NCBI RefSeq assembly: GCF_003018235.1 | Contig: NZ_CP027437.1 | Source: Escherichia coli | GTDB lineage: Bacteria > Pseudomonadota > Gammaproteobacteria > Enterobacterales > Enterobacteriaceae | Length of the DNA: 64,000 bases | Direction: 5' to 3' (one strand) | Shown: positions 1 through 64,000 of the stretch, one piece after another | Layout of the letters: the number at the start of each line of letters is the position of its first letter | Position numbering within the stretch: position 1 is the first letter of the stretch | Notes under the pieces: generated by a model | Seen by the model: only the letters and a program-made list of their open reading frames with translations | The model's database searches: none | Told to the model about the DNA's origin: nothing | Program-made: the position numbers and the translations under genes

Positions 1-158
1 ATTTGTTCTACAATACCATATGACGCCCGATATTACGCCATACATAGAATATGACTACCTTGACCGTCAGGGTGTTTACAACGGCAGAGATAATTTATCG
101 GAAAACAGTTATCGCATTGGTGTGTCATTTAAACTGTAGTAGACAGGAGACAGTCACA

Positions 159-1265
159 ATGAATAAAACAATAACGGCGCTTGCTATCATAATGGCTTCA
201 TTTGCCGCAAACGCGTCTGTATTACCGGAAACTCCTGTGCCATTTAAAAGTGGTACCGGAGCAATTGATAACGACACTGTCTACATTGGTTTAGGTAGCG
301 CAGGTACAGCATGGTACAAGCTGGATACACAGGCCAAAGATAAAAAATGGACAGCGTTAGCTGCATTCCCTGGTGGGCCGAGAGATCAAGCAACCTCTGC
401 ATTTATTGATGGTAATCTGTATGTGTTTGGCGGCATTGGCAAAAACAGCGAGGGCTTGACTCAGGTATTTAATGACGTACACAAATACAACCCCAAAACC
501 AATAGCTGGGTTAAATTGATGTCGCACGCGCCGATGGGCATGGCGGGCCATGTGACTTTTGTACACAACGGCAAGGCTTATGTTACTGGCGGTGTTAACC
601 AGAATATCTTCAATGGCTATTTTGAAGATCTCAACGAGGCTGGAAAAGATTCAACCGCTATAGATAAAATCAACGCCCACTATTTTGACAAAAAAGCAGA
701 AGATTATTTCTTCAATAAGTTTCTGTTGTCTTTTGATCCCTCAACACAGCAATGGAGTTACGCTGGCGAATCTCCCTGGTACGGAACGGCTGGTGCGGCG
801 GTTGTGAATAAAGGTGATAAAACCTGGCTTATTAATGGCGAAGCCAAACCAGGATTGCGAACGGATGCCGTATTTGAACTTGATTTCACCGGTAATAATT
901 TAAAATGGAATAAGCTTGCTCCCGTCTCATCACCAGATGGCGTCGCTGGCGGTTTTGCAGGCATGAGCAATGACTCACTGATATTTGCCGGAGGGGCCGG
1001 ATTCAAAGGGTCACGGGAAAATTACCAAAACGGTAAGAACTATGCGCATGAAGGCCTGAAAAAATCATATAGCACTGATATTCATCTTTGGCATAACGGG
1101 AAATGGGATAAATCTGGTGAATTATCGCAAGGTCGGGCCTACGGAGTATCATTGCCCTGGAATAATAGTTTATTAATTATTGGCGGTGAAACTGCAGGCG
1201 GCAAAGCGGTGACGGATTCAGTTTTAATTTCTGTGAAGGATAATAAAGTCACAGTACAAAACTAA
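159..1265 (+). CDS. nanM: N-acetylneuraminate epimerase (Kelch-repeat, YjhT/NanM)
   Basis: ORF translation from MNKTITALAIIMASFAANA (signal peptide) matches NanM along its length; SD aggaga about 9 nt upstream of ATG at 159; the ORF-track start at 51 is an upstream extension. Confidence 0.9.
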   Translation: MNKTITALAIIMASFAANASVLPETPVPFKSGTGAIDNDTVYIGLGSAGTAWYKLDTQAKDKKWTALAAFPGGPRDQATSAFIDGNLYVFGGIGKNSEGLTQVFNDVHKYNPKTNSWVKLMSHAPMGMAGHVTFVHNGKAYVTGGVNQNIFNGYFEDLNEAGKDSTAIDKINAHYFDKKAEDYFFNKFLLSFDPSTQQWSYAGESPWYGTAGAAVVNKGDKTWLINGEAKPGLRTDAVFELDFTGNNLKWNKLAPVSSPDGVAGGFAGMSNDSLIFAGGAGFKGSRENYQNGKNYAHEGLKKSYSTDIHLWHNGKWDKSGELSQGRAYGVSLPWNNSLLIIGGETAGGKAVTDSVLISVKDNKVTVQN

Positions 1266-1329
1266 CGCTTCAGGGTCCCAGTAAAGGGGCCCTGCTATCA
1301 ATTTGTCATTTGTATTACGCGAAAATTAT

Positions 1330-2310
1330 ATGAACGCAATAATATCGCCCGATTATTACTATGTTCTTACCGTTGCTGGTCAGTCTAATGCCATGGCGTA
1401 TGGCGAAGGACTGCCATTACCGGACAGGGAAGATGCGCCTCATCCCAGAATTAAACAATTAGCGAGATTTGCGCATACGCATCCCGGAGGCCCGTCATGT
1501 CACTTTAACGACATTATTCCACTGACTCACTGCCCACACGATGTTCAGGATATGCAGGGTTATCACCATCCTCTGGCAACGAATCATCAAACACAGTACG
1601 GCACCGTTGGCCAGGCACTGCATATTGCACGGAAATTACTGCCCTTTATTCCTGATAACGCAGGGGTTCTCATCGTTCCGTGTTGCCGTGGCGGATCGGC
1701 TTTTACCGCGGGCAGCGAAGGGAAATATTCAGAACGGCACGGAGCCAGCCATGATGCTTGTCGTTGGGGAACGGATACTCCGCTATACCAGGATTTAGTC
1801 AGCAGAACGCGAGCCGCACTGGCAAAAAATCCGCAGAACAAATTCCTCGGCGTATGCTGGATGCAAGGCGAATTTGACTTAATGACCAGTGACTACGCGT
1901 CACACCCTCAACACTTTAATCATATGGTTGAAGCCTTTCGTAGGGAGCTAAAACAATACCATTCTCAGCTTAATAATATTACTGACGCACCGTGGTTTTG
2001 CGGCGATACCACCTGGTACTGGAAAGAAAATTTCCCTCATGCGTATGAAGCTATTTATGGCAATTATCAAAATAATGTTTTAGCCAATATTATTTTCGTC
2101 GACTTCCAGCAACAAGGTGCAAGAGGACTGACGAACGCGCCTGATGAAGATCCAGACGATTTAAGCACGGGATATTACGGTTCAGCGTACCGGTCACCGG
2201 AGAACTGGACGACGGCACTGCGAAGCAGTCATTTCAGCGCGGCAGCCCGTCGGGGGATTATTTCTGACAGGTTTGTAGAAGCAATTTTGCAGTTTTGGCG
2301 CGAAAGGTGA
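1330..2310 (+). CDS. nanS: 9-O-acetyl-N-acetylneuraminate esterase
   Basis: Translation from MNAIISPDYYYVLTVAGQSNA matches NanS (YjhS); follows nanM in the same orientation as in the nanCMS operon. Confidence 0.88.
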   Translation: MNAIISPDYYYVLTVAGQSNAMAYGEGLPLPDREDAPHPRIKQLARFAHTHPGGPSCHFNDIIPLTHCPHDVQDMQGYHHPLATNHQTQYGTVGQALHIARKLLPFIPDNAGVLIVPCCRGGSAFTAGSEGKYSERHGASHDACRWGTDTPLYQDLVSRTRAALAKNPQNKFLGVCWMQGEFDLMTSDYASHPQHFNHMVEAFRRELKQYHSQLNNITDAPWFCGDTTWYWKENFPHAYEAIYGNYQNNVLANIIFVDFQQQGARGLTNAPDEDPDDLSTGYYGSAYRSPENWTTALRSSHFSAAARRGIISDRFVEAILQFWRER

Positions 2311-2317
2311 GCGTTCA

Positions 2318-2518
2318 TTAATTTGATTTATTTGCATCCATTAGCGCTTTTAACTGCTCCGGCGTAAACGGTGGTTTGCGTCGGTGCAACATCGCATGGC
2401 AATTAGGGCACACAGGAAGCAAATCATTAACTGGATCCAGCTGGTAATCCTCTTTAATGGCTGAAAGCGGCACCAGGTGATGCACATTAAGCAATTTCAG
2501 AACCGCATGCTCATACAT
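2318..2518 (-). pseudogene. Short HNH-endonuclease-like ORF (66 aa), probably a truncated remnant
   Basis: Translation carries HH..P....N....CPNCH..H spacing typical of HNH nuclease cores but is far shorter than standalone HNH enzymes. Confidence 0.35.
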
Positions 2519-2577
2519 ATTTCCCCCTAAGTTTGCTCACTGCCTTTAATTTATGTCACAGGCAATGTAATTCACCT

Positions 2578-2649
2578 GAAGCTCATCTTGAATCTGTCCT
2601 TCTACTTAGTCATTACCCTACTGGCACAACCGACCTCAAGATGAGCTTC
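2578..2649. repeat. 14-bp perfect inverted repeat (gaagctcatcttga / tcaagatgagcttc) with 44-bp spacer
   Basis: Read directly from sequence, arms at 2578-2591 and 2636-2649; lies just 3-prime of the minus-strand gene ending at 2656. Confidence 0.6.
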
Positions 2650-2655
2650 TTACTT

Positions 2656-3264
2656 TTAACGATGTATCAGAACAATCTTGCGCCGGGAGAATAGCGTTTC
2701 CGCAGACAGCTGGAATTTATATTCCGCGGCCTTCAGCTTTCGCGATTTAAGCATTTTCATCGTGATACCCCTTATTTTCCCTGACTCAACCTGTCTCTTG
2801 ATTTCGCCGGTGCTCAGCATGAGCTGCTTTTGCAAAATCGACAGCAGGCTGACCTGAAACGAACGGGAAATCCTGACGCTAACCTTGACCCATTTGCCGG
2901 GAGAAAGGCTGGCTAACCACTGCTCCTGAATGCGAAAATCAGGCCGACCCGATAGCTCTGCGTTGTTCCGCTTCAGCATCGCGATATCACAGGAAAAATG
3001 TTGAACCGTGGCTGCATCGTTGCTCATCAGCCGGTTATGAAGTTCGCGGTCAATTTTGCTGACGTGCAGGCGCGAAAATAGGGAGATATTCCAGGTGTAA
3101 TCACAGTGTGTGCATTTATAGATACTCCACACGTCCAGCACCTTCTTTTGCGAATTAATCCGAAATGCACCTGATGGCGTGAAGTCCCGTTTAATGTTGC
3201 ATGAAGGGCATCGCTTCGCAATGCGCTGATACCCCACGGGCGTGACGGTCCATGTAACTTTCAT
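2656..3264 (-). CDS. Hypothetical protein with N-terminal CxxC...CxxC zinc ribbon and basic C-terminal region (202 aa)
   Basis: Long ORF with two CxxC pairs (CPSC, CTHC) and a K/R-rich C-terminus; no confident family assignment. Confidence 0.5.
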   Translation of the reverse strand: MKVTWTVTPVGYQRIAKRCPSCNIKRDFTPSGAFRINSQKKVLDVWSIYKCTHCDYTWNISLFSRLHVSKIDRELHNRLMSNDAATVQHFSCDIAMLKRNNAELSGRPDFRIQEQWLASLSPGKWVKVSVRISRSFQVSLLSILQKQLMLSTGEIKRQVESGKIRGITMKMLKSRKLKAAEYKFQLSAETLFSRRKIVLIHR

Positions 3265-3559
3265 AACCTACCTTTTTTAACCCATACAAAACCGGATCCG
3301 TACTGAACGGACCATGGATGTTTATGTATGAAAAATATTTAAGAGATATTTTTCAGAGGGTTAAAAAAAGATTTCCAACTATGCAATCCTGTCGGTGAGC
3401 AAAGAGATATAGCGAGACTATCAAAACGGCAATTATTGGGTATATGAGTTCAATCAATATTCATGATGGTTATGGCTTGTTCTATTGATCTGACACATTA
3501 AACACGGCGCATTAATTTTGTATGTTTTATGAACAACCCAACAACAAAAGGAGCGCGAT

Positions 3560-3811
3560 ATGACACAGCACGAACGGTTTTGTCAGGCCTGCGGAATGCC
3601 GATGTCCGCACCTGATGCGCAGGGGAGTAGCGATAAATACTGTGCATACTGCAGCGATAGCAACGGCAATCTTAAACCCTGGGAAGAGGCGGTATCAGGC
3701 TTGGCCAGCTTCCTTGATTCCTGGCAAAAAGTCGGTCCAGAAGAAGCACAGAAGCGTGCAAAACGTTATCTGACGGCAATGCCTGCCTGGGCTCATAAAG
3801 CGGACGAGTGA
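3560..3811 (+). CDS. Small zinc-ribbon domain protein (83 aa)
   Basis: CQAC...CAYC motif; strong SD aaaggag 8 nt upstream of ATG. Confidence 0.5.
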   Translation: MTQHERFCQACGMPMSAPDAQGSSDKYCAYCSDSNGNLKPWEEAVSGLASFLDSWQKVGPEEAQKRAKRYLTAMPAWAHKADE

Positions 3812-3875
3812 ATAACAAAGTCAGGGTGATTTAGGCAGTCTATCTTCACTCCGCTGATTCCATTAAGGAGAGCCG

Positions 3876-4268
3876 ATGTTTTCTCACATTATGCTTGGAA
3901 CCAACAACCTGCCACGCGCCATTGCATTCTACGATCCGTTGATGGATATGCTGGGGTATCCCCGCGGCGGCAGGAAGAGGAGATCGCATGGTGGGGCGTT
4001 TTCAACGGTAATAACACTACGGCACTGGGTATCAGTAGGCCATTTGATAAACAGGTTGCCACGACCCGAAATGGAGTGATGGTCGCCCTGATTGCGCGTT
4101 CTGCCGAACACATCCAGCAAGTTTCATGTGCTAGCTTTAAATCACGGTGGCACTGACGAGGGAGCACCTGGCCAGCGTCCGCATTACGGCGAAGGGTTCT
4201 ACAGCGCTTACGTCAGAGACACCGATGGCAACAAGCTGGCTTACGTTTATTACACCGCACAATCCTGA
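3876..4268 (+). pseudogene. VOC/glyoxalase-family gene disrupted by frameshifts
   Basis: N-terminus MFSHIMLGTNNLPRAIAFYDPLMDMLGY in frame 1 (SD aaggaga upstream); the rest of a VOC-like protein (ALGISRPFDKQVATTRNGVMVAL... and GGTDEGAPGQRPHYGEGFYSAYVRDTDGNKLAYVYY) continues in the other two frames, implying at least two frameshifts. Confidence 0.5.
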
Positions 4269-4512
4269 GAACGATAAAGCGGGGGCCTCAGCGCCCCCAC
4301 CTGAAACTAAACCGATCCCGCAGATGTCAATGAGCGTTGAACGAGTTGATAAATGCCGAGATGTCTGACTGTTTTTACGCCAGAACTCCATGGTGTGACA
4401 ACCATACACATACTCCCTTCTTGACACCTTTAAACCATTTAACCGCATGCCTCTGTCTGCCCTGCAGGGACGGCTGATGCCTGTGTGTTGTCTGGCGGTA
4501 AGGAACAATACT

Positions 4513-4674
4513 ATGTACGCAAAATCCTTTATCGCTCTCGACGGGAATGGTCGTCTGACCGGTGCCCGTACTGCGCAGACCGCCCCTTACGATCGTTATA
4601 CCTGCCACCTCTGCGGTAGCGTGCTGCAATACCATCCTGAATACATCACCGAACGCCCGTGCTTTGAACAGTAA
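4513..4674 (+). CDS. Small hypothetical ORF (53 aa, MYAKSFIALDGNGRL...)
   Basis: ATG preceded by aagga-like SD; contains CHLCGS motif; function unknown, could be a remnant. Confidence 0.25.
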   Translation: MYAKSFIALDGNGRLTGARTAQTAPYDRYTCHLCGSVLQYHPEYITERPCFEQ

Positions 4675-5266
4675 CCAACACACTGACAGAGGGCGGCGAA
4701 AATGCTTTATGCAAATCTTGATGCAAAGGCAGCCAGACGAATTCGTAAGTTACGCTTTTACGTGGCAGATACTCAAAGCAGACTGGCATTGTAGCGACGA
4801 TTGCCACGGTGAACGCTATTGTATGGCATGTAGTACCTGAGACTTCAGCCGCCCAGTAGATATAGCATCATGAAAAAACTGAAATGCTTTCTTGCCAACA
4901 ACTCACTGAGCTAGTATGCCTCCACCGATGTAACAATTAGAGCAAGCGTCAAAGTGCGAAACTGCCCTCACGTAGCTGCAAGTTAACACCAGGAAATCCT
5001 GGTTCAAACACGACCAGCTCTATGTTAGCGGCAAGCAATCGTTGAACTAAACGCATATGCAGCCGGAGATGAAAGTTAGGAAAAAAGCAGAGGCTGATAA
5101 GAATTATGCACGTTGAGCTGGGATCGTAATACCCCACTTAAAATGTACAAGGGGAGTAGTCTAATGATGTTAAATACGAACCTTCAGTATTGTTCATTCA
5201 CCAATTTTCCCATATTCTCTCATCATTAATATTCTCTGCCGAATTTTATAGGGCTAACTCGCTGAA

Positions 5267-5470
5267 ATGAATGACAAAGCTTTAACCTTGAAAGATGTGG
5301 TGGCTTACTTAAAGTTGGCAGAAAAAACAGCGTATAGGTTGACTAGCGAAGGCAAATTGCCGGGATTTAAGGTTGAAGGCTCATGACGCTTCAAACGAGA
5401 GGATTTAGATATGTGGATTGAAGGTCAGAAGACTCAAAGCTACCCGAGTATCACAAAATCCAATCGTGGT
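5267..5470 (+). pseudogene. Excisionase/AlpA-like HTH DNA-binding protein interrupted by in-frame TGA
   Basis: Translation MNDKALTLKDVVAYLKLAEKTAYRLTSEGKLPGFKVEGS*RFKREDLDMWIEGQ; the stop at 5384-5386 sits where this family has the conserved Trp of the GSWRF motif. Confidence 0.5.
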
Positions 5471-5666
5471 TGATCAAGTGGATAAACATGAAAAGTCGGT
5501 AGCCCTCAAAGGCCACTTGCCACATGCAGTGAAGCAAGCCGTTGTGCAAGCTCTACTGAAAGAAGGTGATATCGCCCGAACGTTGCTCAAGGATCCACAA
5601 GTTATGGCAAGTTATGTTGAGCTGATTTTCGACATGATGAAGCAGAATAAAAATATGAATATCTAA
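5418..5666 (+). CDS. Small hypothetical ORF immediately upstream of the ATPase gene (non-ATG start in ORF track)
   Basis: ORF-track call only; start is TTG/GTG with no convincing SD; overlaps the 3-prime end of the HTH pseudogene. Confidence 0.2.
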   Translation: MKVRRLKATRVSQNPIVVDQVDKHEKSVALKGHLPHAVKQAVVQALLKEGDIARTLLKDPQVMASYVELIFDMMKQNKNMNI

Positions 5667-5708
5667 AAGATTTTGGGCTATCTATTACGTTTTAAAATGA
5701 GATAAATA

Positions 5709-8246
5709 ATGATAAATGACCATGAAGAACTAGAACTTGCTAAAGCTCAGGCAAAAGAAATATGGAAGATCCTTGATTATGTTCGAGGAGCATCACCTAT
5801 ATCTAATTATCGCTCATTAGCGTATTCAATCTTCTTCGTACGCTATCTTCAATCCAATACAGGTCAGCATTTTGAGGCAGAAAGGTTCGACTCTTTTAAT
5901 GTCATCGCCCAGTATTCCTACGATCTTGTAAACTATGCCGTTCAACTTGGATTGATTCATAGCGACGTATCTAAATTCTTAATTTATTATTTAGAAAACA
6001 CACTCCGTTCATTTGTCAATATTGATGAGTCTTTTGTTCGTTATGCAATTAGAGATGGTCTACTCAATAAAACCCCTGCAATAGCGTCGCTTTCTTTATC
6101 AGAACTGGATTTACTTTTTGCCGAGAATGAAGGTAAGTCAGGAGGTGAGTTTTATACCCCTAGAGACGTCAACTTATTGGTTAAAATATTAGGATTGAGT
6201 TATCAACCAAAGTCAATATGTGACCCATTTGCAGGTGCTGGAAACACAGCATTTCCTTTTGCCAATACTGGTATTGAAAAAGTTAGGATTGATACTCAAG
6301 AAATTAATAGAGATGCTTACTTTAAACTAGTAATAAGTAGAGTCATCAGGAAAATAGAAGGTCGAGACTATTTCGGCGATTCCCTATCACAACCATTATA
6401 TCAAGAAAATAAATATGATCTGATAGTTTCTTTCCCACCTTTTGGCATGAAAATTCCTAAAGCCACTCGAAATAATATTTACTATAAAACAAGTAATAAG
6501 TGGCTGGATATTACTGAAATCTTGCCAGAAAGTAGAAGTGATTGGTTTATAACATTATCAATGCTTCCAGCCCTTTCTGAGGGGGGTAAGATACTAGTAG
6601 GTATGTCACTTGGGGCTTTGACAAGAGCAGGCTCTGAGGCAAAGGTTCGTGAGTATTTAGTCTCTCGCGGAATTATCGAACAAGTAATTCTTTTACCTAA
6701 AAATATTTATTACTCTACGGCTATCTCAACTGTACTTCTTGTCCTCAACTCAGGAACAAGTAACATAAATAACAGAAGTATTAAATTTGTAGATGCTTCA
6801 CTGTTTTACGAGCCTGCCCGTGGTCGAAACACCCTCACAACAAAAAATATAAATGAGATCGTAGAGGCTTGTCATAAAGATGGCCGATTTAGTATTAGTT
6901 CATCTCATACCCAAATAGCAAACAGAGACTTTAATTTAGATCCGTCTCTTTATGTACGTAAAGATCTCAAAATCAGTGAGGTTTCTTTAAAAAATTTTAG
7001 AGGATACTCTGACTTTAAAGTTTCGATACATCCTTCTTTAAATGTATTGGTTGGTGAGAACGGCGTCGGGAAAACTTCGATATTAGAAGCATTAGCATGT
7101 GGCCTTGGTCCTTTCCTTACTGCTATGCCTGATGCTAAAGGAAAACTGATAAAAAAATCAGATATCCATATAAGTTCAAAAGGAATCGCAAATTATGCTC
7201 GAATATCGATTGAAACAACATCAAGTTTAAGTTGGGATCTTGTGGCAAAGGGGGTTGATGTTTCCGAGCCCCCTAAGATAGGAACATCAGCATTAACTAG
7301 CTACGCTACTCATCTTGTAGATAGTCAGTCTGAATATCCACTCATTGCTTATTATGGGACTAACCGTGCTCTTACTTCTACCAGTTCTAAAGTTGCAATA
7401 AATCCATTCGAGAAAGAAAATCGTGGGGAAGGTTATGACTTTGCTTTAGATGCTAAAGTTAACTACGGCATCTTAAAGAACTGGTTTTCAAAAATAGAGG
7501 TTGATGAGCTTCGAAAACGTGATGAACTAAAAGACCATAAATTCATTCATCCGGCTAAGAGACTTGTTTCAGAGGCTGTTTACCAGATTGTTGATCGAGC
7601 TACATGCTTGGAGTTCGACAAAAATAGTAACGATGTTATGGTTCATTGGAAAAATGAGCAGGGAGAGTGCGTAAAGCTTACATTGGAACAACTAAGTGAA
7701 GGGTATAGAAATATGGTATCCCTGACCATTGACCTAGTGAGGCGTGCTTATTTACTTAATCCTACCAAACCGAAACCGCTAACAGTTAATGGGATCGTTT
7801 TAATTGATGAAATTGAACTTCACTTGCACCCTAGATGGCAGCAAAAGATTTTAAATGATCTTACTAAGCTGTTTAAGAATATTCAGTTTATTGTCACGAC
7901 ACATAGTCCTCAAGTCTTAACAACAATCAAAGCCGATTGTATCCGTATTGTTTCCGTCAATGCTAACGAAGCAAAATTAGTGACAGGAACTACTACTTAC
8001 GGTTCTGAAAGCTCAAGAATGTTGGAAGATGTTTTAGGTGGTAACAATCGCGCCCAACATCTTGATATTGTTAAAAAACTAAACCGTTATACAGAGTTAG
8101 TAGAGGCCGACAAATGGGATACCGATGAGGCATTAGAACTCAAAAAAGAGTTATATAAATGGGGTGGTCAGACAGAAGACGAGCTTCAAAAATTAGAAAC
8201 TGATATTCGAATTCGCGAGTTCGAGCGTGGCAATGAAAAAGATTAA
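5709..8246 (+). CDS. Fusion protein: N-terminal gamma-class N6-adenine methyltransferase-like domain plus C-terminal ABC-type ATPase (Septu PtuA-like)
   Basis: MTase-like motifs in order X-I-IV: EFYTPRDV (about aa 147), DPFAGAGN (about aa 172), SFPPFG (about aa 240). ATPase motifs: Walker A GENGVGKTS (about aa 449), Walker B VLIDEIELHLHP (about aa 695), TTHSP (about aa 730). AT-rich coding sequence. Confidence 0.75.
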   Translation: MINDHEELELAKAQAKEIWKILDYVRGASPISNYRSLAYSIFFVRYLQSNTGQHFEAERFDSFNVIAQYSYDLVNYAVQLGLIHSDVSKFLIYYLENTLRSFVNIDESFVRYAIRDGLLNKTPAIASLSLSELDLLFAENEGKSGGEFYTPRDVNLLVKILGLSYQPKSICDPFAGAGNTAFPFANTGIEKVRIDTQEINRDAYFKLVISRVIRKIEGRDYFGDSLSQPLYQENKYDLIVSFPPFGMKIPKATRNNIYYKTSNKWLDITEILPESRSDWFITLSMLPALSEGGKILVGMSLGALTRAGSEAKVREYLVSRGIIEQVILLPKNIYYSTAISTVLLVLNSGTSNINNRSIKFVDASLFYEPARGRNTLTTKNINEIVEACHKDGRFSISSSHTQIANRDFNLDPSLYVRKDLKISEVSLKNFRGYSDFKVSIHPSLNVLVGENGVGKTSILEALACGLGPFLTAMPDAKGKLIKKSDIHISSKGIANYARISIETTSSLSWDLVAKGVDVSEPPKIGTSALTSYATHLVDSQSEYPLIAYYGTNRALTSTSSKVAINPFEKENRGEGYDFALDAKVNYGILKNWFSKIEVDELRKRDELKDHKFIHPAKRLVSEAVYQIVDRATCLEFDKNSNDVMVHWKNEQGECVKLTLEQLSEGYRNMVSLTIDLVRRAYLLNPTKPKPLTVNGIVLIDEIELHLHPRWQQKILNDLTKLFKNIQFIVTTHSPQVLTTIKADCIRIVSVNANEAKLVTGTTTYGSESSRMLEDVLGGNNRAQHLDIVKKLNRYTELVEADKWDTDEALELKKELYKWGGQTEDELQKLETDIRIREFERGNEKD

Positions 8247-9021
8247 TAAGCTAGATGAGCCAAATCGGCTTGGTGTGTTCAAGGCTACTCATCCTAATGC
8301 TTTGTGGGAGAGGGATAAAAACTCAATTGAAGAGGCTTTCCGTTGTTGCATTGCCAGATATCAAGAAACTCTACAACAATTACGTACGGACCAAGGTAAT
8401 TTATGTGCATATTGTGAACAGGATTTAATGTCTGGAACTAATGGGGCATTAGATGACTGCCGTATTGAGCATTTTCATCCGAAATCTAAACGTGAACAGG
8501 GAGAACCTAATTGGGCTTTGGAATGGAGCAATTTGTTAGTTGTTTGCTGTGGCGGAAATCAAAGTAAAGTTGTTAATCCTGGGCAAAGATTTGATGCTGA
8601 TCCCAAAAATTACTCTTGCGATGTACCAAAGAGTGACAAAATTTTAGATACCATTATATTAAATCCACTTAATTTACCTGAATTAAATATCTGGAAGTTT
8701 CATCGTTCTTCGGGGCAAATTTCCGTAAATGAAGATTCCTGTTTAGAATTTGGTATAAGTGTTGAAATGGCACACCAAACAATTAAAGAATTGAATTTAA
8801 ATTCCCCTCGATTAATTAGATTTCGAAAGGCTATTCTAAATAATCTCAACATTTTAATAACAGAAAGGCTGAAGAAGGGACAAACGGTAGAGCAAGCTGT
8901 TAGATTTATTGCCATATCACTCTTTAGAAAAAATGGAGCAGGTGATTGGCCCTCTTTTTTTAGTGCAACACGATATTATTTAGGTCAGCAGGCTGAGCTT
9001 GTTTTAGCCCAACCTATTTAA
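8227..9021 (+). CDS. HNH nuclease (Septu PtuB-like)
   Basis: Motif CAYCEQD...DDCRIEHFHPKS...WSNLLVVCCGGN; start (GTG 8227 or ATG 8233) overlaps the stop of the upstream ATPase gene, indicating an operon. Confidence 0.7.
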   Translation: MAMKKINKLDEPNRLGVFKATHPNALWERDKNSIEEAFRCCIARYQETLQQLRTDQGNLCAYCEQDLMSGTNGALDDCRIEHFHPKSKREQGEPNWALEWSNLLVVCCGGNQSKVVNPGQRFDADPKNYSCDVPKSDKILDTIILNPLNLPELNIWKFHRSSGQISVNEDSCLEFGISVEMAHQTIKELNLNSPRLIRFRKAILNNLNILITERLKKGQTVEQAVRFIAISLFRKNGAGDWPSFFSATRYYLGQQAELVLAQPI

Positions 9022-9040
9022 CATACTTTCAACTAGTTAG

Positions 9041-9063
9041 AGAGGCTGCTTTTGGCAGCCTCT
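9041..9063. terminator. Hairpin between convergent operons (agaggctgcttttggcagcctct)
   Basis: Perfect stem agaggctgc/gcagcctct with T-rich loop, located between the stop at 9021 (+) and the stop at 9082 (-). Confidence 0.4.
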
Positions 9064-9081
9064 TGCAGAGTGCAGAATCGA

Positions 9082-10515
9082 CTACAGGGGCGATGCTAGC
9101 TCAGAGAACCAAGCGTGAACTGATCTGTAAAATGTGCTGATTGACCAAAACTCACTGCATGCAGCAACTAACAGAATGACCACTAAGAGGATCACTACAG
9201 TAGAAGTCATTCTTTCCACACGGCAGTATGATCCCATCGCATCTTTTACAGGTTGTCTAGCCAGTTCCTGATAATCCAGCTCATCCAGAAATCCGTATAA
9301 TTTAGTTCTCCAGGTGGTTCTAACTCTTTCAAGTAATGAAATTGTTTGCCTATTAATATAGACAGACATTCCATAGGAAATAACTATATAAACCGCGATA
9401 GCACAAAAAACCAAAGCGTAAATATTTTGCAAACCAACTGATTTTACTGCATCCAGACTGTAGCGAATAACCAAGACACTAATTACAAGAGCCATATCTT
9501 TCCATAAGGAAGAGGACAAATCTCGGGATTGCTGAATGATCTTTTGTGTATCTTCAGCCAGCGTTTTCCGCAAATCACCCAAGGATTTCATAGTATCTTT
9601 ACCACCAGTCCTGATATGGGCCTTATACATTAACCGTGCAGACTCCAAAGCTGATGAGAGTCGAAGCATCACTCCCTCACAAAAGTTCAGGTCTGAAGGC
9701 CACTCTCTAGCCAGCTCGCTGGACAAAAACGTATGTTTCAGCTCAGTTTCATTCCCCTCTAGAAAAATCCACTTTGCCGCTTCCTGGATAATATCAAAAG
9801 CAGGTAACGCTGCCGTCTCATCGCCGAATGCTATTTTTCTGGGAGGCTTTCCCGCAAGCCCCACCATCATTTCGTCAGCAAAAAAAAGTTCATTTGCAAA
9901 ACATTTCAGCAACTCTCGGCATCCTAGCAATTTCCATATCTTGATTGCTTCATCAGTCTTCTCACTACAAGTTTCAAGTATCCAAGGGGCAATGGCATCT
10001 GGAGGAAGAAAAGTTGTTGAATAACATTTGATGATACTTTTTGTTACTGAAGGCTTAGTGATAGCTGTTGCATCACCAGCACTCACCGGCTGTATCTCCT
10101 TCCATGGATGCACATACCAACTTATTGTCTGAAAGCCTTCAGTAATAAACAGCCCATAAATATGTTTGTACCGACAGAGTTTGCTATCTTGAAGTAAAAA
10201 AGTGCGCCATCCTTCTAAGGTAAAAAGCCTCAGTATCCCCGGAATTTCATTATAAGTGATGGTAATGTAGTGCTTCTGCCCTGGGACCCCCTCTCTCGGA
10301 TGAATAACATCTCTGCTCTCATCGATAAAAACGATCTTGAGATCTTCCGCATGTACATCCACTATTTCTCCCCATAAATCAAGGGATTCACTATCCATTG
10401 TGGCGGAAATAAAAAGCTTATGGATAGACACCTGCTGGTCCTCTGTGATCACAAGGTCAGATAAATGTCGTGAGTGGCATATAGCCTTACCGATTTTTTC
10501 CAATATCGATATCAT
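9082..10515 (-). CDS. Hypothetical protein with C-terminal transmembrane helices (477 aa)
   Basis: Long ORF; C-terminal hydrophobic segments (IYALVFCAIAVYIVISYGMSVYI and STVVILLVVILLVAACSEFWSI); 29-nt overlap with the upstream gene; no recognisable catalytic motif. Confidence 0.55.
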   Translation of the reverse strand: MISILEKIGKAICHSRHLSDLVITEDQQVSIHKLFISATMDSESLDLWGEIVDVHAEDLKIVFIDESRDVIHPREGVPGQKHYITITYNEIPGILRLFTLEGWRTFLLQDSKLCRYKHIYGLFITEGFQTISWYVHPWKEIQPVSAGDATAITKPSVTKSIIKCYSTTFLPPDAIAPWILETCSEKTDEAIKIWKLLGCRELLKCFANELFFADEMMVGLAGKPPRKIAFGDETAALPAFDIIQEAAKWIFLEGNETELKHTFLSSELAREWPSDLNFCEGVMLRLSSALESARLMYKAHIRTGGKDTMKSLGDLRKTLAEDTQKIIQQSRDLSSSLWKDMALVISVLVIRYSLDAVKSVGLQNIYALVFCAIAVYIVISYGMSVYINRQTISLLERVRTTWRTKLYGFLDELDYQELARQPVKDAMGSYCRVERMTSTVVILLVVILLVAACSEFWSISTFYRSVHAWFSELASPL

Positions 10516-11548
10516 CTGTTACCAATCCTGCAGTCACAATTACAATTCGTTTTCGCCCGTCTTCCATATTTTCTACTTCTGGTGCATTGTCTTCATCGTA
10601 GATAATGATTACATCTTCCAATGTTTCCAGTTTTCTCTTCCGGGGCTTCTGAATGTTATCGGGAATGATGCGGAAAGATTCACCTGAAATTCCTAAATCC
10701 TTTATTTTACGAAAAAAATACTTAACCAGAGGGTGTTCTTCCTCCAAAGGACCAAAAATCTGGGTCAACAATGGCAGTGCTTCATCAGTATTAAAATCCT
10801 GTTCGCCATGGCGTAAAGTTTCATAAATTTTGTTTACTCCGCTGCGCTTGATCTCTTCAGGTAGTAAGTTTCGATGCTTTTTATATACATCTTTTAATAC
10901 AGTAACTAGCTTATCGCTGAGCTGAGTTGGGTCATTGACGCGCTTAACCTGTAGAAATCGTTCAAAATAGACAGAGATGTTAGTACGTTTGCTGCGATCT
11001 CGTACGACAACTAATCCGCCCGGCAAATCTTCATTCAGCCGTACCAGTGCGATTTTCTGCATGGCTTCGGCTTTTTTAACGAAACTTTCGCGAAAGCGTT
11101 CGAGTTTAGGTACCTGAAACTCATCTCCTTCAACATCCAGCACATAACGGACTACATCTTCATTGTCATACTTAATCAACGCATACAGTTTCTCATCGTT
11201 GAGTGTATGAAGTTCAAAAAGGAAAAAAACGCCCATACTGGCATTCTTGGTATGGTGGTGAGACTGAAAATCGCTTGCCAATAAGGAGGATTGCTCAGTA
11301 AAGCAGCCGATATCGGTGTCTGCATGTTCCCTGATGATCCTCAGGATTCGCTCTGTATTTGACAACTCCTTAAAATGAAACATATTGCCACTAACTGCAG
11401 ATTTGATACGTTCCAGAAAGAAATCAACATGCTCCGGAGGGGAAATTTCGCTGAGTAAAACAGGGACTTCCAACTCACCGCCAACCACATGAAAAATCAT
11501 CCTTTTTATTGATAATGCATTGATTTCTTCATCCGTTAAAAAACTCAT
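10487..11548 (-). CDS. Hypothetical protein (353 aa), weak resemblance to NdpA/YejK-type nucleoid-associated proteins
   Basis: Long ORF first in a two-gene operon; size and scattered sequence patterns recall YejK, but this is an unverified impression. Confidence 0.5.
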   Translation of the reverse strand: MSFLTDEEINALSIKRMIFHVVGGELEVPVLLSEISPPEHVDFFLERIKSAVSGNMFHFKELSNTERILRIIREHADTDIGCFTEQSSLLASDFQSHHHTKNASMGVFFLFELHTLNDEKLYALIKYDNEDVVRYVLDVEGDEFQVPKLERFRESFVKKAEAMQKIALVRLNEDLPGGLVVVRDRSKRTNISVYFERFLQVKRVNDPTQLSDKLVTVLKDVYKKHRNLLPEEIKRSGVNKIYETLRHGEQDFNTDEALPLLTQIFGPLEEEHPLVKYFFRKIKDLGISGESFRIIPDNIQKPRKRKLETLEDVIIIYDEDNAPEVENMEDGRKRIVIVTAGLVTDDIDIGKNR

Positions 11549-11744
11549 TTTTATTTCTCAATATAGTGTTTATATTTACTACCGTGAGCCATCTTACCTA
11601 AGCGTAGAACGTGGCGGAAAACACGATAACATTATTGCATAGCTTACGGCGTAACTTATCCTCGCCCCAGACAGAATAAACGTCAAAATAAAATAATGAA
11701 AATATGATCGAGACAGCATTAGCTGCCCCGCTTTCTTAGACTTT

Positions 11745-12998
11745 TTACATTATTAGGGCAAAATCAAACGGACTCACCCCCTTCTCCCGATTCGCATCCA
11801 GATAATTTGCCCACCACTGCAGCATCAACCTACGCTCCCCAAGATGTTCCGCCTTATGGATGTATGCCGCCCGCACAGAGCTACGCTCCTGATGGCTCAT
11901 CTGCCGCTCCACTGCATTCCTCGACCACAATCCTGATTCAATAAGTGAACTACAGGCCATCGTCCTGAAACCATGCCCACAGACTTCCGTTTTGGTGTCA
12001 TAGCCCATAACTCGCAAAGCCTTGTTCACCGTATTCTCACTCATCGGCTTATGCGGATCGTGATCGCCCACAAAAATCAGCTCTCGATTTCCATTCATGC
12101 TTTTGATCTTTTCCAAAATAGCTAAGGCCTGCCGCGATAAGGGTACAAGATGGGGAGTTCGCATCTTCGAACCACGCTGAGAATGTTTAACACCGTCCAA
12201 CGGTTCACGCTCACCGGGGATCGTCCACATGGCCGTTTCAAAATCCACTTCTGACCAACGGGCAAAGCGCAGTTCGCTTGAACGGATGAAAACTAACAAA
12301 GTGAGTTCGACAGCCAGTCGAGTTAACGGCCTGCCGGAGTAATGATCAATGCGGTGAAGTAATTCAGGTATGCGGTTAAGCTCCAGAGCCGCACGATGCT
12401 GTCTTTTAGCAGTAGCAACCGCACCGGTAATCTCTTGCGCGGGGTTGTAGTCGATTAAGCCGCTCTGAACGGCAAAGCGCATAATCGCGGTAGTTCGCTG
12501 CTGTAAACGGGCGGCGACTTCAAGACGTCCGGATGACTCCACCGCTTTAATGGGTACAAGAAGATCCCGAGTCTTAAGCTCTGCAATGTTCCGCTTACCG
12601 ATAGCAGCAAAGAGATTATCTTCTAGGCTTTTCAATACACGAGCACTATGCGATGCAGACCACTTCTGATTACTGGCATGCCAGTCTCTGACGACCACTT
12701 CAAACGTTATCGCCTCTTGCTCCTGTTCTACCTTAACCGCTTTCTTGTTTTCACTGGGATCGACGCCGTTCGCTAAAAGCTTACGCGCTTCGTCTCGCCG
12801 CGATCGAGCATCAGCTAACGAAACTTCAGGATACTTCCCTAGCGCCAGCATCTTCTCTTTACCACCGAAACGATAACGAAGCCGCCAGTATTTGGAGCCG
12901 TTAGGGTGAACCAGCAAAACCATGCCTTCACCATCAGTAAGTTTATAGGCTTTTGCTTCAGGCTTTGCCGAACGAACCTTCACATCACTCAGAGCCAT
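11745..12998 (-). CDS. P4-type tyrosine integrase (IntB-like), apparently intact
   Basis: Translation MALSDVKVRSAKPEAKAYKLTDGEGMVLLVHPNGSKYWRLRYRFGGKEK... matches P4/CP4-like integrases and ends with a tyrosine-recombinase C-terminus; adjacent to tRNA-Leu 3-prime end. Confidence 0.85.
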   Translation of the reverse strand: MALSDVKVRSAKPEAKAYKLTDGEGMVLLVHPNGSKYWRLRYRFGGKEKMLALGKYPEVSLADARSRRDEARKLLANGVDPSENKKAVKVEQEQEAITFEVVVRDWHASNQKWSASHSARVLKSLEDNLFAAIGKRNIAELKTRDLLVPIKAVESSGRLEVAARLQQRTTAIMRFAVQSGLIDYNPAQEITGAVATAKRQHRAALELNRIPELLHRIDHYSGRPLTRLAVELTLLVFIRSSELRFARWSEVDFETAMWTIPGEREPLDGVKHSQRGSKMRTPHLVPLSRQALAILEKIKSMNGNRELIFVGDHDPHKPMSENTVNKALRVMGYDTKTEVCGHGFRTMACSSLIESGLWSRNAVERQMSHQERSSVRAAYIHKAEHLGERRLMLQWWANYLDANREKGVSPFDFALIM

Positions 12999-13196
12999 GA
13001 TGAATATCCTTTCAAGGGTTCTGTGTGGGTACAAACATTATCGAACCGGGATATACCCGCAGTTGTACCCGCATCAGTAAGTTGATGTAGATTGAATCAG
13101 GTTGACTTAGGTTGAGTGAAAAAGCGAGGAAAGCCTTGCGGATACTGGATTTCAGGCATAAAAAAAGACCTCAGTTGAGGTCTATTTACATACTTA

Positions 13197-13281
13197 TGGT
13201 GCCGAAGGCCGGACTCGAACCGGCACGTATTTCTACGGTTGATTTTGAATCAACTGCGTCTACCGATTTCGCCACTTCGGC
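13197..13281 (-). tRNA. leuX: tRNA-Leu (CAA)
   Basis: Reverse complement reads GCCGAAGTGGCGAAATCGGTAGACGCAGTTGATTCAAAATCAACCGTAGAAATACGTGCCGGTTCGAGTCCGGCCTTCGGCACCA, with cloverleaf features and a long variable arm. Confidence 0.9.
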
Positions 13282-13476
13282 ACTGAAGAGGTATGCGGAA
13301 AACGTTGTGGATTATACCTGTCGCACGCCACCATGCAAGCGCCAGCTTGCTCGCACCTCGCTAAGTGCTGAAATTTTCAGCATTGCATACAGTGATGTGT
13401 AACCTTTGTCACACTCCAGGCACCCCGCCCTGCCATGCTCTACACTTCCCAGACAACACCAGAGAAGGACCAAAAA

Positions 13477-14496
13477 ATGTCGATGATAAAAAGCTATGCT
13501 GCAAAAGAAGCGGGCGGCGAACTGGAAGTTTATGAGTACGATCCCGGTGAACTGAAGCCACAAGATGTTGAAGTGCAGGTGGATTACTGCGGGATCTGTC
13601 ATTCCGATCTGTCAATGATCGATAACGAATGGGGATTTTCACAATATCCACTGGTTGCCGGGCATGAGGTGATTGGTCGCGTAGTGGCGCTCGGGAGTGC
13701 CGCGCAGGATAAAGGTTTGCAGGTCGGTCAGCGTGTCGGGATTGGCTGGACGGCACGCAGCTGCGGGCATTGCGATGCCTGTATTAGCGGTAATCAGATC
13801 AACTGCGAGCAAGGTGCGGTGCCGACGATTATGAATCGCGGTGGCTTTGCCGAGAAGTTGCGTGCGGACTGGCAATGGGTGATTCCACTGCCAGAAAATA
13901 TCGACATTGAATCTGCCGGACCGCTGTTGTGCGGCGGTATCACGGTCTTTAAACCGCTGTTGATGCACCATATCACTGCCACCAGCCGCGTTGGGGTAAT
14001 TGGTATTGGCGGGCTGGGGCATATAGCTATAAAACTTCTGCACGCAATGGGATGCGAGGTGACAGCCTTTAGTTCTAATCCGGCGAAAGAGCAGGAAGTG
14101 CTGGCGATGGGTGCCGATAAAGTGGTGAATAGCCGCGATCCACAGGCACTGAAAGCACTGGCGGGGCAGTTTGATCTCATTATCAACACCGTCAACGTCA
14201 GCCTCGACTGGCAGCCTTATTTTGAGGCGCTGACGTATGGCGGTAATTTCCACACCGTCGGTGCGGTTCTCACGCCGTTGCCGGTTCCGGCCTTTACGCT
14301 GATTGCGGGCGATCGCAGTGTCTCTGGCTCTGCTACCGGCACGCCCTATGAGTTGCGTAAGCTGATGCGCTTTGCCGCCCGCAGCAAGGTTGCGCCGACC
14401 ACCGAACTGTTCCCGATGTCGAAAATTAACGACGCCATCCAGCATGTGCGCGACGGTAAGGCGTGTTACCGCGTGGTTCTGAAAGCCGACTTCTGA
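13477..14496 (+). CDS. ahr: NADPH-dependent aldehyde reductase (YjgB)
   Basis: Translation from [22 protein letters not shown]... with zinc-ADH motif GHEVIGRV. Confidence 0.9.
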
Positions 14497-14625
14497 TCCC
14501 TTTGCCGGGTGCCTGTCGCCCGGCGTTTAAATCTCTTTGGAAGGCGTCTCGCAATCTGCTGAATTTAGCGGTGAAGAGTGCGCAGCCGTTGCCTATACTC
14601 CAGGCAGGAAACTGGAGGATATCTC

Positions 14626-16128
14626 ATGAGCGAACCCCTGTTAATTGCCCGCACGTCGGACACAGAACTGTTTTTATTGCCGGGAATGGCGAATCGTCAC
14701 GGGCTGATTACTGGCGCAACGGGGACGGGTAAAACCGTTACGCTGCAAAAGCTGGCGGAGTCATTGTCGGAAATCGGTGTTCCGGTGTTTATGGCCGATG
14801 TGAAAGGTGATTTAACGGGAGTTGCGGAGGAAGGTACATCTTCGGAAAAACTGCTCGCAAGGCTTAAAAATATCGGCGTAAATGACTGGCAACCTCATGC
14901 TAATCCGGTGGTGGTGTGGGATATCTTTGGCGAGAAAGGCCACCCAGTGCGGGCGACGGTTTCGGATTTGGGGCCTCTGTTGCTGGCGCGACTGTTGAAT
15001 CTCAACGATGTGCAATCTGGCGTGCTGAATATTATCTTCCGCATTGCGGACGATCAGGGATTGTTGCTGCTCGACTTTAAAGATTTGCGGGCGATTACCC
15101 AGTACATCGGCGATAACGCCAAATCCTTCCAGAATCAGTACGGTAATATCAGTAGCGCATCGGTTGGTGCCATCCAGCGCGGGCTGTTATCGCTGGAACA
15201 GCAAGGCGCGGCGCACTTTTTTGGTGAGCCGATGCTGGATATCAAAGACTGGATGCGTACCGATGCCAACGGTAAAGGCGTTATCAATATCCTCAGCGCC
15301 GAGAAGCTTTATCAGATGCCGAAACTGTACGCCGCCAGCCTGCTGTGGATGCTTTCAGAGTTATATGAACAATTGCCTGAAGCGGGCGATCTGGAGAAAC
15401 CAAAACTGGTGTTTTTCTTCGACGAAGCACATCTGCTGTTTAACGATGCGCCACAGGTACTGCTGGATAAGATTGAGCAGGTGATAAGGCTTATTCGCTC
15501 AAAAGGCGTGGGCGTCTGGTTCGTTTCGCAAAACCCGTCAGATATTCCGGATAATGTGCTCGGACAGCTAGGTAATCGCGTTCAACACGCTTTGCGGGCT
15601 TTTACGCCCAAAGATCAGAAAGCAGTAAAAGCTGCGGCGCAAACCATGCGGGCCAATCCGGCGTTTGATACCGAAAAGGCAATCCAGGAACTGGGGATCG
15701 GCGAGGCGTTAATCTCGTTTCTCGATGCGAAAGGAAGCCCTTCAGTGGTGGAACGGGCGATGGTGATTGCCCCCTGTTCACGAATGGGGCCGGTGACGGA
15801 AGATGAGCGTAATGGCTTGATTAATCACTCCCCGGTGTATGGCAAGTACGAGGATGACGTGGACCGGGAATCCGCCTATGAGATGTTGCAAAAAGGCTTT
15901 CAGGCCAGTACCGAGCAGCAAAATAATCCTCCCGCGAAAGGGAAAGAGGTGGCGGTGGATGACGGTATTCTTGGTGGATTGAAGGATATTTTGTTTGGCA
16001 CTACCGGACCACGCGGCGGGAAGAAAGATGGTGTGGTGCAAACAATGGCGAAAAGCGCCGCCCGCCAGGTGACGAATCAGATTGTGCGTGGGATGTTGGG
16101 GAGTTTGCTGGGGGGGAGAAAAAGGTAA
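14626..16128 (+). CDS. yjgR: DUF853-family P-loop NTPase YjgR
   Basis: Translation from [12 protein letters not shown]... with Walker A GATGTGKT. Confidence 0.88.
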
Positions 16129-16288
16129 GTCAGGTGCGATTTGTCTTTGCCTGATGCGACGCTGGCGCGCTTTATCATGCCTAAACTACTGCAATATATT
16201 GAATTTTCATGATTTTTCAGGCATGAACGAAGCACACTTTGCTAACAATAATAAAGGGAGCTTTCGCTCCCTTTATTCGTTCATCAGG

Positions 16289-17371
16289 TTACGATTTTCT
16301 CATTAACAGCCACAGGCTGATTAAGAAGAAGCTGGCGCTTGGCAACAGTGCGCCGATGATCGGCGGGATGCCATAAACCAACGTCAGCGGGCCGAAGATC
16401 TGGTCCAGTACGTAGAAGACAAAACCGAAGCTAATACCAGTGACCACACGCACGCCCATCGGTACGCTACGCAGTGGGCCAAAGATGAACGACAGCGCCA
16501 TCAGCATCATCACCGCCACGGATAGCGGCTGGAAGATTTTGCTCCACATGTTGAGCTGATAACGTCCGGCATCCTGACCGCTCGACTTCAGATACTTCAC
16601 ATAGTTGTGCAAACCGCTGATAGAGAGTGCATCCGGGTCCAGCGCCACCACGCCCAGTTTGTCTGGCGTGAGGTTGGTTTTCCAGGTGCCGCTCACCGTC
16701 TGCGAACCGGTGATCTGTTTCGGATTGGTCAAATCAGATTCATCAACCTGCGACAGACGCCAGACTTTATGTTCCGGGTCAAACTTCGCGGTAGCGGCAT
16801 AGCGTACGGATTGCAGACGACGATTCTCGTTAAAGGCATAAATACTGATGCCACCTAACTCTTCGTCACCTTTAACCCGCTCAATGTAGACGAAGTTGTT
16901 GCCATCTTTCGCCCATAAACCTTGCTGGGTAGAGAGCAACGAGCCGCCGTACATCGCCTGCGCACGGTAGTTACGCGCCATCTGCTCGCCCTGCGGCGCG
17001 ACCCATTCACCAATCGCCATCGTCAGCAAGACCAGCGGAATGGCGGTTTTCATCACCGACAGCGCAACCTGCATACGGGTAAAACCAGAAGCCTGCATCA
17101 CCACCAGTTCGCTGCGCTGCGCCAGCATCCCAAGACCAAGCAACGCCCCAAGCAGAGCCGCCATCGGGAAGAAGATTTGCACATCTTTCGGCACGCTCAG
17201 CAAGGTATACATTCCTGCGCCTAACGCGTCGTAACTCCCCTGCCCGGCTTTTTTCAGCTGATCGACAAATTTGATAATGCCCGACAGCGACACCAGCATG
17301 AACAGCGTCATCATGATGGTGGTGAAAATAGTTTTACCGATATAGCGGTCAAGTACGCCAAAAGGTTGCAT
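16289..17371 (-). CDS. lptG: LPS export ABC permease LptG
   Basis: Translation MQPFGVLDRYIGKTIF...; overlaps lptF stop. Confidence 0.92.
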   Translation of the reverse strand: MQPFGVLDRYIGKTIFTTIMMTLFMLVSLSGIIKFVDQLKKAGQGSYDALGAGMYTLLSVPKDVQIFFPMAALLGALLGLGMLAQRSELVVMQASGFTRMQVALSVMKTAIPLVLLTMAIGEWVAPQGEQMARNYRAQAMYGGSLLSTQQGLWAKDGNNFVYIERVKGDEELGGISIYAFNENRRLQSVRYAATAKFDPEHKVWRLSQVDESDLTNPKQITGSQTVSGTWKTNLTPDKLGVVALDPDALSISGLHNYVKYLKSSGQDAGRYQLNMWSKIFQPLSVAVMMLMALSFIFGPLRSVPMGVRVVTGISFGFVFYVLDQIFGPLTLVYGIPPIIGALLPSASFFLISLWLLMRKS

Positions 17372-18471
17372 CACACCGCTCCTTTACGCGAAAAACTGGC
17401 GCGCAGGCGGCGGACCGGCACGGTGTCCCAAAGGTTGAGAACAATCGCCAAAGCCAGATAAATCAGGTTAACGGTCCACATCCACAGCGTCGGGTCCAGC
17501 TTACCTTTACCACCGTTCGATTTCAGGGAGGTCTGGATCAGGAAGAAAAGTAGATACAGCAGCATGGCTGGCAGCATCGACAGTACGCGTCCCTGACGCG
17601 GGTTAACCACGCTCAGCGGTACGACCATAAGCGCCATCATAAACACGGTGAATACCAACGTGATACGCCAGTTCAGTTCTGCGCGGGCACGATCGGTGTC
17701 AGTGTTCCACAATGTGCGCATGTCCATCTGGTCGGTATCGTTCGGGTCGAGCGCCACCGCCTGGTGACCAATGATCGCCTGATAATCCTGGAAATCCGTA
17801 ATGCGGAAATCACGTAACAGTGCAGTGCCTTCGAAGCGCGTTCCCTGGTTGAGAGTGACGACCTGGGAGCCGTCGCGCAGCTGGGTTAAATGTCCGGAAT
17901 CGGCCACCACCACAGAAGGACGTGCATTACCTTTTGGTCGAATTTGCGCGAGGAACACATCTTTGAAATCGCTGCCGTCAACGCTTTCGATGAACAGCAC
18001 CGAGCTGCCATTAGTCGCTTGCTGGAATTGCCCTTGCGCCAGCGCCGCCATGCCAGGGTTCGCTTTCGCTTCTGCTAACACTTCATCCTGATGACGCGAT
18101 GACCACGGTCCCGCCCACATCACGTTAACCGCCGCGACGATTGCCGTGAATACCGCAAGGATCATTGCCGCTTTCACCAGAACCGCTTTGCTCAGGCCGC
18201 AGGCATGCATTACCGTAATTTCACTTTCGGTATACAGTTTGCCCAGCGTCATCAGCAGCCCGAGGAACAGGCTTAATGGCAGGATAAGCTGCGCCATTTC
18301 CGGCACGCCCAACCCGAGAAGGGAGAGCACCAGATTCGCCGGAATATCGCCGTCAACCGCTGCGCCGAGGATCCTCACTAACTTTTGACAGAAGAAGATC
18401 AAAAGCAAGATGAAGAGTATCGCCAGCTGGCTTTTGAGCGTCTCCCGCACCAGATATCTTATGATTATCAC
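17371..18471 (-). CDS. lptF: LPS export ABC permease LptF
   Basis: Translation MIIIRYLVRETLKSQLAILF... Confidence 0.92.
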   Translation of the reverse strand: MIIIRYLVRETLKSQLAILFILLLIFFCQKLVRILGAAVDGDIPANLVLSLLGLGVPEMAQLILPLSLFLGLLMTLGKLYTESEITVMHACGLSKAVLVKAAMILAVFTAIVAAVNVMWAGPWSSRHQDEVLAEAKANPGMAALAQGQFQQATNGSSVLFIESVDGSDFKDVFLAQIRPKGNARPSVVVADSGHLTQLRDGSQVVTLNQGTRFEGTALLRDFRITDFQDYQAIIGHQAVALDPNDTDQMDMRTLWNTDTDRARAELNWRITLVFTVFMMALMVVPLSVVNPRQGRVLSMLPAMLLYLLFFLIQTSLKSNGGKGKLDPTLWMWTVNLIYLALAIVLNLWDTVPVRRLRASFSRKGAV

Positions 18472-32023: not shown

Positions 32024-32959
32024 ATGGCTAATCCGCTATATCAGAAACATATCATTTCCATAAACGACCTTAGTCGCGATGACCTTAATCTGGTGCTGGC
32101 GACAGCGGCGAAACTGAAAGCAAACCCGCAACCAGAGCTGTTGAAGCACAAAGTCATTGCCAGCTGTTTCTTCGAAGCTTCTACCCGTACCCGCCTCTCT
32201 TTCGAAACTTCCATGCACCGCCTGGGTGCCAGCGTGGTGGGCTTCTCCGACAGCGCCAATACATCACTGGGTAAAAAGGGCGAAACGCTGGCCGATACCA
32301 TTTCGGTTATCAGCACTTACGTCGATGCGATAGTGATGCGTCATCCGCAGGAAGGTGCGGCGCGCCTGGCCACCGAATTTTCCGGCAATGTACCGGTACT
32401 GAATGCCGGTGATGGCTCCAACCAACATCCGACGCAAACCTTGCTGGACTTATTCACCATTCAGGAAACCCAGGGGCGTCTGGACAATCTCCACGTCGCA
32501 ATGGTTGGTGACCTGAAATATGGCCGCACCGTTCACTCCCTGACTCAGGCGTTAGCGAAGTTCGACGGCAACCGTTTTTACTTCATCGCGCCGGACGCGT
32601 TGGCAATGCCGCAATACATCCTTGATATGCTCGATGAAAAAGGGATCGCCTGGAGTCTGCACAGCTCTATTGAAGAAGTGATGGCGGAAGTAGACATCCT
32701 GTACATGACTCGCGTGCAAAAAGAGCGTCTGGACCCGTCCGAGTACGCCAACGTGAAAGCGCAGTTTGTTCTTCGCGCCAGCGATCTCCACAACGCCAAA
32801 GCCAATATGAAAGTGCTGCATCCGCTGCCGCGTGTTGATGAGATTGCCACCGATGTTGATAAAACGCCGCACGCCTGGTACTTCCAGCAGGCAGGCAACG
32901 GGATTTTCGCTCGCCAGGCGTTACTGGCACTGGTTCTGAATCGCGATCTGGTACTGTAA
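32024..32959 (+). CDS. pyrB: Aspartate carbamoyltransferase catalytic subunit
   Basis: Translation [21 protein letters not shown]...; STRTR and HPLP motifs. Confidence 0.95.
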
Positions 32960-32971
32960 GGGGAAATAGAG

Positions 32972-33433
32972 ATGACACACGATAATAAATTGCAGGTTGA
33001 AGCTATTAAACGCGGCACGGTAATTGACCATATCCCCGCCCAGATCGGTTTTAAGCTGTTGAGTTTGTTCAAGCTGACCGAAACGGATCAGCGCATCACC
33101 ATTGGTCTGAACCTGCCTTCTGGCGAGATGGGCCGCAAAGATCTGATCAAAATCGAAAATACCTTTTTGAGTGAAGATCAAGTAGACCAACTGGCATTGT
33201 ATGCACCGCAAGCCACGGTTAACCGTATCGACAACTATGAAGTGGTGGGTAAATCGCGCCCAAGTCTGCCGGAGCGCATCGACAATGTGCTGGTCTGCCC
33301 GAACAGCAACTGTATCAGCCATGCCGAACCGGTTTCATCCAGCTTTGCCGTGCGAAAACGCGCCAATGACATCGCGCTCAAATGCAAATACTGTGAAAAA
33401 GAGTTTTCTCATAATGTGGTGCTGGCCAATTAA
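32972..33433 (+). CDS. pyrI: Aspartate carbamoyltransferase regulatory subunit
   Basis: Translation [24 protein letters not shown]... with C-terminal zinc-binding cysteines. Confidence 0.95.
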
Positions 33434-33505
33434 TTGCGGTTGGTAATAAAAGTCTGGCTCCCTATAATGAGCCAGACTTTTTACCGCTGTAATAAAGGAG
33501 AAATC

Positions 33506-33892
33506 ATGAGCAAAACTATCGCGACGGAAAATGCACCGGCAGCTATCGGTCCTTACGTACAGGGCGTTGATCTGGGCAATATGATCATCACCTCCGGTCA
33601 GATCCCGGTAAATCCGAAAACGGGCGAAGTACCGGCAGACGTCGCTGCACAGGCACGTCAGTCGCTGGATAACGTAAAAGCGATCGTCGAAGCCGCAGGC
33701 CTGAAAGTGGGCGACATCGTTAAAACCACCGTGTTTGTGAAAGATCTGAACGACTTCGCAACCGTTAATGCTACCTACGAAGCCTTCTTCACCGAACACA
33801 ATGCCACCTTCCCGGCACGTTCTTGCGTTGAAGTTGCCCGTCTGCCGAAAGACGTGAAGATTGAGATCGAAGCGATCGCTGTTCGTCGCTAA
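33506..33892 (+). CDS. ridA: 2-iminobutanoate/2-iminopropanoate deaminase RidA (YjgF)
   Basis: Translation MSKTIATENAPAAIGPYVQGV... Confidence 0.92.
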   Translation: MSKTIATENAPAAIGPYVQGVDLGNMIITSGQIPVNPKTGEVPADVAAQARQSLDNVKAIVEAAGLKVGDIVKTTVFVKDLNDFATVNATYEAFFTEHNATFPARSCVEVARLPKDVKIEIEAIAVRR

Positions 33893-33946
33893 TCTTGACG
33901 GAAATCCGGGCTATCATGCCCGGATTAAGTCTGATGACAAAAGCAA

Positions 33947-35259
<1,313 letters not shown>

Positions 35260-35377
35260 GTGATTCCTGCAATTTATTGAATTTGTAGGCCGGATTGGGC
35301 GTTTACGCCGCATCCGGCATGAACAAAGCTCACTTTGTCTGCAATCTGAATCCGGGCCACCATGCCCAGTTTATTCT

Positions 35378-38074
35378 TTACTGCCAGCCGTAACGACGGC
35401 TATAGAACCCTTTCACCAACTGGGTTAACGTCATATACCCTGCCAGAATCGCAACCAGCCACGGGAAATAGCTTAACGGCAGCGCCTGCAGCTGCAGATA
35501 ACTGGCCAGCGGTGAAAACGGCAATGCGATCCCGACAATCATCACGATCACGGTCATGATCATTAACGGCCACGATGCACAGCTCTGAATAAACGGTACA
35601 CGACGGGTGCGGATCATATGCACAATCAGCGTTTGCGACAGTAAGCCCACCACAAACCAGCCCGACTGGAACAGCGTTTGCGTTTCCGGCGTGTTGGCAT
35701 GGAATACCCACCACATCAGGCAAAACGTCAGAATATCGAAGATCGAGCTGATCGGTCCGAAGAAGATCATAAAGCGCCCCAGATCCGCCGGATTCCAACG
35801 CTGCGGCTTTTGAATTTGCTCATCGTCGACGTTATCAAACGGGATCGCCACCTGTGACACATCGTACAGCAGGTTCTGAATAAGCAAGTGTAACGGCAAC
35901 ATCGGCAGGAAGGGCAAGAAAGCACTCGCCACCAGCACGCTGAACACATTACCGAAGTTAGAGCTCGCCGTCATTTTGATGTATTTCAGCATGTTGGCGA
36001 AAGTGCGACGTCCCTCAATAACCCCCTCTTCCAGCACCATCAGGCTTTTTTCCAGCAGGATGATATCAGCCGCTTCACGGGCAATATCTACCGCGCCGTC
36101 CACAGAAATGCCGATATCCGCAGCACGTAAGGCGGGCGCATCATTTATACCATCGCCCATAAAGCCAACCACATGCCCTTCGCGCTTCAGTAAGGTCACA
36201 ATGCGTTCTTTATGCATCGGCGTCAGGCGAGCAAACAGCGTGGTGCGCTGTGCGAGATTTGCCAGTTCATCGTCAGATAGCGTTTCAATATCACTACCAA
36301 TGACCACCTCTCCCGCGTCCAGCCCCACTTCATGGCACACTTTCGCTGCAACTAACTCACTGTCGCCAGTAAGGATTTTTACGGTAATGCCACTCGCTTT
36401 TAATGCCTTCAGTGCCGGAGCAGTTGTCTCTTTTGGCGGATCAAGGAAAGCAATATATCCTTCGAGGATCAGGTCGGATTCATCCGCTCGCTGGTAATCG
36501 CCTTCACGCGCTGGCAGGTATTTCGTCGCCACCGCAACCACGCGCAGCCCCTGACGATTCAGCGTATCGGTAACCCGCTTAATCTTACGCAGCATGATGT
36601 CATCGAGTGGTACAATCTCGCCATTGTGACGCACCTGCGAACACACATTGAGGATTTCCTGCAATGCACCTTTGCAAACCAGCTGATGGTGCTCGGTATT
36701 TTCTGCCACTACCACCGACATCCGGCGACGCTCGAAATCAAACGGAATCTCATCAATTTTTTGCCAACGGCTGGCCAGCGAGCGCGCTGACTCTTCATCC
36801 GTACGTTCGAGCACCGCGGTATCAAGCAGGTTTTTAAGTCCGGTCTGGTAATGACTGTTCAACCACGCGCTATGCAGCACGCGTTCGCTGGTTTTACCGG
36901 AGATATCGGTATGATTCTCCAGCACAATTTTGTCCTGCGTCAGGGTGCCGGTTTTATCAGTGCACAGAATATCCATTGCGCCAAAGTTCTGAATGGCATC
37001 CAGATGCTTGACGATCACTTTCTGTTTCGACAGCTTTACTGCGCCGCGCGCCAGCGTCGAGGTAACAATCATCGGCAACATTTCTGGCGTTAAGCCTACC
37101 GCGACCGAAAGCGCAAACAGTGCCGCTTCCCACCAGTCACCTTTGGTGTAACCGTTGATAAGCAACACCACCGGAGCCATCACCAGCATAAAGCGAATCA
37201 GCAGCATACTGACGCGGCTGATCCCTTGCTGAAAGGCATTCGGCTCGCTTTCCTGCTCACTAACACGCCCCGCCAGTTGACCAAACCAAGTGTTGGCTCC
37301 TGTAGCAATCACCATTGCTTGTGCCGTGCCGCTCACCACGGTGGTGCCCATAAAACACAGGGTGTCGCACTCCAGCGGATTGCTGTGCTCCGGCTGGCGA
37401 GTGGTTGCAGCTTTTTCTACGGGCAGAGACTCGCCGGTTAACGACGCCTGAGCGACGAACAGATCCCGCGCCTGCAAGATACGTAAATCTGCCGGGATCA
37501 TATCTCCCGCCGCCAGTTTTATAATATCGCCGGGCACCAGCTGGTCGATCGGGATCTCCAGCCAGCCATTTTCGCCTTTGTCGTTAATTACGCGCAGCAC
37601 CGTCGCGGTATTGCTGACCATCGCTTTCAGGGCATCTGCCGCTTTAGTGGAACGTGCTTCCTGAATAAAGTTCAGCAACGTAGAAATAGCGACCATTAGC
37701 GCGATAACACCCGCGGCAAATAAATCTTCCGTGGCGTAAGAAATAGCGCCGAGAATGGTGAGTAAAATATTAAAGGGGTTGCGATAGCAGACCCATAAAT
37801 GAACCCACCACGGCGACGGTTGTTGTGCGGGTAATTTATTTTCACCATGTTGTTCGCGGGCAGATTCCACTTCCGCCTGATTTAATCCTTCCGGATGGGT
37901 GTCGAACGTTTTCCACAATTCTTCTTCGGGCATCACCGCCATTTTCAGGCAATGCGCACTTAAGGACGGCGGGACCGCCGTATTCACTGTCTGCTGCGCG
38001 CCAGGCAATGGATCGCGATGAACCAGACGGGAAGGTAAATGGCGAATGAACCGGGTAAAAATTTCTTTAAACAT
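35378..38074 (-). CDS. mgtA: Magnesium-importing P-type ATPase
   Basis: 898-aa ORF with P-type ATPase motifs DKTGTLT and GDGINDAPAL. Confidence 0.95.
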   Translation of the reverse strand: MFKEIFTRFIRHLPSRLVHRDPLPGAQQTVNTAVPPSLSAHCLKMAVMPEEELWKTFDTHPEGLNQAEVESAREQHGENKLPAQQPSPWWVHLWVCYRNPFNILLTILGAISYATEDLFAAGVIALMVAISTLLNFIQEARSTKAADALKAMVSNTATVLRVINDKGENGWLEIPIDQLVPGDIIKLAAGDMIPADLRILQARDLFVAQASLTGESLPVEKAATTRQPEHSNPLECDTLCFMGTTVVSGTAQAMVIATGANTWFGQLAGRVSEQESEPNAFQQGISRVSMLLIRFMLVMAPVVLLINGYTKGDWWEAALFALSVAVGLTPEMLPMIVTSTLARGAVKLSKQKVIVKHLDAIQNFGAMDILCTDKTGTLTQDKIVLENHTDISGKTSERVLHSAWLNSHYQTGLKNLLDTAVLERTDEESARSLASRWQKIDEIPFDFERRRMSVVVAENTEHHQLVCKGALQEILNVCSQVRHNGEIVPLDDIMLRKIKRVTDTLNRQGLRVVAVATKYLPAREGDYQRADESDLILEGYIAFLDPPKETTAPALKALKASGITVKILTGDSELVAAKVCHEVGLDAGEVVIGSDIETLSDDELANLAQRTTLFARLTPMHKERIVTLLKREGHVVGFMGDGINDAPALRAADIGISVDGAVDIAREAADIILLEKSLMVLEEGVIEGRRTFANMLKYIKMTASSNFGNVFSVLVASAFLPFLPMLPLHLLIQNLLYDVSQVAIPFDNVDDEQIQKPQRWNPADLGRFMIFFGPISSIFDILTFCLMWWVFHANTPETQTLFQSGWFVVGLLSQTLIVHMIRTRRVPFIQSCASWPLMIMTVIVMIVGIALPFSPLASYLQLQALPLSYFPWLVAILAGYMTLTQLVKGFYSRRYGWQ

Positions 38075-38214
38075 AAGGAGTCCCTCCGCACTGTCTGAAA
38101 CAGTACAGAAATGTCTTCAGGCGTGGCGAAGCCTTACCTGAAGGTAATAAAGCTGAGCAGGGACGTTAAAACGTCACGGCCTTACGCATCCGGTAACGCC
38201 GTGAAAAGACGGGC
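38075..38214 (-). promoter_or_regulatory. mgtA leader (Mg2+/proline-responsive region downstream of mgtL)
   Basis: Position between mgtL and mgtA start; assignment from established knowledge of the mgtA leader. Confidence 0.5.
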
Positions 38215-38268
38215 TTACCGGAAAAGTTTTAATCTCCGTCGAGGGAGAGGCGTGGGATCAGGTTCCAT
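38215..38268 (-). CDS. mgtL: mgtA leader peptide
   Basis: 17-aa proline-rich translation [17 protein letters not shown] upstream of mgtA. Confidence 0.8.
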
Positions 38269-38452
38269 ATAACCTCCGGTAAGTGAAAAAAGCGCCGCAA
38301 ATAATAAGGAGAATCCAATAATATTCGTAGCATCTATGGCGATATAATACCTGCTGGCAACTAAACCAACGATAAACCAGACTTTACCCATTGCTGAATG
38401 CACGGGTAAAGTTAGGCTCAAATAATTAAACAACACGTTACGGGACAACAGG

Positions 38453-39400
38453 ATGCAAAATCGGCTGACCATCAAAGACATCGCGCGCTTAAGCGGCGTG
38501 GGGAAATCTACGGTTTCCCGGGTGCTGAATAACGAAAGCGGCGTGAGCCAGCGCACGCGCGAGCGTGTTGAAGCAGTGATGAATCAGCATGGATTTTCCC
38601 CTTCCCGCTCTGCGCGCGCTATGCGTGGGCAAAGCGATAAAGTGGTCGCCATCATTGTTACCCGTCTGGATTCGTTGTCAGAAAATCTCGCCGTTCAAAC
38701 CATGCTGCCAGCGTTCTATGAACAAGGTTACGATCCAATCATGATGGAAAGTCAGTTTTCCCCGCAATTAGTTGCCGAACATTTGGGGGTGCTGAAACGG
38801 CGTAATATCGACGGCGTAGTGCTGTTCGGTTTTACCGGCATAACAGAAGAAATGTTAGCCCACTGGCAGTCATCGCTGGTTCTGCTGGCGCGTGACGCAA
38901 AAGGCTTTGCTTCGGTCTGTTATGACGACGAAGGGGCAATCAAGATCCTGATGCAACGGCTGTATGACCAGGGACATCGTAATATCAGTTATCTCGGCGT
39001 GCCGCACAGTGACGTGACGACCGGTAAGCGACGTCACGAAGCCTACCTGGCGTTCTGCAAAGCGCATAAACTGCATCCCGTTGCCGCCCTGCCAGGCCTT
39101 GCTATGAAGCAAGGCTATGAGAACGTAGCAAAAGTGATTACGCCTGAAACTACCGCCTTACTGTGCGCAACCGACACGCTGGCACTTGGTGCAAGTAAAT
39201 ACCTGCAAGAGCAACGCATCGACACCTTGCAACTGGCGAGCGTCGGTAATACGCCGTTAATGAAATTCCTCCATCCGGAGATCGTCACCGTAGATCCTGG
39301 TTACGCCGAAGCTGGACGCCAGGCGGCCTGCCAGTTGATCGCGCAGGTAACCGGGCGCAGCGAACCGCAACAAATCATCATCCCCGCCACCCTGTCCTGA
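38453..39400 (+). CDS. treR: Trehalose operon repressor (LacI family)
   Basis: N-terminal HTH LTIKDIARLSGVGKSTVSRVLNN. Confidence 0.92.
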   Translation: MQNRLTIKDIARLSGVGKSTVSRVLNNESGVSQRTRERVEAVMNQHGFSPSRSARAMRGQSDKVVAIIVTRLDSLSENLAVQTMLPAFYEQGYDPIMMESQFSPQLVAEHLGVLKRRNIDGVVLFGFTGITEEMLAHWQSSLVLLARDAKGFASVCYDDEGAIKILMQRLYDQGHRNISYLGVPHSDVTTGKRRHEAYLAFCKAHKLHPVAALPGLAMKQGYENVAKVITPETTALLCATDTLALGASKYLQEQRIDTLQLASVGNTPLMKFLHPEIVTVDPGYAEAGRQAACQLIAQVTGRSEPQQIIIPATLS

Positions 39401-39518
39401 TCGTTTCCTGAACGATAAATTGTGATCTTCGCTGCGTTTCGGGAACGTTCCCGTTTTTAAATTTTTCCGCGCAATATATTCTGCAGCCAACCAAAAATGT
39501 CATCTGCCATGGGGCTTT

Positions 39519-40940
39519 ATGATGAGCAAAATAAACCAAACGGATATCGATCGGTTGATTGAACTGGTCGGCGGGCGCGGCAATATTGCGACGGTGAGCC
39601 ACTGTATTACTCGCCTGCGCTTTGTCCTCAACCAACCGGCCAATGCCAGACCGAAAGAAATTGAGCAACTCCCCATGGTGAAAGGCTGTTTCACCAATGC
39701 CGGGCAATTTCAGGTGGTGATTGGCACCAACGTGGGTGATTACTATCAAGCACTGATTGCGTCAACCGGACAGGCGCAGGTTGATAAAGAGCAGGTAAAA
39801 AAAGCCGCACGGCAGAATATGAAATGGCATGAGCAGTTGATCTCTCATTTCGCGGAGATCTTCTTCCCGTTGCTGCCCGCGCTGATTAGCGGCGGTTTGA
39901 TCCTCGGGTTTCGCAATGTGATCGGCGATTTGCCCATGAGCAACGGTCAAACGCTGGCGCAAATGTACCCTTCCCTGCAAACGATCTACGATTTTCTGTG
40001 GTTGATCGGTGAAGCGATCTTCTTCTACCTGCCGGTCGGGATTTGCTGGTCAGCGGTGAAAAAAATGGGCGGCACGCCGATCCTTGGTATCGTGCTTGGC
40101 GTAACGCTGGTTTCTCCACAGCTGATGAACGCTTATCTGCTCGGGCAGCAGCTGCCAGAAGTGTGGGACTTTGGCATGTTCAGCATCGCCAAAGTGGGCT
40201 ATCAGGCGCAGGTGATCCCGGCACTGTTAGCCGGGCTGGCGCTGGGCGTTATTGAAACTCGCCTTAAACGCATCGTGCCGGATTACCTCTATCTGGTGGT
40301 GGTGCCCGTCTGTTCGCTGATCCTCGCGGTGTTCCTCGCCCATGCGCTGATTGGTCCGTTTGGTCGCATGATTGGCGATGGCGTTGCCTTTGCGGTACGT
40401 CACCTGATGACCGGCAGCTTTGCTCCGATTGGCGCGGCATTGTTTGGCTTCCTGTACGCCCCACTGGTGATCACCGGCGTACACCAGACCACGCTTGCTA
40501 TTGATTTGCAGATGATTCAAAGCATGGGTGGCACGCCAGTGTGGCCGCTGATTGCACTGTCGAATATCGCTCAGGGCTCCGCCGTGATAGGTATTATCAT
40601 TTCCAGCCGCAAGCACAATGAACGCGAGATCTCCGTGCCTGCCGCTATCTCCGCCTGGCTTGGAGTCACTGAGCCTGCTATGTACGGCATCAACCTGAAA
40701 TATCGCTTCCCGATGCTGTGCGCGATGATTGGTTCTGGTCTGGCAGGATTGCTATGCGGCCTGAACGGCGTTATGGCGAATGGCATCGGCGTAGGCGGCC
40801 TGCCGGGAATTCTCTCGATTCAACCGAGCTACTGGCAGGTGTTTGCGCTGGCAATGGCTATCGCCATCATCATCCCGATTGTACTCACCTCGTTTATCTA
40901 TCAGCGGAAATACCGCCTGGGCACGCTGGACATTGTTTAA
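39519..40940 (+). CDS. treB: PTS trehalose-specific EIIBC component
   Basis: EIIB motif CITRLR followed by a polytopic EIIC domain. Confidence 0.92.
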   Translation: MMSKINQTDIDRLIELVGGRGNIATVSHCITRLRFVLNQPANARPKEIEQLPMVKGCFTNAGQFQVVIGTNVGDYYQALIASTGQAQVDKEQVKKAARQNMKWHEQLISHFAEIFFPLLPALISGGLILGFRNVIGDLPMSNGQTLAQMYPSLQTIYDFLWLIGEAIFFYLPVGICWSAVKKMGGTPILGIVLGVTLVSPQLMNAYLLGQQLPEVWDFGMFSIAKVGYQAQVIPALLAGLALGVIETRLKRIVPDYLYLVVVPVCSLILAVFLAHALIGPFGRMIGDGVAFAVRHLMTGSFAPIGAALFGFLYAPLVITGVHQTTLAIDLQMIQSMGGTPVWPLIALSNIAQGSAVIGIIISSRKHNEREISVPAAISAWLGVTEPAMYGINLKYRFPMLCAMIGSGLAGLLCGLNGVMANGIGVGGLPGILSIQPSYWQVFALAMAIAIIIPIVLTSFIYQRKYRLGTLDIV

Positions 40941-40989
40941 TTTTCTTCGGGGCGCAATTGCGCCCCCTCGCATTTGCAGGAATAACGTA

Positions 40990-42645
40990 ATGACTCATCT
41001 TCCCCACTGGTGGCAAAACGGCGTTATCTACCAGATTTATCCAAAAAGTTTTCAGGACACCACGGGTAGCGGCACCGGCGATTTACGTGGCGTTATCCAA
41101 CGCCTGGATTATCTGCATAAACTGGGCGTTGATGCCATCTGGCTAACCCCCTTTTATGTCTCTCCCCAGGTCGATAACGGTTACGACGTAGCGAATTATA
41201 CGGCGATTGATCCCACCTATGGCACGCTGGACGATTTTGACGAACTGGTGACACAGGCAAAATCGCGCGGGATTCGTATCATTCTCGATATGGTGTTTAA
41301 CCATACCTCTACCCAACATGCCTGGTTTCGCGAGGCGCTGAACAAAGCAAGCCCTTACCGCCAGTTTTATATCTGGCGCGATGGAGAACCAGAAACACCA
41401 CCGAACAACTGGCGTTCAAAATTTGGCGGTAGTGCGTGGCGCTGGCATGCGGAAAGCGAACAGTACTATTTGCATCTCTTTGCACCAGAACAGGCGGATC
41501 TCAACTGGGAGAATCCAGCGGTACGCGCAGAGCTGAAAAAAGTCTGTGAGTTCTGGGCCGATCGTGGGGTCGACGGGTTGCGCCTGGATGTGGTGAATCT
41601 GATCTCCAAAGATCCGCGTTACCCTGAAGACCAGGATGGCGACGGGCGTCGCTTCTACACCGACGGGCCACGAGCACACGAGTTTTTGCACGAGATGAAC
41701 CGCGATGTGTTTACGCCACGCGGGTTAATGACCGTAGGTGAAATGTCCTCCACCAGCCTTGAGCATTGCCAGCGATACGCGGCTCTGACAGGCAGTGAAT
41801 TGTCGATGACCTTTAATTTTCATCACCTGAAGGTCGATTATCCCGGTGGTGAGAAATGGACGCTGGCTAAACCTGACTTTGTGGCGTTGAAAACATTGTT
41901 CCGCCACTGGCAACAAGGAATGCACAACGTGGCATGGAATGCCTTGTTCTGGTGTAACCACGATCAGCCGCGCATTGTTTCTCGCTTTGGTGATGAAGGT
42001 GAATACCGCGTGCCTGCGGCAAAAATGCTGGCGATGGTGCTGCATGGCATGCAGGGAACGCCGTATATCTACCAGGGCGAAGAGATTGGCATGACCAACC
42101 CGCATTTCACGCGCATTACTGACTATCGCGACGTGGAGAGCCTCAATATGTTTGCCGAGCTGCGCAACGATGGGCGTGATGCCGACGAGTTATTGGCAAT
42201 CCTCGCCAGTAAATCCCGTGACAACAGTCGCACACCCATGCAATGGAGCAACGACGATAATGCCGGGTTTACGGCTGGCGAACCGTGGATTGGCCTGGGC
42301 GATAACTATCAACAAATCAACGTAGAAGCCGCGCTGGCCGATGAGTCCTCGGTGTTTTACACCTACCAAAAGTTAATCGCACTGCGTAAGCAAGAAGCCG
42401 TTCTGACATGGGGCGATTACCAGGATCTGCTGCCAAACAGCCCTGTATTGTGGTGCTATCGCCGTGAATGGAAGGGGCAAACCTTACTGGTCATTGCCAA
42501 CCTTAGCCGTGAGACCCAACCCTGGCAGCCAGGGAAAATGCTCGGCAACTGGCAGCTTGTGATGCATAACTACGAAGAAGCCTCACCACAACCCTGTGCC
42601 ATGACTTTACGGCCTTTTGAGGCTGTCTGGTGGTTACAGAAGTAA
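40990..42645 (+). CDS. treC: Trehalose-6-phosphate hydrolase
   Basis: Translation from MTHLPHWWQNGVIYQIYPKSF...; GH13 motifs. Confidence 0.92.
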   Translation: MTHLPHWWQNGVIYQIYPKSFQDTTGSGTGDLRGVIQRLDYLHKLGVDAIWLTPFYVSPQVDNGYDVANYTAIDPTYGTLDDFDELVTQAKSRGIRIILDMVFNHTSTQHAWFREALNKASPYRQFYIWRDGEPETPPNNWRSKFGGSAWRWHAESEQYYLHLFAPEQADLNWENPAVRAELKKVCEFWADRGVDGLRLDVVNLISKDPRYPEDQDGDGRRFYTDGPRAHEFLHEMNRDVFTPRGLMTVGEMSSTSLEHCQRYAALTGSELSMTFNFHHLKVDYPGGEKWTLAKPDFVALKTLFRHWQQGMHNVAWNALFWCNHDQPRIVSRFGDEGEYRVPAAKMLAMVLHGMQGTPYIYQGEEIGMTNPHFTRITDYRDVESLNMFAELRNDGRDADELLAILASKSRDNSRTPMQWSNDDNAGFTAGEPWIGLGDNYQQINVEAALADESSVFYTYQKLIALRKQEAVLTWGDYQDLLPNSPVLWCYRREWKGQTLLVIANLSRETQPWQPGKMLGNWQLVMHNYEEASPQPCAMTLRPFEAVWWLQK

Positions 42646-43038
42646 ATCTTCGCTAAGCCCCGGTAATGCCTGTCATTCCGGGGTTTTGCCTGTCAGTATG
42701 TTGTTTTTGTTGATTTTATAATCAAAAAATTCATTAAAAAATTTACATATCGCTGTAGCGCCCGTCATCCGTACGCTCTGCTTTTTACTTTGAGCTACAT
42801 CAAAAAAAGTTCAAACATCCTTGATGCAAAGCACTATATATAGACTTTAAAATGCGTCCCAACCCAATATGTTGTATTAATCGACTATAATTGCTACTAC
42901 AGCTCCCCACGAAAAAGGTGCGGCGTTGTGGATAAGCGGATGGCGATTGCGGAAAGCACCGGAAAACGAAACAAAAAAACCGGAAAACGTCTTTCCCAAT
43001 TTCTGTGGATAACCTGTTCTTAAAAATATGGAGCGATC

Positions 43039-45177
43039 ATGACACCGCATGTGATGAAACGAGACGGCTGCAAAGTGCCGTTTAAATCAGAGCGCATCAA
43101 AGAAGCGATTCTGCGTGCAGCTAAAGCAGCGGAAGTCGATGATGCCGATTATTGCGCCACTGTTGCTGCGGTTGTCAGCGAGCAGATGCAGGGCCGCAAC
43201 CAGGTGGATATCAATGAGATCCAGACCGCAGTTGAAAACCAGCTGATGTCGGGTCCATACAAACAACTGGCTCGTGCTTACATCGAGTACCGTCACGATC
43301 GCGACATTGAACGTGAAAAACGCGGTCGCCTGAACCAGGAGATCCGTGGTCTGGTCGAGCAGACCAACTCCTCGTTACTCAACGAAAACGCCAACAAAGA
43401 CAGCAAGGTGATTCCAACCCAGCGCGACCTGCTGGCCGGGATCGTGGCTAAACACTATGCACGCCAGCACCTGCTGCCGCGTGACGTGGTGCAGGCACAT
43501 GAACGTGGTGATATTCACTATCACGATCTCGATTACTCACCGTTCTTCCCGATGTTCAACTGCATGTTGATCGACCTGAAAGGCATGCTGACCCAGGGCT
43601 TTAAAATGGGGAACGCCGAGATTGAACCGCCGAAGTCGATCTCTACGGCAACCGCGGTAACTGCGCAGATTATTGCCCAGGTCGCCAGCCATATTTATGG
43701 CGGCACCACCATTAACCGTATCGATGAAGTGCTGGCACCGTTTGTCACCGCCAGCTACAACAAACATCGCAAGACCGCAGAAGAGTGGAACATCCCGGAC
43801 GCCGAAGGCTACGCTAACTCTCGTACCATCAAAGAGTGCTACGATGCCTTCCAGTCGCTGGAGTACGAAGTAAACACCCTGCATACCGCCAACGGTCAAA
43901 CGCCGTTTGTAACCTTTGGTTTTGGTCTGGGCACCAGCTGGGAGTCGCGCCTGATTCAGGAATCGATCCTGCGTAACCGTATCGCCGGCCTCGGTAAAAA
44001 CCGTAAAACGGCGGTGTTCCCGAAACTGGTGTTTGCGATTCGCGATGGCCTGAACCATAAAAAAGGCGATCCGAACTACGACATCAAACAGCTGGCGCTG
44101 GAGTGCGCAAGCAAGCGCATGTATCCGGATATCCTGAACTACGATCAGGTAGTGAAAGTCACCGGTTCGTTTAAAACCCCGATGGGCTGCCGCAGCTTCC
44201 TCGGCGTGTGGGAAAATGAAAACGGCGAGCAGATCCACGATGGTCGTAACAACCTCGGCGTGATCAGCCTGAACCTGCCGCGTATTGCGCTGGAAGCAAA
44301 AGGCGATGAAGCCACCTTCTGGAAGCTGCTGGATGAACGTCTGGTGCTGGCACGTAAGGCGCTGATGACCCGTATCGCCCGTCTGGAAGGCGTGAAGGCA
44401 CGCGTAGCTCCTATCCTCTATATGGAAGGTGCTTGTGGCGTGCGTCTGAATGCTGACGATGATGTTTCTGAAATCTTCAAAAACGGTCGTGCATCTATTT
44501 CGCTGGGTTACATCGGCATCCACGAAACCATTAACGCGCTGTTCGGCGGCGAGCATGTTTATGACAACGAGCAGCTTCGCGCGAAAGGTATCGCGATTGT
44601 TGAACGTCTGCGTCAGGCAGTGGATCAGTGGAAAGAAGAAACGGGTTATGGTTTCAGTCTCTACAGCACGCCGAGTGAAAACCTGTGCGACCGCTTCTGC
44701 CGTCTCGATACCGCTGAGTTTGGCGTGGTGCCGGGCGTGACCGATAAAGGTTACTACACCAACAGTTTCCACCTTGATGTGGAGAAAAAGGTGAACCCGT
44801 ATGACAAGATCGACTTTGAAGCGCCTTACCCGCCGCTGGCGAACGGTGGTTTCATTTGCTACGGCGAGTATCCAAACATTCAGCACAACCTGAAGGCGCT
44901 GGAAGATGTCTGGGATTACAGCTATCAGCATGTACCGTATTACGGCACCAATACGCCGATCGATGAGTGCTACGAGTGTGGCTTTACTGGCGAGTTCGAG
45001 TGCACCAGCAAAGGCTTCACTTGCCCGAAATGTGGTAACCATGACGCCTCCCGTGTGTCGGTAACTCGCCGCGTGTGCGGATATTTAGGTAGCCCGGATG
45101 CACGTCCATTTAACGCCGGTAAGCAGGAAGAAGTTAAGCGCCGCGTTAAACATTTGGGGAATGGGCAGATAGGTTAA
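43039..45177 (+). CDS. nrdD: Anaerobic ribonucleoside-triphosphate reductase
   Basis: 712-aa ORF with ATP-cone N-terminus and C-terminal glycyl-radical motif RVCGY. Confidence 0.95.
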   Translation: MTPHVMKRDGCKVPFKSERIKEAILRAAKAAEVDDADYCATVAAVVSEQMQGRNQVDINEIQTAVENQLMSGPYKQLARAYIEYRHDRDIEREKRGRLNQEIRGLVEQTNSSLLNENANKDSKVIPTQRDLLAGIVAKHYARQHLLPRDVVQAHERGDIHYHDLDYSPFFPMFNCMLIDLKGMLTQGFKMGNAEIEPPKSISTATAVTAQIIAQVASHIYGGTTINRIDEVLAPFVTASYNKHRKTAEEWNIPDAEGYANSRTIKECYDAFQSLEYEVNTLHTANGQTPFVTFGFGLGTSWESRLIQESILRNRIAGLGKNRKTAVFPKLVFAIRDGLNHKKGDPNYDIKQLALECASKRMYPDILNYDQVVKVTGSFKTPMGCRSFLGVWENENGEQIHDGRNNLGVISLNLPRIALEAKGDEATFWKLLDERLVLARKALMTRIARLEGVKARVAPILYMEGACGVRLNADDDVSEIFKNGRASISLGYIGIHETINALFGGEHVYDNEQLRAKGIAIVERLRQAVDQWKEETGYGFSLYSTPSENLCDRFCRLDTAEFGVVPGVTDKGYYTNSFHLDVEKKVNPYDKIDFEAPYPPLANGGFICYGEYPNIQHNLKALEDVWDYSYQHVPYYGTNTPIDECYECGFTGEFECTSKGFTCPKCGNHDASRVSVTRRVCGYLGSPDARPFNAGKQEEVKRRVKHLGNGQIG

Positions 45178-45184
45178 TCCTTCC

Positions 45185-45222
45185 CCCTCACCCTAACCCT
45201 CTCCCTCAAGGGAGAGGGTACC
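45185..45222. repeat. Second copy of the dispersed hairpin repeat (ccctcaccctaaccctctccctcaagggagagggtacc)
   Basis: Near-identical to the element at 20262-20298. Confidence 0.6.
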
Positions 45223-45361
45223 GTTCCGTGCCCCTTCCTGATTCCCGACATAATGAATTGCCTCTGGCCAGTTGGTGTCGTCGCAAGGTGGCAAATGCGT
45301 AGCATCGGGGGACTTCGCCCGTACGCACCAGAGCAGTCATGGCGTCAATTGAGAATCGAAA

Positions 45362-45826
45362 ATGAACTTTCATCAGTACTATCCTGTCGACATCGTCAAC
45401 GGCCCCGGCACTCGCTGCACCCTGTTTGTCTCCGGGTGTGTTCATGAATGCCCCGGTTGCTATAACAAAAGCACCTGGCGGGTAAATTCCGGTCAGCCAT
45501 TTACCAAAGCAATGGAAGACCAGATCATTAACGATCTAAATGACACTCGCATCAAACGCCAGGGGATTTCCCTCTCCGGCGGCGATCCGCTGCATCCGCA
45601 AAACGTGCCGGATATTCTGAAACTGGTACAACGAATCCGCGCCGAATGTCCGGGTAAAGACATTTGGGTGTGGACAGGCTATAAACTCGACGAACTCAAC
45701 GCTGCGCAAATGCAGGTTGTTGATTTGATTAACGTACTGGTCGACGGCAAATTTGTGCAGGATTTAAAAGACCCTTCCCTGATCTGGCGCGGCAGCAGCA
45801 ATCAGGTGGTGCATCATTTGCGTTAG
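45362..45826 (+). CDS. nrdG: Anaerobic ribonucleotide reductase activating protein (radical SAM)
   Basis: Translation MNFHQYYPVDIVNGPGTRCTLFVSGCVHECPGCYN. Confidence 0.93.
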   Translation: MNFHQYYPVDIVNGPGTRCTLFVSGCVHECPGCYNKSTWRVNSGQPFTKAMEDQIINDLNDTRIKRQGISLSGGDPLHPQNVPDILKLVQRIRAECPGKDIWVWTGYKLDELNAAQMQVVDLINVLVDGKFVQDLKDPSLIWRGSSNQVVHHLR

Positions 45827-46117
45827 TCACTCATCCAGCCGTTTAGTCGCGTCTTCATAAACGGCTGAGTTCTCTCTCTTACCAATAGCTATCACCAACA
45901 CGAGCAACTCTTTATCGTTAACCTGATAAACCAGGCGATATCCCTGTGTGCGCAGCTTAATTTTGTAGCAGTCCGGTAAATCCCGCAGTTTAGCCGATGG
46001 ATTGCGCGGCCTTTTCAGCACATCCTCAAGCTTTTTTTTAAATTGTTCCCGGACTGTCACGCCCAGTTTTTGCCACTCTTTCAGCGCCCGCGGATCAAAC
46101 GCCAGCTCATAGTTCAT
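45827..46117 (-). CDS. relE: RelE-family mRNA interferase toxin
   Basis: Translation MNYELAFDPRALKEWQKLG...DCYKIKLR..GYRLVYQV aligns by eye with E. coli RelE; stop codon directly abuts nrdG stop. Confidence 0.8.
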   Translation of the reverse strand: MNYELAFDPRALKEWQKLGVTVREQFKKKLEDVLKRPRNPSAKLRDLPDCYKIKLRTQGYRLVYQVNDKELLVLVIAIGKRENSAVYEDATKRLDE

Positions 46118-46349
46118 CCAGTCGGACCTTAATGGCCTCTTGTGGGTTGGCCAGTCGTTCCCTGACAGTGCGTAACAAGGCTTCTTCACTATCACTGACA
46201 GTGAGCGTTTTTACCGGCATTCGTCCATTTTCCGCAACGTACTGAAACAGCAGTCGCACTGCTTCAGTAGGCGTGATATTTAATTTTTCCAGCACCGCAT
46301 AAGCCTCATTTTTCAGTTTGTCATCCAGGCGGACGTTAAGTGTGGCCAT
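46107..46349 (-). CDS. relB: RelB-family antitoxin
   Basis: Translation MATLNVRLDDKLKNEAYAVLEKLNITPTEAVRLL... resembles RelB; overlaps the toxin start by 11 nt. Confidence 0.8.
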   Translation of the reverse strand: MATLNVRLDDKLKNEAYAVLEKLNITPTEAVRLLFQYVAENGRMPVKTLTVSDSEEALLRTVRERLANPQEAIKVRLDEL

Positions 46350-46540
46350 TATGCCTCCGGTAATTATGAAAAGTGTAATGCATTATAGCATTACATATGC
46401 ATTACATTCATTTCTGGAAAACGCCTCGCAAAAATGAGGACGACACGCAGGAATATGCCGTGGTGAAGATAGATATTGCGGTGATTTTACGAAGGGAGAA
46501 GAAAGCGTTGGGCGGTAACGTTTCACCGCCCAATAAGGAA

Positions 46541-46930
<390 letters not shown>

Positions 46931-46982
46931 TCACTTCCTTTTTTATTATGAAGATTTGGCGCGGCAGGTCGCGCCAGTTTTT

Positions 46983-48335
46983 TTACTGCCCGGCGATTTT
47001 CATCTCCGGCAACAGCACAGAACCACACTGTATATTACTGCGTGTTTCAATATCGTTACCGACGGTGACAATATTGCGCCACATATCTTTCAAATTACCT
47101 GCGATGGTGATTTCACTAACAGGATACTGAATTTCGCCATTCTCTACCCAGAAGCCCGCTGCACCACGGGAATAATCACCGGTAATGGCACTCACGCCCT
47201 GGCCCATCAGCTCCGTCACCACCAGCCCGGTGCCCATCTCTTTAAGCATTTGTTCGAAGCTTAGCCCTTGTCCGGCAATCCGCCAGTTGTGAATACCGCC
47301 CGCATGTCCGGTGCTTTTCAGCCCCAGTTTCCGCGCCGAGTAGCTGGTCAGCAGCCACTGAGTCAGGATGCCATCTTTGACGATATCGCGGCGCTCGGTG
47401 CGCACACCTTCGCTGTCGAATGGCGTCGACGCCAGCCCTTTCAGCAGATGCGGATGCTCTTCAATGGTCAGCCAGTCCGGCAGAATTTGTTTACCCAGCG
47501 AATCCAGCAGGAAGGTAGATTTACGGTAAACCGATCCACCCGCTATCGCCCCCACCAGATGGCCAAAAAGCCCGGTTGCCACTTCATTGGCAAAAATGAC
47601 CGGCGCTTTCATGGTGGAGAGTTTACGCGGTGACAGGCGCGATAAAGTACGGCGAGCACAGTCGGCCCCAACCCACTCTGGCGTTTGCAGATCGCTCATC
47701 GCACGACCAATGGTGTAGGCGTAATCACGCTCCATATCGCCATTTTCTTCAGCAATTACACAGCTGGAGAGCGAATGACGCGTAGAGCAGTAACCCTGCA
47801 ACATGCCGTGGCTGTTGCCAAAAACTTTGACACCGTAGTGGCTGTTAAAGCTGCCACCTTCGGTATTGGTGATGCGTTTGTCCGCCTGCAATGCTGCCTG
47901 TTCTGCGCGGGCCGCCAGTTCAATGGCTTCATCCGGGGAAACTTCCGCAGGGTGGAACAAGTCGAGATCCGGTGCGTCAAAGGCCAGCAGCTCTTTGTCT
48001 GCCACGCCGGCACAGGGATCTGGCGAGGTATAACGGGCAATATCCAGCGCCGCCTGTACGGTGCGGGCAATGGCCTGCGGGCTTAAATCGGTAGACGATG
48101 CGCTACCTTTACGGTTCTGGTGATAAACGGTGATCCCCAGCGCGCCATCGCTATTGAATTCAACATTCTCCACTTCACCATAACGCGTGCTTACGCTAAT
48201 GCCGGTGGTCTTGCTGACGGCAACTTCTGCACCGTCCGATTTGACTGAGGCCAACTCCAGCGCAGTGGAAACTGCTTCTTCCAGAATCTTGCGCTGCGCT
48301 TCAACTTGAGAGATTACTTTCATTGCAAGTGCCAT
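46983..48335 (-). CDS. pmbA: Metalloprotease PmbA (TldE)
   Basis: 450-aa [25 protein letters not shown]... Confidence 0.92.
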
Positions 48336-48428
48336 AATGTAGAGAGTTTCTCTGAAGTCTAACAGAGAACCGTTTTTCAGTGCGCATCTTAACTGGTAAC
48401 ATTAGCCTCTTTTTTTAAGGAGCCTGAG

Positions 48429-48980
48429 ATGACTAAGCAGCCCGAAGACTGGCTCGACGACGTTCCCGGTGATGACATCGAAGACGAAGACGATGAAATT
48501 ATCTGGGTCAGTAAAAGTGAAATTAAACGTGATGCCGAGGAGCTAAAACGCCTTGGCGCGGAAATTGTTGATCTGGGGAAAAACGCGCTGGATAAGATCC
48601 CGTTAGATGCGGATCTGCGCGCGGCTATTGAGCTCGCCCAGCGTATTAAGATGGAAGGTCGCCGCCGCCAGTTGCAGCTCATCGGTAAGATGCTGCGCCA
48701 GCGCGACGTAGAGCCTATTCGTCAGGCGCTGGATAAGCTGAAAAACCGTCACAACCAGCAGGTGGTGCTGTTCCATAAACTGGAAAACCTGCGCGATCGT
48801 CTGATCGACCAGGGTGATGACGCCATCGCTGAAGTATTGAATCTGTGGCCCGATGCCGATCGTCAGCAACTGCGTACTCTGATCCGTAACGCGAAGAAAG
48901 AGAAAGAAGGGAATAAGCCGCCGAAATCCGCACGCCAGATTTTCCAGTATCTGCGCGAGTTAGCGGAGAATGAAGGGTAA
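48429..48980 (+). CDS. yjgA: DUF615 ribosome-associated protein YjgA
   Basis: 183-aa [24 protein letters not shown]... Confidence 0.88.
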
Positions 48981-49006
48981 TTTTCGTTGTTGATGTGAGT
49001 ATGGTT

Positions 49007-49037
49007 TGCCGGATGCGGCGTAAACGCCTTATCCGGC
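49007..49037. repeat. REP element between yjgA and mpl
   Basis: tgccggatgcggcgtaaacgccttatccggca palindromic REP consensus. Confidence 0.65.
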
Positions 49038-49062
49038 AATGCTATATCATGCTGAAGCCGAA

Positions 49063-50436
49063 TTACTGCGCAGCTTCCGCCTTCTTCGCCAGTCCATCCA
49101 GCAGTTTCTGATGGATCCCACCAAAACCGCCGTTGCTCATCACCAGAATATGGTCGCCAGGCTGAGCGGTTTTCACCACCATATCTGCCAGCGTATCCAC
49201 ATCGCCACTCCAGTGTGCAGGCTGAACGCAGGCTTCTGCCACTTCTGCCACCTGCCATGGAATATGCGCCGGTTGCAGCAGGAAGACTTCATCGGCACGA
49301 CCTAATGAAGGTGCCAGATCGTCTTTGCAGATCCCCATTTTCATGGTATTCGAGCGCGGTTCCAGCACAGCAATAATGCGCGCCGTACCACCAACTTTGC
49401 CACGCAGCGCCGCCAGCGTTGCCAGAATCGCCGTCGGGTGATGGGCAAAATCGTCATATACCGTGACGCCATTCGCTTCACCACGCAACTCCAGACGGCG
49501 ACGAGCATTAATAAACGAACCCAGCGCGTTAGCGGCATCTGCCGGCGCTACACCAACATGGCGAGCCGCCGCAATCGCCATCAGGCCATTGTGCATATTA
49601 TGTTCGCCTACCAGCGACCATTTCACTTCGCCCACTTTTTCGCCATCCAGCAAGACTTCCCATTCGGAAGCATCGGTGGTCAGCTTTTTCGCCTGCCAGT
49701 GACCCTGCTCGCCCACCAGCTCCTGCTCGCTCCAGCAGCCCATCGCCATGGTCTGTTTCAGGTTGATGTCGTTTTCCGGCCAGATAATACGGCCCTGCCC
49801 CGGAACGATACGCACCAGATGGTGGAACTGTTTCTGGATCGCTTTCAGGTCGTCAAAGATATCGGCGTGATCGAACTCAAGGTTGTTGAGGATCAGCGTA
49901 CGCGGGCAGTAATGGACAAATTTAGAGCGTTTGTCGAAGAAGGCGCAGTCATACTCATCCGCTTCGATAACAAAGAAGTCGCTTTCGCCCAGACGCGCCG
50001 AGACCTCAAAGTTCCCCGGCACACCGCCGATCACAAATCCGGGTTTGTAACCGCACTGTTCCAGAATCCAGGTCGCCATTCCCGCTGTAGTCGTTTTACC
50101 GTGTGTACCGGCGACGGCCAGCACCCAACGGTCACGCAGTACAAAATCGTGCAGCCACTGCGGACCTGACATATAAGGGATGTTTTTTTCCAGTACCGCT
50201 TCCACACACGGATTTCCACGGGTCATGGCGTTGCCAATAATCACCAGATCCGGCTGCGGGTCGAGCTGGCTGGCATCGTAACCCTGAATCAGTTCAATGC
50301 CTTGCTTCTCAAGTAAGGTGCTCATCGGCGGATACACATTGGCGTCCGAACCCGTTACTTCATGGCCTAACTGGCGCGCCAGCATCGCCAGACCGCCCAT
50401 AAACGTGCCACAAATTCCTAAAATATGAATGCGCAT
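49063..50436 (-). CDS. mpl: UDP-N-acetylmuramate:L-alanyl-gamma-D-glutamyl-meso-DAP ligase
   Basis: 457-aa Mur-ligase family ORF MRIHILGICGTFMGGLA... Confidence 0.93.
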   Translation of the reverse strand: MRIHILGICGTFMGGLAMLARQLGHEVTGSDANVYPPMSTLLEKQGIELIQGYDASQLDPQPDLVIIGNAMTRGNPCVEAVLEKNIPYMSGPQWLHDFVLRDRWVLAVAGTHGKTTTAGMATWILEQCGYKPGFVIGGVPGNFEVSARLGESDFFVIEADEYDCAFFDKRSKFVHYCPRTLILNNLEFDHADIFDDLKAIQKQFHHLVRIVPGQGRIIWPENDINLKQTMAMGCWSEQELVGEQGHWQAKKLTTDASEWEVLLDGEKVGEVKWSLVGEHNMHNGLMAIAAARHVGVAPADAANALGSFINARRRLELRGEANGVTVYDDFAHHPTAILATLAALRGKVGGTARIIAVLEPRSNTMKMGICKDDLAPSLGRADEVFLLQPAHIPWQVAEVAEACVQPAHWSGDVDTLADMVVKTAQPGDHILVMSNGGFGGIHQKLLDGLAKKAEAAQ

Positions 50437-50611
50437 ACGTCACTATCCTTTTTTAATCTGCCGCTCATTTTACGCATATGTCGGGCAAGTGAGAAACGCA
50501 TTTCAGGATAATCCTTAATTTGCTGGCGCGATTCACCTGAGCGCAACATTGAGATTATTTGTTAAGATTGTTGCGGTCGCTTTACTCCATAAACATTGCA
50601 GGGAAAGTTTT

Positions 50612-51610
50612 ATGAAAACGTTAGGTGAATTTATTGTCGAAAAGCAGCACGAGTTTTCTCATGCTACCGGTGAGCTCACTGCTTTGCTGTCGGCAATAAA
50701 ACTGGGCGCCAAGATTATCCATCGCGATATCAACAAAGCAGGACTGGTTGATATCCTGGGTGCCAGCGGTGCTGAGAACGTGCAGGGCGAGGTTCAGCAG
50801 AAACTCGACTTGTTCGCTAATGAAAAACTGAAAGCCGCACTGAAAGCACGCGATATCGTTGCGGGCATTGCCTCTGAAGAAGAAGATGAGATTGTCGTCT
50901 TTGAAGGCTGTGAACACGCAAAATACGTGGTGCTGATGGACCCCCTGGATGGCTCGTCCAACATCGATGTTAACGTCTCTGTCGGTACCATTTTCTCCAT
51001 CTACCGCCGCGTTACGCCTGTCGGCACGCCGGTAACGGAAGAAGATTTCCTCCAGCCTGGTAACAAACAGGTTGCGGCAGGTTACGTGGTATACGGCTCC
51101 TCTACCATGCTGGTTTACACCACCGGATGCGGTGTTCACGCCTTTACTTACGATCCTTCGCTCGGCGTTTTCTGCCTGTGCCAGGAACGGATGCGCTTCC
51201 CGGAGAAAGGCAAAACCTACTCCATCAACGAAGGAAACTACATTAAGTTTCCGAACGGGGTGAAGAAGTACATTAAATTCTGCCAGGAAGAAGATAAGTC
51301 CACCAACCGCCCTTATACCTCACGTTATATCGGTTCACTGGTCGCGGATTTCCACCGTAACCTGCTGAAAGGCGGTATTTATCTCTACCCAAGCACCGCC
51401 AGCCACCCGGACGGTAAACTGCGTTTACTGTATGAGTGCAACCCGATGGCATTCCTGGCGGAACAAGCGGGCGGTAAAGCGAGCGATGGCAAAGAGCGTA
51501 TTCTGGATATCATCCCGGAAACCCTGCACCAGCGCCGTTCGTTCTTTGTCGGCAACGACCATATGGTTGAAGATGTCGAACGCTTTATCCGTGAGTTCCC
51601 GGACGCGTAA
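50612..51610 (+). CDS. fbp: Fructose-1,6-bisphosphatase class 1
   Basis: Translation from [23 protein letters not shown]... Confidence 0.93.
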
Positions 51611-51642
51611 TCTCCTGCGCCTCTCCACACGGAGAGGCGTTT

Positions 51643-52638
51643 TTATCGCTGCGCAATATTGACTCTTGTCACTGGCGAACTCTGGCGATTCTCCCACAGC
51701 ACCGTTAATCCACGCTGTAATGCTATAAAAATAAACAACAAAATACCGATGGCGATTTTCGTCCACCATGAGCTCAGCGTGCCATCAAAGTTTATGTAAG
51801 TCTGAATCAGTCCCTGAATCGCCACGCCAAAAAGCGTTCCCAGCACCGTTCCTACCCCACCACTTAACAACGTACCACCAATCACCACCGACGCGATGGC
51901 GTCCAGTTCCACACCTACGCCCGCCAGCGCATATCCTGCCTGGGTATAAATCGAGAAGACAATTCCTGCCAGTGTCGCCAGTCCGGTAGAGAGCATATAA
52001 ATGCGAATTGTAGTGCTGCGAGTGGAAATCCCCATCAGGTTTGCCGACGTCGCGTTGCCGCCAATGGCGTATACCTGATTACCAAAACGGGTACGATGCG
52101 CGAGGAAAATGCCGATAACCACCACCGCCAGCATCAGCAGTCCCATCGCACTTAAGCGACCGCCGCCAGGGATTTTCCATGCAAGGCTTGAGAGCGTGTC
52201 ATAAACAGGATGATTTATCGGGATCGACTCTTCCGAAACGAGATAGCTGACGCCACGCAAAAAGAACATTCCCGCCAGAGTAATAATAAACGCCGGGATC
52301 TTCAGGGCGTCGATCAAAAGCCCCATAAATGCGCCGAAGGCACAGCCCATCACCAGCACTAGCGGAAACGCCAGCAACGGCGAGAGGCCGAAATCGCCAA
52401 TCACTTTTGCCAGAAACACGCCGGTAAAGGCGATCACCGAACCGACGGAGAGATCGATCCCACCGGAGAGGATCACAAAGGTCATGCCAACAGCGATGAT
52501 CCCAAGGAAAGCATTATCGGTCAGGATATTGCAGATCACTCTTGTAGAAGCGAAACCGGGAAACTGCGTCAGGCAGTAGAGATAGCCCAGCACAAAGACG
52601 CCGATGGTGATCATAAGCGGTAGGTTACGTTTTATCAC
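51643..52638 (-). CDS. yjfF: Sugar ABC transporter permease YjfF
   Basis: 331-aa polytopic permease; operon with ytfT/ytfR/ytfQ. Confidence 0.88.
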   Translation of the reverse strand: MIKRNLPLMITIGVFVLGYLYCLTQFPGFASTRVICNILTDNAFLGIIAVGMTFVILSGGIDLSVGSVIAFTGVFLAKVIGDFGLSPLLAFPLVLVMGCAFGAFMGLLIDALKIPAFIITLAGMFFLRGVSYLVSEESIPINHPVYDTLSSLAWKIPGGGRLSAMGLLMLAVVVIGIFLAHRTRFGNQVYAIGGNATSANLMGISTRSTTIRIYMLSTGLATLAGIVFSIYTQAGYALAGVGVELDAIASVVIGGTLLSGGVGTVLGTLFGVAIQGLIQTYINFDGTLSSWWTKIAIGILLFIFIALQRGLTVLWENRQSSPVTRVNIAQR

Positions 52639-53647
52639 GGCTACGCACTCCTTTAATCAGACTGATAAAGCGTTGCGACTGAACAATCAGCACGCAAAGC
52701 ACCACTACCGCTTTCACCACCTGGTTCATCTCTGGCGGAAAGCCCGAAAGCAAAATTCCGGTGTTCATTCCCTGAATAATCAGCGCCCCTACCACTGAGA
52801 GCAGCAGGTTAAAACGCCCGCCCATCAGCGATCCGCCGCCAATCACCACCGCAAGAATGGCGTCCAGCTCCAGCCATAATCCGGCGTTGTTGGCATCGGC
52901 ACCGCGAATATCCGCCGCCACGATAATGCCCGCAATCGCCGCACACAGCCCGCTCAACACGTAGGTGAGCATGACGATGATTCGCGTGTTGACTCCGGCA
53001 TTTTTTGCCGCCCGAATGTTGATACCAACGGCTTCGATAAACATCCCCAGCGCCGTTTTGCGGGTCAACAGCCAGAACAGGAGAAGCGTCAGCACCGCGA
53101 TAATGACCGGCGTTGGCAGGAACAATAGCGATCCGCTGCCAAACCATGAGAGATCCGGCGAGTTAAACGTGACGATCTGTCCGGAGGTGATCAGTTGCGC
53201 CACGCCGCGCCCGGCGACCATCAGGATCAGGGTGGCAACAAACGGCTGAATTTTGAGGATCGCTACCAGTATGCCGTTCCACAATCCCGCCAGGATGCCA
53301 GTGCCCAGGGCGCTTAACAAAACAATCGGCAGGCTGAATCCCGCGACCGTCATCGCAGCCGTTGTGGCTCCGGCGATAGCCATCACCGCCCCTACGGAGA
53401 GATCGATACCACCAGTGGCGATCACCAGCGTCATGCCAATCGCCAGTAACGCAACGGGAGCTGCACGGTTAAGGATGTCGATAGGGCTACCGAACAAACG
53501 CCCATCCTGAAGCACAACCTGCCAGAAATGCGGGGCCACCAGACTGTCGACCAGCAGCACCAGCAATAGCGCTACCAGTTGCGGCATTCCTGTTGGCCAG
53601 CGAAAGCGCCTTTTCGGCGGCGTAGTGTCCGGGAGAGATTGAGGCAT
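52625..53647 (-). CDS. ytfT: Sugar ABC transporter permease YtfT
   Basis: Polytopic permease; overlaps yjfF start. Confidence 0.85.
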   Translation of the reverse strand: MPQSLPDTTPPKRRFRWPTGMPQLVALLLVLLVDSLVAPHFWQVVLQDGRLFGSPIDILNRAAPVALLAIGMTLVIATGGIDLSVGAVMAIAGATTAAMTVAGFSLPIVLLSALGTGILAGLWNGILVAILKIQPFVATLILMVAGRGVAQLITSGQIVTFNSPDLSWFGSGSLLFLPTPVIIAVLTLLLFWLLTRKTALGMFIEAVGINIRAAKNAGVNTRIIVMLTYVLSGLCAAIAGIIVAADIRGADANNAGLWLELDAILAVVIGGGSLMGGRFNLLLSVVGALIIQGMNTGILLSGFPPEMNQVVKAVVVLCVLIVQSQRFISLIKGVRSRDKT

Positions 53648-53660
53648 CACACTGTTCTCC

Positions 53661-64000: not shown

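Follow-up and report, generated by a model that had tools for sequence, protein, structure and literature searches.

What occupies the interval between nanS and leuX in this Escherichia coli genome, how did it arrive, and what might its genes do? The window (the whole 64,000-nucleotide stretch analysed) is 97.8% identical to K-12, without gaps, over positions 1-2313. K-12 homology ends at 2313, 3 nt past the stop codon of nanS (1330..2310, + strand), an intact core gene at the left edge of the variable region. The tRNA-Leu(CAA) gene leuX (13197..13281, − strand), detected by ARAGORN and Rfam (59 bits), lies on the right. In K-12 this position holds about 40 kb that includes the fec and sgc genes. 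The joint explanation that we favor, and consider probable, is that the window carries a leuX island shortened by deletion, with a Septu variant acting as a guard and a gene pair resembling type II PANGU.

An integrative island at leuX

We identified a block of 10.9 kb between the nanS stop codon (2310) and leuX. The block has a GC content of 42.6%, whereas the remainder of the window has 51.3%; third-position GC is 0.26-0.40 in its defense genes versus ~0.6 in ahr and yjgR. Composition and codon usage are thus non-uniform across the window. The earlier note called the whole block AT-rich. That description holds for positions 5441-11700 (37-41% GC) but not for positions 2488-5440 (47%) or the integrase gene (50%). 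Among 5,426 complete E. coli genomes, we found the block in just 2, so its gene content is far from universal in the species.

The block encodes a full-length P4-type tyrosine integrase (417 aa, 11745..12998, − strand) that faces the 3′ end of leuX from ~200 bp away. The integrase contains Arm-DNA-bind_3, Phage_int_M and Phage_integrase domains (Pfam) and matches PRK09692 (E 3e-76), and its gene is 83% identical in DNA sequence to K-12 intB. The leuX terminator hairpin was located at 13166-13183 by a terminator scan. The 3′-terminal 23 nt of leuX (13197-13219) constitute the attachment core, as indicated by the repeated copy in the sister genome PapM-32-1. From these sequence features, positions 2314-13196 represent the integrase-proximal 10.7 kb of an integrative island of the P4-integrase type inserted at the leuX 3′ end. 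The tRNA, integrase, composition and cargo bear out the original proposal of a leuX-linked island with an intact integrase beside the tRNA and cargo foreign to K-12. PAI II of strain 536 is another leuX-associated island with a P4-type integrase.

The K-12 element KpLE2 shares with the window the leuX target, both limits (leuX and the position 3 nt after nanS), a yjhY-like gene and the related integrase. The window differs in lacking fec, sgc, nanXY and IS elements, in carrying two defense modules instead, in its size (10.9 kb versus ~40 kb), in the deletion of its distal attachment site, and in its intact integrase, which is a pseudogene in K-12. The claim that the cargo is unlike KpLE2 is thus right with respect to fec and sgc, but the integrase gene and positions 3542-3964, which correspond to the yjhY position, are each 83% identical to K-12.

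The left part of the block contains minor and decayed genes, several of which had been recognized as such in the earlier note. An intact DUF1062-domain gene (202 aa, 2656..3264, − strand) carries the same annotation in both sister genomes. It is followed by a zinc-ribbon gene (3560..3811, + strand) that is homologous by sequence match to the KpLE2 pseudogene yjhY. A VOC-family gene (3876..4268, + strand) is broken by a frameshift, as is a second zinc-ribbon gene (4513..4840, + strand) that is split into two overlapping open reading frames in different frames; the annotation of both sister genomes records a frameshift in each gene. An excisionase-type HTH gene (5267..5386, + strand) is shortened by an in-frame TGA at 5384-5386. 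This codon stands where excisionase-type HTH proteins have Trp, the frame is otherwise open to ~5473, and the 39-aa product is annotated in both sister genomes.

Loss of the distal attachment site

A search that allowed up to 3 mismatches in 25 nt found no distal repeat of the leuX 3′ end in the window, and neither did local alignment benchmarked against shuffled sequence. This agrees with the earlier failure to find one by eye. In PapM-32-1 the same element is ~23.6 kb long and extends from leuX to a 22-nt direct repeat of the tRNA gene's 3′ end. This distal copy (TGGTGC-GAAGGCCGGACTCGAA) follows a duplicate of the leuX terminator and adjoins a second, partial integrase.

The first gene fragment after nanS is an HNH endonuclease remnant (2314..2487, − strand). 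It comprises the last 56 codons and is shared with the intact HNH gene of CP131_Sichuan up to 2487. This HNH gene directly follows nanS in 2,751 of the 5,426 genomes (51% of E. coli), and is the usual nanS neighbor at this locus rather than island-specific cargo. Overlapping the remnant is a chimeric open reading frame (2318..2518, − strand), of which codons 1-11 derive from a YbaK/EbsC-family island gene and the remainder from the HNH C-terminus. A three-way comparison of the window, PapM-32-1 and CP131 places the junction at ~2484/2485, with 2-3 bp of microhomology. The chimera is thus a deletion scar. The left boundary, which had been considered undefined, can be set at two limits, 2313/2314 and 2484/2485.

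The chimeric junction and the retention of the distal site in PapM-32-1 indicate that the window's distal attachment site was lost by deletion, in line with the initial suggestion that it may have eroded. An illegitimate deletion in the window's lineage removed the distal half of the element, its attachment copy and any older island beyond. It joined the first 11 codons of the island's ybaK-like gene to the end of the HNH gene that is the usual neighbor of nanS. The HNH remnant is shorter in PapM-32-1 than in the window, which implies descent of the window from a common ancestor and not from that exact arrangement. With no second attachment site and a broken excisionase-type gene, the island is now fixed in place.

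Rather than being a discrete element, the block could also represent one of the states of an enduring recombination hotspot in the nanS-leuX interval, in which homologous recombination within conserved flanks and among related integrases exchanges the cargo and no integrase inserted this particular segment. The sequences of K-12, strain D9 and the window part at one and the same nucleotide beyond nanS, the HNH neighbor is common to half of the genomes, and the window lacks an attachment repeat. Moreover, a 3.65-kb segment (5441..9087, + strand) that contains the Septu variant is 95.5% identical (blastn; dS 0.158) to part of a Klebsiella pneumoniae leuX island with different other cargo, which shows exchange at the level of the module. 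We nevertheless consider this explanation unlikely. In PapM-32-1 this cargo is bordered by a true repeat of the leuX 3′ end, the signature of site-specific integration, and the window's left junction arose by illegitimate deletion within two genes, not by an exchange of flanks. The two views are compatible if integration came first and recombination and deletion followed.

A gene pair resembling type II PANGU

The earlier note proposed two candidate defense operons, and both proposals gained support, one from a type II PANGU-like architecture and the other from a Septu match. The first operon encodes a YejK/NA37-family nucleoid-associated protein (353 aa, 10487..11548, − strand; Pfam NA37, E 1.5e-12 over the whole length) and a 477-aa membrane protein (9082..10515, − strand). 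The 3′ end of the NA37 gene overlaps the gene for the membrane protein by 29 nt. Based on hydropathy, charge and an AF2 model (pLDDT 84), the 477-aa protein has an N-terminal alpha/beta domain, long helices and at least two C-terminal membrane helices (~aa 363-385 and 436-455). This protein belongs to a family of 93 clusters and has no Pfam, PADLOC or PHROG match. In other E. coli, an NA37 gene is paired with one for a 477-aa protein, to which the window's membrane protein has 39% identity. About 30 E. coli prophages carry the same pair, including a Rac-like prophage in its moron region, and the same overlapping pair lies beside AbiJ and CBASS in a Bosea defense island.

This arrangement matches that of type II PANGU, in which a nucleoid-associated protein (Pag2A) is paired with a membrane effector (Pag2B) and both genes of an E. 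coli system are needed for protection against T4 (bioRxiv 10.64898/2026.04.06.716658). In both, a YejK/NA37 gene overlaps the gene after it, which encodes a protein with a C-terminal membrane domain, and both have an E. coli source and a defense-island setting. They differ in that the N-terminal domain of the window's partner is just mildly acidic, with a net charge of −9 across 335 aa. By its architecture, the pair (9082-11548) is likened to type II PANGU, with the NA37 protein as candidate Pag2A-type sensor and the membrane protein as candidate Pag2B-type effector. The NA37 protein would leave the nucleoid once phage nucleases degrade host DNA, and the freed protein would switch on its membrane partner, leading to abortive infection, the course of events described in the preprint for the type II system studied there.

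The pair might instead have a nucleoid or membrane accessory function, or act as a mobile-element addiction module. Neither protein is matched by a PADLOC, NCBIfam or PHROG defense model, and the defense reading draws on a single preprint. We regard a role outside phage defense as quite improbable, as the pair is always mobile-element cargo (leuX island, Rac-like prophage, Bosea island) and its architecture matches an experimentally active system.

A Septu variant with an HsdM-like domain

The second operon encodes an 845-aa HsdM-like-PtuA fusion protein (5709..8246, + strand), identified by Pfam, PADLOC, NCBIfam, alignments and an AF2 model searched with Foldseek, and a PtuB HNH nuclease (8233..9021, + strand; PADLOC PDLC00349, E 1.9e-100; TIGR02646, 83.6 bits against a cutoff of 52). 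The last 14 nt of the fusion gene are also the first 14 nt of ptuB. Residues 420-845 of the fusion are a PtuA ABC-type ATPase (E 4.7e-106) with intact Walker A, Walker B and H-loop. Residues 1-419 are HsdM-like, with a helical N-domain and an N6_Mtase fold that includes motif I (DPFAGAG) and motif IV (FPPF). The model aligns with PtuA at a TM of ~0.7 and with whole HsdM subunits at a TM of 0.62-0.65.

The pair resembles Septu PtuA-PtuB (PDB 8EE4, 8EEA) and the PtuAB of type I-A retrons (Ec78, Ec83, Eco7) in combining the ATPase with an HNH partner (E 1e-100 or better), in its gene overlap and in its folds. It differs in the 419-residue HsdM-like extension of PtuA, in being often embedded in type I restriction-modification operons and, relative to the retrons, in lacking a reverse transcriptase and ncRNA. 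An HsdS-PtuA fusion exists in parallel. We found no description of the HsdM-like-PtuA fusion in the literature searched.

The HsdM-like domain has probably lost its catalytic residue. Phe242 of the fusion aligns with the Asn of NPPY in EcoR124 HsdM. Across 22 family members, the first position of motif IV is Phe in 18, Leu in 2, Cys in 1 and Asn in 1, the last being P0067, which retains NPPF. The Undibacterium members also lack the motif IV aromatic residue (FPPI, FPPM). Genuine HsdM genes at the same loci read NPPF or NPPY. Substitution at this position extends beyond the fusion family: among the 145 nearest HsdM-like relatives, 23 have neither Asn nor Asp there. SAM-binding motifs X, I and II do not vary among the 22 members, and the domain is under purifying selection (dN/dS 0.135). 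Alignment to EcoR124 HsdM reveals no counterpart in the domain of the C-terminal tail by which HsdM is anchored to HsdS.

Genomic context and proposed role of the Septu variant

In the K. pneumoniae leuX island, the module comes after hsdM-hsdS-hsdR. The homology breakpoint at 5441 falls inside the remnant of a 146-aa gene, which in Klebsiella lies between hsdR and the fusion gene and whose 3′ end survives in the window as a small open reading frame (5478..5666, + strand; weak PADLOC match to the PDC-S15 C-terminus, E 4e-6). Positions 5441-9087 thus look to be a transferable unit. The pair adjoins a type I restriction-modification operon in 6 of 12 lineages, just downstream of hsdR in 5 of these 6. 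Half of the contexts have no type I system within 7-9 kb, so the link to restriction is frequent and not obligatory. The window's copy is separated from its type I operon and may not function if it depends on that partner.

We infer that PtuA gained an almost complete HsdM subunit at its N-terminus, and that this domain would serve as a non-catalytic sensor or bait that keeps the ATPase-nuclease complex of PtuA and PtuB inactive. A phage attack on type I restriction, whether by a DNA-mimic anti-restriction protein or by SAM depletion, would set the nuclease free. This proposed mode resembles the guards PrrC (with EcoprrI), Ronin (HsdMS with RonA) and PARIS (AriA-AriB), in which an effector is tied to type I restriction-modification components; the likeness is limited to the inferred mechanism. 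Ronin does not need methyltransferase activity and adjoins a DUF4102 (P4-type) integrase, and AriA of PARIS is an ATPase related to PtuA. The window's system differs in that bait and ATPase form one polypeptide, with no HsdS and with an HNH nuclease as effector.

The HsdM-like domain might alternatively dock PtuA-PtuB on a cognate type I enzyme as an alternative M subunit. On this view, the window's copy, separated from its hsd operon, would be a dead orphan. Docking would fit the location of the pair immediately after hsdR in five lineages, where the genes of Undibacterium overlap translationally. It would also fit the heteromeric M1M2S type I enzymes known from the literature and the breakpoint at 5441, which shows the module cut out of such an operon. 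Docking is nonetheless quite unlikely: the missing tail forms a four-helix bundle with HsdS and its deletion is reported to disrupt assembly, identity between the domain and the adjacent HsdM is only 23-27%, and intact full-length pairs occur in six lineages without a nearby type I system.

The fusion may, finally, still methylate DNA, forming a self-contained pair akin to a restriction-modification system, in which host DNA is methylated and PtuA-PtuB cuts unmodified DNA. The invariant SAM-binding motifs, purifying selection, NPPF in P0067 and stand-alone modules agree with this idea, which is very unlikely given the loss of the catalytic Asn in 21 of 22 members, the abolition of type I methylation by an NPPF to APPA change (PMC5100572), the lack of a specificity subunit or target-recognition domain in or beside the fusion, and the missing HsdS-binding tail. 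A non-catalytic sensor or bait remains our preferred reading of the HsdM-like domain.

Both gene pairs look intact. The island itself is ordinary, and the new element is the fused Septu, which by its sequence appears to be a previously undescribed version of this system.

An island at leuX with cargo different from that of K-12

We identified a leuX-linked island at 2314-13196 with cargo that differs from that of Escherichia coli K-12. An earlier note had read the locus in this way from its sequence; the finding is real and was correctly interpreted. The tRNA gene, tRNA-Leu(CAA) (leuX, 13197-13281, minus strand; 59 bits with the Rfam tRNA model), is the only tRNA that ARAGORN identifies within the first 20 kb of the window. 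Its 3' end points to lower coordinates, and about 200 bp away is an open reading frame for a 417-aa integrase (11745-12998, minus strand). The integrase contains Arm-DNA-bind_3, Phage_int_M and Phage_integrase domains, a layout that defines P4-type integrases, and it is intact, as previously proposed. The island is flanked on the left by nanM (51-1265) and nanS (1330-2310) and on the right by ahr, followed by yjgR.

The island has a GC content of 42.6%, compared with 51.3% in the other 50.7 kb of the window. Its description as AT-rich holds for the whole, but low GC is restricted to 5441-11700 (37-41%); the segment 2488-5440 has 47% and the integrase 50%. Codon usage follows the same pattern, with a GC3 of 0.26-0.40 in 5441-11700 versus about 0.6 in ahr and yjgR.

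We compared the locus across 5,426 complete E. coli genomes by megablast, using 2000-13400 as the query. The flanks are found nearly everywhere, and the whole block is present in only two genomes and is thus not universally conserved. These are CFSAN018748 (99.8% identical, with ISEc31 inside a VOC pseudogene) and PapM-32-1 (98.5% identical). Two of the criteria for a tRNA-associated island are therefore seen here, namely an Arm-DNA-bind_3 integrase at the tRNA 3' end and a non-core composition and distribution; the third, a distal direct repeat of the tRNA 3' end, is absent from the window. The island is an ordinary tRNA-linked defence island of a well-known kind at a classical integration site.

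At the same position, K-12 carries about 40 kb that include intB, IS elements, nanXY, fec, yjhFGHI and sgc. The size and the fec and sgc content given for this element in the earlier note were right, although the two stretches are not entirely different: they have in common the integrase and 420 bp at a yjhY-like zinc-ribbon gene, each at 83% identity, and nothing else. To the right of leuX, yjgR directly follows ahr in the window (14496-14578), while in K-12 idnK and idnD of the L-idonate cluster adjoin ahr. K-12 homology ends at the end of ahr, so the L-idonate cluster is absent from the window; it is likewise absent from four other E. coli genomes that we examined. To the left, nanS is an uninterrupted open reading frame in the window (1303-2310) that is colinear with K-12 without gaps. 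RefSeq annotates nanS (2553-2897 in locus record L001) as a partial pseudogene in four related genomes, CFSAN018748, PapM-32-1, CP131_Sichuan and D9.

Two candidate defence operons had been proposed within the island, and both proposals are borne out by homology or architecture: one matches PtuA and PtuB of Septu, and the other fits type II PANGU. The remaining genes include an intact DUF1062 gene and the intact yjhY-like zinc-ribbon gene, as well as three pseudogenes (the VOC gene, a second zinc-ribbon gene and an HTH gene). The DUF1062 and zinc-ribbon genes have no match in PADLOC, NCBIfam or PHROGs. All three pseudogenes are in an identical state in both sister genomes, which indicates that their decay predates the deletion that we describe below. 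An Rfam search of the island at E ≤ 0.1 returned the tRNA alone, with no retron ncRNA and no other known RNA. Promoter and terminator predictions across the island were at or under the counts expected from shuffled sequence, and the leuX terminator is their sole credible result.

Loss of the distal attachment site

The earlier note could not find a distal copy of the leuX 3' end by eye. We likewise found none in the window by a pattern search that allowed up to three mismatches in 25 nt, among the direct-repeat families, by local alignment or shared k-mers of at least 10 (none above shuffled expectation), or by a sliding-probe scan, in which nothing exceeded chance. The same sliding-probe scan found a leuX 3'-end copy in PapM-32-1.

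Homology to K-12 and to D9 ends at 2313, 3 nt past the nanS stop codon. The segment that follows, 2314-2487, corresponds to the 3' end of a gene for an HNH endonuclease, of which CP131_Sichuan has an intact copy. This gene comes directly after nanS in 2,751 of the 5,426 genomes and is thus a common neighbour of nanS rather than cargo of the island. Of the decayed genes listed in the earlier note, the VOC and HTH genes are indeed broken, and the HNH piece stands as a remnant but not as island cargo.

The match to PapM-32-1 begins at 2482 and extends rightwards; position 2518 is the exact equivalent of the annotated start codon of a YbaK/EbsC-family gene in that genome. Translation of 2318-2518 gives a chimera, MYEHAVLKLLN followed by VHHLVPLSAIKEDYQLDPV..., in which the first residues are the YbaK/EbsC N-terminus (MNEHAVLKLLN in PapM-32-1) and the rest is the C-terminus of the HNH protein. 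The junction shows just 2-3 bp of microhomology, the mark of an illegitimate deletion, and the distal repeat is missing from the window because of this scar. The earlier suggestion that the distal site may have been eroded thus holds, but the left boundary is better defined than was then stated, since K-12 homology ends at 2313 and the deletion junction maps to 2484/2485.

PapM-32-1 retains the part of the element that is missing from the window. Leftwards of the deletion point, its cargo continues with ybaK, an HTH gene, a YagK/YfjJ gene and a reverse transcriptase with a phosphoribosyltransferase-like gene, and further left with a GTPase, DUF932, an antirestriction gene, radC, yeeU/cbtA and a restriction endonuclease. 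The element terminates at tggtgcgaaggccggactcgaa, the last 23 nt of leuX minus one base; a copy of the leuX terminator and a partial second integrase come before this repeat. Past this distal att lie AbiE, a PLD-family protein, BREX-1, a phosphorothioate-dependent restriction endonuclease and an HNH remnant beside nanS. The full element thus measures about 23.6 kb with proper att repeats and, in PapM-32-1, stands in tandem with an older island. The leuX-nanS interval of PapM-32-1 spans about 45 kb (4184246-4229717 of the record) and consists of two tandem islands, split by the internal leuX 3'-end copy and the partial second integrase; BREX-1, AbiE, the PLD-family protein, the reverse transcriptase with its phosphoribosyltransferase-like gene and the CbtA/YeeU pair are all within it.

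One deletion common to the window and CFSAN018748 removed about 13 kb from the distal end of the element together with all other sequence as far as the HNH gene, and the same event probably removed an older island beyond the element. We considered whether the window derives from the PapM-32-1 arrangement by a single deletion and rejected this, as the HNH remnant is shorter in PapM-32-1, where it ends at the equivalent of 2423 rather than 2487. The two arrangements thus go back to a common ancestor in which the HNH gene was intact.

An excisionase-type HTH gene (5267-5386) has a TGA where a Trp codon is expected. With a single att site and this broken gene, the block is very probably immobile. 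We also considered the broken gene as RptR, a regulator of type I restriction-modification (R-M), and rejected this assignment because RptR is a different, four-helix protein. The island is a clear illustration of fixation, in which a single illegitimate deletion took away the distal att and left a chimeric open reading frame as its scar.

A pair of genes that fits type II PANGU

Two genes on the minus strand encode a 353-aa NA37 (YejK family) protein (10487-11548; Pfam NA37 over residues 20-337, E 1.5e-12) and a 477-aa membrane protein (9082-10515). The genes overlap by 29 nt. Neither protein has a match in PADLOC or NCBIfam. The membrane protein has none in Pfam or PHROGs either, and the NA37 protein has a single weak PHROGs match, to the unannotated phrog_1974 (E 1.2e-4). 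Hydrophobic helices of the membrane protein are confined to its C-terminal part (about residues 363-385 and 436-455), and residues 1-335 are mildly acidic (net charge -9, pI 5.6). Its structural model is confident (pLDDT 84) and has an N-terminal alpha/beta domain; a Foldseek search of the model against the PDB returned nothing below E 0.01. A likeness of its long helices to alpha-pore-forming toxins was of low probability, and we discounted it as evidence.

Homologues of the membrane protein form 93 clusters of 475-499 aa, all unnamed, that span Enterobacterales, Alpha- and Betaproteobacteria and methanotrophs. A diverged NA37 gene (64% DNA identity) is present in about 30 E. coli genomes. 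At the one such locus that we examined, in strain EC1722-1 (4603-7066 of locus record L016), it lies in the moron region of a Rac-like prophage and overlaps a gene for a 477-aa membrane-protein partner that is 39% identical to that of the window. The NA37 gene of EC1722-1 is split in two and is situated between the Q antiterminator and the lysis genes. Bosea encodes the same overlapping pair beside AbiJ and a CBASS operon.

PANGU is the name given in a 2026 preprint to NAP-membrane operons, of which type II consists of an NA37 protein, Pag2A, and a membrane protein, Pag2B, which has an acidic DNA-mimic domain ('DMK') at its N-terminus and a membrane domain at its C-terminus (bioRxiv 10.64898/2026.04.06.716658). 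An E. coli type II operon is reported to protect against T4 via abortive infection, with both genes required and Pag2A exiting the nucleoid upon infection (bioRxiv 10.64898/2026.04.06.716658). The window likewise pairs an NA37 protein with an overlapping membrane-protein gene (the criterion is a gap under 40 bp). This pair thus fits type II PANGU by its architecture and is a putative anti-phage system. So far, systems of this type have been described in that preprint alone, and the pair, which occurs naturally in E. coli, could be used to test the description independently.

A Septu variant with a fused HsdM-like domain

The second operon encodes an 845-aa fusion protein (5709-8246, plus strand) with an HsdM-like N-terminal part and a C-terminal PtuA. 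Residues 420-843 match the PADLOC PtuA models over their full length (PDLC00278, E 4.7e-106), and this part also matches the solved E. coli PtuA (8EE4) and the PtuA proteins of retrons Ec78 and Ec83; against the NCBIfam equivalog model for retron Ec78 PtuA it scores 329, under the cutoff of 500. Walker A, Walker B and the H-loop are intact, with GENGxGKT, DE and THSP invariant in the family. The downstream gene, which overlaps the end of the fusion gene by 14 nt, encodes the HNH nuclease PtuB (8233-9021, plus strand; PDLC00349, E 1.9e-100; TIGR02646 above cutoff). The module thus resembles Septu in its PtuA ATPase and adjacent PtuB HNH nuclease. Canonical Septu consists of two genes without an extra sensor domain, whereas here a 419-aa HsdM-like domain is fused to PtuA, which makes this module a Septu variant rather than a canonical member. 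The island contains no reverse transcriptase open reading frame and, by Rfam, no ncRNA besides the tRNA, so the module is not a retron (type I-A / Septu type II).

In the N-terminal part of the fusion, residues 137-418 match both Pfam N6_Mtase (E 7e-42) and HsdM of EcoR124. The AlphaFold model (pLDDT 75, pTM 0.73) comprises a helical N-domain, a Rossmann-type domain and an ABC ATPase. By Foldseek it matches PtuA (8EE4; TM about 0.7 relative to the target) and whole HsdM subunits including their N-domain (TM 0.62-0.65).

We aligned 22 members of the fusion family, with sources that range from E. coli to Undibacterium. Motifs X, I and II do not vary among them, including the SAM-binding loop of motif I (DPFAGAG), which is conserved relative to EcoR124 HsdM. 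The fused domain is thus like HsdM methyltransferases in motif I but differs from them in the (N/D)PP(F/Y) motif IV, where Phe242 replaces the Asn of the EcoR124 NPPY to give VSFPPFG. Position 242 is F in 18 of the members, L in two, and C and N in one each; the Undibacterium members also lack the aromatic residue of motif IV (FPPI, FPPM). The genuine HsdM genes that accompany the fusion encode NPPF or NPPY, and their products share only 23-27% identity with the fused domain. A change of NPPF to APPA abolishes methylation by a type I enzyme (PMC5100572). We thus predict that the fused domain has apparently lost methyltransferase activity. Substitutions of the F242 type are unusual but not unique: of the 145 closest HsdM-like proteins from an exhaustive search, 23 likewise have neither Asn nor Asp at the equivalent site. 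These 23 proteins (records P0264, P0183, P0294, P0319 and others) have T, H, C, V, Q, S, A, I or F there, and one of them is a free-standing 455-aa protein with FPPF.

Comparison of the window with a Klebsiella copy gives dN/dS values of 0.135 (HsdM-like domain), 0.076 (PtuA) and 0.159 (PtuB). These low ratios show that the HsdM-like domain is maintained by selection.

Distribution and genomic neighbourhoods of the fusion family

A word-indexed search identified about 60 clusters of full-length fusions at 90% identity in Gamma- and Betaproteobacteria. An exhaustive search of 1.84 billion representative proteins yielded four full-length representatives at 50% identity, after which scores fall from 265 to 127 bits (ordinary HsdM).

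We read the neighbourhood of the fusion gene in 12 lineages. It lies just downstream of hsdR on the same strand, with at most one small open reading frame between them, in five (Klebsiella, Shewanella, Undibacterium, Vibrio and Pseudoalteromonas), and the fusion pair is convergent with a type I operon in Plesiomonas. In the other six (the window, Aeromonas, Serratia, a Yersinia ICE and two metagenomic contigs), type I genes are absent from the 7-9 kb around the pair. Downstream of the fusion gene, 11 of the 12 lineages encode a partner as long as PtuB (243-272 aa); in Vibrio it is broken up. We also observed an 849-aa protein of Photobacterium carnosum in which an HsdS-like N-terminal half (Pfam Methylase_S) is fused to PtuA, which begins near residue 400. 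PtuA has thus become fused to type I R-M components twice, independently.

The module (5441-9087) is 95.5% identical (dS 0.16) to a segment of a Klebsiella pneumoniae leuX island, where it comes after hsdM-hsdS-hsdR and a gene for a 146-aa protein. The homology breakpoint at 5441 falls inside a remnant of this 146-aa gene. The module thus moved between genera recently and was cut from its type I operon in the process. The Klebsiella island (501-13037 in locus records L003-L007) contains a truncated P4-type integrase, hsdM-hsdS-hsdR and the fusion-ptuB module; the position that the NA37 pair has in the window is taken there by two unannotated genes (298 aa and 124-153 aa). A remnant open reading frame upstream of the fusion gene (5478-5666) weakly matches the C-terminal 70 residues of the PADLOC candidate PDC-S15 (E 4e-6); the full-length Klebsiella 146-aa gene and the other neighbours of the module have no PADLOC match.

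A possible role in guarding restriction

Septu ranks among the most common defence systems, and debate continues over how it detects infection. Canonical PtuA and PtuB form an ATPase-nuclease complex, and retron-linked forms are restrained by msDNA. We found no description of a methyltransferase-PtuA fusion in the limited literature that we searched. What is new here, and above routine, is a conserved, apparently non-catalytic HsdM domain fused to PtuA, often within type I R-M operons. For the regulatory input of the module, this N-terminal domain is the obvious candidate.

We tentatively favour, over two other readings, a role for the fusion and PtuB as a new class of 'guard of restriction'. 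The HsdM-like domain, non-catalytic but SAM-binding, would act as bait for phage anti-restriction measures. It could be triggered by DNA mimics that bind HsdM (Ocr/ArdA-type) or by the loss of SAM (through SAM lyases), and upon such detection the HNH nuclease would be released. A guard of this kind would explain both the frequent placement at the ends of type I R-M operons and the free-standing survival on islands. It is consistent with the conservation of the SAM pocket, the dead catalytic loop, the positions at hsd-operon ends, the stand-alone occurrences and the precedents of PrrC, Ronin and PARIS. Ronin functions without methyltransferase activity and, like the island in the window, adjoins a P4-type integrase.

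Alternatively, the fusion might serve as an alternative M subunit and dock physically onto a type I complex, which we consider unlikely. The C-terminal tail of HsdM forms a four-helix bundle with HsdS, and deletion of the tail disrupts assembly (PMC9613975). Alignment of the fusion to HsdM stops at residues 417-420, where PtuA starts, so that this tail is missing and canonical docking onto HsdS ranks low. The island encodes no specificity subunit. It is very unlikely that the fusion is a true methyltransferase and the pair a self-contained R-M-like system, despite the conserved motif I, as motif IV is altered to FPPF and there is no target-recognition domain.

The fused HsdM domain of this small family is thus a concrete candidate sensor for Septu. 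If the guard reading is true and the module senses anti-restriction proteins or SAM depletion, it would be a further case of layered immunity, in which a second system guards R-M, alongside PrrC, Ronin and PARIS.

Follow-up and report, generated by a model that had tools for sequence, protein, structure and literature searches.

A chimeric HNH nuclease remnant, very probably a deletion scar, beside nanS in the leuX island of Escherichia coli

The nanS end of the leuX island

At the locus level, we analysed a 64-kb stretch of Escherichia coli DNA (hereafter, the window) that contains nanS, leuX and the genes between them (Table 1). The positions of leuX –the island anchor– and of the P4-type integrase delimit an island of about 10.9 kb (2311 to 13196), with a 66-aa ORF at its far end. 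The other flank is nanS, which is conserved and sets the limit on deletion extent. A second copy of the leuX 3' end (attR) was sought near the 66-aa ORF with up to three mismatches, and none was found. According to PMC12707154, citing PMC10121019, leuX is 'hotspot #37' for defence genes in E. coli; it has the highest occupancy of 41 such hotspots, and 97% of isolates have defence genes there.

Table 1. Features at the nanS end of the leuX island, in window positions
Feature	Position	Strand	Evidence
YthB-like ORF, 29 aa	2229..2318	minus	Pfam YthB PF23516 E=6.9e-20; PGAP hypothetical WP_374758120.1
nanS (sialate O-acetylesterase), conserved flank	1303..2310	plus	Pfam SASA 6e-13; PGAP nanS label in other genomes
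Chimeric ORF, 66 aa	2318..2518	minus	ORF list; Pfam HNH match
HNH-derived segment (parent codons 162-216 and stop)	2318..2487	minus	nucleotide identity to L002:6069-6719; PGAP pseudogene in L001
Inferred deletion junction, 3-bp microhomology (ATG on the minus strand)	2485..2487	minus	three-way alignment
YbaK/EbsC-derived segment (first 10 codons 2488-2518, Shine-Dalgarno, DUF1062-ybaK spacer)	2488..2655	minus	PapM-32-1 identity
Hairpin in the DUF1062-ybaK spacer	2578-2649	minus	15-bp perfect stem
DUF1062 gene, upstream of the chimeric ORF, same strand	2656..3264	minus	Pfam DUF1062 4e-40; PGAP
VOC-family gene, apparently frameshifted, and DUF7828 zinc-ribbon ORF after it	3876-4268, 4447-4674	plus	two overlapping frames
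N6-adenine methyltransferase domain and PtuA-type ATPase, 845 aa	5709-8246	plus	MTase_I 1e-30; PADLOC PtuA 4.7e-106
PtuB-type HNH gene	8227-9021	plus	1.9e-100
P4-type integrase	11745-13034		Pfam domains
leuX, tRNA-Leu(CAA), island anchor	13197..13281	minus	ARAGORN; Rfam tRNA

The 66-aa ORF is convergent with nanS and ends 8 nt past the nanS stop (2310). It is an ATG-to-TAA frame of 66 codons. Seven codons before the ATG an in-frame TGA closes it, and the Shine-Dalgarno sequence AGGGGG precedes the start by 4 nt. Its product is MYEHAVLKLLNVHHLVPLSAIKEDYQLDPVNDLLPVCPNCHAMLHRRKPPFTPEQLKALMDANKSN, and the identical sequence is deposited in GenBank as KDT97035.1, 'HNH endonuclease family protein'.

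A first, sequence-only reading of this DNA had noted an HNH-like His/Asn/Cys-pair pattern in the ORF next to nanS. The profile search bears this out: Pfam HNH (PF01844) matches the product with E=4e-5 and 24.1 bits, passing the gathering cut-off of 21.4, and the motif residues are HH (13-14), N31/D32, CPNC (37-40), H41, and H45. The beta-beta-alpha-metal residues (general-base His, Asn/Asp, and metal-binding His) are all present, with HH13-14, N31/D32, and H41/H45 aligning with H163/H164, D182, and H191/H195 of the family of the parent gene described below. The match is confined to profile positions 13-47 of 47; thus, the first CxxC zinc knuckle is absent. Of the four Cys ligands of a complete HNH domain, the product has only C37 and C40, and C141 and C144 of the parent are gone.

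No known short functional HNH family accounts for the product in full; such a match would have refuted the view of the ORF as a remnant. Pfam HNH and HNH_2 gave partial matches only, NCBIfam contained no relevant model, and the search for a short HNH family in Pfam, NCBIfam, and PADLOC returned partial or weak matches only. We also considered and rejected a short stand-alone HNH family: the protein-database search with the 66 aa retrieved short proteins only, and these are assorted truncations and contig-edge fragments with unrelated N-termini.

Several observations concern the neighbouring genes. In recent PGAP annotations, nanS is reduced to a piece of 345-504 bp, labelled 'sialate O-acetylesterase, incomplete, missing C-terminus' (e.g., L001:3303-3647, in one of the loci compared here). 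The 335-codon nanS frame of the window is open, and the truncated call looks like an annotation artefact, not a broken gene. The VOC-family gene is also annotated as 'frameshifted' by PGAP in E. coli PapM-32-1, and in strain CFSAN018748 it is interrupted by an ISEc31 insertion that is absent from the window; a DUF7828 zinc-ribbon ORF follows it in the window. Deeper in the island, the PtuB-type HNH gene overlaps the gene for the 845-aa PtuA-type protein. Judging from their profile matches, the two genes form a Septu-like pair in which a methylase is fused to PtuA.

Two parental genes and their junction

On the nanS side, window 2250-2487 matches, at about 97-97.5% nucleotide identity, the 3' end of a full-length E. 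coli gene annotated as HNH. The two are collinear as far as 2487, where the window diverges abruptly. In strain L3452210II and many others, the homology runs on into the intact 651-bp gene, annotated as 'HNH endonuclease' (216 aa, WP_001037966.1), which is convergent with nanS and divergent from the gene of a 'phosphorothioated DNA-binding restriction endonuclease'. The ORF had been proposed to be the remnant of an earlier system at this boundary, and the intact gene indeed occupies the same nanS-side position in many E. coli. Since the identity to this gene reaches 97.5% over 2250-2487, the window ORF is a fragment of a family member and not a member itself; its orthologous position and near-identity support descent from the two-domain family. 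PGAP labels 2318-2491 'HNH endonuclease; incomplete; missing N-terminus' in CFSAN018748, a genome with 99.8% identity to the window. The 66-aa stretch is already flagged publicly as an incomplete HNH endonuclease.

The rest of the nuclease had been described as lacking, and a translated search for more pieces had been proposed. We ran it on all 64 kb (tblastn, 216-aa parent), and no piece was found beyond the ORF: there was a single match at 2321-2521 (E=3e-32), with all others at E>0.4, and parent codons 1-161 are absent from the whole window. Parent residues 1-149, which include the N-terminal domain that resembles the ScoMcrA head, had no match anywhere in the window by tblastn. The neighbouring phosphorothioate-binding endonuclease (290 aa) gave no match below E=0.4 in the 64 kb.

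The parent belongs to a family with 7083 relatives at E<=1e-5, almost all of 205-230 aa and with a two-domain architecture. Source annotations of this family of ~210 aa give PF26345 plus PF01844 and, frequently, the JGI name 5-methylcytosine-specific restriction protein A. Parent residues 24-86 align with residues 29-92 of ScoMcrA (5zmm, phmmer E about 1e-3), and residues 123-198 align with the HNH domain of EcoKMcrA (6ghc). The AlphaFold model of the parent, built on a 30-sequence alignment (mean pLDDT 80.5), is laid out as an N-terminal domain (1-92), a disordered linker (93-122), and a nuclease domain (123-216), and Foldseek ranks EcoKMcrA and ScoMcrA first with probability 0.99-1.00. Alignments and model point to a McrA/ScoMcrA-like, type-IV-like HNH nuclease, with a ScoMcrA-head-like N-terminal domain and a McrA-type zinc-finger HNH domain. 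The likeness to EcoKMcrA (277 aa) and ScoMcrA (561 aa), both type IV modification-dependent HNH restriction endonucleases, lies with the domains of the 216-aa parent. However, the parent is much shorter than either and lacks both an SRA and a sulfur-binding domain, and the window fragment contains only part of the HNH domain.

The truncation point falls inside strand 161-164 of the parent model. By the layout of that model, segment 2318-2487 retains part of beta1, beta2, the alpha helix, the second CxxC, and the C-terminal helix. The 30-sequence family alignment has 46 invariant columns: 15 are kept by the window fragment (H163, H164, P179, L183, P185-A192, L194, H195, and P200), and 31 are lost, among them C141, C144, and H161. 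The fragment shares with the nanS-side 216-aa HNH proteins (WP_001037966.1, WP_001586610.1, WP_063815140.1) the last 55 codons, the position, and the orientation to nanS and to the YthB-like ORF. It differs from them in the loss of codons 1-161 (head domain, linker, first half of the nuclease, and first CxxC), and it has 10 foreign codons instead.

These foreign codons refine the earlier reading: the ORF owes its ribosome-binding site, its start codon, and its opening 10 codons to a YbaK/EbsC-family gene. Window 2488-2655 is 99.4% identical to PapM-32-1, where the same sequence leads into a 175-aa YbaK/EbsC-family gene (WP_164476786.1) located directly downstream of DUF1062 on the same strand. 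The 5' spacer, the Shine-Dalgarno, and the ATG are shared, as are 10 of the first 11 residues (MNEHAVLKLLN against MYEHAVLKLLN), whereas the window has nothing past codon 11. The Pfam tRNA_edit domain of the PapM-32-1 protein (PF04073, 1.5e-27 over residues 22-148) is wholly missing from the window, and tblastn of the 175-aa protein against the 64 kb retrieved residues 1-11 only, with the rest at E>0.4. This side of the ORF is rare: among complete E. coli genomes, window 2488-3560 is found at >99% identity only in CFSAN018748 and PapM-32-1.

The three-way alignment defines the junction. With a slash marking the switch, the window reads ...GAAATTGCTTAATG / TGCATCACC..., the ybaK-like gene ...GAAATTGCTTAATG / AGCTGG..., and the HNH gene ...GGCTTTATCCATG / TGCATCACC... 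The ATG is the only sequence common to both parents at the junction, and the window switches parents there; thus, the 66-aa ORF is a chimera. The fusion is in frame, with the first 10 codons of the ybaK-like gene followed by HNH codons 162-216. Both parental sequences are identified and the junction is defined, as in a fusion scar generated by deletion, and we infer that the event was a deletion and not another rearrangement. Homologous exchange between two HNH genes was ruled out because YbaK is unrelated to HNH.

The spacer carried over from the DUF1062-ybaK pair contains a hairpin (GAAGCTCATCTTGAG ... TTCAAGATGAGCTTC) that has no T-tract and is also found in PapM-32-1. The 142-nt spacer around it (2519-2660) folds at -42.4 kcal/mol, with a z-score of -4.9. 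In the Rfam search of window 1-14000 leuX was the sole match, so the hairpin is not a known RNA, and no terminator-like site was found within 2200-2655, the hairpin included.

Erosion of the HNH gene across E. coli

At the population level, we searched 5426 complete E. coli genomes by sequence. About 5000 of them have a match to window 2250-2487 at this locus, of varying extent, and in 1232 at least 80% of the gene for the 216-aa HNH protein is present; the gene is full-length in only 23% of the genomes. Class proportions were taken from an even-step sample of 60 of the 4933 matching records. The gene was full-length in 15 of the 60, in agreement with the exact count, and its coding sequence was absent in 20, a complete deletion of the K-12 type (L007). 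A 105-bp remnant was present in 18 and a 47-bp remnant in five, the latter in O157:H7 and O145 strains (O157-type, L006). The 105-bp class (L003, L005), a PGAP pseudogene, was made through a 12-bp direct repeat, by deletion between two TTTGCTGCCTGT copies, one upstream of the gene and one within it.

Further alleles of the gene are found in the protein database: a DUF932::HNH fusion, an in-frame MNKLPD::LVKIYG deletion, frameshifts, a nonsense allele, and an N-terminally truncated form. The HNH gene has been destroyed independently in E. coli at least six ways. The 105-bp, O157-type 47-bp, and K-12 ythB scars are, like the one in the window, 5'-side truncations, and they form nested 3' remnants abutting nanS. 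They differ in junction position and partner, and the window allele alone is fused to ybaK.

Even full-length copies may not all be functional. The commonest 'intact' 216-aa allele (L002:6069-6719, minus strand) has Tyr at codon 187 instead of the zinc ligand Cys187. It is 100% identical in about seven of the 60 sampled records, and its protein cluster, P0036, comprises 2133 sequences. All 30 aligned members of the family have Cys187, which is also kept by the window fragment (2407-2409) and by alleles L008-L010. Roughly half of the full-length HNH genes appear to carry the Cys187-to-Tyr change. Since an invariant zinc ligand is replaced in the commonest allele, many 'intact' copies may also be dead.

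Regarding the spread of the chimera, the allele was found in one of the 5426 complete genomes (CFSAN018748). A protein look-up placed the exact 66-aa sequence on 111 contigs; it cannot retrieve frameshifted copies, so this sample of carriers is biased to the intact frame. Seven variants with single or double substitutions were found. Three of the polymorphisms (T52S, Q26L, and Q55E) are shared with intact HNH alleles, and two variants fall within the HHLVPLS motif (V15L and P17L). The carriers, chosen for an identical protein, diverge by 0.4-1.3% around the ORF, and one of them has a different sequence upstream of DUF1062. The chimera allele is a lineage marker, and at this level of divergence the lineage is young.

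A second small ORF at this boundary is related to the same gene. The ATG of the YthB-like ORF overlaps the HNH stop codon (TAATG), and the ORF is antisense to the nanS 3' end. In K-12, YthB has 32 aa (MNKLPAHLSRQNC...; L007:2980-3078). The ythB upstream region, its ATG, and its first five codons (MNKLP) match the beginning of the 216-aa HNH gene and the sequence ahead of it (L002:6720-6860) at 86% over 125 nt (E=9e-38), and the rest of K-12 YthB is the sequence just past the HNH stop, antisense to nanS. From these matches, K-12 YthB appears to be a further scar of this HNH gene, presumably left by a deletion rather than by an insertion. YthB has been detected as a tagged protein in K-12 (10.1101/511675). 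Its origin is probably a more interesting point than the 66-aa ORF, with a validated small protein of K-12 that seems to be a scar of the same gene.

Origin of the chimera and alternative readings

We consider that the 66-aa ORF is very probably an inert deletion scar, a chimeric pseudogene. In the proposed ancestor, an intact 216-aa type-IV-like HNH gene would have been located at the nanS end of the leuX island, with a DUF1062-YbaK/EbsC gene pair deeper in the island on the same strand. Illegitimate recombination at the ATG microhomology would then have removed everything from ybaK-like codon 11 to HNH codon 161. The join would have fallen in frame by accident, so that the ybaK ribosome-binding site and 10 codons now lead the last 55 HNH codons.

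The nearest surviving relative of the undeleted arrangement is PapM-32-1, in which the equivalent interval, between the HNH remnant and the ybaK-like gene, spans about 34 kb and contains BREX-1, AbiE, a retron, and other genes. Its HNH remnant, however, is the shorter 105-bp form, which makes this strain kin to the undeleted arrangement but not the ancestor itself. None of the complete genomes combined an intact HNH gene with the ybaK-DUF1062 module; the direct ancestor is therefore a reconstruction.

The product of the chimera may well be translated. If made, the 66-aa peptide would most likely be unstable, inactive, and without function, given what it has lost: the DNA-recognition domain, half of the structural zinc site (the first CxxC, two of four ligands), two nuclease-domain helices, and the invariant His161. 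In itself, the ORF is an ordinary gene remnant of little import at the edge of a well-known variable E. coli island. As a case of island erosion it is fully resolved, with both parents, a junction with 3-bp microhomology, and an in-frame fusion, and the lesson is that a deletion can by accident create an open frame that has a nuclease motif and starts from a good ribosome-binding site.

Among the alternatives, it is very unlikely that the HNH tail was kept for a role in cis, either to couple translation (TAATG) or carry transcription into the YthB-like ORF, or as a spacer or terminator shielding the convergent nanS. In all classes that carry HNH sequence, the YthB-like ORF starts at the HNH stop codon, and the deletion end-points all lie short of the nanS stop (window-equivalent about 2313, 2365, 2423, and 2487), as such a role would have it. 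However, selection to keep nanS intact predicts the same pattern and accounts for the clustering of the end-points. Strains retain anything between 0 and 170 bp of the tail, or even the whole gene, so that none of it is specifically required, and the interval has no terminator-like site, as described above.

Very unlikely, in our view, is the broader proposal that the HNH-gene scars are not inert: the pattern of gene loss and of the Cys187-to-Tyr change would reflect selection against the type IV enzyme at the border of the leuX hotspot, the leftovers would be reused as translated small ORFs (K-12 YthB from the signals and first codons of the dead gene, the chimera from those of ybaK), and the 66-aa peptide would be active, for example by interfering with related HNH enzymes.

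It is likewise very unlikely that the peptide made from the ybaK start signals functions as a mini-protein, whether as a small nuclease or nickase, or as a dominant-negative or decoy of other HNH enzymes such as the PtuB HNH in the same window. The frame is open, the Shine-Dalgarno is good, and the catalytic His, the Asn/Asp, and the metal-binding His are retained. The identical protein is found on the 111 contigs and deposited as KDT97035.1, with conservative variants only, and the detection of the neighbouring scar ORF ythB as a protein in K-12 indicates that scars here can be translated. Against this, two of the four zinc ligands, His161, two nuclease helices, and the entire N-terminal domain are gone, and no known family in Pfam or NCBIfam matches the product over its full length. 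Besides, other strains have shorter remnants or none, so this length is not conserved, and the variants include V15L and P17L, both within the HHLVPLS motif.

Finally, a chance ORF with a coincidental HNH-like pattern is untenable: although ORFs of 60-70 codons are common by chance (the first 6 kb alone have 64 ORFs of 30 aa or more), this one scores above the Pfam HNH gathering threshold and is 97.5% identical at the nucleotide level to the 3' end of an HNH gene found full-length at the same locus in over a thousand genomes.

Apart from the losses that stop short of nanS, erosion can also enter the nan genes from the other side. In E. coli PD23 and MRSN346647 (L008, L010), nanS is deleted, and the intact HNH gene and the phosphorothioate-binding endonuclease gene adjoin a truncated nanM and a type II Zorya system.

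Follow-up and report, generated by a model that had tools for sequence, protein, structure and literature searches.

An inverted repeat in the leuX–nanS island of Escherichia coli belongs to a conserved family of long-loop hairpins at the 3′ end of enterobacterial DUF1062 genes

REP/BIME elements form intercistronic hairpins that stabilise mRNA, for example between malE and malF. They are about 35-40 nt long, dispersed, and present in hundreds of copies. Enterobacteria also produce small RNAs derived from 3′ untranslated regions, such as CpxQ, DapZ, and SroC. Here we analyse an inverted repeat in a 64-kb stretch of Escherichia coli DNA (the window), which an earlier note had described as perfect, with 14-bp arms and a 44-bp spacer, just downstream of a 202-aa minus-strand ORF (2656-3264). 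This description is correct: the arms, at 2578-2591 (GAAGCTCATCTTGA) and 2636-2649 (TCAAGATGAGCTTC), are 14 nt each and 100% complementary, with a 44-nt gap between them. The plus strand of the window begins with nanM (51-1265) and nanS (1303-2310), and the tRNA-Leu(CAA) gene leuX lies at 13197-13281, which places the repeat within the variable leuX-nanS island of E. coli. The order on the minus strand is the DUF1062 gene, a 6-nt spacer, the hairpin from 2649 to 2578, a 59-nt spacer with a strong Shine-Dalgarno sequence, and an ATG at 2518. The features of the locus are as follows.

3265-3379, minus strand: predicted structured 5′ leader of 115 nt, upstream of the DUF1062 ATG and in the same transcription unit as the hairpin.
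2656-3264, minus strand: DUF1062 gene, 202 aa (PF06353, E 4e-40), the owner of the hairpin.
2650-2658, minus strand: DUF1062 stop codon (2656-2658) and 6-nt A-rich spacer, UAAAAGUAA.
2636-2649, minus strand: 5′ arm of the hairpin in the sense of the DUF1062 transcript, GAAGCUCAUCUUGA; among 34 homologous elements, the outer 7 bp hardly vary and the inner pairs show covariation.
2592-2635, minus strand: hairpin interior ("loop") of 44 nt, weakly structured, with a single conserved motif, GCCNGURKGRYA, at about 2614-2625.
2578-2591, minus strand: 3′ arm of the hairpin, UCAAGAUGAGCUUC.
2566-2577, minus strand: tail beyond the stem, AGGUGAAUUACA, without a U tract, which distinguishes type A from the terminator-like types.
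2485-2577, minus strand: intercistronic region and first 11 codons of a ybaK/EbsC-like tRNA-editing gene (Shine-Dalgarno GGGGG at 2523-2527, ATG at 2518-2516), cut off at 2485-2487.
2318-2487, minus strand: 3′ fragment of the nanS-adjacent HNH endonuclease gene (pseudogene), fused in frame to the ybaK stub.

Within the 64 kb, this is the sole perfect inverted repeat of at least 14 bp with a loop of at most 100 nt, and the chance expectation for such a repeat is a mean of 0.02 per window (200 first-order Markov simulations of the same composition). The arm 14-mer has no third site in the window, even when one mismatch is allowed, and zero occurrences in 100 shuffles. Structure prediction, which the earlier note had proposed as a check, gives the hairpin as the minimum-energy structure on either strand (z -3.7 and -3.5), and the trimmed sense strand of the hairpin has a folding z of -5.0. 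The stem starts 6 nt past the DUF1062 stop codon. Six of its 14 pairs are G-C, and its base is only moderately G+C-rich. The A-rich lead before the stem, stop codon included, is kept in all types of the hairpin described below. We note that the window also contains perfect 13-bp inverted repeats at 10044-10145, 29551-29617, and 33448-33481, with loops of 76, 41, and 8 nt.

The repeat had been placed near the expected boundary of the island, which holds only loosely, as the actual edge lies 91 bp to its left. The true nanS-side edge of the island DNA is a microhomology/deletion junction at 2485-2487 inside the ybaK-like gene, where the sequence changes across a shared CAT (GCxCAT microhomology in the junction alignment). 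A chimeric 66-aa minus-strand ORF (2318-2518) spans this junction and joins the 11 remaining codons of the truncated ybaK/EbsC-like gene to a C-terminal fragment of the HNH endonuclease, whose gene stands beside nanS in 2,819 of the 5,426 E. coli genomes searched. A complete ybaK/EbsC-type gene is found in E. coli PapM-32-1 (175 aa; L002 3510-4037; PF04073, E 1.5e-27). The suggestion that the repeat is a recombination-site remnant at the boundary fails on three counts: the CAT-microhomology junction is elsewhere, the hairpin travels with DUF1062, and it is single-copy. An att remnant of the leuX island was rejected because of the junction position and because the arm sequence is not repeated in the window, leuX included. 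A tRNA-like element was also rejected, as ARAGORN reports only leuX in the window. The repeat signals neither mobility nor a boundary and is therefore unsuited for delimiting the leuX island. Two further features of this region are worth recording. A second small hairpin lies at 2533-2562 (minus strand), between the main hairpin and the ybaK-like start (UUGCCU...AGGCAG, 14-nt loop); it is kept in all type-A loci, and a related sequence follows the main hairpin in Salmonella loci without ybaK. For the 845-aa ORF at 5709-8246, the near-identical CFSAN018748 record gives the annotation N-6 DNA methylase, and for the gene after it "retron system putative HNH endonuclease", so there may be a defence locus in the island.

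By BLAST, the island segment with the hairpin is present in 2 of 5,426 complete E. coli genomes, and the hairpin is 100% identical in both; absence from otherwise identical islands, which the earlier note would have taken as a sign of chance, was thus not found. Eleven other E. coli genomes carry a DUF1062 gene that is ~85% identical and sits at a different chromosomal site, with BLAST similarity starting at the gene-proximal arm. In SE11, the hairpin persists with altered yet complementary arms, AAGCTCCCCT...AGGGGAGCTT. To follow the hairpin further, DUF1062 loci were sampled independently of it: by protein (one genome per species), by a DNA pattern of the gene end (metagenomes), and by exact protein look-ups. 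The metagenome scan was unspecific, with only ~20 of ~120 fetched loci being real DUF1062 loci. At loci with at least ~66% protein identity to the DUF1062 protein of the window, a long-loop hairpin begins 5-8 nt past the stop codon, with five exceptions (L008, L010, L011, L015, and L170, 65.8-80% identical) at which a short hairpin or an ordinary terminator takes its place. Behind more distant DUF1062 genes, the position is occupied by ordinary short G+C hairpins.

The hairpins found in this way comprise 34 distinct sequences from 12 genera (Escherichia, Klebsiella, Enterobacter, Citrobacter, Kluyvera, Salmonella (enterica and bongori), Yersinia, Serratia, Leminorella, Lelliottia, Hafnia, and Morganella). 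The family is ~72-100 nt long, and the loop measures 38-59 nt in the relatives. Across 585 kb of sequence, the whole window among it, a search with a covariance model returned one copy per locus, always behind DUF1062 and none elsewhere. Further genomic copies of the palindrome, which the earlier note had recommended looking for, were likewise missing: it occurs in one place per genome and not at the other end of the island. A dispersed repeat, MITE, or REP-like element was rejected, as both the covariance model and BLAST give single copies only and the flanks are not duplicated. The existence of the hairpin, its conservation, and its linkage to the gene are direct observations, and the hairpin accompanies DUF1062 into unrelated genomic contexts. 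Rfam 15 gave zero hits over the hairpin at E<=10 for the window region or at E<=1 for six related loci, so a described RNA family was rejected for these regions. The repeat is one member of this conserved family of long-loop hairpins behind DUF1062, not a scar left by the insertion of the island, and it most likely marks or protects the RNA end of the gene.

When the 34 elements are aligned with guidance from the model, standard pairs fill 91.9% of the pair cells. Five of the 11 pairs show changes on both sides, namely A-U/C-G (24:8), C-G/U-A (10:10), U-A/C-G (12:7), and A-U to G-C in Yersinia. The stem covariation score is 0.192, compared with 0.115+-0.011 for column shuffles, none of which (0/500) reaches 0.192, and pairing falls to 33-54% when the partner is slid by 1-3 columns. 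These covariation counts come from a stem-fitted alignment of sequences that share descent. An unguided MAFFT alignment agrees, including a paired deletion in type B with one base gone per arm. All eight types that were folded (8/8) have the outer stem in their minimum-energy structure. G.U and A.C cells are equally frequent in the stem (14 vs 14), with 8 of the A.C cells being alignment artefacts. The outer 7 bp, with arms GAAGCTC/GAGCTTC, are conserved in sequence as well as in pairing. Several type-A relatives (L005, L117/L133, L128, and L042) have single uncompensated mismatches; as these occur in close relatives, the constraint on the stem is real over long times but not absolute. Taken together, the observed covariation supports the view that the stem is conserved as a structured RNA element through compensatory changes. 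Among the three options that the earlier note had offered, a structured RNA element is the best fit, given the tie to the 3′ end of one gene across genera and the compensatory stem changes; a protein-binding site is possible.

The interior is much more variable, with 45-50% identity between types and a length of 38-59 nt. Its only conserved motif is GCCNGURKGRYA, in which G34, G38, U39, G42, and A45 are invariant or nearly so (alignment A3). A conserved interior structure was rejected: RNAalifold, run on all types and on type B alone, proposes either a hairpin of 3 bp or, in its place, a CCC/GGG pairing, with zero double-sided changes. Small ORFs in the interior were rejected as well, as the types differ in length by amounts other than multiples of three, and neither start nor stop codons keep their positions.

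The sequence that follows the stem divides the hairpins into types. In the 12 type-A loci, the window included, the tail always begins AGGUGAAU... and lacks a U tract; the tail of the window contains 3 U in 10 nt. A ybaK-like gene lies 60 nt downstream in 10 of these 12 loci, reduced in the window to the 11-codon stub, and it was not detected in the type-A Leminorella locus L007. By contrast, the ~18 loci of types B, B′, and Yersinia lack ybaK and carry 5-7 U in the first 10 nt past the stem; the tails immediately after the stem in these types are AGUUUUUCAG, UGUUUUUCAG, and UGCUUUUCAU. The lineages of Salmonella, Kluyvera, C. sedlakii, and Serratia have neither a U tract nor ybaK, so the observed correlation between tail type and downstream gene is strong but incomplete. 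The type B hairpin sits between two convergent genes, DUF1062 and an alpA-like gene, and its A-rich lead and U-rich tail give it an A-tract/stem/U-tract arrangement like that of bidirectional terminators. Searches of the intergenic region between the convergent genes of SE11, and of the DUF1062-ybaK spacer of PapM, turned up neither a promoter-like site nor another terminator. A canonical terminator within 300 nt downstream is absent in all hairpin-bearing loci and present in three loci without the hairpin (L170, L015, and L008). The hairpin of the window was not called by a consensus terminator scanner, and the earlier note rightly remarked that its loop exceeds that of a typical terminator; sister variants with a U tract nonetheless look like terminators. 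The same stem thus occurs with a U tract if nothing follows and without one if a cistron follows, which amounts to a natural experiment. The hairpin family could show how terminators become read-through or intercistronic structures.

We moderately favor the explanation that the inverted repeat is the DNA image of a 3′-end or intercistronic RNA stem-loop on the DUF1062 transcript, encoded on the minus strand. From these comparisons we infer that the element acts at the RNA level, by termination or stabilisation, and which strand is the acting one. In types B, B′, and Yersinia, where no co-directional gene follows, the hairpin would most likely be an intrinsic terminator, apparently bidirectional and with an unusually large interior. 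In type A, it would be the read-through version, an intercistronic or 3′-end structure that may cause polymerase pausing or a partial stop and may shield the upstream DUF1062 message from 3′-to-5′ decay. Because the ybaK-like gene of the window is cut to 11 codons, the hairpin there would effectively be a 3′-end structure of DUF1062. In the plus-strand sense, UUACUUUUAA follows the stem, so the hairpin could also stop read-through from nanS, which would be an accident of this arrangement.

Three other explanations deserve consideration. The hairpin may be a specific regulatory RNA, either a stem that presents GCCNGURKGRYA to a partner protein (possibly DUF1062 or the YbaK-like protein) or a 3′-UTR-derived small RNA. 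The conserved motif in the interior, the outer 7 bp kept in sequence, the strict gene specificity of the element, and the very conserved structured 5′ leader on the same mRNA all fit this explanation. The interior structure, however, is without covariation support and varies between types, and identity of the interior between types is no better than that of neighbouring third-codon positions. DUF1062 also has no recognisable RNA-binding domain by Pfam and fold search, and 5′-3′ complementarity in the transcript is not significant. We consider a specific regulatory RNA possible but rather unlikely. Still less probable, in our judgment, is a functionless relic, that is, an old terminator kept by descent whose arms were re-matched through template switching in quasi-palindromes and not by selection. 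Several recent single mismatches are tolerated, the window copy has lost its U tract and its downstream gene is dead, and between the window and SE11 the hairpin region is only 59% identical, diverging faster than the fourfold-degenerate sites of the whole gene (82%), a gene that is mosaic, with 92-100% identity in the 5′ half and 60-85% in the 3′ half, so that the comparison says little about purifying selection. Against a relic, the stem is retained in 34/34 distinct sequences and 12 genera while the interior is nearly randomised, and there are paired deletions and a switch from A-U to C-G without a wobble intermediate. That the U tract tracks the absence of a downstream gene also argues for selection on function.

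A DNA-level site, either a palindrome bound by a regulator or recombinase or a remnant att/recombination site bordering a mobile module, seems the least plausible of all and very improbable. It would account for the end of type A/B homology at the 3′ foot of the stem, for the variety of downstream neighbours (ybaK, AlpA/YagK, LacI, AbiJ, and Na/Ala symporter), for the sequence conservation of the outer arms, and for wobble counts that favor neither strand. Type A and Salmonella nevertheless share ~25 nt past the foot, so the foot is not a universal breakpoint. The island junction is a simple microhomology join that is 91 bp off, the single copy per genome has no counterpart at the opposite end of the island and lacks direct repeats, and the integron attC core sites (RYYYAAC/GTTRRRY) are not readable at the feet. 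The position of the hairpin is also fixed relative to the stop codon, which a DNA site would not need. A stem-loop on the DUF1062 transcript remains our preferred explanation, and the hairpin is, in our assessment, an undescribed but functionally ordinary-looking gene-end element.

The other end of the same transcript carries a second element. Between about -110 and +130 relative to the DUF1062 start codon, loci that have otherwise diverged are 90-100% identical, and the leader stays near-identical even at 53% protein identity. For 37 distinct sequences aligned without guidance, the RNAalifold prediction is a three-way junction. P1 has 14 bp (3370-3357 with 3284-3271, UUUUUUUAACCC paired to GGGUUAAAAAAGG) and covers the Shine-Dalgarno GG; P2, with 10 bp, is an A/U hairpin (3355-3329), and P3 is a 6-7-bp hairpin (3313-3295) followed by the U tract GGUUUUGUA. 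In this model, 98.5% of cells are paired and 4-5 pairs are changed on both sides; many of the changes are G.U, which are tolerated only on the sense strand. The leader sequence of the window itself folds into the same structure. In E. coli, plasmids, and phage-collection records, the leader occurs only ahead of DUF1062 or of a stub of the gene truncated by an IS. For example, ~30 Klebsiella IncFIB-type plasmids carry it, and in the K. pneumoniae plasmid pKpN01-SIL (L172, 2501-2650) it is followed by only ~8 DUF1062 codons, with IS5075 nearby.

An Rfam search with the leader (3282-3368, minus strand) gave a weak match to STnc50 (RF02059), a Salmonella sRNA family, at 17.9 bits against a gathering score of 55, and no other match. 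The resemblance consists of two shared blocks, CAUACAUAAA and GUUUUGUAU, and is probably due to chance, although STnc50 could be a distant relative of the leader. From its predicted fold, the leader looks like a candidate new cis-regulatory RNA that sequesters the Shine-Dalgarno sequence, as a thermosensor, a ligand sensor/riboswitch, or an attenuator. It is more strongly conserved than the 3′ hairpin and is probably the more interesting RNA of the locus. It is also worth noting that the first ~130 nt of the DUF1062 coding sequence (3135-3264) have 90-100% nucleotide identity where the 3′ halves have only 60-85%, which points to mosaic recombination within the gene or to a nucleotide-level constraint reaching from the leader into the ORF.

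With a conserved, predicted leader on the same mRNA, the DUF1062 transcript would be under RNA-level control. More speculatively, and with low confidence, two dedicated RNA elements may bracket the transcript, such that the 3′ hairpin and the Shine-Dalgarno-sequestering leader jointly give tight post-transcriptional control that includes the ybaK-like gene. A hok-like fold-back pairing of the leader with the 3′ hairpin was rejected, as RNAduplex energies are no better than those of shuffles. Together, the hairpin and the leader mark DUF1062, a family without known function or fold neighbour, as an RNA-controlled gene that deserves experiments.

Among the known systems, integron attC sites resemble the hairpin in being imperfect or perfect inverted repeats of 57-141 bp immediately behind a promoterless ORF. 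The hairpin differs from them in having one copy and in lacking the R″/R′ core sequences and the extrahelical-base pattern. Its feet read ...CGTTAAAAGTAA before GAAGC and AGGTGAAT after GCTTC, GTTRRRY is missing from the 3′ foot on both strands, and the ORF lists and annotations examined show no sign of a cassette array. The a1/a2 repeats of retron msr-msd regions are also inverted repeats around a structured non-coding stretch, and the island does contain the gene annotated as a retron HNH endonuclease. This gene, however, is ~6 kb away, no reverse transcriptase adjoins the hairpin, and the flanks of the DUF1062 loci (2.5-4 kb on each side) are without retron-type genes. Both an integron attC site and a retron repeat were rejected, as the core motifs and the reverse transcriptase, respectively, are missing and the hairpin moves with DUF1062.

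The RNA elements are closer. Like the mRNAs that give rise to 3′-UTR-derived small RNAs, the DUF1062 message has a conserved structured 3′ end, and type B finishes in a stem and U tail; unlike those small RNAs, the hairpin has no Rfam family match. With REP/BIME elements it shares a stable stem between co-directional cistrons, which could guard the upstream message from 3′ exonucleases and set the product ratio, but the DUF1062 hairpin is single-copy, gene-specific, and longer. It differs from intrinsic terminators in its loop of 38-59 nt (44 in the window, compared with ~3-8 nt) and in a stem base that is not G+C-rich, and in the window copy a U tract is missing and another cistron comes next. 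It is like them in being a stem-loop directly after the stop codon, and types B, B′, and Yersinia have the A-rich lead and U-rich run and form the only terminator-like structure between the convergent genes. The hairpin thus adds to the catalogue of enterobacterial RNA structures a gene-specific, covarying 3′ hairpin with an unusually large interior.

Follow-up and report, generated by a model that had tools for sequence, protein, structure and literature searches.

An enterobacterial head-to-head gene pair combining a zinc-ribbon/S4-like DUF1062 protein with a conserved leader RNA that may gate its translation

Ribosomal protein S4, Hsp15 (HslR) and the pseudouridine synthases RsuA, RluB and RluD bind RNA through the S4 domain, and the binding of S4-domain proteins to their own leaders is an established precedent, with ribosomal protein S4 repressing its own operon. 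In the attenuation systems of ermC, cat-86 and cmlA, a ribosome held on a leader ORF frees the Shine-Dalgarno sequence of the regulated gene; leader ORFs that mask a ribosome-binding site are typical of genes that respond to ribosome status, for example resistance genes and rescue factors. Equally of relevance are the YbaK/EbsC/ProX trans-editing deacylases (PF04073), with a tRNA_edit partner located downstream of DUF1062 in some genomes. DUF1062 itself (PF06353/COG4332) is listed as "uncharacterized protein conserved in bacteria", and the Zn_ribbon_2 family (PF12674) as "putative zinc ribbon domain"; for DUF1062, COG4332, PF12674 and CD3324, the searchable literature yielded no study of function, DUF1062 being mentioned only twice and incidentally. 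With approximately 800 clusters at 50% identity, the DUF1062 family extends over Proteobacteria and Firmicutes. Among its carriers are E. coli SE11, K. pneumoniae ATCC 13883 and C. difficile.

One member of each of these two families is encoded in the window, the 64,000 nucleotides of Escherichia coli contig NZ_CP027437.1 analysed here, in head-to-head orientation (Table 1). A sequence-only reading had described a 202-aa minus-strand protein with two CxxC pairs and a basic tail and an 83-aa plus-strand protein with CQAC/CAYC motifs, both of which were found as described. The AT-rich divergent promoter region of about 300 bp that was proposed to lie between them holds true in length, measured between the start codons, and in composition (35.6% GC, the window as a whole having 49.7% and the two genes 49-54%), but more than half of it is a conserved structured 5' leader of DUF1062. 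The location on an island could be upheld, with the pair to be regarded as island cargo because of its position between nanS and the leuX integrase arm; att-like direct repeats, sought to place the left end of the island, were not found. Domain searches assigned the proteins to DUF1062/COG4332 and Zn_ribbon_2, neither of which is a housekeeping family.

Table 1. Position of genes, gene remnants and leader elements in the window
Feature	Coordinates	Strand	Remarks
Chimeric 66-aa ORF	2318..2518	-	YbaK/EbsC-like start and HNH nuclease C-terminal remnant
DUF1062/COG4332 gene	2656..3264	-	202 aa, ATG start; Pfam PF06353
Spacer	3265-3559		295 bp, 35.6% GC
Helix P1, 3' arm	3271..3283	-	GGGUUAAAAAAGG; includes DUF1062 Shine-Dalgarno
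Hairpin P3	3285..3313	-	GGUCCGU-UCAGU-ACGGAUC (3295-3313), then CGGUUUUGUA; terminator-like
Hairpin P2	3329..3355	-	UGAAAAAUAU - loop - AUAUUUUUCA; 10 pairs
Helix P1, 5' arm	3358..3370	-	CUUUUUUUAACCC; overlaps last codons and stop of mini-ORF
Mini-ORF (putative)	3361..3378	-	TTG GAA ATC TTT TTT TAA (MEIFF, stop); five codons
Extended -10 element (putative)	3415..3423	-	TGaTAGTCT; for DUF1062 leader transcript
Zn_ribbon_2 gene	3560..3811	+	83 aa; Pfam PF12674
VOC/glyoxalase-family gene	3876..4268	+	frameshifted; ORFs 3876-4079 and 4092-4268, two in-frame stops

That the two genes are chance ORFs is ruled out by Pfam scores, by hundreds of full-length homologues of both proteins and by dN/dS values against orthologues (0.07-0.25 for DUF1062 and 0.06-0.12 for Zn_ribbon_2), which indicate purifying selection; smaller ORFs overlapping the two genes are without support. 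Neither protein was matched by the models for anti-phage defence and phage families (PADLOC, PHROGs HMMs), no true phage record with either gene was found in a phage collection, the matching records being bacterial contigs filed there in error, NCBIfam matches were confined to zinc-ribbon noise below threshold (VdcD, 4Cys prefix), and PDB sequence searches with both proteins gave nothing significant.

The DUF1062 protein of the window is a full-length member of its family (138.1 bits, E 4e-40, against a cut-off of 23) with no difference seen, conforming also to the typical length of approximately 190-210 aa, whereby the Pfam model spans residues 36-166 only, leaving out the first CxxC and the greater part of the C-terminal domain discussed below. 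Cysteines are located at positions 19/22 (CPSC) and 51/54 (CTHC), and in an alignment of 72 relatives the four cysteines and the motif FRxN..D.W.IY.C..C..TWN are invariant or nearly so, with the family-wide invariant residues W5, F34, R35, N37, D44, W46, Y49, N59, R65 and N82 all present in the window protein in addition to the four cysteines. The tail SRRKIVLIHR is basic, and in the entire protein 37 K+R residues stand against 14 D+E. From the N-terminus, a four-Cys zinc-ribbon beta domain is followed by a helical linker and then by the S4-like domain at the C-terminus (approximately residues 136-190), for which the AF2 model (pLDDT 94.4) gives a helix-helix-strand layout.

The assignment of the C-terminal domain is derived from profile comparisons. 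The C-terminal profile aligned with that of five E. coli S4 domains with an hhalign probability of 96.7% (E 3.9e-10, 56 columns), compared with 0.1% for an unrelated control, and against the PDB the top ranks were taken by the S4 domains of ribosomal protein S4, RsuA, RluD and RluB. Equally, Pfam S4 (PF01479) matches the C-terminus of 18 of the 72 relatives, every match starting at the RLD motif with model position 1 and a single one lying above the gathering score (25.3 versus 22.8 bits), the window protein itself having no Pfam S4 match at E<=1. By these comparisons, DUF1062 is a strongly basic protein with a four-Cys zinc-ribbon and a C-terminal S4-like domain, and it would bind structured RNA, be it rRNA, tRNA or mRNA. 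The isoelectric point of 10.4 is consistent with such binding. In contrast to the described S4 proteins, DUF1062 fuses the domain to a zinc-ribbon beta domain and not to a synthase or ribosomal-protein body; furthermore, the enterobacterial clade that includes the window protein is devoid of the canonical signature residues RLD and SR, which are replaced by SLL and ST, so that its RNA contacts may differ.

An alternative, in line with the regulator pair that had been suggested initially, is that DUF1062 acts as an HTH DNA-binding factor that controls the divergent Zn_ribbon_2 operon through sites in the spacer, a proposal we consider doubtful. Seven of the 72 relatives give weak HTH_17 matches over these C-terminal helices, a conserved neighbour of DUF1062 in Firmicutes is a Mor-like transcription activator, and structure comparison of the DUF1062 model, while without a significant 3D match, gave a weak fold resemblance to Cren7 and the CarD N-domain; S4 is nevertheless by far the better match considering the number of matched members (18 versus 7), the one member above the gathering score and the hhalign result. 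The fixed divergent spacer of 290-295 bp, kept across genera and contexts, and conserved boxes in its Zn_ribbon_2-proximal part (TTGATCT and GTAT(A/G)TTT, or GTATNTTT, alongside an AAGGAG Shine-Dalgarno sequence) would fit with such control. However, the association of the two genes turned out to be loose. Genomes of E. coli, Citrobacter, Kluyvera, Trabulsiella and Serratia share the head-to-head pair with this spacer, the genomic contexts numbering at least three, so the question whether the pair travels together can be answered positively for several enterobacterial genera, but the pairing is not obligate: of the 20 enterobacterial DUF1062 loci at species level, 12 lack Zn_ribbon_2, and at several further loci, those of K. 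pneumoniae, Morganella and E. coli GPEC617 among them, it has decayed to a pseudogene next to an intact DUF1062. In most lineages Zn_ribbon_2 is thus decayed or absent while DUF1062 and its leader are intact, and it adjoins DUF1062 at none of 60 non-enterobacterial loci. Vice versa, Zn_ribbon_2 is found without DUF1062, including in Zn_ribbon_2 operons. There is no sign of either protein regulating the other, and the regulator pair is not right as originally stated.

The Zn_ribbon_2 protein, which shares the four conserved cysteines of PF12674 (41.1 bits, E 2.9e-10, against a cut-off of 22.5), is small and acidic, with a four-Cys zinc knuckle (cysteines 8/11/28/31, CQAC and CAYC) followed by three helices and a conserved MPAWA end, the invariant residues being C8, C11, C28, C31, P75, A76 and W77. 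Its AF2 model has a pLDDT of 92.4, and sequence and structure searches revealed neither a PDB neighbour nor a solved relative. The ribosome-binding site AAGGAG is located 7 nt upstream of the ATG, whereas the RefSeq start is at 3602 (69 aa), with the consequence that the first CxxC is lost from the annotation. Zn_ribbon_2 heads its own small operon, continued by VOC, dienelactone hydrolase or DUF1349 genes, and often adjoins DUF1062 without being required there.

The surroundings of the pair have decayed. In K. pneumoniae, E. hormaechei, Enterobacter sp. and E. coli PapM-32-1, a 175-aa tRNA_edit protein is encoded 138 bp after DUF1062 on the same strand; the intact partner begins MNEHAVLKLLNELD and scores 104 bits with Pfam tRNA_edit, its score with the YbaK equivalog (38 bits) being far below the cut-off of 153 bits. 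In the window, codons 1-11 of the chimeric ORF (approximately 2486-2518) are the start of this YbaK/EbsC-like gene, the alignment with E. coli PapM-32-1 breaks at approximately 2484, and the remainder of the ORF is an HNH match (24 bits), with the equivalent ORF labelled "HNH endonuclease, incomplete" in RefSeq. In difference to the YbaK/EbsC/ProX deacylases, merely these first 11 codons are kept, and the two-gene operon of DUF1062 with an intact tRNA_edit gene is absent here. On the other side, the VOC gene is labelled "VOC family protein, frameshifted" in RefSeq. Both downstream partners are consequently dead in this strain, the YbaK-like gene by deletion to 11 codons and the VOC gene by frameshift. 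A third zinc-ribbon gene is also frameshifted.

This decay, together with the HNH remnant, the rarity of DUF1062 among complete E. coli genomes (18 of 5426) and the 98-100% identity of the window alleles to those of Klebsiella and of further E. coli strains, would be expected if the two genes were inert hitch-hiking cargo, intact only through recent arrival and contributing nothing without their operon partners. Such inertness seems quite improbable when it is considered that both ORFs, both ribosome-binding sites and the entire leader are intact, that purifying selection is clear across both families, and that DUF1062 with its leader is mostly found without the YbaK-like gene, which is present beside DUF1062 at only 2 of the 20 species-level loci; DUF1062 is therefore independent of the YbaK-like gene. 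The supposition that the two genes might be unrelated remnants can equally be dismissed because they are intact and under purifying selection, the true remnants being their neighbours. The pair is an old enterobacterial head-to-head gene pair carried as accessory cargo, here in the decayed distal arm of the leuX island.

The most conserved part of the spacer is the DUF1062-proximal 160 bp, the leader, which was detected at all 33 enterobacterial DUF1062 loci with 125-159 bits. The leader model has no match elsewhere in the window nor in 60 other loci, and among 5426 E. coli genomes it matched in 13, each time adjoining full-length DUF1062. Identity of the leader amounts to 75-98% while synonymous sites of DUF1062 are saturated (dS 1.8-2.8 or not computable). 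Rfam covariance models gave no match at E<=1 on either strand of 2300-4500. Upstream of DUF1062 genes in Photorhabdus, Pseudomonas, Sodalis and Firmicutes the leader model has no counterpart; with the leader missing in the Photorhabdus, Pseudomonas and Sodalis relatives, control by the leader would be lineage-specific. At the upstream end, the pattern TGnTAnnCT, present in all 21 enterobacterial sequences aligned, may represent an extended -10 promoter of the leader, judged from its conservation; a -35 element was not found for it, and a consensus sigma-70 scan of the spacer gave no promoter.

The leader can be folded into a long-range helix, P1, that encloses two hairpins, P2 and P3. P1 (14 pairs) is paired in 97.7% of cells of the alignment, with compensatory change at two pairs, among them UA to CG in Trabulsiella; P2 is paired in 98% of cells with one compensatory change (UA to GC); and P3 (7 pairs), which was also flagged by the terminator scan, is paired in 99% of cells, CG having changed to UA in compensation and G-U intermediates being numerous. 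In total, 31 pairs are formed with 98.2% of cells paired as compared with 36-65% when the partners were slid. Four pairs are altered on both sides, a number reached in 27 of 500 shuffles, the covariation being thin because the sequences are closely related. As 82 cells are G-U, the antisense strand would pair only 88%. The behaviour of this region as a strand-specific RNA structure equally speaks against the regulator-pair alternative. The DUF1062 Shine-Dalgarno sequence AAGG (3271-3274), 6 nt upstream of the ATG (3262-3264), has a pairing probability of at least 0.9 between 20 and 42 C in silico.

The opposite arm of P1 overlaps the end of the mini-ORF, which is preceded by a Shine-Dalgarno sequence AGGA (3387-3390) 8 nt ahead of the TTG and was found in all 33 leaders. 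In nine leaders TTG has changed to CTG or TTA, and in all nine the codon before is GTG; other codon changes are ATC to ATA or ATT, TTT to TTC and GAA to GAC. The pattern of start codon replacement, together with the synonymous codon changes, suggests that the mini-ORF is translated, although its conservation is confounded with structure because its codons overlap P1. A 12-codon ORF in the leader (ATGGTCCGT) was rejected, its ATG not being conserved. The inseparability of mini-ORF and P1 conservation would suit a different use of a real leader, as a fourU-like RNA thermometer or as a site through which the S4-like protein regulates itself, with the mini-ORF incidental, and so would the pairing of a U-run in P1 with AAAAAAGG and the precedent of S4-domain proteins acting on their own leaders. 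We nonetheless regard this use as rather improbable: the replacement by GTG whenever TTG is lost has no explanation if the mini-ORF is not translated, the leader ORFs of Firmicute relatives, which share the topology, are clearly coding, and pairing of the Shine-Dalgarno sequence is predicted not to fall below 84% even at 50 C. By computation only, the unpaired probability is <=0.09 at 42 C and <=0.16 at 50 C, which disfavours a fourU-type thermometer.

In Firmicutes, at least 15 of approximately 50 DUF1062 loci possess a leader ORF of the type MK(K/R)xxx(N/Y)PP..., the 3' end of which forms a hairpin with the DUF1062 Shine-Dalgarno sequence; compensatory changes occur at five of the eight pairs of this hairpin, and the Pro codons differ in their third base. 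Upstream of DUF1062 in Photorhabdus, Pseudomonas and Sodalis no uORF was found. The Firmicute genes would thus appear to use the same leader logic independently, with Pro-Pro leader peptides. Two unrelated leader designs in two phyla share a common logic. As in ermC, cat-86 and cmlA attenuation, a short ORF with its own Shine-Dalgarno sequence and start is located upstream of DUF1062 and pairs in its 3' part with the Shine-Dalgarno sequence of that gene. In the window, however, P1 joins strands separated by approximately 85 nt, with two further hairpins between them, the ORF comprises just five codons, and DUF1062 is not a known resistance gene.

Taken together, DUF1062 can be conceived, with confidence evenly balanced for and against, as an S4-like RNA-binding factor from an accessory gene pair, with its own translation gated by a ribosome on the leader mini-ORF. 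Its mRNA would start at the extended -10 promoter and carry the conserved leader of approximately 145 nt, in which P1 would join the DUF1062 Shine-Dalgarno sequence to the 3' end of the mini-ORF, its stop codon included. If the mini-ORF were occupied by a ribosome, stalled or not, P1 might then melt and the Shine-Dalgarno sequence become accessible, and DUF1062 would be made only under perturbed translation.

The leader is a candidate cis-regulatory RNA new to Rfam, and the annotation is to be corrected for the truncated start of Zn_ribbon_2 and for the chimeric "HNH" ORF. DUF1062 can now be described as a zinc-ribbon and S4-like protein behind leader ORFs that mask its Shine-Dalgarno sequence. 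Extending this further, it is conceivable, if unlikely, that DUF1062 is a new translation-stress family that binds stalled ribosomes or their tRNA and is induced by stalling itself. Just as speculatively, stalling might occur at the Pro-Pro leaders in Firmicutes and at the five-codon mini-ORF in Enterobacterales, and a cooperation of DUF1062 with a YbaK/ProX-like aminoacyl-tRNA deacylase in some enterobacterial islands can be envisaged with equally low confidence. If true, this would make the family a so far overlooked branch, mobile by horizontal transfer, of ribosome rescue, of quality control in proline decoding or of antibiotic tolerance.

Both open reading frames were recovered where the sequence-only reading had placed them (table below) and are ordinary members of catalogued families of unknown function, the 202-aa protein belonging to Pfam DUF1062 (138 bits) and the 83-aa protein to Pfam Zn_ribbon_2 (41 bits). 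Searches of NCBIfam, PADLOC, PHROGs and PDB sequences added nothing for either protein, and in the searchable literature DUF1062 is mentioned just twice, in passing and in tables, while PF12674, COG4332 and CD3324 gave no match. The DUF1062 family comprises 796 clusters at 50% identity (E<=1e-3); its four cysteines are invariant and the motif FRxN..D.W.IY.C..C..TWN is conserved. Purifying selection acts on both genes (dN/dS 0.07-0.25 for DUF1062, 0.06-0.12 for Zn_ribbon_2) and, together with the family membership, shows them to be neither well-known housekeeping genes nor the unrelated remnants that had been considered. RefSeq gives Zn_ribbon_2 a 69-aa form (WP_281431222.1) in two near-identical E. 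coli genomes, from an internal ATG at 3602, and this start (3602-3811) drops the first CxxC; the 83-aa form, annotated as such in strain 14EC033, has the AAGGAG site, aligns to the Pfam model beginning with residue 7 and has the length of nearly all homologues.

Features of the pair, the spacer between them and the surrounding island
Feature	Position	Strand	Remarks
nanM	51-1265		window start
nanS	1303-2310		after nanM
Chimeric 66-aa 'HNH' ORF	2318-2518	-	11 YbaK/EbsC-like codons joined at ~2484 to a C-terminal fragment of an HNH nuclease, beside nanS
DUF1062 ORF	2656-3264	-	202 aa; CxxC at 19/22 and 51/54; basic tail; pI 10.4
P1	3358-3370 with 3271-3283	-	CUUUUUUUAACCC pairs with GGGUUAAAAAAGG; long-range helix predicted by RNAalifold
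P3	3295-3313	-	predicted hairpin, then U-run; terminator-like
P2	3329-3355	-	hairpin predicted by RNAalifold
Mini-ORF	3361-3378	-	TTG GAA ATC TTT TTT TAA; AGGA upstream, spacing 8 nt
TGnTAnnCT motif	3415-3423	-	upstream of the leader; in all aligned sequences
Zn_ribbon_2 ORF	3560-3811	+	83 aa; CQAC and CAYC; AAGGAG ribosome-binding site 7 nt upstream
VOC/glyoxalase-family gene	3876-4268	+	3' of Zn_ribbon_2; frameshifted
Third 'putative zinc ribbon protein' gene	4447-4840	+	beyond the VOC gene; frameshifted, per RefSeq note for PapM-32-1
tRNA-Leu(CAA), leuX	13197-13281	-	

Pairing of the two genes is recurrent but non-obligate. Among 80 DUF1062 loci sampled at one genome per species (20 enterobacterial and 60 other), Zn_ribbon_2 is divergent at the same distance in seven of the 20 enterobacterial loci, with one of the seven copies frameshifted, and displaced by 3.7 kb in one further locus, but it is adjacent to DUF1062 in none of the 60 others. 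The common Citrobacter amalonaticus allele of Zn_ribbon_2 (714 contigs) is separated by 292 bp from DUF1062 at a chromosomal, non-island locus with a dienelactone hydrolase gene 3' of it; for the Serratia allele the distance is 295 bp and the setting an AlpA/YagK island. The Zn_ribbon_2 alleles of Phytobacter and E. coli 14EC033, like distant Zn_ribbon_2 relatives, lack an adjoining DUF1062. In K. pneumoniae, Morganella, E. coli GPEC617, Kluyvera and E. hormaechei, DUF1062 is intact and the Zn_ribbon_2 copy next to it has decayed. Because of these locus counts and decayed copies, the pair is regarded as an old enterobacterial arrangement, often co-inherited, in which Zn_ribbon_2 is dispensable for DUF1062.

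The interval from nanS to leuX is a leuX island. E. coli CFSAN018748 and PapM-32-1 have near-identical copies of it, in which the annotation lists an integrase, a nucleoid-associated protein, an N6-methylase and an HNH protein and labels the pair itself 'DUF1062 domain-containing protein' and 'zinc ribbon domain-containing protein'. The true remnants are the neighbouring genes, as both flanking partners are decayed. Several enterobacteria encode a 175-aa YbaK/EbsC-like protein (Pfam tRNA_edit, 104 bits) 138 bp past DUF1062 on the same strand, of which 11 codons are left in the window. Zn_ribbon_2 is consistently first in a small operon with a varying second gene (VOC, dienelactone hydrolase or DUF1349). 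A rival explanation takes the pair as inert cargo, for which the decayed surroundings might speak and against which the selection on both genes has to be weighed. Around enterobacterial DUF1062 and Zn_ribbon_2 (comparison loci L009, L027-L030, L091, L098, L105, L106 and related), small 'detoxification-type' genes recur, namely VOC, GNAT, DUF1349, dienelactone hydrolase, DJ-1/PfpI, MerR-GyrI-like regulators, MdtM, and TopAI/YjhX with YjhP. The main cargo of the island (5709-9021, plus strand) looks like a Septu-type defence pair, with an unusual 845-aa fusion of a type I-like N6-methyltransferase (residues ~137-418) to a PtuA ATPase (420-843, E 5e-106) and an overlapping PtuB HNH protein (E 2e-100) 3' of it.

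The C-terminal third of DUF1062 is, by sequence comparison, an S4-like domain. Pfam S4 matches 18 of 72 DUF1062 relatives, each alignment starting with model position 1 on an RLDxxL...LSR motif and one match exceeding the gathering score, and a profile of the C-termini finds as top PDB matches ribosomal protein S4, RsuA, RluD and RluB, in each case in the S4 domain. Profile-profile comparison with E. coli S4 domains (Hsp15, RpsD, RsuA, RluB and RluD from the annotated K-12 genome) gave 96.7% probability (E 3.9e-10, 56 columns) versus 0.1% for an unrelated control profile, with the caveat that in the window's own DUF1062 clade the S4-type residues RLD and SR are replaced by SLL and ST. DUF1062 would accordingly be expected to bind RNA; the rival reading of DUF1062 and Zn_ribbon_2 as a DNA-binding regulator pair can point to the divergent arrangement, to be set beside this S4-like domain and the dispensability of Zn_ribbon_2. 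Overall, the earlier interpretation is partly supported.

The region between the two genes, taken initially for an AT-rich divergent promoter of about 300 bp, is indeed 295 bp long with 35.6% GC (49.7% for the window), but it also holds a conserved DUF1062 leader with predicted structure. The 130 nt 5' of the DUF1062 start are 75-98% identical across all enterobacterial loci, in comparisons where protein identity falls to 53% and synonymous sites are saturated. On the sense strand three helices are predicted, and the 3' arm of P1 takes in the AAGG Shine-Dalgarno sequence of DUF1062, 6 nt before the ATG. Standard pairs make up 98.2% of 775 pair cells, versus 36-65% with the partners slid, and because 82 cells are G-U, pairing on the opposite strand would drop to 88%. 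Compensatory changes affect four pairs, and since the sequences are close the covariation is thin, with 27 of 500 shuffles giving as many pairs that changed on both sides. Rfam gave no match to the leader; a covariance model detects it in 33/33 enterobacterial DUF1062 loci, with no other match in the window nor in Photorhabdus, Pseudomonas, Sodalis or Firmicute loci. Few E. coli carry DUF1062 (18 of 5426 complete genomes), and in this species the leader occurs only beside the full-length copies (13 of the 18; 13/13).

Upstream of the leader, TGnTAnnCT fits a putative extended -10 promoter. The Zn_ribbon_2-proximal half of the spacer (3424-3559) carries two invariant boxes, TTGATCT and GTAT(A/G)TTT, and their separation of ~30 nt is too wide for a standard -35/-10 arrangement, so that the promoter before Zn_ribbon_2 may be activator-dependent. 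On ~30 Klebsiella plasmids and K. pneumoniae pKpN01-SIL (L101), the leader and the first ~13 DUF1062 codons are all that is left, the rest having been removed by IS5075, and a LacI-family regulator and a sugar ABC transporter adjoin.

Within the leader lies a five-codon mini-ORF, the end of which coincides with the 5' arm of P1. Its TTG is lost (CTG or TTA) in nine of 33 leaders, in all nine of which the preceding codon is GTG; other changes are the synonymous ATC to ATA/ATT and TTT to TTC, and also GAA to GAC. The obvious route to opening P1 would be a ribosome on this mini-ORF. Alternatively, the leader could be a thermometer or an autoregulatory site; simple thermal melting of P1 is unlikely, as the Shine-Dalgarno sequence is predicted to be paired with a probability of >=0.9 from 20 to 42 C.

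An independent parallel is found in Firmicutes, where a Mor-like 'CD3324 family' gene (NF040785, PF08765; 91-93 aa) precedes DUF1062 in 32 of ~50 loci (L044-L088) and the gap, within ~500 nt 5' of DUF1062, contains a terminator and a conserved promoter-like TGCTACAAT. Between the two genes, at least 15 loci carry a Pro-Pro leader ORF, MK(K/R)xxx(N/Y)PP(F/V/I)..., with varying third positions in the Pro codons. Its 3' end pairs as a hairpin with the DUF1062 Shine-Dalgarno sequence, with compensatory changes in 5/8 consensus pairs. Judged from the sequences, two unrelated leader designs therefore appear to place DUF1062 in two phyla behind a Shine-Dalgarno sequence masked by the end of an upstream ORF. 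In Photorhabdus (L031-L039), an MFS transporter gene (495-518 aa) lies within ~40 bp 3' of DUF1062 in 8/8 loci, a conserved palindrome-rich region with GATCTGA repeats lies upstream, and farther out on that side three loci have a long tandem array of the heptamer CTCTGTT.

Attenuation of erm and cat genes is the model for unmasking by a leader ORF. The DUF1062 leaders are alike in that, by analogy, ribosomes occupying or stalling on the leader ORF would unmask DUF1062 translation. A faint hint of proline decoding comes from the Pro-Pro leaders and from the YbaK/ProX-like partner that DUF1062 occasionally has. A convergent prolyl-tRNA synthetase-like gene, identified solely from its N-terminal sequence and lying ~60 nt past DUF1062 in four Bacillota loci (L062, L070 and two related MAG loci), counts weakly toward it, probably as one event since the genomes are related. 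Given the proposed RNA binding and leader-ORF unmasking, DUF1062 would act in some translation-related stress response. The S4-like assignment and the unannotated leader with its mini-ORF open DUF1062 to experiment.

Follow-up and report, generated by a model that had tools for sequence, protein, structure and literature searches.

A probable pseudogene of a small VOC-superfamily protein, interrupted by two single-base indels, in the leuX variable region of Escherichia coli

The window, a stretch of 64,000 nucleotides from E. coli (contig NZ_CP027437.1 of assembly GCF_003018235.1), contains a variable region between the nan genes and the integrase and tRNA-Leu(CAA) leuX (11745-13281), and within this region lies a frameshifted gene of the VOC/glyoxalase superfamily whose 393 nt equal the length of its intact homologues (Table 1). 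An intact Zn_ribbon_2 gene is located immediately 5' of it, and this gene was always found in that position, the two genes forming a pair in Salmonella, Enterobacter, ERZ945490 and E. coli. The block that holds the pair (3542-4483, extending to 4616 in Enterobacter) was 83-86% conserved in Salmonella, Enterobacter and other E. coli. The GC content was 50-51% between 3500 and 5000 and 36-43% in the cargo between about 5000 and 11500. The genes located 3' of the pair varied by genome and included pAgo with a nuclease, a TIR protein, an AAA ATPase or BREX; sgcX occupies this position in K-12 and an MTase-PtuA/PtuB Septu system occupies it in the window. Because of its 50-51% GC, its conservation across genera and the differing contents on its 3' side, we read the Zn-ribbon/VOC pair from these sequences as a conserved cassette that borders a variable defence slot and lies outside the low-GC cargo of recent acquisition. 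A search for the distal att site of the leuX island over positions 1-12900, covering copies of the leuX 3' end (25 nt with at most three mismatches), exact matches of 13 nt or longer and general direct repeats, gave no hit, and a promoter and terminator scan of 3300-4600 gave no signal above shuffled expectation.

Table 1. Location of the VOC-family pseudogene, its segments and lesions, and the surrounding genes in the window.
Feature	Position	Strand	Remarks
nanM	51-1265	+	
nanS-like gene	1303-2310	+	
HNH remnant	2318-2518	-	
DUF1062 gene	2656-3264	-	
Zn_ribbon_2 gene	3560-3811	+	intact, 83 aa; Pfam PF12674, E = 2.9e-10
Shine-Dalgarno AAGGAG	3865-3870	+	5 nt upstream of the ATG at 3876; direct sequence reading
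Whole VOC-family pseudogene	3876-4268	+	393 nt; 130 codons plus stop after repair
Segment 1, codons 1-33, frame 0	3876-3974	+	28/33 identical to Salmonella P0004
Lesion 1, 1-nt deletion, T of codon 34 (AAT, Asn)	between 3976 and 3977	+	AGGAATGAGGA becomes AGGAAGAGGA
Segment 2, codons 35-82, readable only in frame +2	3977-4120	+	42/48 identical to P0004
First premature stop TGA, frame 0	4077-4079	+	ORF list, frame translations
Second premature stop TGA, frame 0	4089-4091	+	ORF list, frame translations
Lesion 2, 1-nt insertion within AAG	4119-4121	+	CAG CAA (G) TTT vs intact CAGCAATTT or CAGCAGCTT; restores frame 0
Segment 3, codons 83-130 and TGA stop, frame 0 again	4122-4268	+	aa 84-130 (4125-4265): 40/47 identical to P0004
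Frameshifted DUF7828 'zinc ribbon' gene	about 4513-4840	+	
HTH gene	5267-5386	+	
MTase-PtuA fusion	5709-8246	+	
PtuB	8227-9021	+	
Uncharacterised gene	9082-10515	-	
NA37 nucleoid-associated gene	10487-11548	-	
Tyrosine integrase	11745-13034	-	
tRNA-Leu(CAA) leuX	13197-13281	-	
Core genes ahr and yjgR	13435 onward	+	

The reading frames of the locus were mapped on the intact Salmonella protein P0004 by aligning each frame of the window separately with the Smith-Waterman algorithm. Per-frame alignment was used instead of tblastn, which, when intact proteins were searched against the region, returned one gapped frame-0 alignment that masked the segment in frame +2. Frame 0 begins with MFSHIMLGTNNLPRAIAFYDPLMDMLGYPRGGR, continues into missense residues and terminates at the first TGA, and its product from 3876 is a 67-aa stub in which 33 native residues are followed by 34 missense ones. 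The middle of the gene makes sense only in frame +2, where it reads EEIAWWGVFNGNNTTALGISRPFDKQVATTRNGVMVALIARSAEHIQQ; this frame contained zero stop codons across 3977-4120, and no match to P0004 was detected for the segment in the other frames. The final third is again in frame 0 and ends with FHVLALNHGGTDEGAPGQRPHYGEGFYSAYVRDTDGNKLAYVYYTAQS before the stop codon. Homology to the full length of the protein is spread over more than one frame and premature stops are present in the starting frame, as in a frameshifted pseudogene. The original prediction of a good ribosome-binding site ahead of the start at 3876, of a glyoxalase/VOC-like gene and of at least two frameshifts was borne out, and the number of frameshifts is exactly two. 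Its expectation that the protein continues in both of the other frames was not: the frames used are 0, +2 and 0 again, two in all, and frame +1 of 3876-4268 gave no match to P0004.

Both lesions could be placed by DNA alignment with three intact genes (Salmonella, L008; Enterobacter, L012; and ERZ945490, L013) and several E. coli copies, and the alignment of the frame segments with an intact VOC homologue that had been suggested with the original prediction set them at the same two sites. The gene carries exactly two 1-nt indels, one deletion and one insertion, so that its length is compensated. At the first site the intact genes read AGG AAT GAG and the window reads AGGAA-GAG (AGGAAGAGG at 3972-3980); a lone T is missing between AA and G, and the site is not a homopolymer. 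At the second site the window reads CAG CAA G TTT CAT (CAGCAAGTTTC at 4115-4125), ERZ945490 reads CAG CAA TTT CAC and the others read CAG CAG CTT CAC. This site adjoins short runs only (AA and TTT, 2-3 nt), and its repair by dropping either the A or the G yields the same protein sequence, QQFH, as in the intact protein P0007. With the T added and one base removed, the gene becomes an open reading frame of 130 codons, the same length as the intact genes.

The repaired translation identified the probable nature of the ancestral gene. A total of 451 proteins in the protein collection matched it at E <= 1e-10, and the best matches were uninterrupted 130-aa proteins with 85-88% identity (E down to 5e-72), named VOC family proteins, from Salmonella enterica, Klebsiella oxytoca and Enterobacter hormaechei, among others. 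Pfam PF00903 (Glyoxalase/Bleomycin resistance/Dioxygenase) matched the repaired 130/131-aa translation with 22.4 bits against a cut-off of 20.6, a weak but full-length match that spans protein residues 3-123 and positions 3-120 of the 121 in the profile, and homologues of the repaired protein in the database carry a precomputed PF00903 match. An AlphaFold2 model built on 48 homologues had a mean pLDDT of 90.6 and consisted of two tandem beta-alpha-beta-beta-beta modules, the first made up of E4-8, H12-26, E30-33, E37-40 and E50-54 and the second of E69-73, H77-89, E93-100, E108-114 and E120-126. A Foldseek search of the PDB with this model returned VOC-fold proteins only, with 4qb5 at the top (TM 0.83, E = 3e-13). 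The profile match and the predicted fold support membership of the repaired protein in the VOC superfamily.

A more precise functional placement was not supported. An NCBIfam search of the repaired protein gave no family or equivalog match, and for this reason no functional subfamily was assigned; placement among the glyoxalase I, FosA or bleomycin-binding subfamilies is not supported. The closest proteins of known structure were 4qb5, a glyoxalase/bleomycin-resistance-family protein of Albidiferax ferrireducens (full-length sequence match, E = 2e-16; TM 0.83 to the model), and 4z04, a probable lactoylglutathione lyase of Brucella with glutathione bound (full-length match, E = 4e-11; TM 0.79). 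Both are 27-36% identical to the repaired protein and are structural-genomics entries without demonstrated activity, and hence no function was taken from them. GloA (1f9z), FosA (1lqk and 5v3d), the mitomycin-binding protein MRD (1kll) and TnmS1 (5umq) share the fold and the size class of the repaired protein at 12-23% identity in the Foldseek alignments.

The nearest relatives are intact 130-aa VOC proteins of Salmonella enterica (P0004), Enterobacter hormaechei (P0121, recorded as 'MULTISPECIES: VOC family protein [Enterobacteriaceae]'), Klebsiella oxytoca (P0003) and ERZ945490 (P0158), which share 80-88% amino acid identity with the repaired protein, have the same length and have the same Zn_ribbon_2 gene immediately upstream; P0158 also has the DUF1062 and YbaK upstream context in common. 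All four are encoded by single uninterrupted ORFs, whereas the window copy has lost the codon-34 T and gained one base after codon 82. With these two indels, and with frame 0 ending at 4077-4079, the intact frame of a functional VOC member is not present in the window.

The gene has a counterpart that is already annotated. RefSeq (PGAP) lists pseudogene G6Z93_RS20020 of E. coli PapM-32-1 (NZ_CP049204.1, 4220312-4220704) as 'VOC family protein' with the note 'frameshifted', and this gene is the base-for-base counterpart of 3876-4268: it occupies the same locus, has the same 393 nt and the same two indels, and is 98.7% identical. The VOC pseudogene is in this sense already known, since the same frameshifted gene is annotated in a near-identical E. 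coli genome. The neighbours that PapM-32-1 has in common with the window are the DUF1062 gene, the Zn-ribbon gene, the frameshifted zinc-ribbon pseudogene, the HTH gene, the N-6 methylase and an HNH gene. PapM-32-1 differs upstream, where a retron RT, YbaK and others are found instead of nanS and the HNH remnant, and by five substitutions in the gene itself.

It is very improbable that the gene is truly intact and that its frameshifts arose in sequencing or assembly, for example through homopolymer miscalls. The two indels are opposite in sign and leave the total at 393 nt, a pattern that might resemble a local misalignment artefact, and the second site touches the short runs AA and TTT. The runs there are only 2-3 nt long, however, and the first site is not in a homopolymer at all. 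Both indels are also present in PapM-32-1, a different strain as judged by the five substitutions in the gene, whose genome was built with Unicycler as a hybrid assembly from Illumina plus Nanopore reads (PMC7643976). Both are found as well in the Logan assembly of SRR30658444, which is identical to the window at 393/393 positions of the pseudogene and 99.956% identical, with zero gaps, to positions 1-9079. An exact look-up located the same 67-aa stub on three further contigs, namely the SRR30658444 Logan contig and two more. Sequencing error was rejected on these grounds, and the homopolymer errors named beforehand as a possible explanation are equally discounted. Since both indels recur in independent assemblies and neither site is a long homopolymer, they are real and heritable and do not stem from a single assembly.

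Two readings would keep the locus functional in spite of the indels, and both have very little in their favour. Programmed recoding, in which shifts of -1 near 3976 and +1 near 4120 would give a full-length VOC protein, would account for the open frame +2 in the middle segment, for the conserved length and for the complete 130 aa obtained when the gene is read with both shifts. However, in every intact orthologue the 130 codons lie in a single frame, and the shift is for this reason taken as a lineage-specific lesion and not as a conserved feature. An X XXY YYZ slippery heptamer is absent at GGC AGG AAG AGG AGA, CAG CAA GTT TCA offers no stop or rare-codon +1 site, and no frameshift element was found by an Rfam search of 3000-5600. 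Other E. coli copies of the gene have been killed by stops, truncations or an IS insertion, showing that the gene is not maintained. With neither junction slippery, single-frame homologues and no Rfam element, programmed ribosomal frameshifting was rejected and has almost no chance of being correct.

The second reading holds that the 67-aa ORF (3876-4079), which has a strong ribosome-binding site, was kept as a new small protein. The ribosome-binding site and the start codon are intact, and three other assemblies encode an identical 67-aa product. Those assemblies are near-identical to the window overall (99.96%), which makes the identity uninformative on selection, and PapM-32-1 has three amino acid changes in the out-of-frame tail. 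In the AlphaFold2 model, segment 1 of the gene accounts for the first two strands of the fold and the helix between them, and segment 2 covers strands 3-4 of module 1 as well as the first strand of module 2 and half of its helix. The stub is predicted to retain only beta1-alpha1-beta2, and the fold requires two full modules; on the model, the stub would probably be unable to fold as a VOC domain. Retention as a small protein is highly unlikely.

The preferred explanation, which we consider very probable, is that the locus is a vertically inherited, non-functional pseudogene whose intact form encoded a small VOC/glyoxalase-superfamily protein of 130 aa with a single domain, and that it was broken by two single-base mutations. 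The ancestral VOC gene would have formed a two-gene cassette with the upstream Zn_ribbon_2 gene and would have been destroyed by two independent single-base mutations. Loss of the T of codon 34 would put the ribosome out of frame past strand 2, with translation stopping at the TGA at 4077-4079, and the resulting 67-aa stub would be unable to form the paired beta-alpha-beta-beta-beta modules. The insertion at 4119-4121, whether it came later or earlier than the deletion, would bring the last 48 codons back into the original frame, and this restoration would be without consequence for expression because two stops intervene. Loss of function is the probable outcome, and neutral decay is its presumed cause.

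The extent of decay is small. Beyond the two indels, the ORF is clean. Of the 45 columns that are at least 90% conserved among 82 full-length homologues, two differ from the consensus in the repaired protein (Y4H and G65R) and 0-5 in intact orthologues. The dN/dS of the repaired gene against intact orthologues was 0.26-0.29 and that of intact orthologues against each other ranged from 0.20 to 0.48, a comparison that by itself does not show relaxed selection. Because of the few departures at conserved columns and a dN/dS within the intact range, inactivation is taken to be relatively recent; on the sequences at hand it would be recent when set against the time since this allele diverged from the intact ones, yet older than the separation of the window strain from PapM-32-1.

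The VOC gene of the window differs from that of PapM-32-1 by four non-synonymous changes and one synonymous change (omega about 1.2, which is weak at n = 5), and the adjacent 252-nt Zn-ribbon gene differs by no change at all and has an omega of about 0.10 against its orthologues. The contrast of 5/393 substitutions in the VOC gene vs. 0/252 in the Zn-ribbon gene involves counts too small for significance and is suggestive of neutral drift after inactivation. The original prediction regarded the broken gene as a sign of decay inside an island and of an old acquisition with eroding cargo. The first part holds in that the pseudogene lies in the leuX variable region and has decayed neighbours, the DUF7828 gene and the HNH remnant, but the gene belongs to the conserved cassette of 50-51% GC and not to the low-GC cargo. 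The second part gains no support from the sequence, in which the ORF is clean except for the two indels and its dN/dS falls within the range of the intact genes.

The gene was detected in other E. coli in a variety of damaged forms. In a survey of 5,426 complete RefSeq genomes of E. coli, a collection outside which an intact copy may occur in draft genomes, 1,770 had a match to the VOC gene, and PapM-32-1 was the only one with the window allele at full length. Strains 14EC033 and VTB96935v carry a full-length 84% allele with W39* (TGG to TAG), annotated as 'internal stop'. XJ23PTE1 has an 87% allele that is cut at about nt 302 and, as read from its sequence, has GTG instead of ATG and a TAA at codon 4; strains 744 and R2 have an 87% allele that matches up to the break point at about nt 302, as known from the extent of the match. 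ISEc31 is inserted after nt 82 of the VOC gene in CFSAN018748, and 19KM1766N has a more divergent allele with a TGA at codon 40.

The most frequent form was a short remnant. About 1,634 E. coli genomes, including K-12 MG1655, Nissle 1917 and EC958, retain the first 89 nt only, at 91% identity and beside sgcX, and the pseudogene flags of these remnants, checked in the two representatives K-12 MG1655 and strain 4/1-1, were 'internal stop; incomplete' in both. The K-12 MG1655 remnant (D8B36_RS23250, 'VOC family protein; internal stop; incomplete') is located between the yjhP/zinc-ribbon pseudogene and sgcX in the leuX (KpLE2) region. It is the orthologous 5' end (89 nt at 91%) with the same zinc-ribbon gene upstream and is likewise a pseudogene, but it was killed otherwise, by a stop at codon 19 and a deletion beyond about nt 117, and its zinc-ribbon partner is also dead in K-12. 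Among the complete E. coli genomes for which either the annotation or the sequence was inspected, none had an intact VOC orthologue. The paralogue WP_060627058.1 next to mdtM (in E. coli VTB96935v and also in Enterobacter) is a 393-nt gene of the same family with about 68% DNA identity; it differs in being at another locus, intact and without a zinc-ribbon partner.

Intact copies were frequent in Salmonella (321 index blocks) and Enterobacter (635 index blocks). The named members of the closest intact clusters came from Enterobacter, Klebsiella, Citrobacter, Pantoea, Lelliottia and Raoultella and not from E. coli, and truncated VOC fragments were also present in Klebsiella protein clusters. 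When one genome per species was scanned for a pattern across lesion 1 with an optional T, the single match was the intact form in Citrobacter amalonaticus, the pattern being too strict for a taxonomic survey. The comparisons support the view that the VOC gene is dispensable in E. coli and appears to have been killed repeatedly, by differing lesions, at this locus. The zinc-ribbon gene next to it is still conserved.

The repeated loss raises the question of whether it was neutral. The VOC gene may have been selected against in E. coli, or it may have suffered collateral damage from the repeated exchange of cargo at the adjoining 3' defence hotspot. In line with such a view, E. coli lineages carry at least five different lesions, the complete genomes inspected showed no intact orthologue, and intact copies are common in Salmonella and Enterobacter. 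At the cargo junction, several lesions take the form of 3' truncations or IS insertions (nt 82, 89 and about 302), and the cargo 3' of the cassette is different in every genome (pAgo, TIR, BREX, AAA ATPase and MTase-PtuA/PtuB). However, the lesions in the window are internal point indels and not junction damage, neutral decay of a dispensable gene would equally yield repeated independent loss, and the Klebsiella protein clusters also hold truncated fragments. A non-neutral loss is unlikely, and neutral decay remains the preferred cause.

A broader proposal concerns the cassette itself. The approximately 0.95-kb cassette (3542-4483) could be a conserved 'anchor' at the edge of an Enterobacteriaceae defence-island hotspot, and the recurrent death of the VOC gene in E. 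coli could be a by-product of cargo turnover there, or selected along with it, instead of simple neutral decay. We offer this only tentatively, as a minority possibility.

The locus is an ordinary dead gene, and the finding is of minor importance. The annotation is tidied, in that the locus is one pseudogene with two defined indels and not three short ORFs. The Zn-ribbon/VOC pair marks a recurrent junction beside swappable defence cargo near leuX, and it could be useful as a landmark of the hotspot.

Comparison of the gene pair formed by a Zn_ribbon_2 protein and the VOC-family pseudogene (window 3542-4483, to 4616) with loci L002, L004, L005, L008, L010, L012 and L013 revealed that its DNA is conserved among E. 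coli, Salmonella and Enterobacter at 83-86% identity. Directly 3' of this cassette, the gene content was different in each genome compared; the neighbors included a pAgo with a DpnII-MboI-like nuclease, a TIR protein, an AAA ATPase, BREX BrxABC, sgcX and the MTase-PtuA/PtuB genes of the window. As judged from these comparisons, the Zn_ribbon_2-VOC cassette looks like a fixed border of a defence-island hotspot. Both cassette genes were also present in E. coli K-12 MG1655 as dead remnants between yjhP and sgcX (L010, 2245-2617), where an internal stop interrupts the zinc-ribbon gene, and the VOC gene, reduced to about 117 nt, likewise contains one. The features detected around the cassette are compiled below.

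Features around the Zn_ribbon_2-VOC cassette (window coordinates unless a locus is named)
Feature	Coordinates	Strand	Length	Evidence
HNH endonuclease remnant	2318-2518	-	66 aa	PF01844, E = 4e-5
Second pseudogene, adjoining the VOC pseudogene	~4513-4840	+		DUF7828 match and ORFs
MTase-PtuA fusion	5709-8246	+	845 aa	PADLOC profiles
PtuB/HNH	8227-9021	+		PDLC00349, E = 2e-100
ORF	9082-10515	-	477 aa	
NA37-type nucleoid-associated protein	10487-11548	-	353 aa	PF04245, E = 1e-12
Tyrosine integrase adjoining tRNA-Leu(CAA) (leuX)	11745-13281	-		
Intact paralogous VOC gene	L002 1125-1517; L012 2317-2709		130 aa	~68% DNA identity

The cargo includes two overlapping genes (5709-9021, plus strand) that, by their profile matches, form a Septu defence pair with a methyltransferase fused at the N-terminus. 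The N-terminal part of the first gene product (aa ~137-418) is a type-I-like N6-adenine methyltransferase domain (PADLOC MTase_I, E ~1e-30), and aa 420-843 correspond to the Septu PtuA AAA ATPase (PDLC00278, E = 5e-106). RefSeq labels the first gene "N-6 DNA methylase" and the second "retron system putative HNH endonuclease." Two further genes in the low-GC cargo, the 477-aa ORF and the NA37-type gene, overlap each other in the interval between PtuB and the integrase; Pfam and PADLOC searches with the 477-aa ORF gave no match. A direct repeat of the 3' end of the leuX tRNA was not found in window 1-12900 (25 nt with at most three mismatches, or exact 13-mers), and the island is one without a recognizable distal att site inside the window.

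Decayed genes were detected on both sides of the cassette. The N-terminus of a "putative zinc ribbon protein" at 4513-4674 matched DUF7828 (PF25165, E = 1e-16), and the pseudogene carries on in a different frame (ORF 4562-4840); its equivalent in E. coli PapM-32-1 is flagged as "frameshifted" by PGAP. The HNH remnant abuts the end of a nanS-like gene and is annotated in E. coli CFSAN018748 as "incomplete, missing N-terminus."

The source strain's lineage appears to be sparsely represented among complete E. coli genomes. None of 5,426 such genomes matched the core stretch 14000-24000 (yjgR, lptFG, pepA, valS) at 99% or more, the top matches being 98.0-98.8%. The left 9 kb of the window matched a Logan contig from sequencing run SRR30658444 at 99.96%.

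In E. coli VTB96935v (L002) and Enterobacter (L012), the paralogous VOC gene immediately follows mdtM, which encodes an MFS transporter. The paralog lies upstream of the Zn-ribbon/VOC cassette at a distance of only about 3 kb, and thus some genomes contain two related VOC genes in one neighborhood.

Follow-up and report, generated by a model that had tools for sequence, protein, structure and literature searches.

A 53-codon open reading frame in the leuX island of Escherichia coli is very probably the intact-looking 5' end of a DUF7828/Zn_ribbon_11 pseudogene

The DNA analysed here, referred to throughout as the window, is a stretch of 64,000 nucleotides of Escherichia coli contig NZ_CP027437.1. 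The locus of interest lies in an island that is inserted at leuX, beside nanS, and the window opens with a 404-aa ORF (51-1265) which we take to be, probably, nanM. The genes and gene remnants from nanS to leuX, the locus itself excepted, are the following.

1303-2310: nanS
2318-2518, minus strand: HNH fragment, a C-terminal piece of an endonuclease
2656-3264, minus strand: DUF1062 gene
3560-3811, plus strand: Zn_ribbon_2 gene
3876-4268, plus strand: frameshifted gene of the VOC/glyoxalase family
5267-5386, plus strand: HTH_17 remnant
5709-8246, plus strand: gene for an 845-aa protein, an N6-methylase fused to a PtuA ATPase
8227-9021, plus strand: PtuB HNH nuclease (E=2e-100)
9082-10515, minus strand: 477-aa protein with no Pfam or PADLOC match
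10487-11548, minus strand: NA37-like nucleoid-associated protein (E=1e-12)
11745-13034, minus strand: tyrosine integrase
13197-13281, minus strand: leuX, tRNA-Leu(CAA)

Relics cluster at the nanS-side end of the island, where the decayed VOC gene and the HNH fragment flank the locus. A direct repeat of leuX of at least 14 nt, which would delimit the island as an att site, was not found. Searching the window by tblastn gave neither a Gp2-like gene nor a second paralogue of the family described below, so that the Gp2-like context usual for this family is absent here.

Several features of the island and of the rest of the window were recorded in passing. The HTH_17/AlpA-like excisionase-type gene (5267-5470, plus strand) is interrupted by a TGA at codon 40 (...FKVEGS, stop, RFKREDLDMWIEGQ), at a position where Trp would presumably be expected, as in such excisionases; the resulting 39-aa HTH_17 stub is still called a 'helix-turn-helix transcriptional regulator' by PGAP in two sister genomes. 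The genes of the Septu-like defence pair (5709-9021, plus strand) overlap by 20 nt. Its 845-aa member consists of a type-I-like N6-adenine methylase (aa 137-418; PADLOC MTase_I, 1e-30) followed by a complete PtuA ATPase (aa 420-843; E=5e-106), and, judged by titles, no paper was obviously on the subject of such a fusion. Between the Septu pair and the integrase, the 477-aa ORF and the NA37-like gene, both on the minus strand, overlap by 29 nt and may form a further island or defence pair. Elsewhere in the window, matches at the Rfam gathering level were obtained for the Ysr276 antisense RNA (19296-19490, minus strand, 186 bits), a magnesium riboswitch (38168-38283, minus strand, 126 bits) and naRNA4 (55187-55263, minus strand, 62 bits), the last being barely over its cut-off.

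The ORF with which we are concerned runs on the plus strand of the window from an ATG at 4513-4515 to a TAA at 4672-4674. The initial annotation had described it as a 53-codon frame with an AAGGA well spaced before the ATG, and this is exactly what is present: the putative Shine–Dalgarno sequence occupies 4500-4504 and is separated from the ATG by 8 nt. The predicted 53-aa product includes the segment MYAKSFIALDGNGR. An alternative in-frame ATG upstream, at 4447, would give a 75-aa form, and this is the start used by one public gene call (P0001); in the homologues, however, the start always falls at the position equivalent to 4513 and not to 4447. The parts into which the locus can be divided are listed below.

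4373-4405, plus strand: upstream block TTTTTACGCCAGAACTCCATGGTGTGACAACCA, common to the regions upstream of other DUF7828 genes (five-way alignment)
4467-4512, plus strand: native DUF7828 5' leader of 46 nt, including AAGGA 4500-4504 (eight-allele alignment; 97.8% identical to intact allele L019)
4513-4674, plus strand: the ORF, read from the window sequence; its translation, MYAKSFIALDGNGRLTGARTAQTAPYDRYTCHLCGSVLQYHPEYITERPCFEQ, begins MYAKSFIALDGNGRL and ends PCFEQ
4675-4794, plus strand: decayed middle of the gene, family positions 54-92, in the same frame; contains TGA 4684-4686, has lost His65-Cys66 and ends at TAG 4792-4794
4769-4840, plus strand: remnant of the C-terminal zinc ribbon (Zn_ribbon_11), ILKADWHCSDDCHGERYCMACST followed by a stop; in frame +2, beyond a 14-bp deletion, with an early TGA at 4838-4840
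4841-4870, plus strand: last trace of the family's C-terminal tail, past the stop (a tblastn match to P0121 residues 93-129 extends to 4870)

The Pfam profile PF25165 (DUF7828) matches the ORF with a score of 60.7 bits (cut-off 25.7; E=1.1e-16). This match is confined to profile positions 1-51 of 87, so that a complete DUF7828 is not found in one open frame. With two intact 130-aa proteins, P0122 and P0123, the ORF shares 96% identity over their residues 1-52, and in intact relatives PF25165 is followed by a C-terminal PF11682 (Zn_ribbon_11). The ORF accounts for 38% of a DUF7828/Zn_ribbon_11 gene, at its N-terminal end, and is closed by the premature TAA at 4672-4674. Neither the ORF nor the intact DUF7828 members gave a family match in NCBIfam, PHROGs or PADLOC.

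This homology bears directly on one alternative, which is that the frame arose by chance in non-coding DNA and that its AAGGA is fortuitous. The ORF is indeed short, at 53 codons, and the region contains many overlapping ORFs of similar length on both strands. Against this, the Shine–Dalgarno sequence and the start position are conserved in all homologues, whereas a 102-aa antisense ORF (4375-4683) has no family match. A chance origin is refuted by the matches to the Pfam profile (E=1e-16) and to the family HMM described below (E=5e-42), and we regard its probability as practically nil. The surroundings of the ORF had also been described as a roughly 900-bp stretch without other convincing genes. 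The stretch is gene-poor, covering 998 bp (4269-5266) between the frameshifted VOC gene and the HTH_17 remnant, but it is not fully non-coding: 4675 to ∼4870 holds what decay has left of the remainder of this gene, and recognisable content is lacking only in 4871-5266.

Genes of the parent family are commonly met in the genomic islands of enterobacteria. When 1.84 billion cluster representatives were searched exhaustively with a profile, only 239 matched at E<=0.001, and every match bearing an organism name is from the Enterobacterales. Of the 120 proteins that best matched an intact member of 130 aa, 110 have lengths of 128-143 aa, with a mode of 140 aa. In these 110 full-length members eight residues are conserved at 92-100%: C31, C34, H65, C66, C100, C103, C113 and C116. 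The spacing CxxC-9-CxxC is present in 130 of the 144 family proteins of 125-145 aa, and 12 of the other 14 are without the motif altogether. Family members are small proteins, ∼130-140 aa in length, for which two zinc sites are predicted. The AlphaFold2 model of P0121 (pLDDT 81, pTM 0.70) shows five N-terminal beta strands (residues 5-53), two helices and a C-terminal ribbon, and it has no significant structural neighbour. No papers were found for DUF7828 or DUF3279, and YagK, YfjJ, Zn_ribbon_11, PF11682 and PF25165 gave incidental matches only.

In every full context that we examined, the DUF7828 gene lies behind a backbone made up of an AlpA-like gene, an ORF of 197 aa and a gene of the YagK/YfjJ (inovirus Gp2-like) type, and variable cargo follows it, so that it marks the border between backbone and cargo in tRNA-integrated islands. 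The intact DUF7828/Zn_ribbon_11 genes are often in tandem, as two paralogues of ∼32% identity that overlap by 13 nt directly after the Gp2-like gene (L007:8001-8797, L013:5001-5806 and similar loci). Our best guess at what the family does, which is drawn from context and held with low confidence, is that it would be a small two-zinc accessory of the AlpA/Gp2-like backbone module of the island, binding nucleic acid or protein.

The gene does not end where the ORF ends. A family HMM was built from the 110 full-length proteins (128-143 aa) and run on the three forward frames of 4447-4960. In frame 1 it matched over positions 1-92 at E=5e-42, reading through the TAA (codon 54) and through the TGA at 4684-4686 (codon 58), and in frame 2 over positions 80-129 at E=1.6e-11, ending in ILKADWHCSDDCHGERYCMACST and a stop. 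The leader, the ribosome-binding site and codons 1-49 are intact, and the damage starts at codon 50. W50C and H53Q are the only departures within the ORF at well-conserved positions (W 88% and H 98% in the family). Further downstream, two DNA alignments against intact alleles gave a net loss of 6 nt in a scrambled stretch at ∼4670-4703, and a tblastn match to P0121 spans 4513-4776. The frame is shifted by a 14-bp deletion, which two independent DNA alignments place at 4767/4768, and a 9-bp deletion at 4794/4795, seen in two DNA alignments, removes C103, the second Cys of the first CxxC of the ribbon. The Zn_ribbon_11 remnant falls below the Pfam cut-off (E=0.23), and a complete CxxC-9-CxxC ribbon is lacking. 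At the N-terminal Cys/His set of C31, C34, H65 and C66, 92-99% conserved in the family, the two Cys are kept in the ORF, while H65 and C66 have been replaced by '...AKMLYAN' past the stops. Of the eight conserved family ligands, the ORF retains just C31 and C34. Homology to the parent that continues past the stop, together with several disabling lesions, is the operational mark of a pseudogene. To judge from the sequence, any peptide made here would lack the second putative zinc site altogether, would have the first only by half, and would be non-functional.

We conclude that the ORF is very probably the intact-looking 5' end of a pseudogene of the DUF7828 plus Zn_ribbon_11 family. It had been suggested initially that the frame might be the N-terminal fragment of a lost larger gene. 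A fragment it appears to be, as it aligns to residues 1-53 of proteins of 128-143 aa, but the rest of the gene is recognisable downstream and so is not lost. The frame itself is conserved in homologous regions, the point on which the initial annotation would have let its proposal fall, and it is conserved as part of a longer gene.

The locus was compared with the intact allele L019, which encodes P0122, an entry named from Klebsiella aerogenes. Identity to this allele is 97.8% in the leader and 98.1% in the ORF, and falls to 70.4%, with 28 additional gap columns, in the part after the stop. Only 2 mismatches fall in the 193 nt of 4467-4659, as against 52 in the 181 nt of 4660-4840 (Fisher p=2.6e-16), and the best breakpoint of the mosaic lies at 4662. 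One of the two 5' mismatches is L019's own R19H, codons 1-49 being otherwise identical. The ratio of 3' to 5' divergence is ∼16 for the window against L019, compared with 0.6-2.6 in those pairs of intact alleles in which L019 is one member. Put another way, an intact Klebsiella-type allele agrees with the leader and codons 1-49 at ∼99%, whereas no sampled allele exceeds ∼70% identity in the 3' part. A closer intact allele for the 3' part was not found: the best matches were at ∼70% in DNA among E. coli complete genomes, and at ∼65-69% in protein among 367 fetched proteins.

Purifying selection would not preserve synonymous sites, and the two parts should therefore have different histories or ages. 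We infer such a difference between the 5' patch (4467 to ∼4661) and the 3' part, and its likely cause would be homologous recombination, or gene conversion, within the patch common to all alleles. Whether the 3' part is an old decayed relic or comes from a divergent allele that has taken on a few lesions, the gene is dead. In summary, the parent gene belongs to a family carried by tRNA-integrated islands of the Enterobacterales, this copy residing in the leuX island. It is wrecked from codon 50 onwards (W50C, H53Q, stops at codons 54 and 58, the His-Cys loss, the 14-bp and 9-bp deletions and the early stop), and its 5' patch and 3' part would probably have been joined through recombination or gene conversion in the patch that the alleles have in common.

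The same locus is present in other strains. E. coli PapM-32-1 (NZ_CP049204.1) carries the whole 4300-5200 stretch at 99.3% identity, and the equivalent there of window 4513-4840 is annotated by PGAP as a pseudogene (G6Z93_RS23455, 4220949-4221276), 'putative zinc ribbon protein, frameshifted'. PapM-32-1 has in addition an extra island segment at the left (YagK/YfjJ, a retron-type RT and CbtA/YeeU); the window, unlike PapM-32-1, runs directly into the HNH fragment and nanS. An identical ORF is also present in L023, a third copy that comes from a sequencing-run assembly. The copies known so far (window, PapM-32-1 and L023) do not differ in the ORF and show a few differences in the flanks; as about two would have been expected, this is not significant. 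Strain CFSAN018748 has the same island layout, but ISEc31 replaces the sequence from the VOC gene to window 4630 (4269-4630 lost), so that most of the ORF is deleted. Among 5426 complete E. coli genomes, 2432 (∼45%) contain a match to the conserved 5' patch and only 2 have the truncated form; high-identity matches to 4672-4870 and to 4841-5266 are likewise confined to 2. This stop position is limited to the three near-identical copies, and a frame of the same length is not seen in independent lineages. Other short DUF7828 entries in the databases are partial sequences at contig ends, or copies frameshifted elsewhere with unrelated tails. On present sequences, decay of the DUF7828 gene appears to be recurrent, with no particular short form conserved. 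We also noted that alleles annotated as 'intact' in E. coli FDAARGOS_1373 and B27 (L002:5213-5602, L003:4046-4363) have lost the N-terminal CxxC by a 3-bp deletion (CH-SSSV vs CHLCGSV); although their frames are open, these alleles may be functionally impaired too.

These comparisons bear on whether the ORF could be a real small protein, as was also proposed at the outset. In such a case it would be a functional, stand-alone, beta-rich DUF7828 module of 53 aa, either retained or re-installed, which might, for instance, compete or associate with full-length members or with the Gp2-like protein. The leader and Shine–Dalgarno sequence are intact, so that a 53-aa peptide may still be translated, codons 1-49 match intact allele L019 save for its R19H, and the ORF is identical in all three copies. 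In the AlphaFold model of a full-length member the five beta strands fall within residues 5-53, which would make the fragment approximately a structural sub-domain. However, the 99% identity in DNA extends to synonymous sites, which argues for recent shared ancestry rather than selection, and the changes that are specific to this copy are all non-synonymous and at near-invariant residues. H65 and C66, half of the putative zinc site, are missing, the stop position occurs in no other lineage, with the form itself confined to 2 of 5426 complete E. coli genomes, and in CFSAN018748 the ORF is mostly deleted. A consensus scan of 4200-5300 scored no sigma-70-like promoter, so that a promoter-like site is wanting as well. 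We consider a functional small protein decidedly improbable: no homologue conserves the stop, the other short forms are partial or frameshifted, and W50C and H53Q fall at near-invariant residues.

The leader itself deserves separate comment. Together with the Shine–Dalgarno sequence, the spacer and the start it forms the native translation start region of the family, and eight alleles, drawn from E. coli, Salmonella, Serratia and Klebsiella-type islands, conserve it; the megablast matches obtained in some 2400 E. coli genomes have their left ends at 4457-4467. The ORF looks like a good small gene because the native leader, the Shine–Dalgarno sequence and the first 49 codons of the family are intact. 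It might be supposed that the leader and the 5' coding segment are kept for a role as DNA or RNA, the ORF being incidental; the segment would then act as a hairpin that hides the Shine–Dalgarno sequence, or as a homology patch for cargo swaps. The leader is ∼80-98% identical across genera, and RNAalifold pairs AAGGA 4500-4504 with UCCUU 4525-4529 (codons 5-6) in all eight alleles, hiding the Shine–Dalgarno sequence. The pairs of this helix are invariant across the eight alleles, however, and show no covariation; the sequence of the window is predicted to fold no more stably than shuffled versions of it (z=-0.5), and Rfam finds nothing in the leader. The near-invariant N-terminal protein sequence is in itself sufficient to explain the conservation of the DNA.

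A role as a homology patch would agree with the way in which the neighbours on both sides reassort around the DUF7828 gene: upstream there is either [AlpA-orf197-Gp2-like] or [Zn_ribbon_2-VOC], and downstream [MFS cargo], [queD-dpd] or [Septu island]. These observations come from a few loci and do not amount to a statistical test. Overall, there is only a slender chance that the segment is kept for a DNA or RNA role. A further proposal, which we also think unlikely, starts from the sharp contrast between the 5' patch and the 3' part and takes it to be more than a historical accident: the DUF7828 leader and the first ∼150 nt would serve as a preferred crossover point for the exchange of island cargo behind an AlpA-orf197-Gp2-like backbone. 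The present locus would then preserve the trace of one such event or, in a variant of the proposal, the re-installed 53-aa module would be expressed and act alone.

With the 5' end of a pseudogene as the preferred reading, a candidate 'new small protein' can be removed from the list, its convincing look having been inherited from the start region of a real gene. The pseudogene as such was already known, in that a standard annotation pipeline recognised it in a sister genome, and the family is catalogued. As DUF7828 alleles are visibly mosaic, they may be useful as a marker for tracing the reassortment of island cargo.

The closest known relatives are the proteins that combine PF25165 with PF11682 (Zn_ribbon_11, formerly DUF3279) and that NCBI names 'putative zinc ribbon protein', such as WP_240767716.1 (E. 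coli A30, 130 aa) and WP_204628148.1 (FDAARGOS_1373, 129 aa). The CxxC-9-CxxC of this family is a zinc-ribbon signature like that of rubredoxin-like ribbons, for example ribosomal eL43/L37Ae, and weak matches to the L37Ae profile were obtained (E=0.13-0.75). The window copy resembles intact members in its start codon, its Shine–Dalgarno sequence, its leader, its N-terminal 52 residues (96%) and its location in a tRNA-integrated enterobacterial island. It differs from them in that 53 of ∼130-140 codons are readable, the rest comprising two stops, a frameshift, two further indels and an early stop, and in that four of the eight Cys/His ligands have either disappeared (H65, C66, C103) or been left in a different frame.

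What the first reader, a model, noticed from the sequence alone, without database searches (positions are those of the whole stretch)
5267..5470. Excisionase-like HTH gene with a TGA exactly at the conserved Trp codon
The ORF encodes a typical excisionase/AlpA-type winged-helix protein, but the codon where this family has GSWRF reads TGA instead of TGG. A single G-to-A change would explain it. Either this is a recent inactivating mutation in a regulator of the island, or the stop is read through. Its position just upstream of the Septu-like operon makes it a plausible former regulator of that operon or of excision.
Basis: seen in the sequence. Interest (0 to 1): 0.4.

Follow-up and report, generated by a model that had tools for sequence, protein, structure and literature searches.

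The report
Dead regulator gene of a truncated defence operon
The small DNA-binding gene really does carry a stop codon where its family always has tryptophan, but it is an ordinary decayed gene: the leader regulator of a restriction-type phage-defence operon that first lost its restriction genes by a 6.4-kb deletion and then lost the regulator itself.

Summary
Window 5267-5473 (+) is an HTH_17 gene with TGA (5384-5386) at the invariant Trp of GSWRF. It is not a sequencing error: eight independent assemblies have a stop at this codon, four TGA and four TAA.

The gene is not an excisionase or AlpA. Its close intact relatives (75-88% identical, all TGG) belong to the MAD1 family of small HTH proteins. 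These are the first gene of restriction-type defence operons: in 67 species the next gene is usually HsdM, Mrr, a ResIII/SNF2 helicase, BrxA or MmeI.

The nearest relatives head the operon HTH-hsdM-hsdS-hsdR-[MTase-like::PtuA]-PtuB. The window lineage carries a 6407-bp deletion (junction 5441/5442) that removed hsdM, hsdS and most of hsdR. That deletion is why the HTH now sits next to the Septu-like genes.

On this branch the HTH gene also gained six amino-acid replacements and no synonymous change (dN/dS about 2, against about 0.1 in relatives).

I found no recoding signal, and no stop at this codon in 100,044 species genomes (89 have TGG).

Verdict: an ordinary pseudogene in a decaying defence cassette. 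Functional UGA readthrough is unlikely (about 4%). Low interest.

The parts
5170..5266 (+). Conserved upstream leader/promoter region of the HTH-led operon. No promoter or operator was demonstrated.
   Evidence: a block of about 95 nt before the ATG is conserved from E. coli to Pantoea (L006) and L007, although the sequence further upstream differs. A possible -35 TTGTTC / 17 nt / -10 TATTCT was read by eye in the relatives' consensus, but the window's own spacer carries a substitution and the consensus scan did not report a site there.
5267..5386 (+). Truncated MAD1-type HTH_17 gene: 39 codons plus TGA. RefSeq annotates it as the 39-aa 'helix-turn-helix transcriptional regulator' WP_097336610.1.
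   Evidence: On this branch the replacements are Q4K, I5A, E10D, A12V and G37E.
5384..5386 (+). Nonsense codon TGA (next base C) at the invariant Trp40 of GSWRF. The same codon is TAA in one E. coli clade and TGG in all intact relatives.
5387..5440 (+). Untranslated remainder of the HTH gene (codons 41-58, RFKREDLDMWIEGQKTQS). It would encode the second wing strand and the C-terminal helix.
   Evidence: The AlphaFold model gives H8-27, E34-36, E39-41 and H44-56.
5441..5442 (.). Junction of a 6407-bp deletion with 2-bp TA microhomology. The deletion removed the HTH gene's own TAG stop, hsdM, hsdS and all but the 3' end of hsdR.
   Evidence: window 5100-5442 matches L010 38-380, and window 5441-5760 matches L010 6786-7105.
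5443..5473 (+). Deletion-scar tail of the HTH reading frame (codon 59, straddling the junction, to 68: YPSITKSNRG, then TGA). It is hsdR sequence read out of frame.
   Evidence: pLDDT is below 50 for residues 60-68. Family members end at about 56-60 aa.
5442..5666 (+). In-frame 3' remnant of hsdR (last 74 codons plus stop). Part of it (5478-5666) is annotated in RefSeq as the 62-aa hypothetical protein WP_244578218.1.
   Evidence: it aligns with the C-terminus of the 1071-aa HsdR of L010. Searches give the annotation. One search gives a weak hit to the C-terminal end of a PADLOC model.
5709..8246 (+). Intact 845-aa fusion of an HsdM-like N6_Mtase domain (motif IV FPPF instead of NPPF) with a PtuA ATPase.
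   Evidence: PtuA E 4.7e-106. N6_Mtase E 4e-42; dN/dS 0.14 against L010; motifs; the gene is intact in all eight stop-bearing loci.
8233..9021 (+). Intact PtuB HNH endonuclease (262 aa).
   Evidence: PtuB E 1.9e-100. TIGR02646 scores 83.6, above its cutoff of 52; dN 0 and dS 0.057 against L010.
11745..13281 (-). Context: P4-type tyrosine integrase (11745-12998) and tRNA-Leu(CAA) leuX (13197-13281). These mark the integrated island that carries the cassette.
   Evidence: no second copy of the tRNA 3' end in the window.

Best explanation
The ORF is a pseudogene. It is the inactivated leader gene of a horizontally acquired restriction-type defence operon in an island at leuX in E. coli.

In intact relatives a 58-aa MAD1-type winged-helix protein is the first gene of HTH-hsdM-hsdS-hsdR-[MTase-like::PtuA]-PtuB. 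By its position and fold I infer that it binds DNA and regulates transcription of that operon. That role is inferred, not shown.

In the window lineage two events are shown by sequence:
1. A 6407-bp deletion with 2-bp microhomology removed the type I restriction-modification genes. It fused the end of the HTH gene to the tail of hsdR.
2. TGG(Trp40) then changed to TGA. One clade later changed TGA to TAA.

The stop removes the second strand of the wing and the C-terminal helix, so the 39-aa product is very unlikely to fold or bind DNA (inferred from the model). The gene then evolved without constraint: six amino-acid replacements and no synonymous change. PtuA and PtuB stayed intact.

Whether the regulator was lost neutrally because its main cargo was gone, or was selected against, is not resolved.
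For:: the stop lies inside a continuous HTH_17 match.

homologues at 75-88% identity all have GSWRF, and W40 is invariant in 27 of 27.

intact relatives P0003 and P0005 head the six-gene operon in loci L006-L011.

the deletion junction was mapped to the base. An hsdR C-terminal remnant is retained and the HTH gene's own stop codon is destroyed.

L005 has the deletion but TGG, so the deletion most likely came first.

eight independent assemblies carry the stop, four TGA and four TAA. The TAA forms are one clade.

- The window branch has 7 replaced codons (8 nt) and 0 synonymous changes. The L005 branch has 2 and 5 (Fisher p 0.007-0.04).
- dN/dS between window and L010 is 2.1 for the HTH gene, 0.14 for MTase::PtuA and 0 for PtuB.
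- dN/dS is 0-0.14 among intact HTH copies.

- The MAD1 model scores 81.9-88.1 in intact relatives, 76.9 in the window copy with Trp restored, and 46.8 as encoded.
- The 'excise' domain model falls from about 54 to 36.9 to 20.4.

in the model W40 lies in strand 2 of the wing, and helix 44-56 follows the stop.

0 genomes have TGA or TAA at this motif, against 89 with TGG, among 100,044 species genomes.

the gene after the HTH is HsdM in 25 of 67 genomes, Mrr in 13-14, ResIII/SNF2/HsdR in 13, BrxA in 3 and MmeI in 3.

The MADS preprint (10.1101/2023.03.30.534895) reports that deleting mad1 had limited effect on defence. It treats MAD1 as an accessory protein, grouped with those homologous to restriction-modification components and 'widespread regulators'.
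Against: No expression or protein data exist for this gene.

UGA followed by C is, from my own recollection of Poole et al. 1995, the weakest termination signal in E. coli.

Trp-tRNA is the known near-cognate reader of UGA, at about 2-4% in a K-12 reporter (PMC10570021). So some full-length protein carrying the family's normal Trp at codon 40 could be made in the TGA strains.

The 18 codons after the stop have only one replacement (E48D), so the reading frame is still open.

The regulatory role of MAD1-type proteins has not been shown experimentally for any member that I could find.

The order 'deletion, then stop' rests on a single TGG contig (L005). Its synonymous divergence from the window is oddly high.
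Confidence: 0.85

Rival explanations
1. Functional leaky readthrough. Trp-tRNA(CCA) decodes the UGA-C stop at a few per cent and inserts the family's normal Trp at that position. The cell would then keep a low, condition-dependent dose of the regulator.
For: The stop is TGA followed by C. UGA readthrough by Trp-tRNA runs at about 2% at 37 C and 4% at 25 C in an E. coli K-12 reporter (PMC10570021). The frame after the stop is open and nearly unchanged.
Against: Half of the loci read have TAA at this codon, which Trp-tRNA does not read.

No relative has a stop here: 0 against 89 species genomes.

The downstream RNA is not structured (z -0.41) and there is no Rfam or SECIS match.

The gene carries replacements at near-invariant positions I5 and G37. 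It has dN/dS of about 2, and its model scores fall even with Trp restored.

The readthrough figures come from K-12, whose RF2 variant terminates poorly at UGA. With the RF2 variant of E. coli B, the extended products of nudL and pheL were not seen (PMC5373646).
Confidence: 0.04
2. Selected loss. After the restriction genes were deleted, the orphaned regulator was harmful, for instance by repressing or mis-timing PtuAB. Knock-outs were therefore favoured. The later TGA-to-TAA change tightened a leaky stop.
For: There are two hits in one codon. The TAA clade differs from the window at only 6 of 4101 sites, and one of them is the middle base of this codon. That is roughly a 0.4% chance for a pre-specified codon.

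All 8 nucleotide changes in the gene on this branch are non-synonymous.

The promoter-plus-HTH segment is 5-6% diverged from L010, against 1-2.6% for the hsdR remnant and PtuAB.

PtuA and PtuB are intact in all eight loci.
Against: Every count is small. Eight of 8 non-synonymous changes is compatible with neutrality (about 0.76^8 = 0.11). The divergence contrast is not significant.

The TAA change is a single event. G-to-A transitions are the commonest mutation.

Within the stop-bearing clade, PtuA and PtuB show N:S of 6:4 and 3:2, so there is no sign of strong selection on the cargo.
Confidence: 0.15
3. The gene is the excisionase or AlpA-like regulator of the leuX island. Its loss locks the island in place.
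For: The restored protein passes the generic 'excisionase family DNA-binding' domain model TIGR01764 (36.9 bits, cutoff 28.8). The island has a P4-type integrase at 11745-12998.
Against: The Pfam AlpA model fails at 12 bits against a cutoff of 21.

Orthologues are always the first gene of restriction-type operons. They travel with those operons into unrelated contexts.

Related islands carry a separate AlpA gene next to a YagK/YfjJ gene: L007 8982-9248 and L013 6548-6754.

The gene lies 6.3 kb from the integrase and on the other strand. No att repeat of leuX is present in the window.
Confidence: 0.02
4. Assembly or sequencing error at position 5386.
For: None beyond its prior plausibility for a single-base change.
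Against: The same stop is present in the complete genomes NZ_CP049204 and NZ_CP028192 and in CP082141. It is also present in several draft assemblies and in two contigs assembled independently from public reads.
Confidence: 0.01

Closest known systems
MAD1, the small HTH protein encoded by the first gene of the methylation-associated defence system MADS (NCBIfam NF047737; PADLOC mad1; preprint 10.1101/2023.03.30.534895)
   Same: The fold and sequence family are the same. Intact orthologues score 81.9-88.1 bits against a cutoff of 80, and the PADLOC mad1 model gives E 1e-7. The position is also the same: first gene of a methylation-based defence operon. In MADS, deleting mad1 had little effect on defence, which fits a dispensable regulator that can be lost.
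   Different: The operon here is not MADS. There are no MAD6-8 equivalents. The partners are type I hsdMSR plus MTase-like::PtuA and PtuB. The window copy is truncated at codon 40, and with Trp restored it still falls just below the family cutoff at 76.9 bits.
Controller (C) proteins of restriction-modification systems
   Same: Both are small DNA-binding proteins encoded at the head of a restriction operon and presumed to time or limit its expression. This is an analogy drawn from general knowledge and gene position.
   Different: C proteins have an Xre/HTH_3 fold, whereas this protein has the HTH_17 (MerR/excisionase-like) winged helix. No C-box-like operator was identified here, and regulation by this family has not been tested.
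Excisionase-family and BldC/RacA-type small MerR-like winged-helix DNA binders (TIGR01764; PDB 6ama, 5i44)
   Same: The domain type matches: TIGR01764 is passed by intact relatives at about 54 bits. The best, though weak, sequence and fold matches are to BldC and RacA.
   Different: Those matches are not significant (E 0.2-0.9). There is no link to an integrase or an att site. Gene context points to regulation of defence operons rather than recombination directionality.
Septu (PtuA/PtuB), including the retron Ec78/Eco7 effector pair
   Same: The two genes downstream are strong PtuA and PtuB matches.
   Different: PtuA carries an N-terminal HsdM-like domain with FPPF in place of the catalytic NPPF. 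In relatives the pair is the tail of a type I restriction operon. The NCBIfam PtuA and PtuB equivalog cutoffs are not reached (329 against 500, and 127 against 150).
Natural UGA readthrough by Trp-tRNA in E. coli (for example nudL, and phage Q-beta A1 protein from general knowledge)
   Same: A UGA codon that Trp-tRNA can misread.
   Different: The stop is not conserved, there is no stimulatory RNA element, and a TAA allele exists in the same lineage.

Membership tests
MAD1 (NCBIfam NF047737 antiphage_MADS1, equivalog) | Whole-protein score at or above the curated cutoff of 80 bits | tested here: not met
   As encoded (39 aa) the score is 46.8 bits. With Trp restored it is 76.9 bits. Intact orthologues P0002, P0003, P0005 and P0012 score 81.9-88.1, so the ancestor was a member.
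MAD1 (NCBIfam NF047737 antiphage_MADS1, equivalog) | Complete HTH_17 winged helix with the invariant GSWRF wing and the C-terminal helix | tested here: not met
   The stop replaces W40, which is invariant in 27 of 27 homologues. Strand 2 and helix 44-56 lie after it.
MAD1 (NCBIfam NF047737 antiphage_MADS1, equivalog) | First gene of a MADS operon, with mad6-mad8 mandatory in the authors' model | tested here: not met
   The downstream genes are an hsdR remnant, MTase-like::PtuA and PtuB. MAD3 gives only a weak partial hit, 40 bits against a cutoff of 420. Relatives have hsdMSR plus PtuAB.
Excisionase (Xis) / recombination directionality factor | Excisionase-family DNA-binding domain (TIGR01764, cutoff 28.8 bits) | tested here: inconclusive
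   The score is 20.4 bits as encoded (fails) and 36.9 bits with Trp restored (passes). This model describes a domain only and does not imply excisionase function.
Excisionase (Xis) / recombination directionality factor | Genetic linkage to an integrase and an att pair of the element it excises | tested here: not met
   The gene is 6.3 kb from the integrase and on the opposite strand. No second copy of the leuX 3' end was found. In 67 species the neighbour is a restriction, modification or BREX gene in about 58 cases.
AlpA (Pfam PF05930) | Score above the gathering threshold of 21 bits | tested here: not met
   The score is 12 bits, E 0.2, and only for the truncated form.
Programmed stop-codon readthrough or recoding site | The stop codon is conserved at the same position in relatives | tested here: not met
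   There are 0 matches with TGA or TAA against 89 with TGG for the same degenerate motif in 100,044 species genomes. TAG was not scanned.
Programmed stop-codon readthrough or recoding site | A stimulatory RNA element or SECIS downstream of the stop | tested here: not met
   Folding of 5378-5450 gives -14.7 kcal/mol, z -0.41. There is no Rfam match in 4900-5800 at E up to 1.
Programmed stop-codon readthrough or recoding site | A measurable full-length product | not testable with these tools
   This needs a reporter fusion, a western blot or mass spectrometry.
Septu (PtuA + PtuB) - neighbouring genes | An ATPase of the PtuA type followed by an HNH nuclease of the PtuB type | tested here: met
   PADLOC PtuA gives E 4.7e-106 over residues 420-843, and PtuB gives E 1.9e-100. 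TIGR02646 scores 83.6, above its cutoff of 52.15. The NCBIfam Ec78 equivalog cutoffs are not reached.

The most novel reading that the evidence does not exclude
In the strains that keep TGA-C, Trp-tRNA misreading would rebuild a full-length protein with the family's normal Trp at codon 40, at a few per cent. UGA readthrough in E. coli varies with temperature and cAMP. The stop would then act as a translational dimmer, leaving a trace of regulator for the surviving PtuAB module. The TAA clade would be the fully switched-off state.

My evidence does not exclude this for the TGA strains, but nothing positive supports it.
Probability: 0.04. Interest if true: 0.5.

Novelty: new member of a known kind. 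Interest (0 to 1): 0.15.

Why it matters
The finding matters little in itself. A nonsense mutation in a dispensable regulator inside a decaying island is routine genome erosion.

It has three practical uses.
- **Annotation.** RefSeq lists a 39-aa 'HTH transcriptional regulator' and a 62-aa 'hypothetical protein' here. These are really a truncated MAD1-type gene and the tail of a deleted hsdR.
- **A database artefact.** The apparently intact 72-aa database entry P0001 was produced by translating TGA as Trp.
- **A dated series of decay steps.** The locus shows full operon, then restriction genes deleted, then regulator TGA, then TAA. It also exposes a restriction-linked Septu variant whose PtuA carries a probably inactive methylase-like domain.

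If the surviving PtuAB pair still defends against phage without its restriction partner and its regulator, that would show how modular such composite operons are.

Tried and rejected
- **Sequencing error.** Rejected, because many independent assemblies share the stop.
- **'The family ends here'.** Rejected, because all homologues continue for about 18 more residues with an invariant Trp.
- **The 'intact' database protein P0001.** It is 72 aa and 100% identical. Its contigs L003 and L004 carry TGA at both positions and do not translate to it under code 11. It is a gene-calling artefact, apparently from a TGA=Trp code.
- **AlpA or excisionase.** Rejected on score and gene context.
- **Small ORF 5478-5666 as a coupled second gene.** Rejected, because it is the C-terminus of HsdR.
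- **Replacements imported by recombination from a divergent allele.** Unlikely, since no synonymous change accompanies them.
- **Selenocysteine or a structured recoding signal.** No SECIS or Rfam hit, and the fold is unremarkable.
- **Promoter and operator.** The consensus scan found nothing convincing upstream of the ATG. Only a conserved block is visible.
- **Solved-structure relatives.** Only weak BldC and RacA matches turned up.
- **Literature on MTase-PtuA fusions or on regulation by MAD1-type proteins.** Nothing specific was found.
- **Intact operon in E. coli.** No complete E. coli genome holds the HTH-hsdM arrangement.

Full report
**1. The observation**

Window 5267-5473 (+) reads MNDKALTLKDVVAYLKLAEKTAYRLTSEGKLPGFKVEGS*RFKREDLDMWIEGQKTQSYPSITKSNRG*. 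The first stop is TGA at 5384-5386 and is followed by C.

Pfam HTH_17 scores 31.8 bits on the 39 residues before the stop. It scores 58.1 bits (E 1.1e-15, nearly the full profile) when the stop is read as Trp. The homology therefore runs straight through the stop.

A database search with the restored sequence returned 1796 homologues. The best are 75-88% identical and all show GSWRF. In an alignment of 27 of them Trp40 is invariant.

**2. Not an error, and not an intact gene elsewhere in E. coli**

- Only 2 of 5426 complete E. coli genomes hold this gene. Both have a stop at codon 40, and RefSeq annotates a 39-aa 'helix-turn-helix transcriptional regulator'.
- The exact 39-aa product is indexed in 92 blocks of public assemblies.
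- Of eight loci read, four have TGA, including one identical to the window over 4.1 kb. The other four have TAA. The TAA loci form one clade that shares five other SNPs.
- A database protein that looked like an intact 72-aa copy (P0001) is an artefact. Its contigs carry TGA at both in-frame stops, and the gene caller must have read TGA as Trp.
- One contig (L005, about 93% identical) has a true TGG.

**3. What the gene is**

The restored protein is closest to MAD1, the small HTH protein encoded at the head of the methylation-associated defence system (MADS).

| Model | Intact relatives | Window, Trp restored | Window, as encoded |
|---|---|---|---|
| NCBIfam MAD1 (cutoff 80 bits) | 81.9-88.1 | 76.9 | 46.8 |
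| TIGR01764 'excise' domain (cutoff 28.8 bits) | about 54 | 36.9 | 20.4 |

PADLOC mad1 matches at E 1e-7. Pfam AlpA fails.

An AlphaFold model (pLDDT 82) shows helices over residues 8-27, a two-stranded wing (34-36 and 39-41, with Trp40 in the second strand) and a C-terminal helix (44-56). The stop therefore removes half the wing and the last helix. Solved-structure matches (BldC, RacA) are weak.

**4. Gene context of intact relatives**

The two closest intact proteins are P0003 (88%) and P0005 from Pantoea agglomerans (83%). Both are the first gene of the same operon: HTH (58 aa), hsdM (660), hsdS (434-440), hsdR (1071), an 845-aa N6_Mtase::PtuA fusion, and PtuB (262).

More distant members lead other restriction-type operons:
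- SNF2 helicase, N6_N4 methylase and ResIII in Vibrio.
- hsdM-GmrSD-hsdM-hsdS-hsdR in Aliivibrio.
- hsdMSR followed by a Piwi (Argonaute-family) gene in Nitrosomonas.

A degenerate DNA motif for GKLPGFKxxGSWRFKR found 89 loci among 100,044 species-representative genomes, mostly marine Gammaproteobacteria. For 67 of them I scanned the next gene. It was HsdM in 25, Mrr in 13-14, ResIII/SNF2/HsdR in 13, BrxA in 3 and MmeI in 3.

The family is therefore a portable leader gene of restriction-type defence operons and not an excisionase. That it regulates transcription is an inference from fold and position. The MADS authors report that deleting mad1 had limited effect on defence, and they group MAD1 with accessory proteins homologous to restriction-modification components and 'widespread regulators' (10.1101/2023.03.30.534895).

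**5. Why the gene sits next to the Septu-like genes here**

Window 5100-5442 aligns to L010 38-380. Window 5441-5760 aligns to L010 6786-7105. Base-level comparison shows a 6407-bp deletion with a 2-bp TA microhomology (AGCTA|CCCGAG). The deletion:
- removed the G of the HTH gene's own TAG stop;
- removed all of hsdM and hsdS;
- removed hsdR except its last 74 codons.

Two features of the window follow from this. The tail YPSITKSNRG of the HTH frame is hsdR sequence read out of frame, and it is disordered in the model. The 'hypothetical protein' at 5478-5666 is the in-frame C-terminus of HsdR.

This is a deletion and not an insertion in the relatives, because a gene fragment remains. L005 has the same junction but TGG, so the deletion most probably preceded the stop.

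**6. Signs of decay**

On the window branch the HTH gene has Q4K, I5A (two bases), E10D, A12V, G37E, W40stop and E48D, with no synonymous change. The L005 branch has 2 replacements and 5 synonymous changes (Fisher p 0.007-0.04).

| Comparison | dN/dS |
|---|---|
| HTH gene, window vs L010 | 2.1 |
| HTH gene, among intact copies | 0-0.14 |
| MTase::PtuA, window vs L010 | 0.14 |
| PtuB, window vs L010 | 0 (dN 0) |

I5 and G37 are conserved in at least 90% of the family. Constraint on the regulator has been lifted, whereas PtuA and PtuB remain full length in all eight stop-bearing loci.

The surrounding region is also eroding:
- The VOC and zinc-ribbon genes upstream are frameshifted.
- An IS3-family element lies upstream in the TAA clade.
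- The 477-aa gene downstream varies in length between strains.
- No second copy of the leuX 3' end is present in the window.

**7. Readthrough**

Three points speak for it. UGA followed by C is a weak stop (my recollection of Poole et al. 1995). Trp-tRNA misreads UGA at about 2-4% in a K-12 reporter (PMC10570021). That misreading would insert Trp, the family's normal residue at this position.

The points against are stronger:
- Half of the loci read have TAA.
- No other species has TGA or TAA at this site, 0 against 89.
- There is no downstream structure or Rfam match.
- The gene is degraded at other conserved positions.
- K-12 overstates UGA readthrough, because its RF2 variant is weak (PMC5373646).

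I put functional readthrough at about 4%.

**8. Open points**

- The TGA-to-TAA change is one of only 6 differences in 4.1 kb. That is about a 0.4% chance for a pre-specified codon. It could mean selection to tighten a leaky stop, or selection against the regulator. It is a single event, and I give selected loss about 15%.
- L005 shares the deletion junction, yet at synonymous sites it is further from the window than the undeleted L010 is. This is unexplained and may reflect recombination.

**9. Verdict**

The feature is an ordinary pseudogene: the dead leader regulator of a defence operon that had already lost its restriction-modification core. Interest is low.

The more interesting by-product is the composite operon itself. 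PtuA carries an HsdM-like domain with FPPF in place of the catalytic NPPF, and this is conserved in relatives.

Noticed in passing
window 5709-8246 (and L006, L009-L011): The PtuA ATPase is fused to an N-terminal HsdM-like N6_Mtase domain. Its motif IV reads FPPF instead of the catalytic NPPF, while the SAM-binding motif DPFAGAG is kept. This is conserved in relatives. In relatives the fusion and PtuB always follow a complete type I hsdMSR. No PADLOC model spans both halves. It may be a restriction-coupled Septu variant with an inactive methylase-like sensor or docking domain.
   Followed up: partly
window 5478-5666: RefSeq annotates a 62-aa 'hypothetical protein' (WP_244578218.1) here. It is the in-frame C-terminal remnant of a deleted 1071-aa HsdR and not a gene of its own.
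   Followed up: yes
L003 619-837, L004 523-741 (protein P0001): The protein database holds a 72-aa 'intact' version that does not translate from its own contigs under code 11. Both in-frame TGA codons were read as Trp, so the entry is a gene-calling artefact on short Logan contigs that can mislead homology checks.
   Followed up: yes
L002/L015, L016, L018, L019 at the position of window 5385: One E. coli clade has TAA instead of TGA at the same codon. This second hit is one of only 6 differences from the window in 4.1 kb. The same clade has an IS3-family element (ISEc31) about 670 bp upstream of the gene.
   Followed up: partly
L005 (Logan SRR23468754) compared with window 5060-5760: This is the only deletion-bearing allele with an intact TGG. 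It shares the exact junction, yet at synonymous sites it is more diverged from the window (dS 0.20) than the undeleted L010 is (dS 0.03). This hints at recombination around the junction.
   Followed up: no
window 3876-4268 and 4447-4840: A VOC-family gene and a putative zinc-ribbon gene just upstream are split by frameshifts. They are annotated as pseudogenes in the near-identical PapM-32-1 genome, so the whole stretch between nanS and the defence cassette is eroding.
   Followed up: no
window 9082-10515 (-): This 477-aa gene, which has no family match, lies between PtuB and a 37-kDa nucleoid-associated-protein homologue. Its length varies among otherwise near-identical strains: 477, 449 or 334 aa, or split into 169 + 215 aa.
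   Followed up: no
L014 (CP082141.1): The same stop-bearing cassette sits in a different chromosomal context. There is no adjacent integrase, and it lies next to a reverse-transcriptase-TIR gene. The island has been rearranged or moved in that genome.
   Followed up: no
window 24001-25000 and 27001-29000: These are two further low-GC patches (0.34-0.36, against about 0.52 for the flanks). They are probably other horizontally acquired segments.
   Followed up: no

Follow-up and report, generated by a model that had tools for sequence, protein, structure and literature searches.

A small open frame beside a Septu-like gene pair in an Escherichia coli island is most probably the 3' remnant of a deleted hsdR gene

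The DNA analysed here, referred to as the window, is a 64,000-nt stretch of the Escherichia coli contig NZ_CP027437.1. The locus of interest is part of an island bounded by a P4-type integrase by tRNA-Leu/ahr and by the nanM-nanS side. Among 5,426 complete E. coli genomes, only two have this stretch, at 99.5–99.7% identity. It contains an open reading frame of 82 codons at positions 5418–5666 on the plus strand, for which the ORF listing gives a TTG start. The translation (LKVRRLKATRVSQNPIVVDQVDKHEKSVALKGHLPHAVKQAVVQALLKEGDIARTLLKDPQVMASYVELIFDMMKQNKNMNI, followed by the stop) begins with LKVRRLKATRVSQNPIVV and ends in MMKQNKNMNI; the TAA stop occupies 5664–5666 and the next gene starts with an ATG at 5709, leaving a gap of 42 nt. 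An earlier note, made from the letters of the window, had pointed out an open frame of about 80 codons ending 42 nt before an ATPase gene, without an ATG start and a good ribosome-binding site and overlapping a helix-turn-helix remnant, and all of this agrees with what we find. In-frame starts are limited to TTG 5418, GTG 5466, GTG 5478 and later ones. None of the TTG or GTG candidates has a GGAG/GAGG-type Shine-Dalgarno sequence 5–12 nt upstream, there is no in-frame ATG ahead of codon 62, and the sole AGAGGA lies 14 nt before TTG 5418. The features of the locus, as we read them, are the following.

5267–5467, plus strand: HTH_17 (AlpA/excisionase-type) pseudogene (Pfam HTH_17, E=1e-15)
5418–5441, plus strand: first 8 codons of the open frame, which are the terminal part of the HTH gene read in another frame; not homologous to hsdR
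5441–5442: deletion junction, a TA common to both parents (412–413 and 6834–6835 of the intact island L017)
5442–5666, plus strand: 3'-terminal hsdR remnant, codons 1004–1077 and stop in the native frame
5478–5666, plus strand: RefSeq/PGAP 'hypothetical protein' WP_244578218.1, 62 aa, GTG start (NZ_CP049204.1 and NZ_CP028192.1), wholly within the hsdR remnant
5667–5708, plus strand: native spacer between hsdR and the next gene (10-sequence alignment)
5709–8246, plus strand: 845-aa fusion protein of an HsdM-like domain (N6_Mtase, residues 137–418) and a PtuA ATPase (residues 420–843)
8233–9021, plus strand: PtuB HNH endonuclease (PADLOC PtuB, 1.9e-100; PGAP start at 8233, GTG 8227 in the ORF listing)

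The upstream HTH_17 frame starts at 5267, meets an in-frame TGA at 5384–5386 and runs on to a second TGA at 5465–5467, so that the open frame overlaps it. At 5384–5386 the window and the closely related loci L001 and L016 have TGA, L002 (E. coli CFSAN018748) has TAA and L017 has TGG; in L017 the HTH_17 gene is intact, encodes 58 aa and ends in a TAG stop. The change of TGG to TGA relative to this intact copy bears out the earlier description of the gene as a remnant, and the different nonsense codons at one position show that the regulator gene has decayed stepwise. PGAP keeps the 39-aa HTH_17 stub as a 'helix-turn-helix transcriptional regulator'.

The gene directly downstream, which the earlier note called the ATPase gene, does have a PtuA ATPase part; it is in fact an 845-aa fusion with an HsdM-like domain. 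It matches Pfam N6_Mtase (4e-42), AAA_15, AAA_21 and AAA_23 as well as PADLOC PtuA (4.7e-106), and its NCBIfam matches to PtuA (5.8e-98) and hsdM (2.1e-35) are both under the curated cut-offs. The PtuB product scores 83.6 bits against NCBIfam TIGR02646 (cut-off 52) and is named 'retron system putative HNH endonuclease' by PGAP. The order expected for Septu, in which a PtuB HNH nuclease comes after a PtuA-type ABC/AAA_15 ATPase, is thus present. In the fusion domain, the motifs lie at residues ~172 and ~242 of the 845-aa protein. Motif I is present as DPFAGAGNT, whereas motif IV reads FPPF, is without the catalytic Asn and so departs from the (N/D/S)PP(F/Y/W) of active N6-adenine methyltransferases. 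This is the case in 9/9 homologues (the window, L005, L007, L008, L010, L011, L012, L015 and L017; LPPF in L008), while the cognate HsdM proteins have NPPF or NPPY. The HsdM-like fusion domain is probably not an active adenine methyltransferase, and it may serve as a sensor or adaptor. The fusion family comprises ~68 protein clusters from Enterobacterales, Vibrionales, Shewanella, Aeromonas and Undibacterium. Directly before ATG 5709, the block AATGAGATAA is kept in all homologues of the 10-sequence alignment and is likely the ribosome-binding region of the fusion gene.

What, then, is the open frame? Its length alone is within chance, as shuffles of the local composition yield ~0.2 ORFs of at least 82 codons per kb, and no Pfam or NCBIfam family scores above threshold, the only match being sub-threshold prephenate-dehydrogenase noise. 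These two observations are what speaks for a chance open frame in a non-coding spacer that never coded for anything. Against it, residues 9–82 align with residues 1004–1077 of the L017 HsdR protein with 67/74 identities (91%, E=1e-43, BLASTP), and the DNA alignment is collinear up to a stop codon that has the same position in both. L017 HsdR is a 1077-aa protein with HSDR_N (66–221) and SWI2_SNF2/ResIII plus T1R_D3-like (297–750) domains. A word-indexed protein search with the open frame returned only fragments of 52–122 aa with 52–98% identity and mutually unrelated N-termini, one of them labelled "type I restriction enzyme R subunit" at its source. The longest fragment (P0005) was used for an exhaustive HMMER search, which gave 100 proteins, including HsdR C-termini with E-values of 1e-30 to 1e-8. 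The full-length proteins of 1031–1082 aa from this search match only in their last ~100 residues (positions 917–1073), and they can be recognised as HsdR because HSDR_N, SWI2_SNF2/ResIII and T1R_D3-like domains are present. These matches refute a chance origin, to which we assign a negligible probability. The earlier suggestion of an open frame in AT-rich spacer, one of two between which the note did not choose, therefore holds in that the frame is not a gene; it fails on the cause, since the segment is the 3' end of hsdR and has a GC content of 42.6%, vs. 37% for the two downstream genes.

Like HsdR, the open frame has the last 74 residues, collinearly, and the position of the stop. The differences are much larger: the frame lacks the HSDR_N nuclease domain (PD-(D/E)xK), the SF2 motor (ResIII / SWI2_SNF2 / T1R_D3-like) with both its RecA-like domains and the greater part of the helical C-terminal domain, and hsdM and hsdS are missing at the window locus. 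In the ancestral arrangement, represented by L017, L012, L015 and L013, both hsdM and hsdS are linked to hsdR. As judged from sequence, the frame is a fragment of this well-known family and belongs to it by descent only. Pfam searches with the longer tail fragments found nothing, and there appears to be no solved homologue, as a PDB sequence search with P0005 gave only a weak DEAD-box match (E=0.018). In PADLOC the frame matches the PDC-S15 profile at its last 70 of 380 positions (E=4e-6), and we treat this match as a common HsdR-type C-terminal sequence and not as a sign of membership.

Scanning metagenome contigs with a DNA pattern for the conserved core yielded seven loci. Four of these (L012, L013, L015 and L017) have a full-length hsdR with the pattern at its 3' end; the hsdR of L018, which also contains the pattern, is cut by the contig end. 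The gene order in L017 is HTH_17 (58 aa) - hsdM (669 aa) - hsdS (440 aa) - hsdR (1077 aa) - MTase-like::PtuA - PtuB. By blastn, window 5179–5442 corresponds to L017 150–413, upstream of hsdM (85%), and window 5441–9414 to L017 6834–10810 (91.6%). Similarly, window 5441–13239 matches L012 5883–13684 at 93.4%, reaching the integrase/tRNA side of the island, and hsdR is intact in L012. Relative to L017, the window is without 6,422 bp and has a 2-bp TA microhomology at the junction. Aligned base by base, the left parent reads ...CAAAGC-TA-GATGAC, the right parent ...ACCAT-TA-CCCGAG and the window ...CAAAGC-TA-CCCGAG. The missing segment extends from the final base of the HTH stop to codon 1004 in hsdR. 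Since this destroys the native TAG stop (TAG to TAC), the HTH_17 frame continues to the TGA at 5465–5467. L016 has a junction and a TGA identical to those of the window.

These data suggest the following history. An ancestral tRNA-Leu island would have contained co-oriented HTH_17 - hsdM - hsdS - hsdR - (HsdM-like::PtuA) - PtuB genes, from which one illegitimate-recombination event at the 2-bp TA would have removed 6,422 bp. This would have eliminated hsdM, hsdS and 93% of hsdR, leaving the last 74 hsdR codons and the stop. Upstream, the frame is open for 8 further, HTH-derived codons back to the TTG, and the hsdR remnant has no start signal and is decaying. That the frame is open follows from its being the one in which the hsdR 3' end was natively read. 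We consider it very probable (roughly 93%) that 5418–5666 is a chimeric open frame made by the deletion, i.e. hsdR debris and not a gene. The remnant is presumably not translated, and it would persist only because it is young and adjoins a retained Septu-like module. A 45-residue core of the frame is still identical to functional HsdR, so the deletion is likely recent on the scale of pseudogene decay.

In Moritella sp. JT01 (L010, 319–9257) the fusion gene comes immediately after an intact hsdM-hsdS-hsdR. The tail of its HsdR was considered as a homologue of the open frame and rejected (BLASTP E>3), and this locus supports the gene order and not the homology.

A rival reading is that the tail now serves as a domesticated small protein, the possible small third component of the earlier note, for example as a docking peptide on the HsdM-like domain. 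The idea has some appeal. The C-terminal region of HsdR has been implicated in binding the HsdS-HsdM complex (PMC2878639), and the protein encoded downstream has an HsdM-like domain. In addition, L005, L008, Klebsiella and the window group all have a frame that stays open as far as the native stop, and PGAP calls a CDS. The frame is also intact in three near-identical copies of the window (L001, L002 and L016), which says little because they are ~99% identical to it. The state of the tail in related loci argues against a protein. In Silvania (L007) it has a 1-nt deletion and a GAG to TAG change, in Pantoea sp. A4 (L011) 4-nt and 1-nt deletions leave no ORF, and the tails of Pectobacterium (L023) and Yersinia (L022) are frameshifted, as is that of L014 by a 1-nt deletion. 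Further, the 5' ends differ in L005, L008 and Klebsiella (L020): the tail reaches back to HsdR residue 973 in L005, and in L008 homology starts only at window 5522. The N-termini thus differ in every lineage, and there is no usable ATG or Shine-Dalgarno sequence. Conservation of the frame across homologous islands, proposed in the earlier note as a check, is therefore not observed, with a stop in L007, frameshifts in L011, L014, L022 and L023 and other cuts in L005 and L008; this is the outcome that the note had named as refuting a gene. In the loci with a broken tail the cassette genes are intact, and the fusion gene and ptuB have dN/dS values of 0.06–0.11 in the four loci L005, L007, L008 and L011.

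The second check proposed there, synonymous vs. non-synonymous variation, points in the same direction, with the caveat of small counts. For the tail, dN/dS is 0.45–0.50 vs. L007 and L008, compared to 0.11 for the adjacent gene, and 0.17 vs. L005. We also scored deviations at peer-identical sites in a leave-one-out test with five intact hsdR genes that are ~16% apart in DNA. Each intact gene deviates at 0–4 of ~61–65 peer-identical residues. At the sites that are invariant in all five, which are residues fixed in functional HsdR, there are 4 replacements in the window and 6 in L016, and the two differences between the window and L016 tails are both non-synonymous. Replacements, gaps or stops at invariant sites number 12 in L007, 27 for L008/L014 and 31 in L011, and only 2 in the Dickeya locus L003. 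The counts are small and favour relaxed constraint on the truncated tail. The low dN/dS vs. L005 and the identical core are expected if most of the divergence accrued while hsdR was intact, before independent truncations. The breakage of the frame largely refutes the small-protein reading, to which we assign a very low probability. The alignments establish the homology to HsdR, the junction, the ancestral gene order and the breakage of the frame in relatives.

A different possibility, compatible with the debris reading, is that the tail is coding debris of which the DNA is kept as a cis element (a promoter, 5' leader or ribosome-loading region) for the downstream cassette. At least five different 5' breakpoints are seen, all in the last 10% of hsdR (residues 973–1032 of 1077), and every enterobacterial cassette examined keeps the last 46–105 codons (at least 145 bp). 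The decayed tails of Pantoea, Pectobacterium and Yersinia are frameshifted and not deleted. Moreover, the spacer between hsdR and the next gene is 42–45 nt (45 nt in L017) and has no terminator, and the two genes overlap (ATGA) in Moritella, so that the cassette has no obvious upstream region of its own. On the other hand, there is no sigma-70 consensus promoter in 5418–5708, where a TTGACA-like hexamer at 5629–5634 is without a matching -10, and the 5442–5720 region gives no Rfam match and no unusual RNA fold (z=0.16). The Pantoea tail also evolves at a near-neutral rate, with a nucleotide identity of 0.66 compared to 0.63 at third codon positions of the neighbouring gene. Finally, the sample is small and was partly ascertained via the tail itself. 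Retention as a cis element is thus an unlikely explanation, if one that deserves mention. Overall, that the tail is more than debris, either as a cis element through which the cassette could stand alone or, less likely, as an HsdM-docking peptide, seems to us quite improbable.

For annotation, the hsdR-debris reading has a direct consequence. WP_244578218.1, from E. coli PapM-32-1 and CFSAN018748, uses the same frame and has 100% identical DNA in the remnant; the database treats it as protein-coding, whereas the evidence presented here suggests an hsdR pseudogene fragment, and the call ought to be changed to hsdR pseudogene. The value of the analysis is mainly one of annotation hygiene, as the RefSeq "hypothetical protein" and the possible third component would both be the same hsdR pseudogene fragment. 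A similar case may exist in Klebsiella pneumoniae (L020, 7518–7958), where 73 unrelated codons (MLNSLEIYQALNELGYRLESGKF...) precede the hsdR tail in the same frame and the whole is called as a 146-aa gene, which has no family match. We found no partner for these 73 upstream codons in the other loci or in NCBIfam, and the 146-aa gene is likely an annotation artefact. Dickeya dadantii (L003/L004, 7669–8270) has an independent internal deletion in the same R-M family, which in L003 fuses hsdM at residue 125 to hsdR at residue 985. Here rhuM follows in place of the PtuA cassette, and the annotation treats the pieces as small proteins in their own right.

Both the age and the origin of the locus are clarified by this reconstruction. 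The E. coli leuX island once contained a type I R-M system and a Septu-like pair in one cluster, of which the R-M genes were lost in one deletion while the Septu-like pair has stayed intact under purifying selection. Such a natural "R-M-less" derivative argues that HsdM-like::PtuA/PtuB can be maintained without a type I partner, which is of use for work on this module. The surrounding operon is a more interesting object than the open frame itself. Compared to Septu and the PtuA-PtuB pair of the retron Ec78 type, the two downstream genes of the window match PtuA and PtuB. They differ in that PtuA has an additional N-terminal HsdM-like domain of ~420 aa, with FPPF and not NPPF, in that the pair sits at the distal end of a co-oriented type I R-M cluster in the intact islands, and in that the NCBIfam PtuA and PtuB equivalog scores at the window are below the cut-offs. 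To our knowledge, described Septu systems have no small third protein. In literature searches on PtuA/PtuB in connection with HsdR or methyltransferases, neither this fusion nor a Septu linked to hsdR was described.

The pair follows HsdR proteins of three subfamilies, namely the L017 type, that of Moritella (~25% identity) and that of Klebsiella L019–L021 (42% identity), which suggests that this Septu variant has become associated with type I R-M recurrently, and possibly for functional reasons. In the PrrC/EcoprrI system, a defence effector is embedded in a type I hsd locus. The likeness is that of a second defence module integrated in a type I R-M operon; the differences are that here an ATPase and an HNH nuclease follow hsdR, compared to an anticodon nuclease in PrrC, that any functional coupling is putative, and that nothing of a working R-M system is left in the E. 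coli island.

The hsdR tail, fusion gene, ptuB and an inverted repeat appear as a discrete 3.65-kb cassette, extending from ~5441 to ~9090 in the window, from 7733 to 11379 in L020 and from 8077 to 11731 in L007. The repeat is GC-rich (GAGAGGCTGC...GCAGCCTCT) and lies just past the ptuB stop, where the tools used define no terminator. The cassette with its tail is found in unrelated contexts, including a Yersinia ICE, the Pectobacterium chromosome and, in Klebsiella, a position following another R-M system. A common left breakpoint with differing upstream partners is seen in three loci: the Klebsiella and Silvania cassettes have their left end at the TA of the window. Their right end lies 3–10 nt inside the 3' end of a convergent 477-aa gene. 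In the window this gene is at 9082–10515 on the minus strand, and its product has no Pfam or PADLOC match. It is accompanied by a gene for a 353-aa NA37 (nucleoid-associated, NdpA-like) protein at 10487–11548, also on the minus strand. Both genes, located between ptuB and the integrase, are kept in L012, L001 and L002; they may represent additional cargo of the island or form a defence pair.
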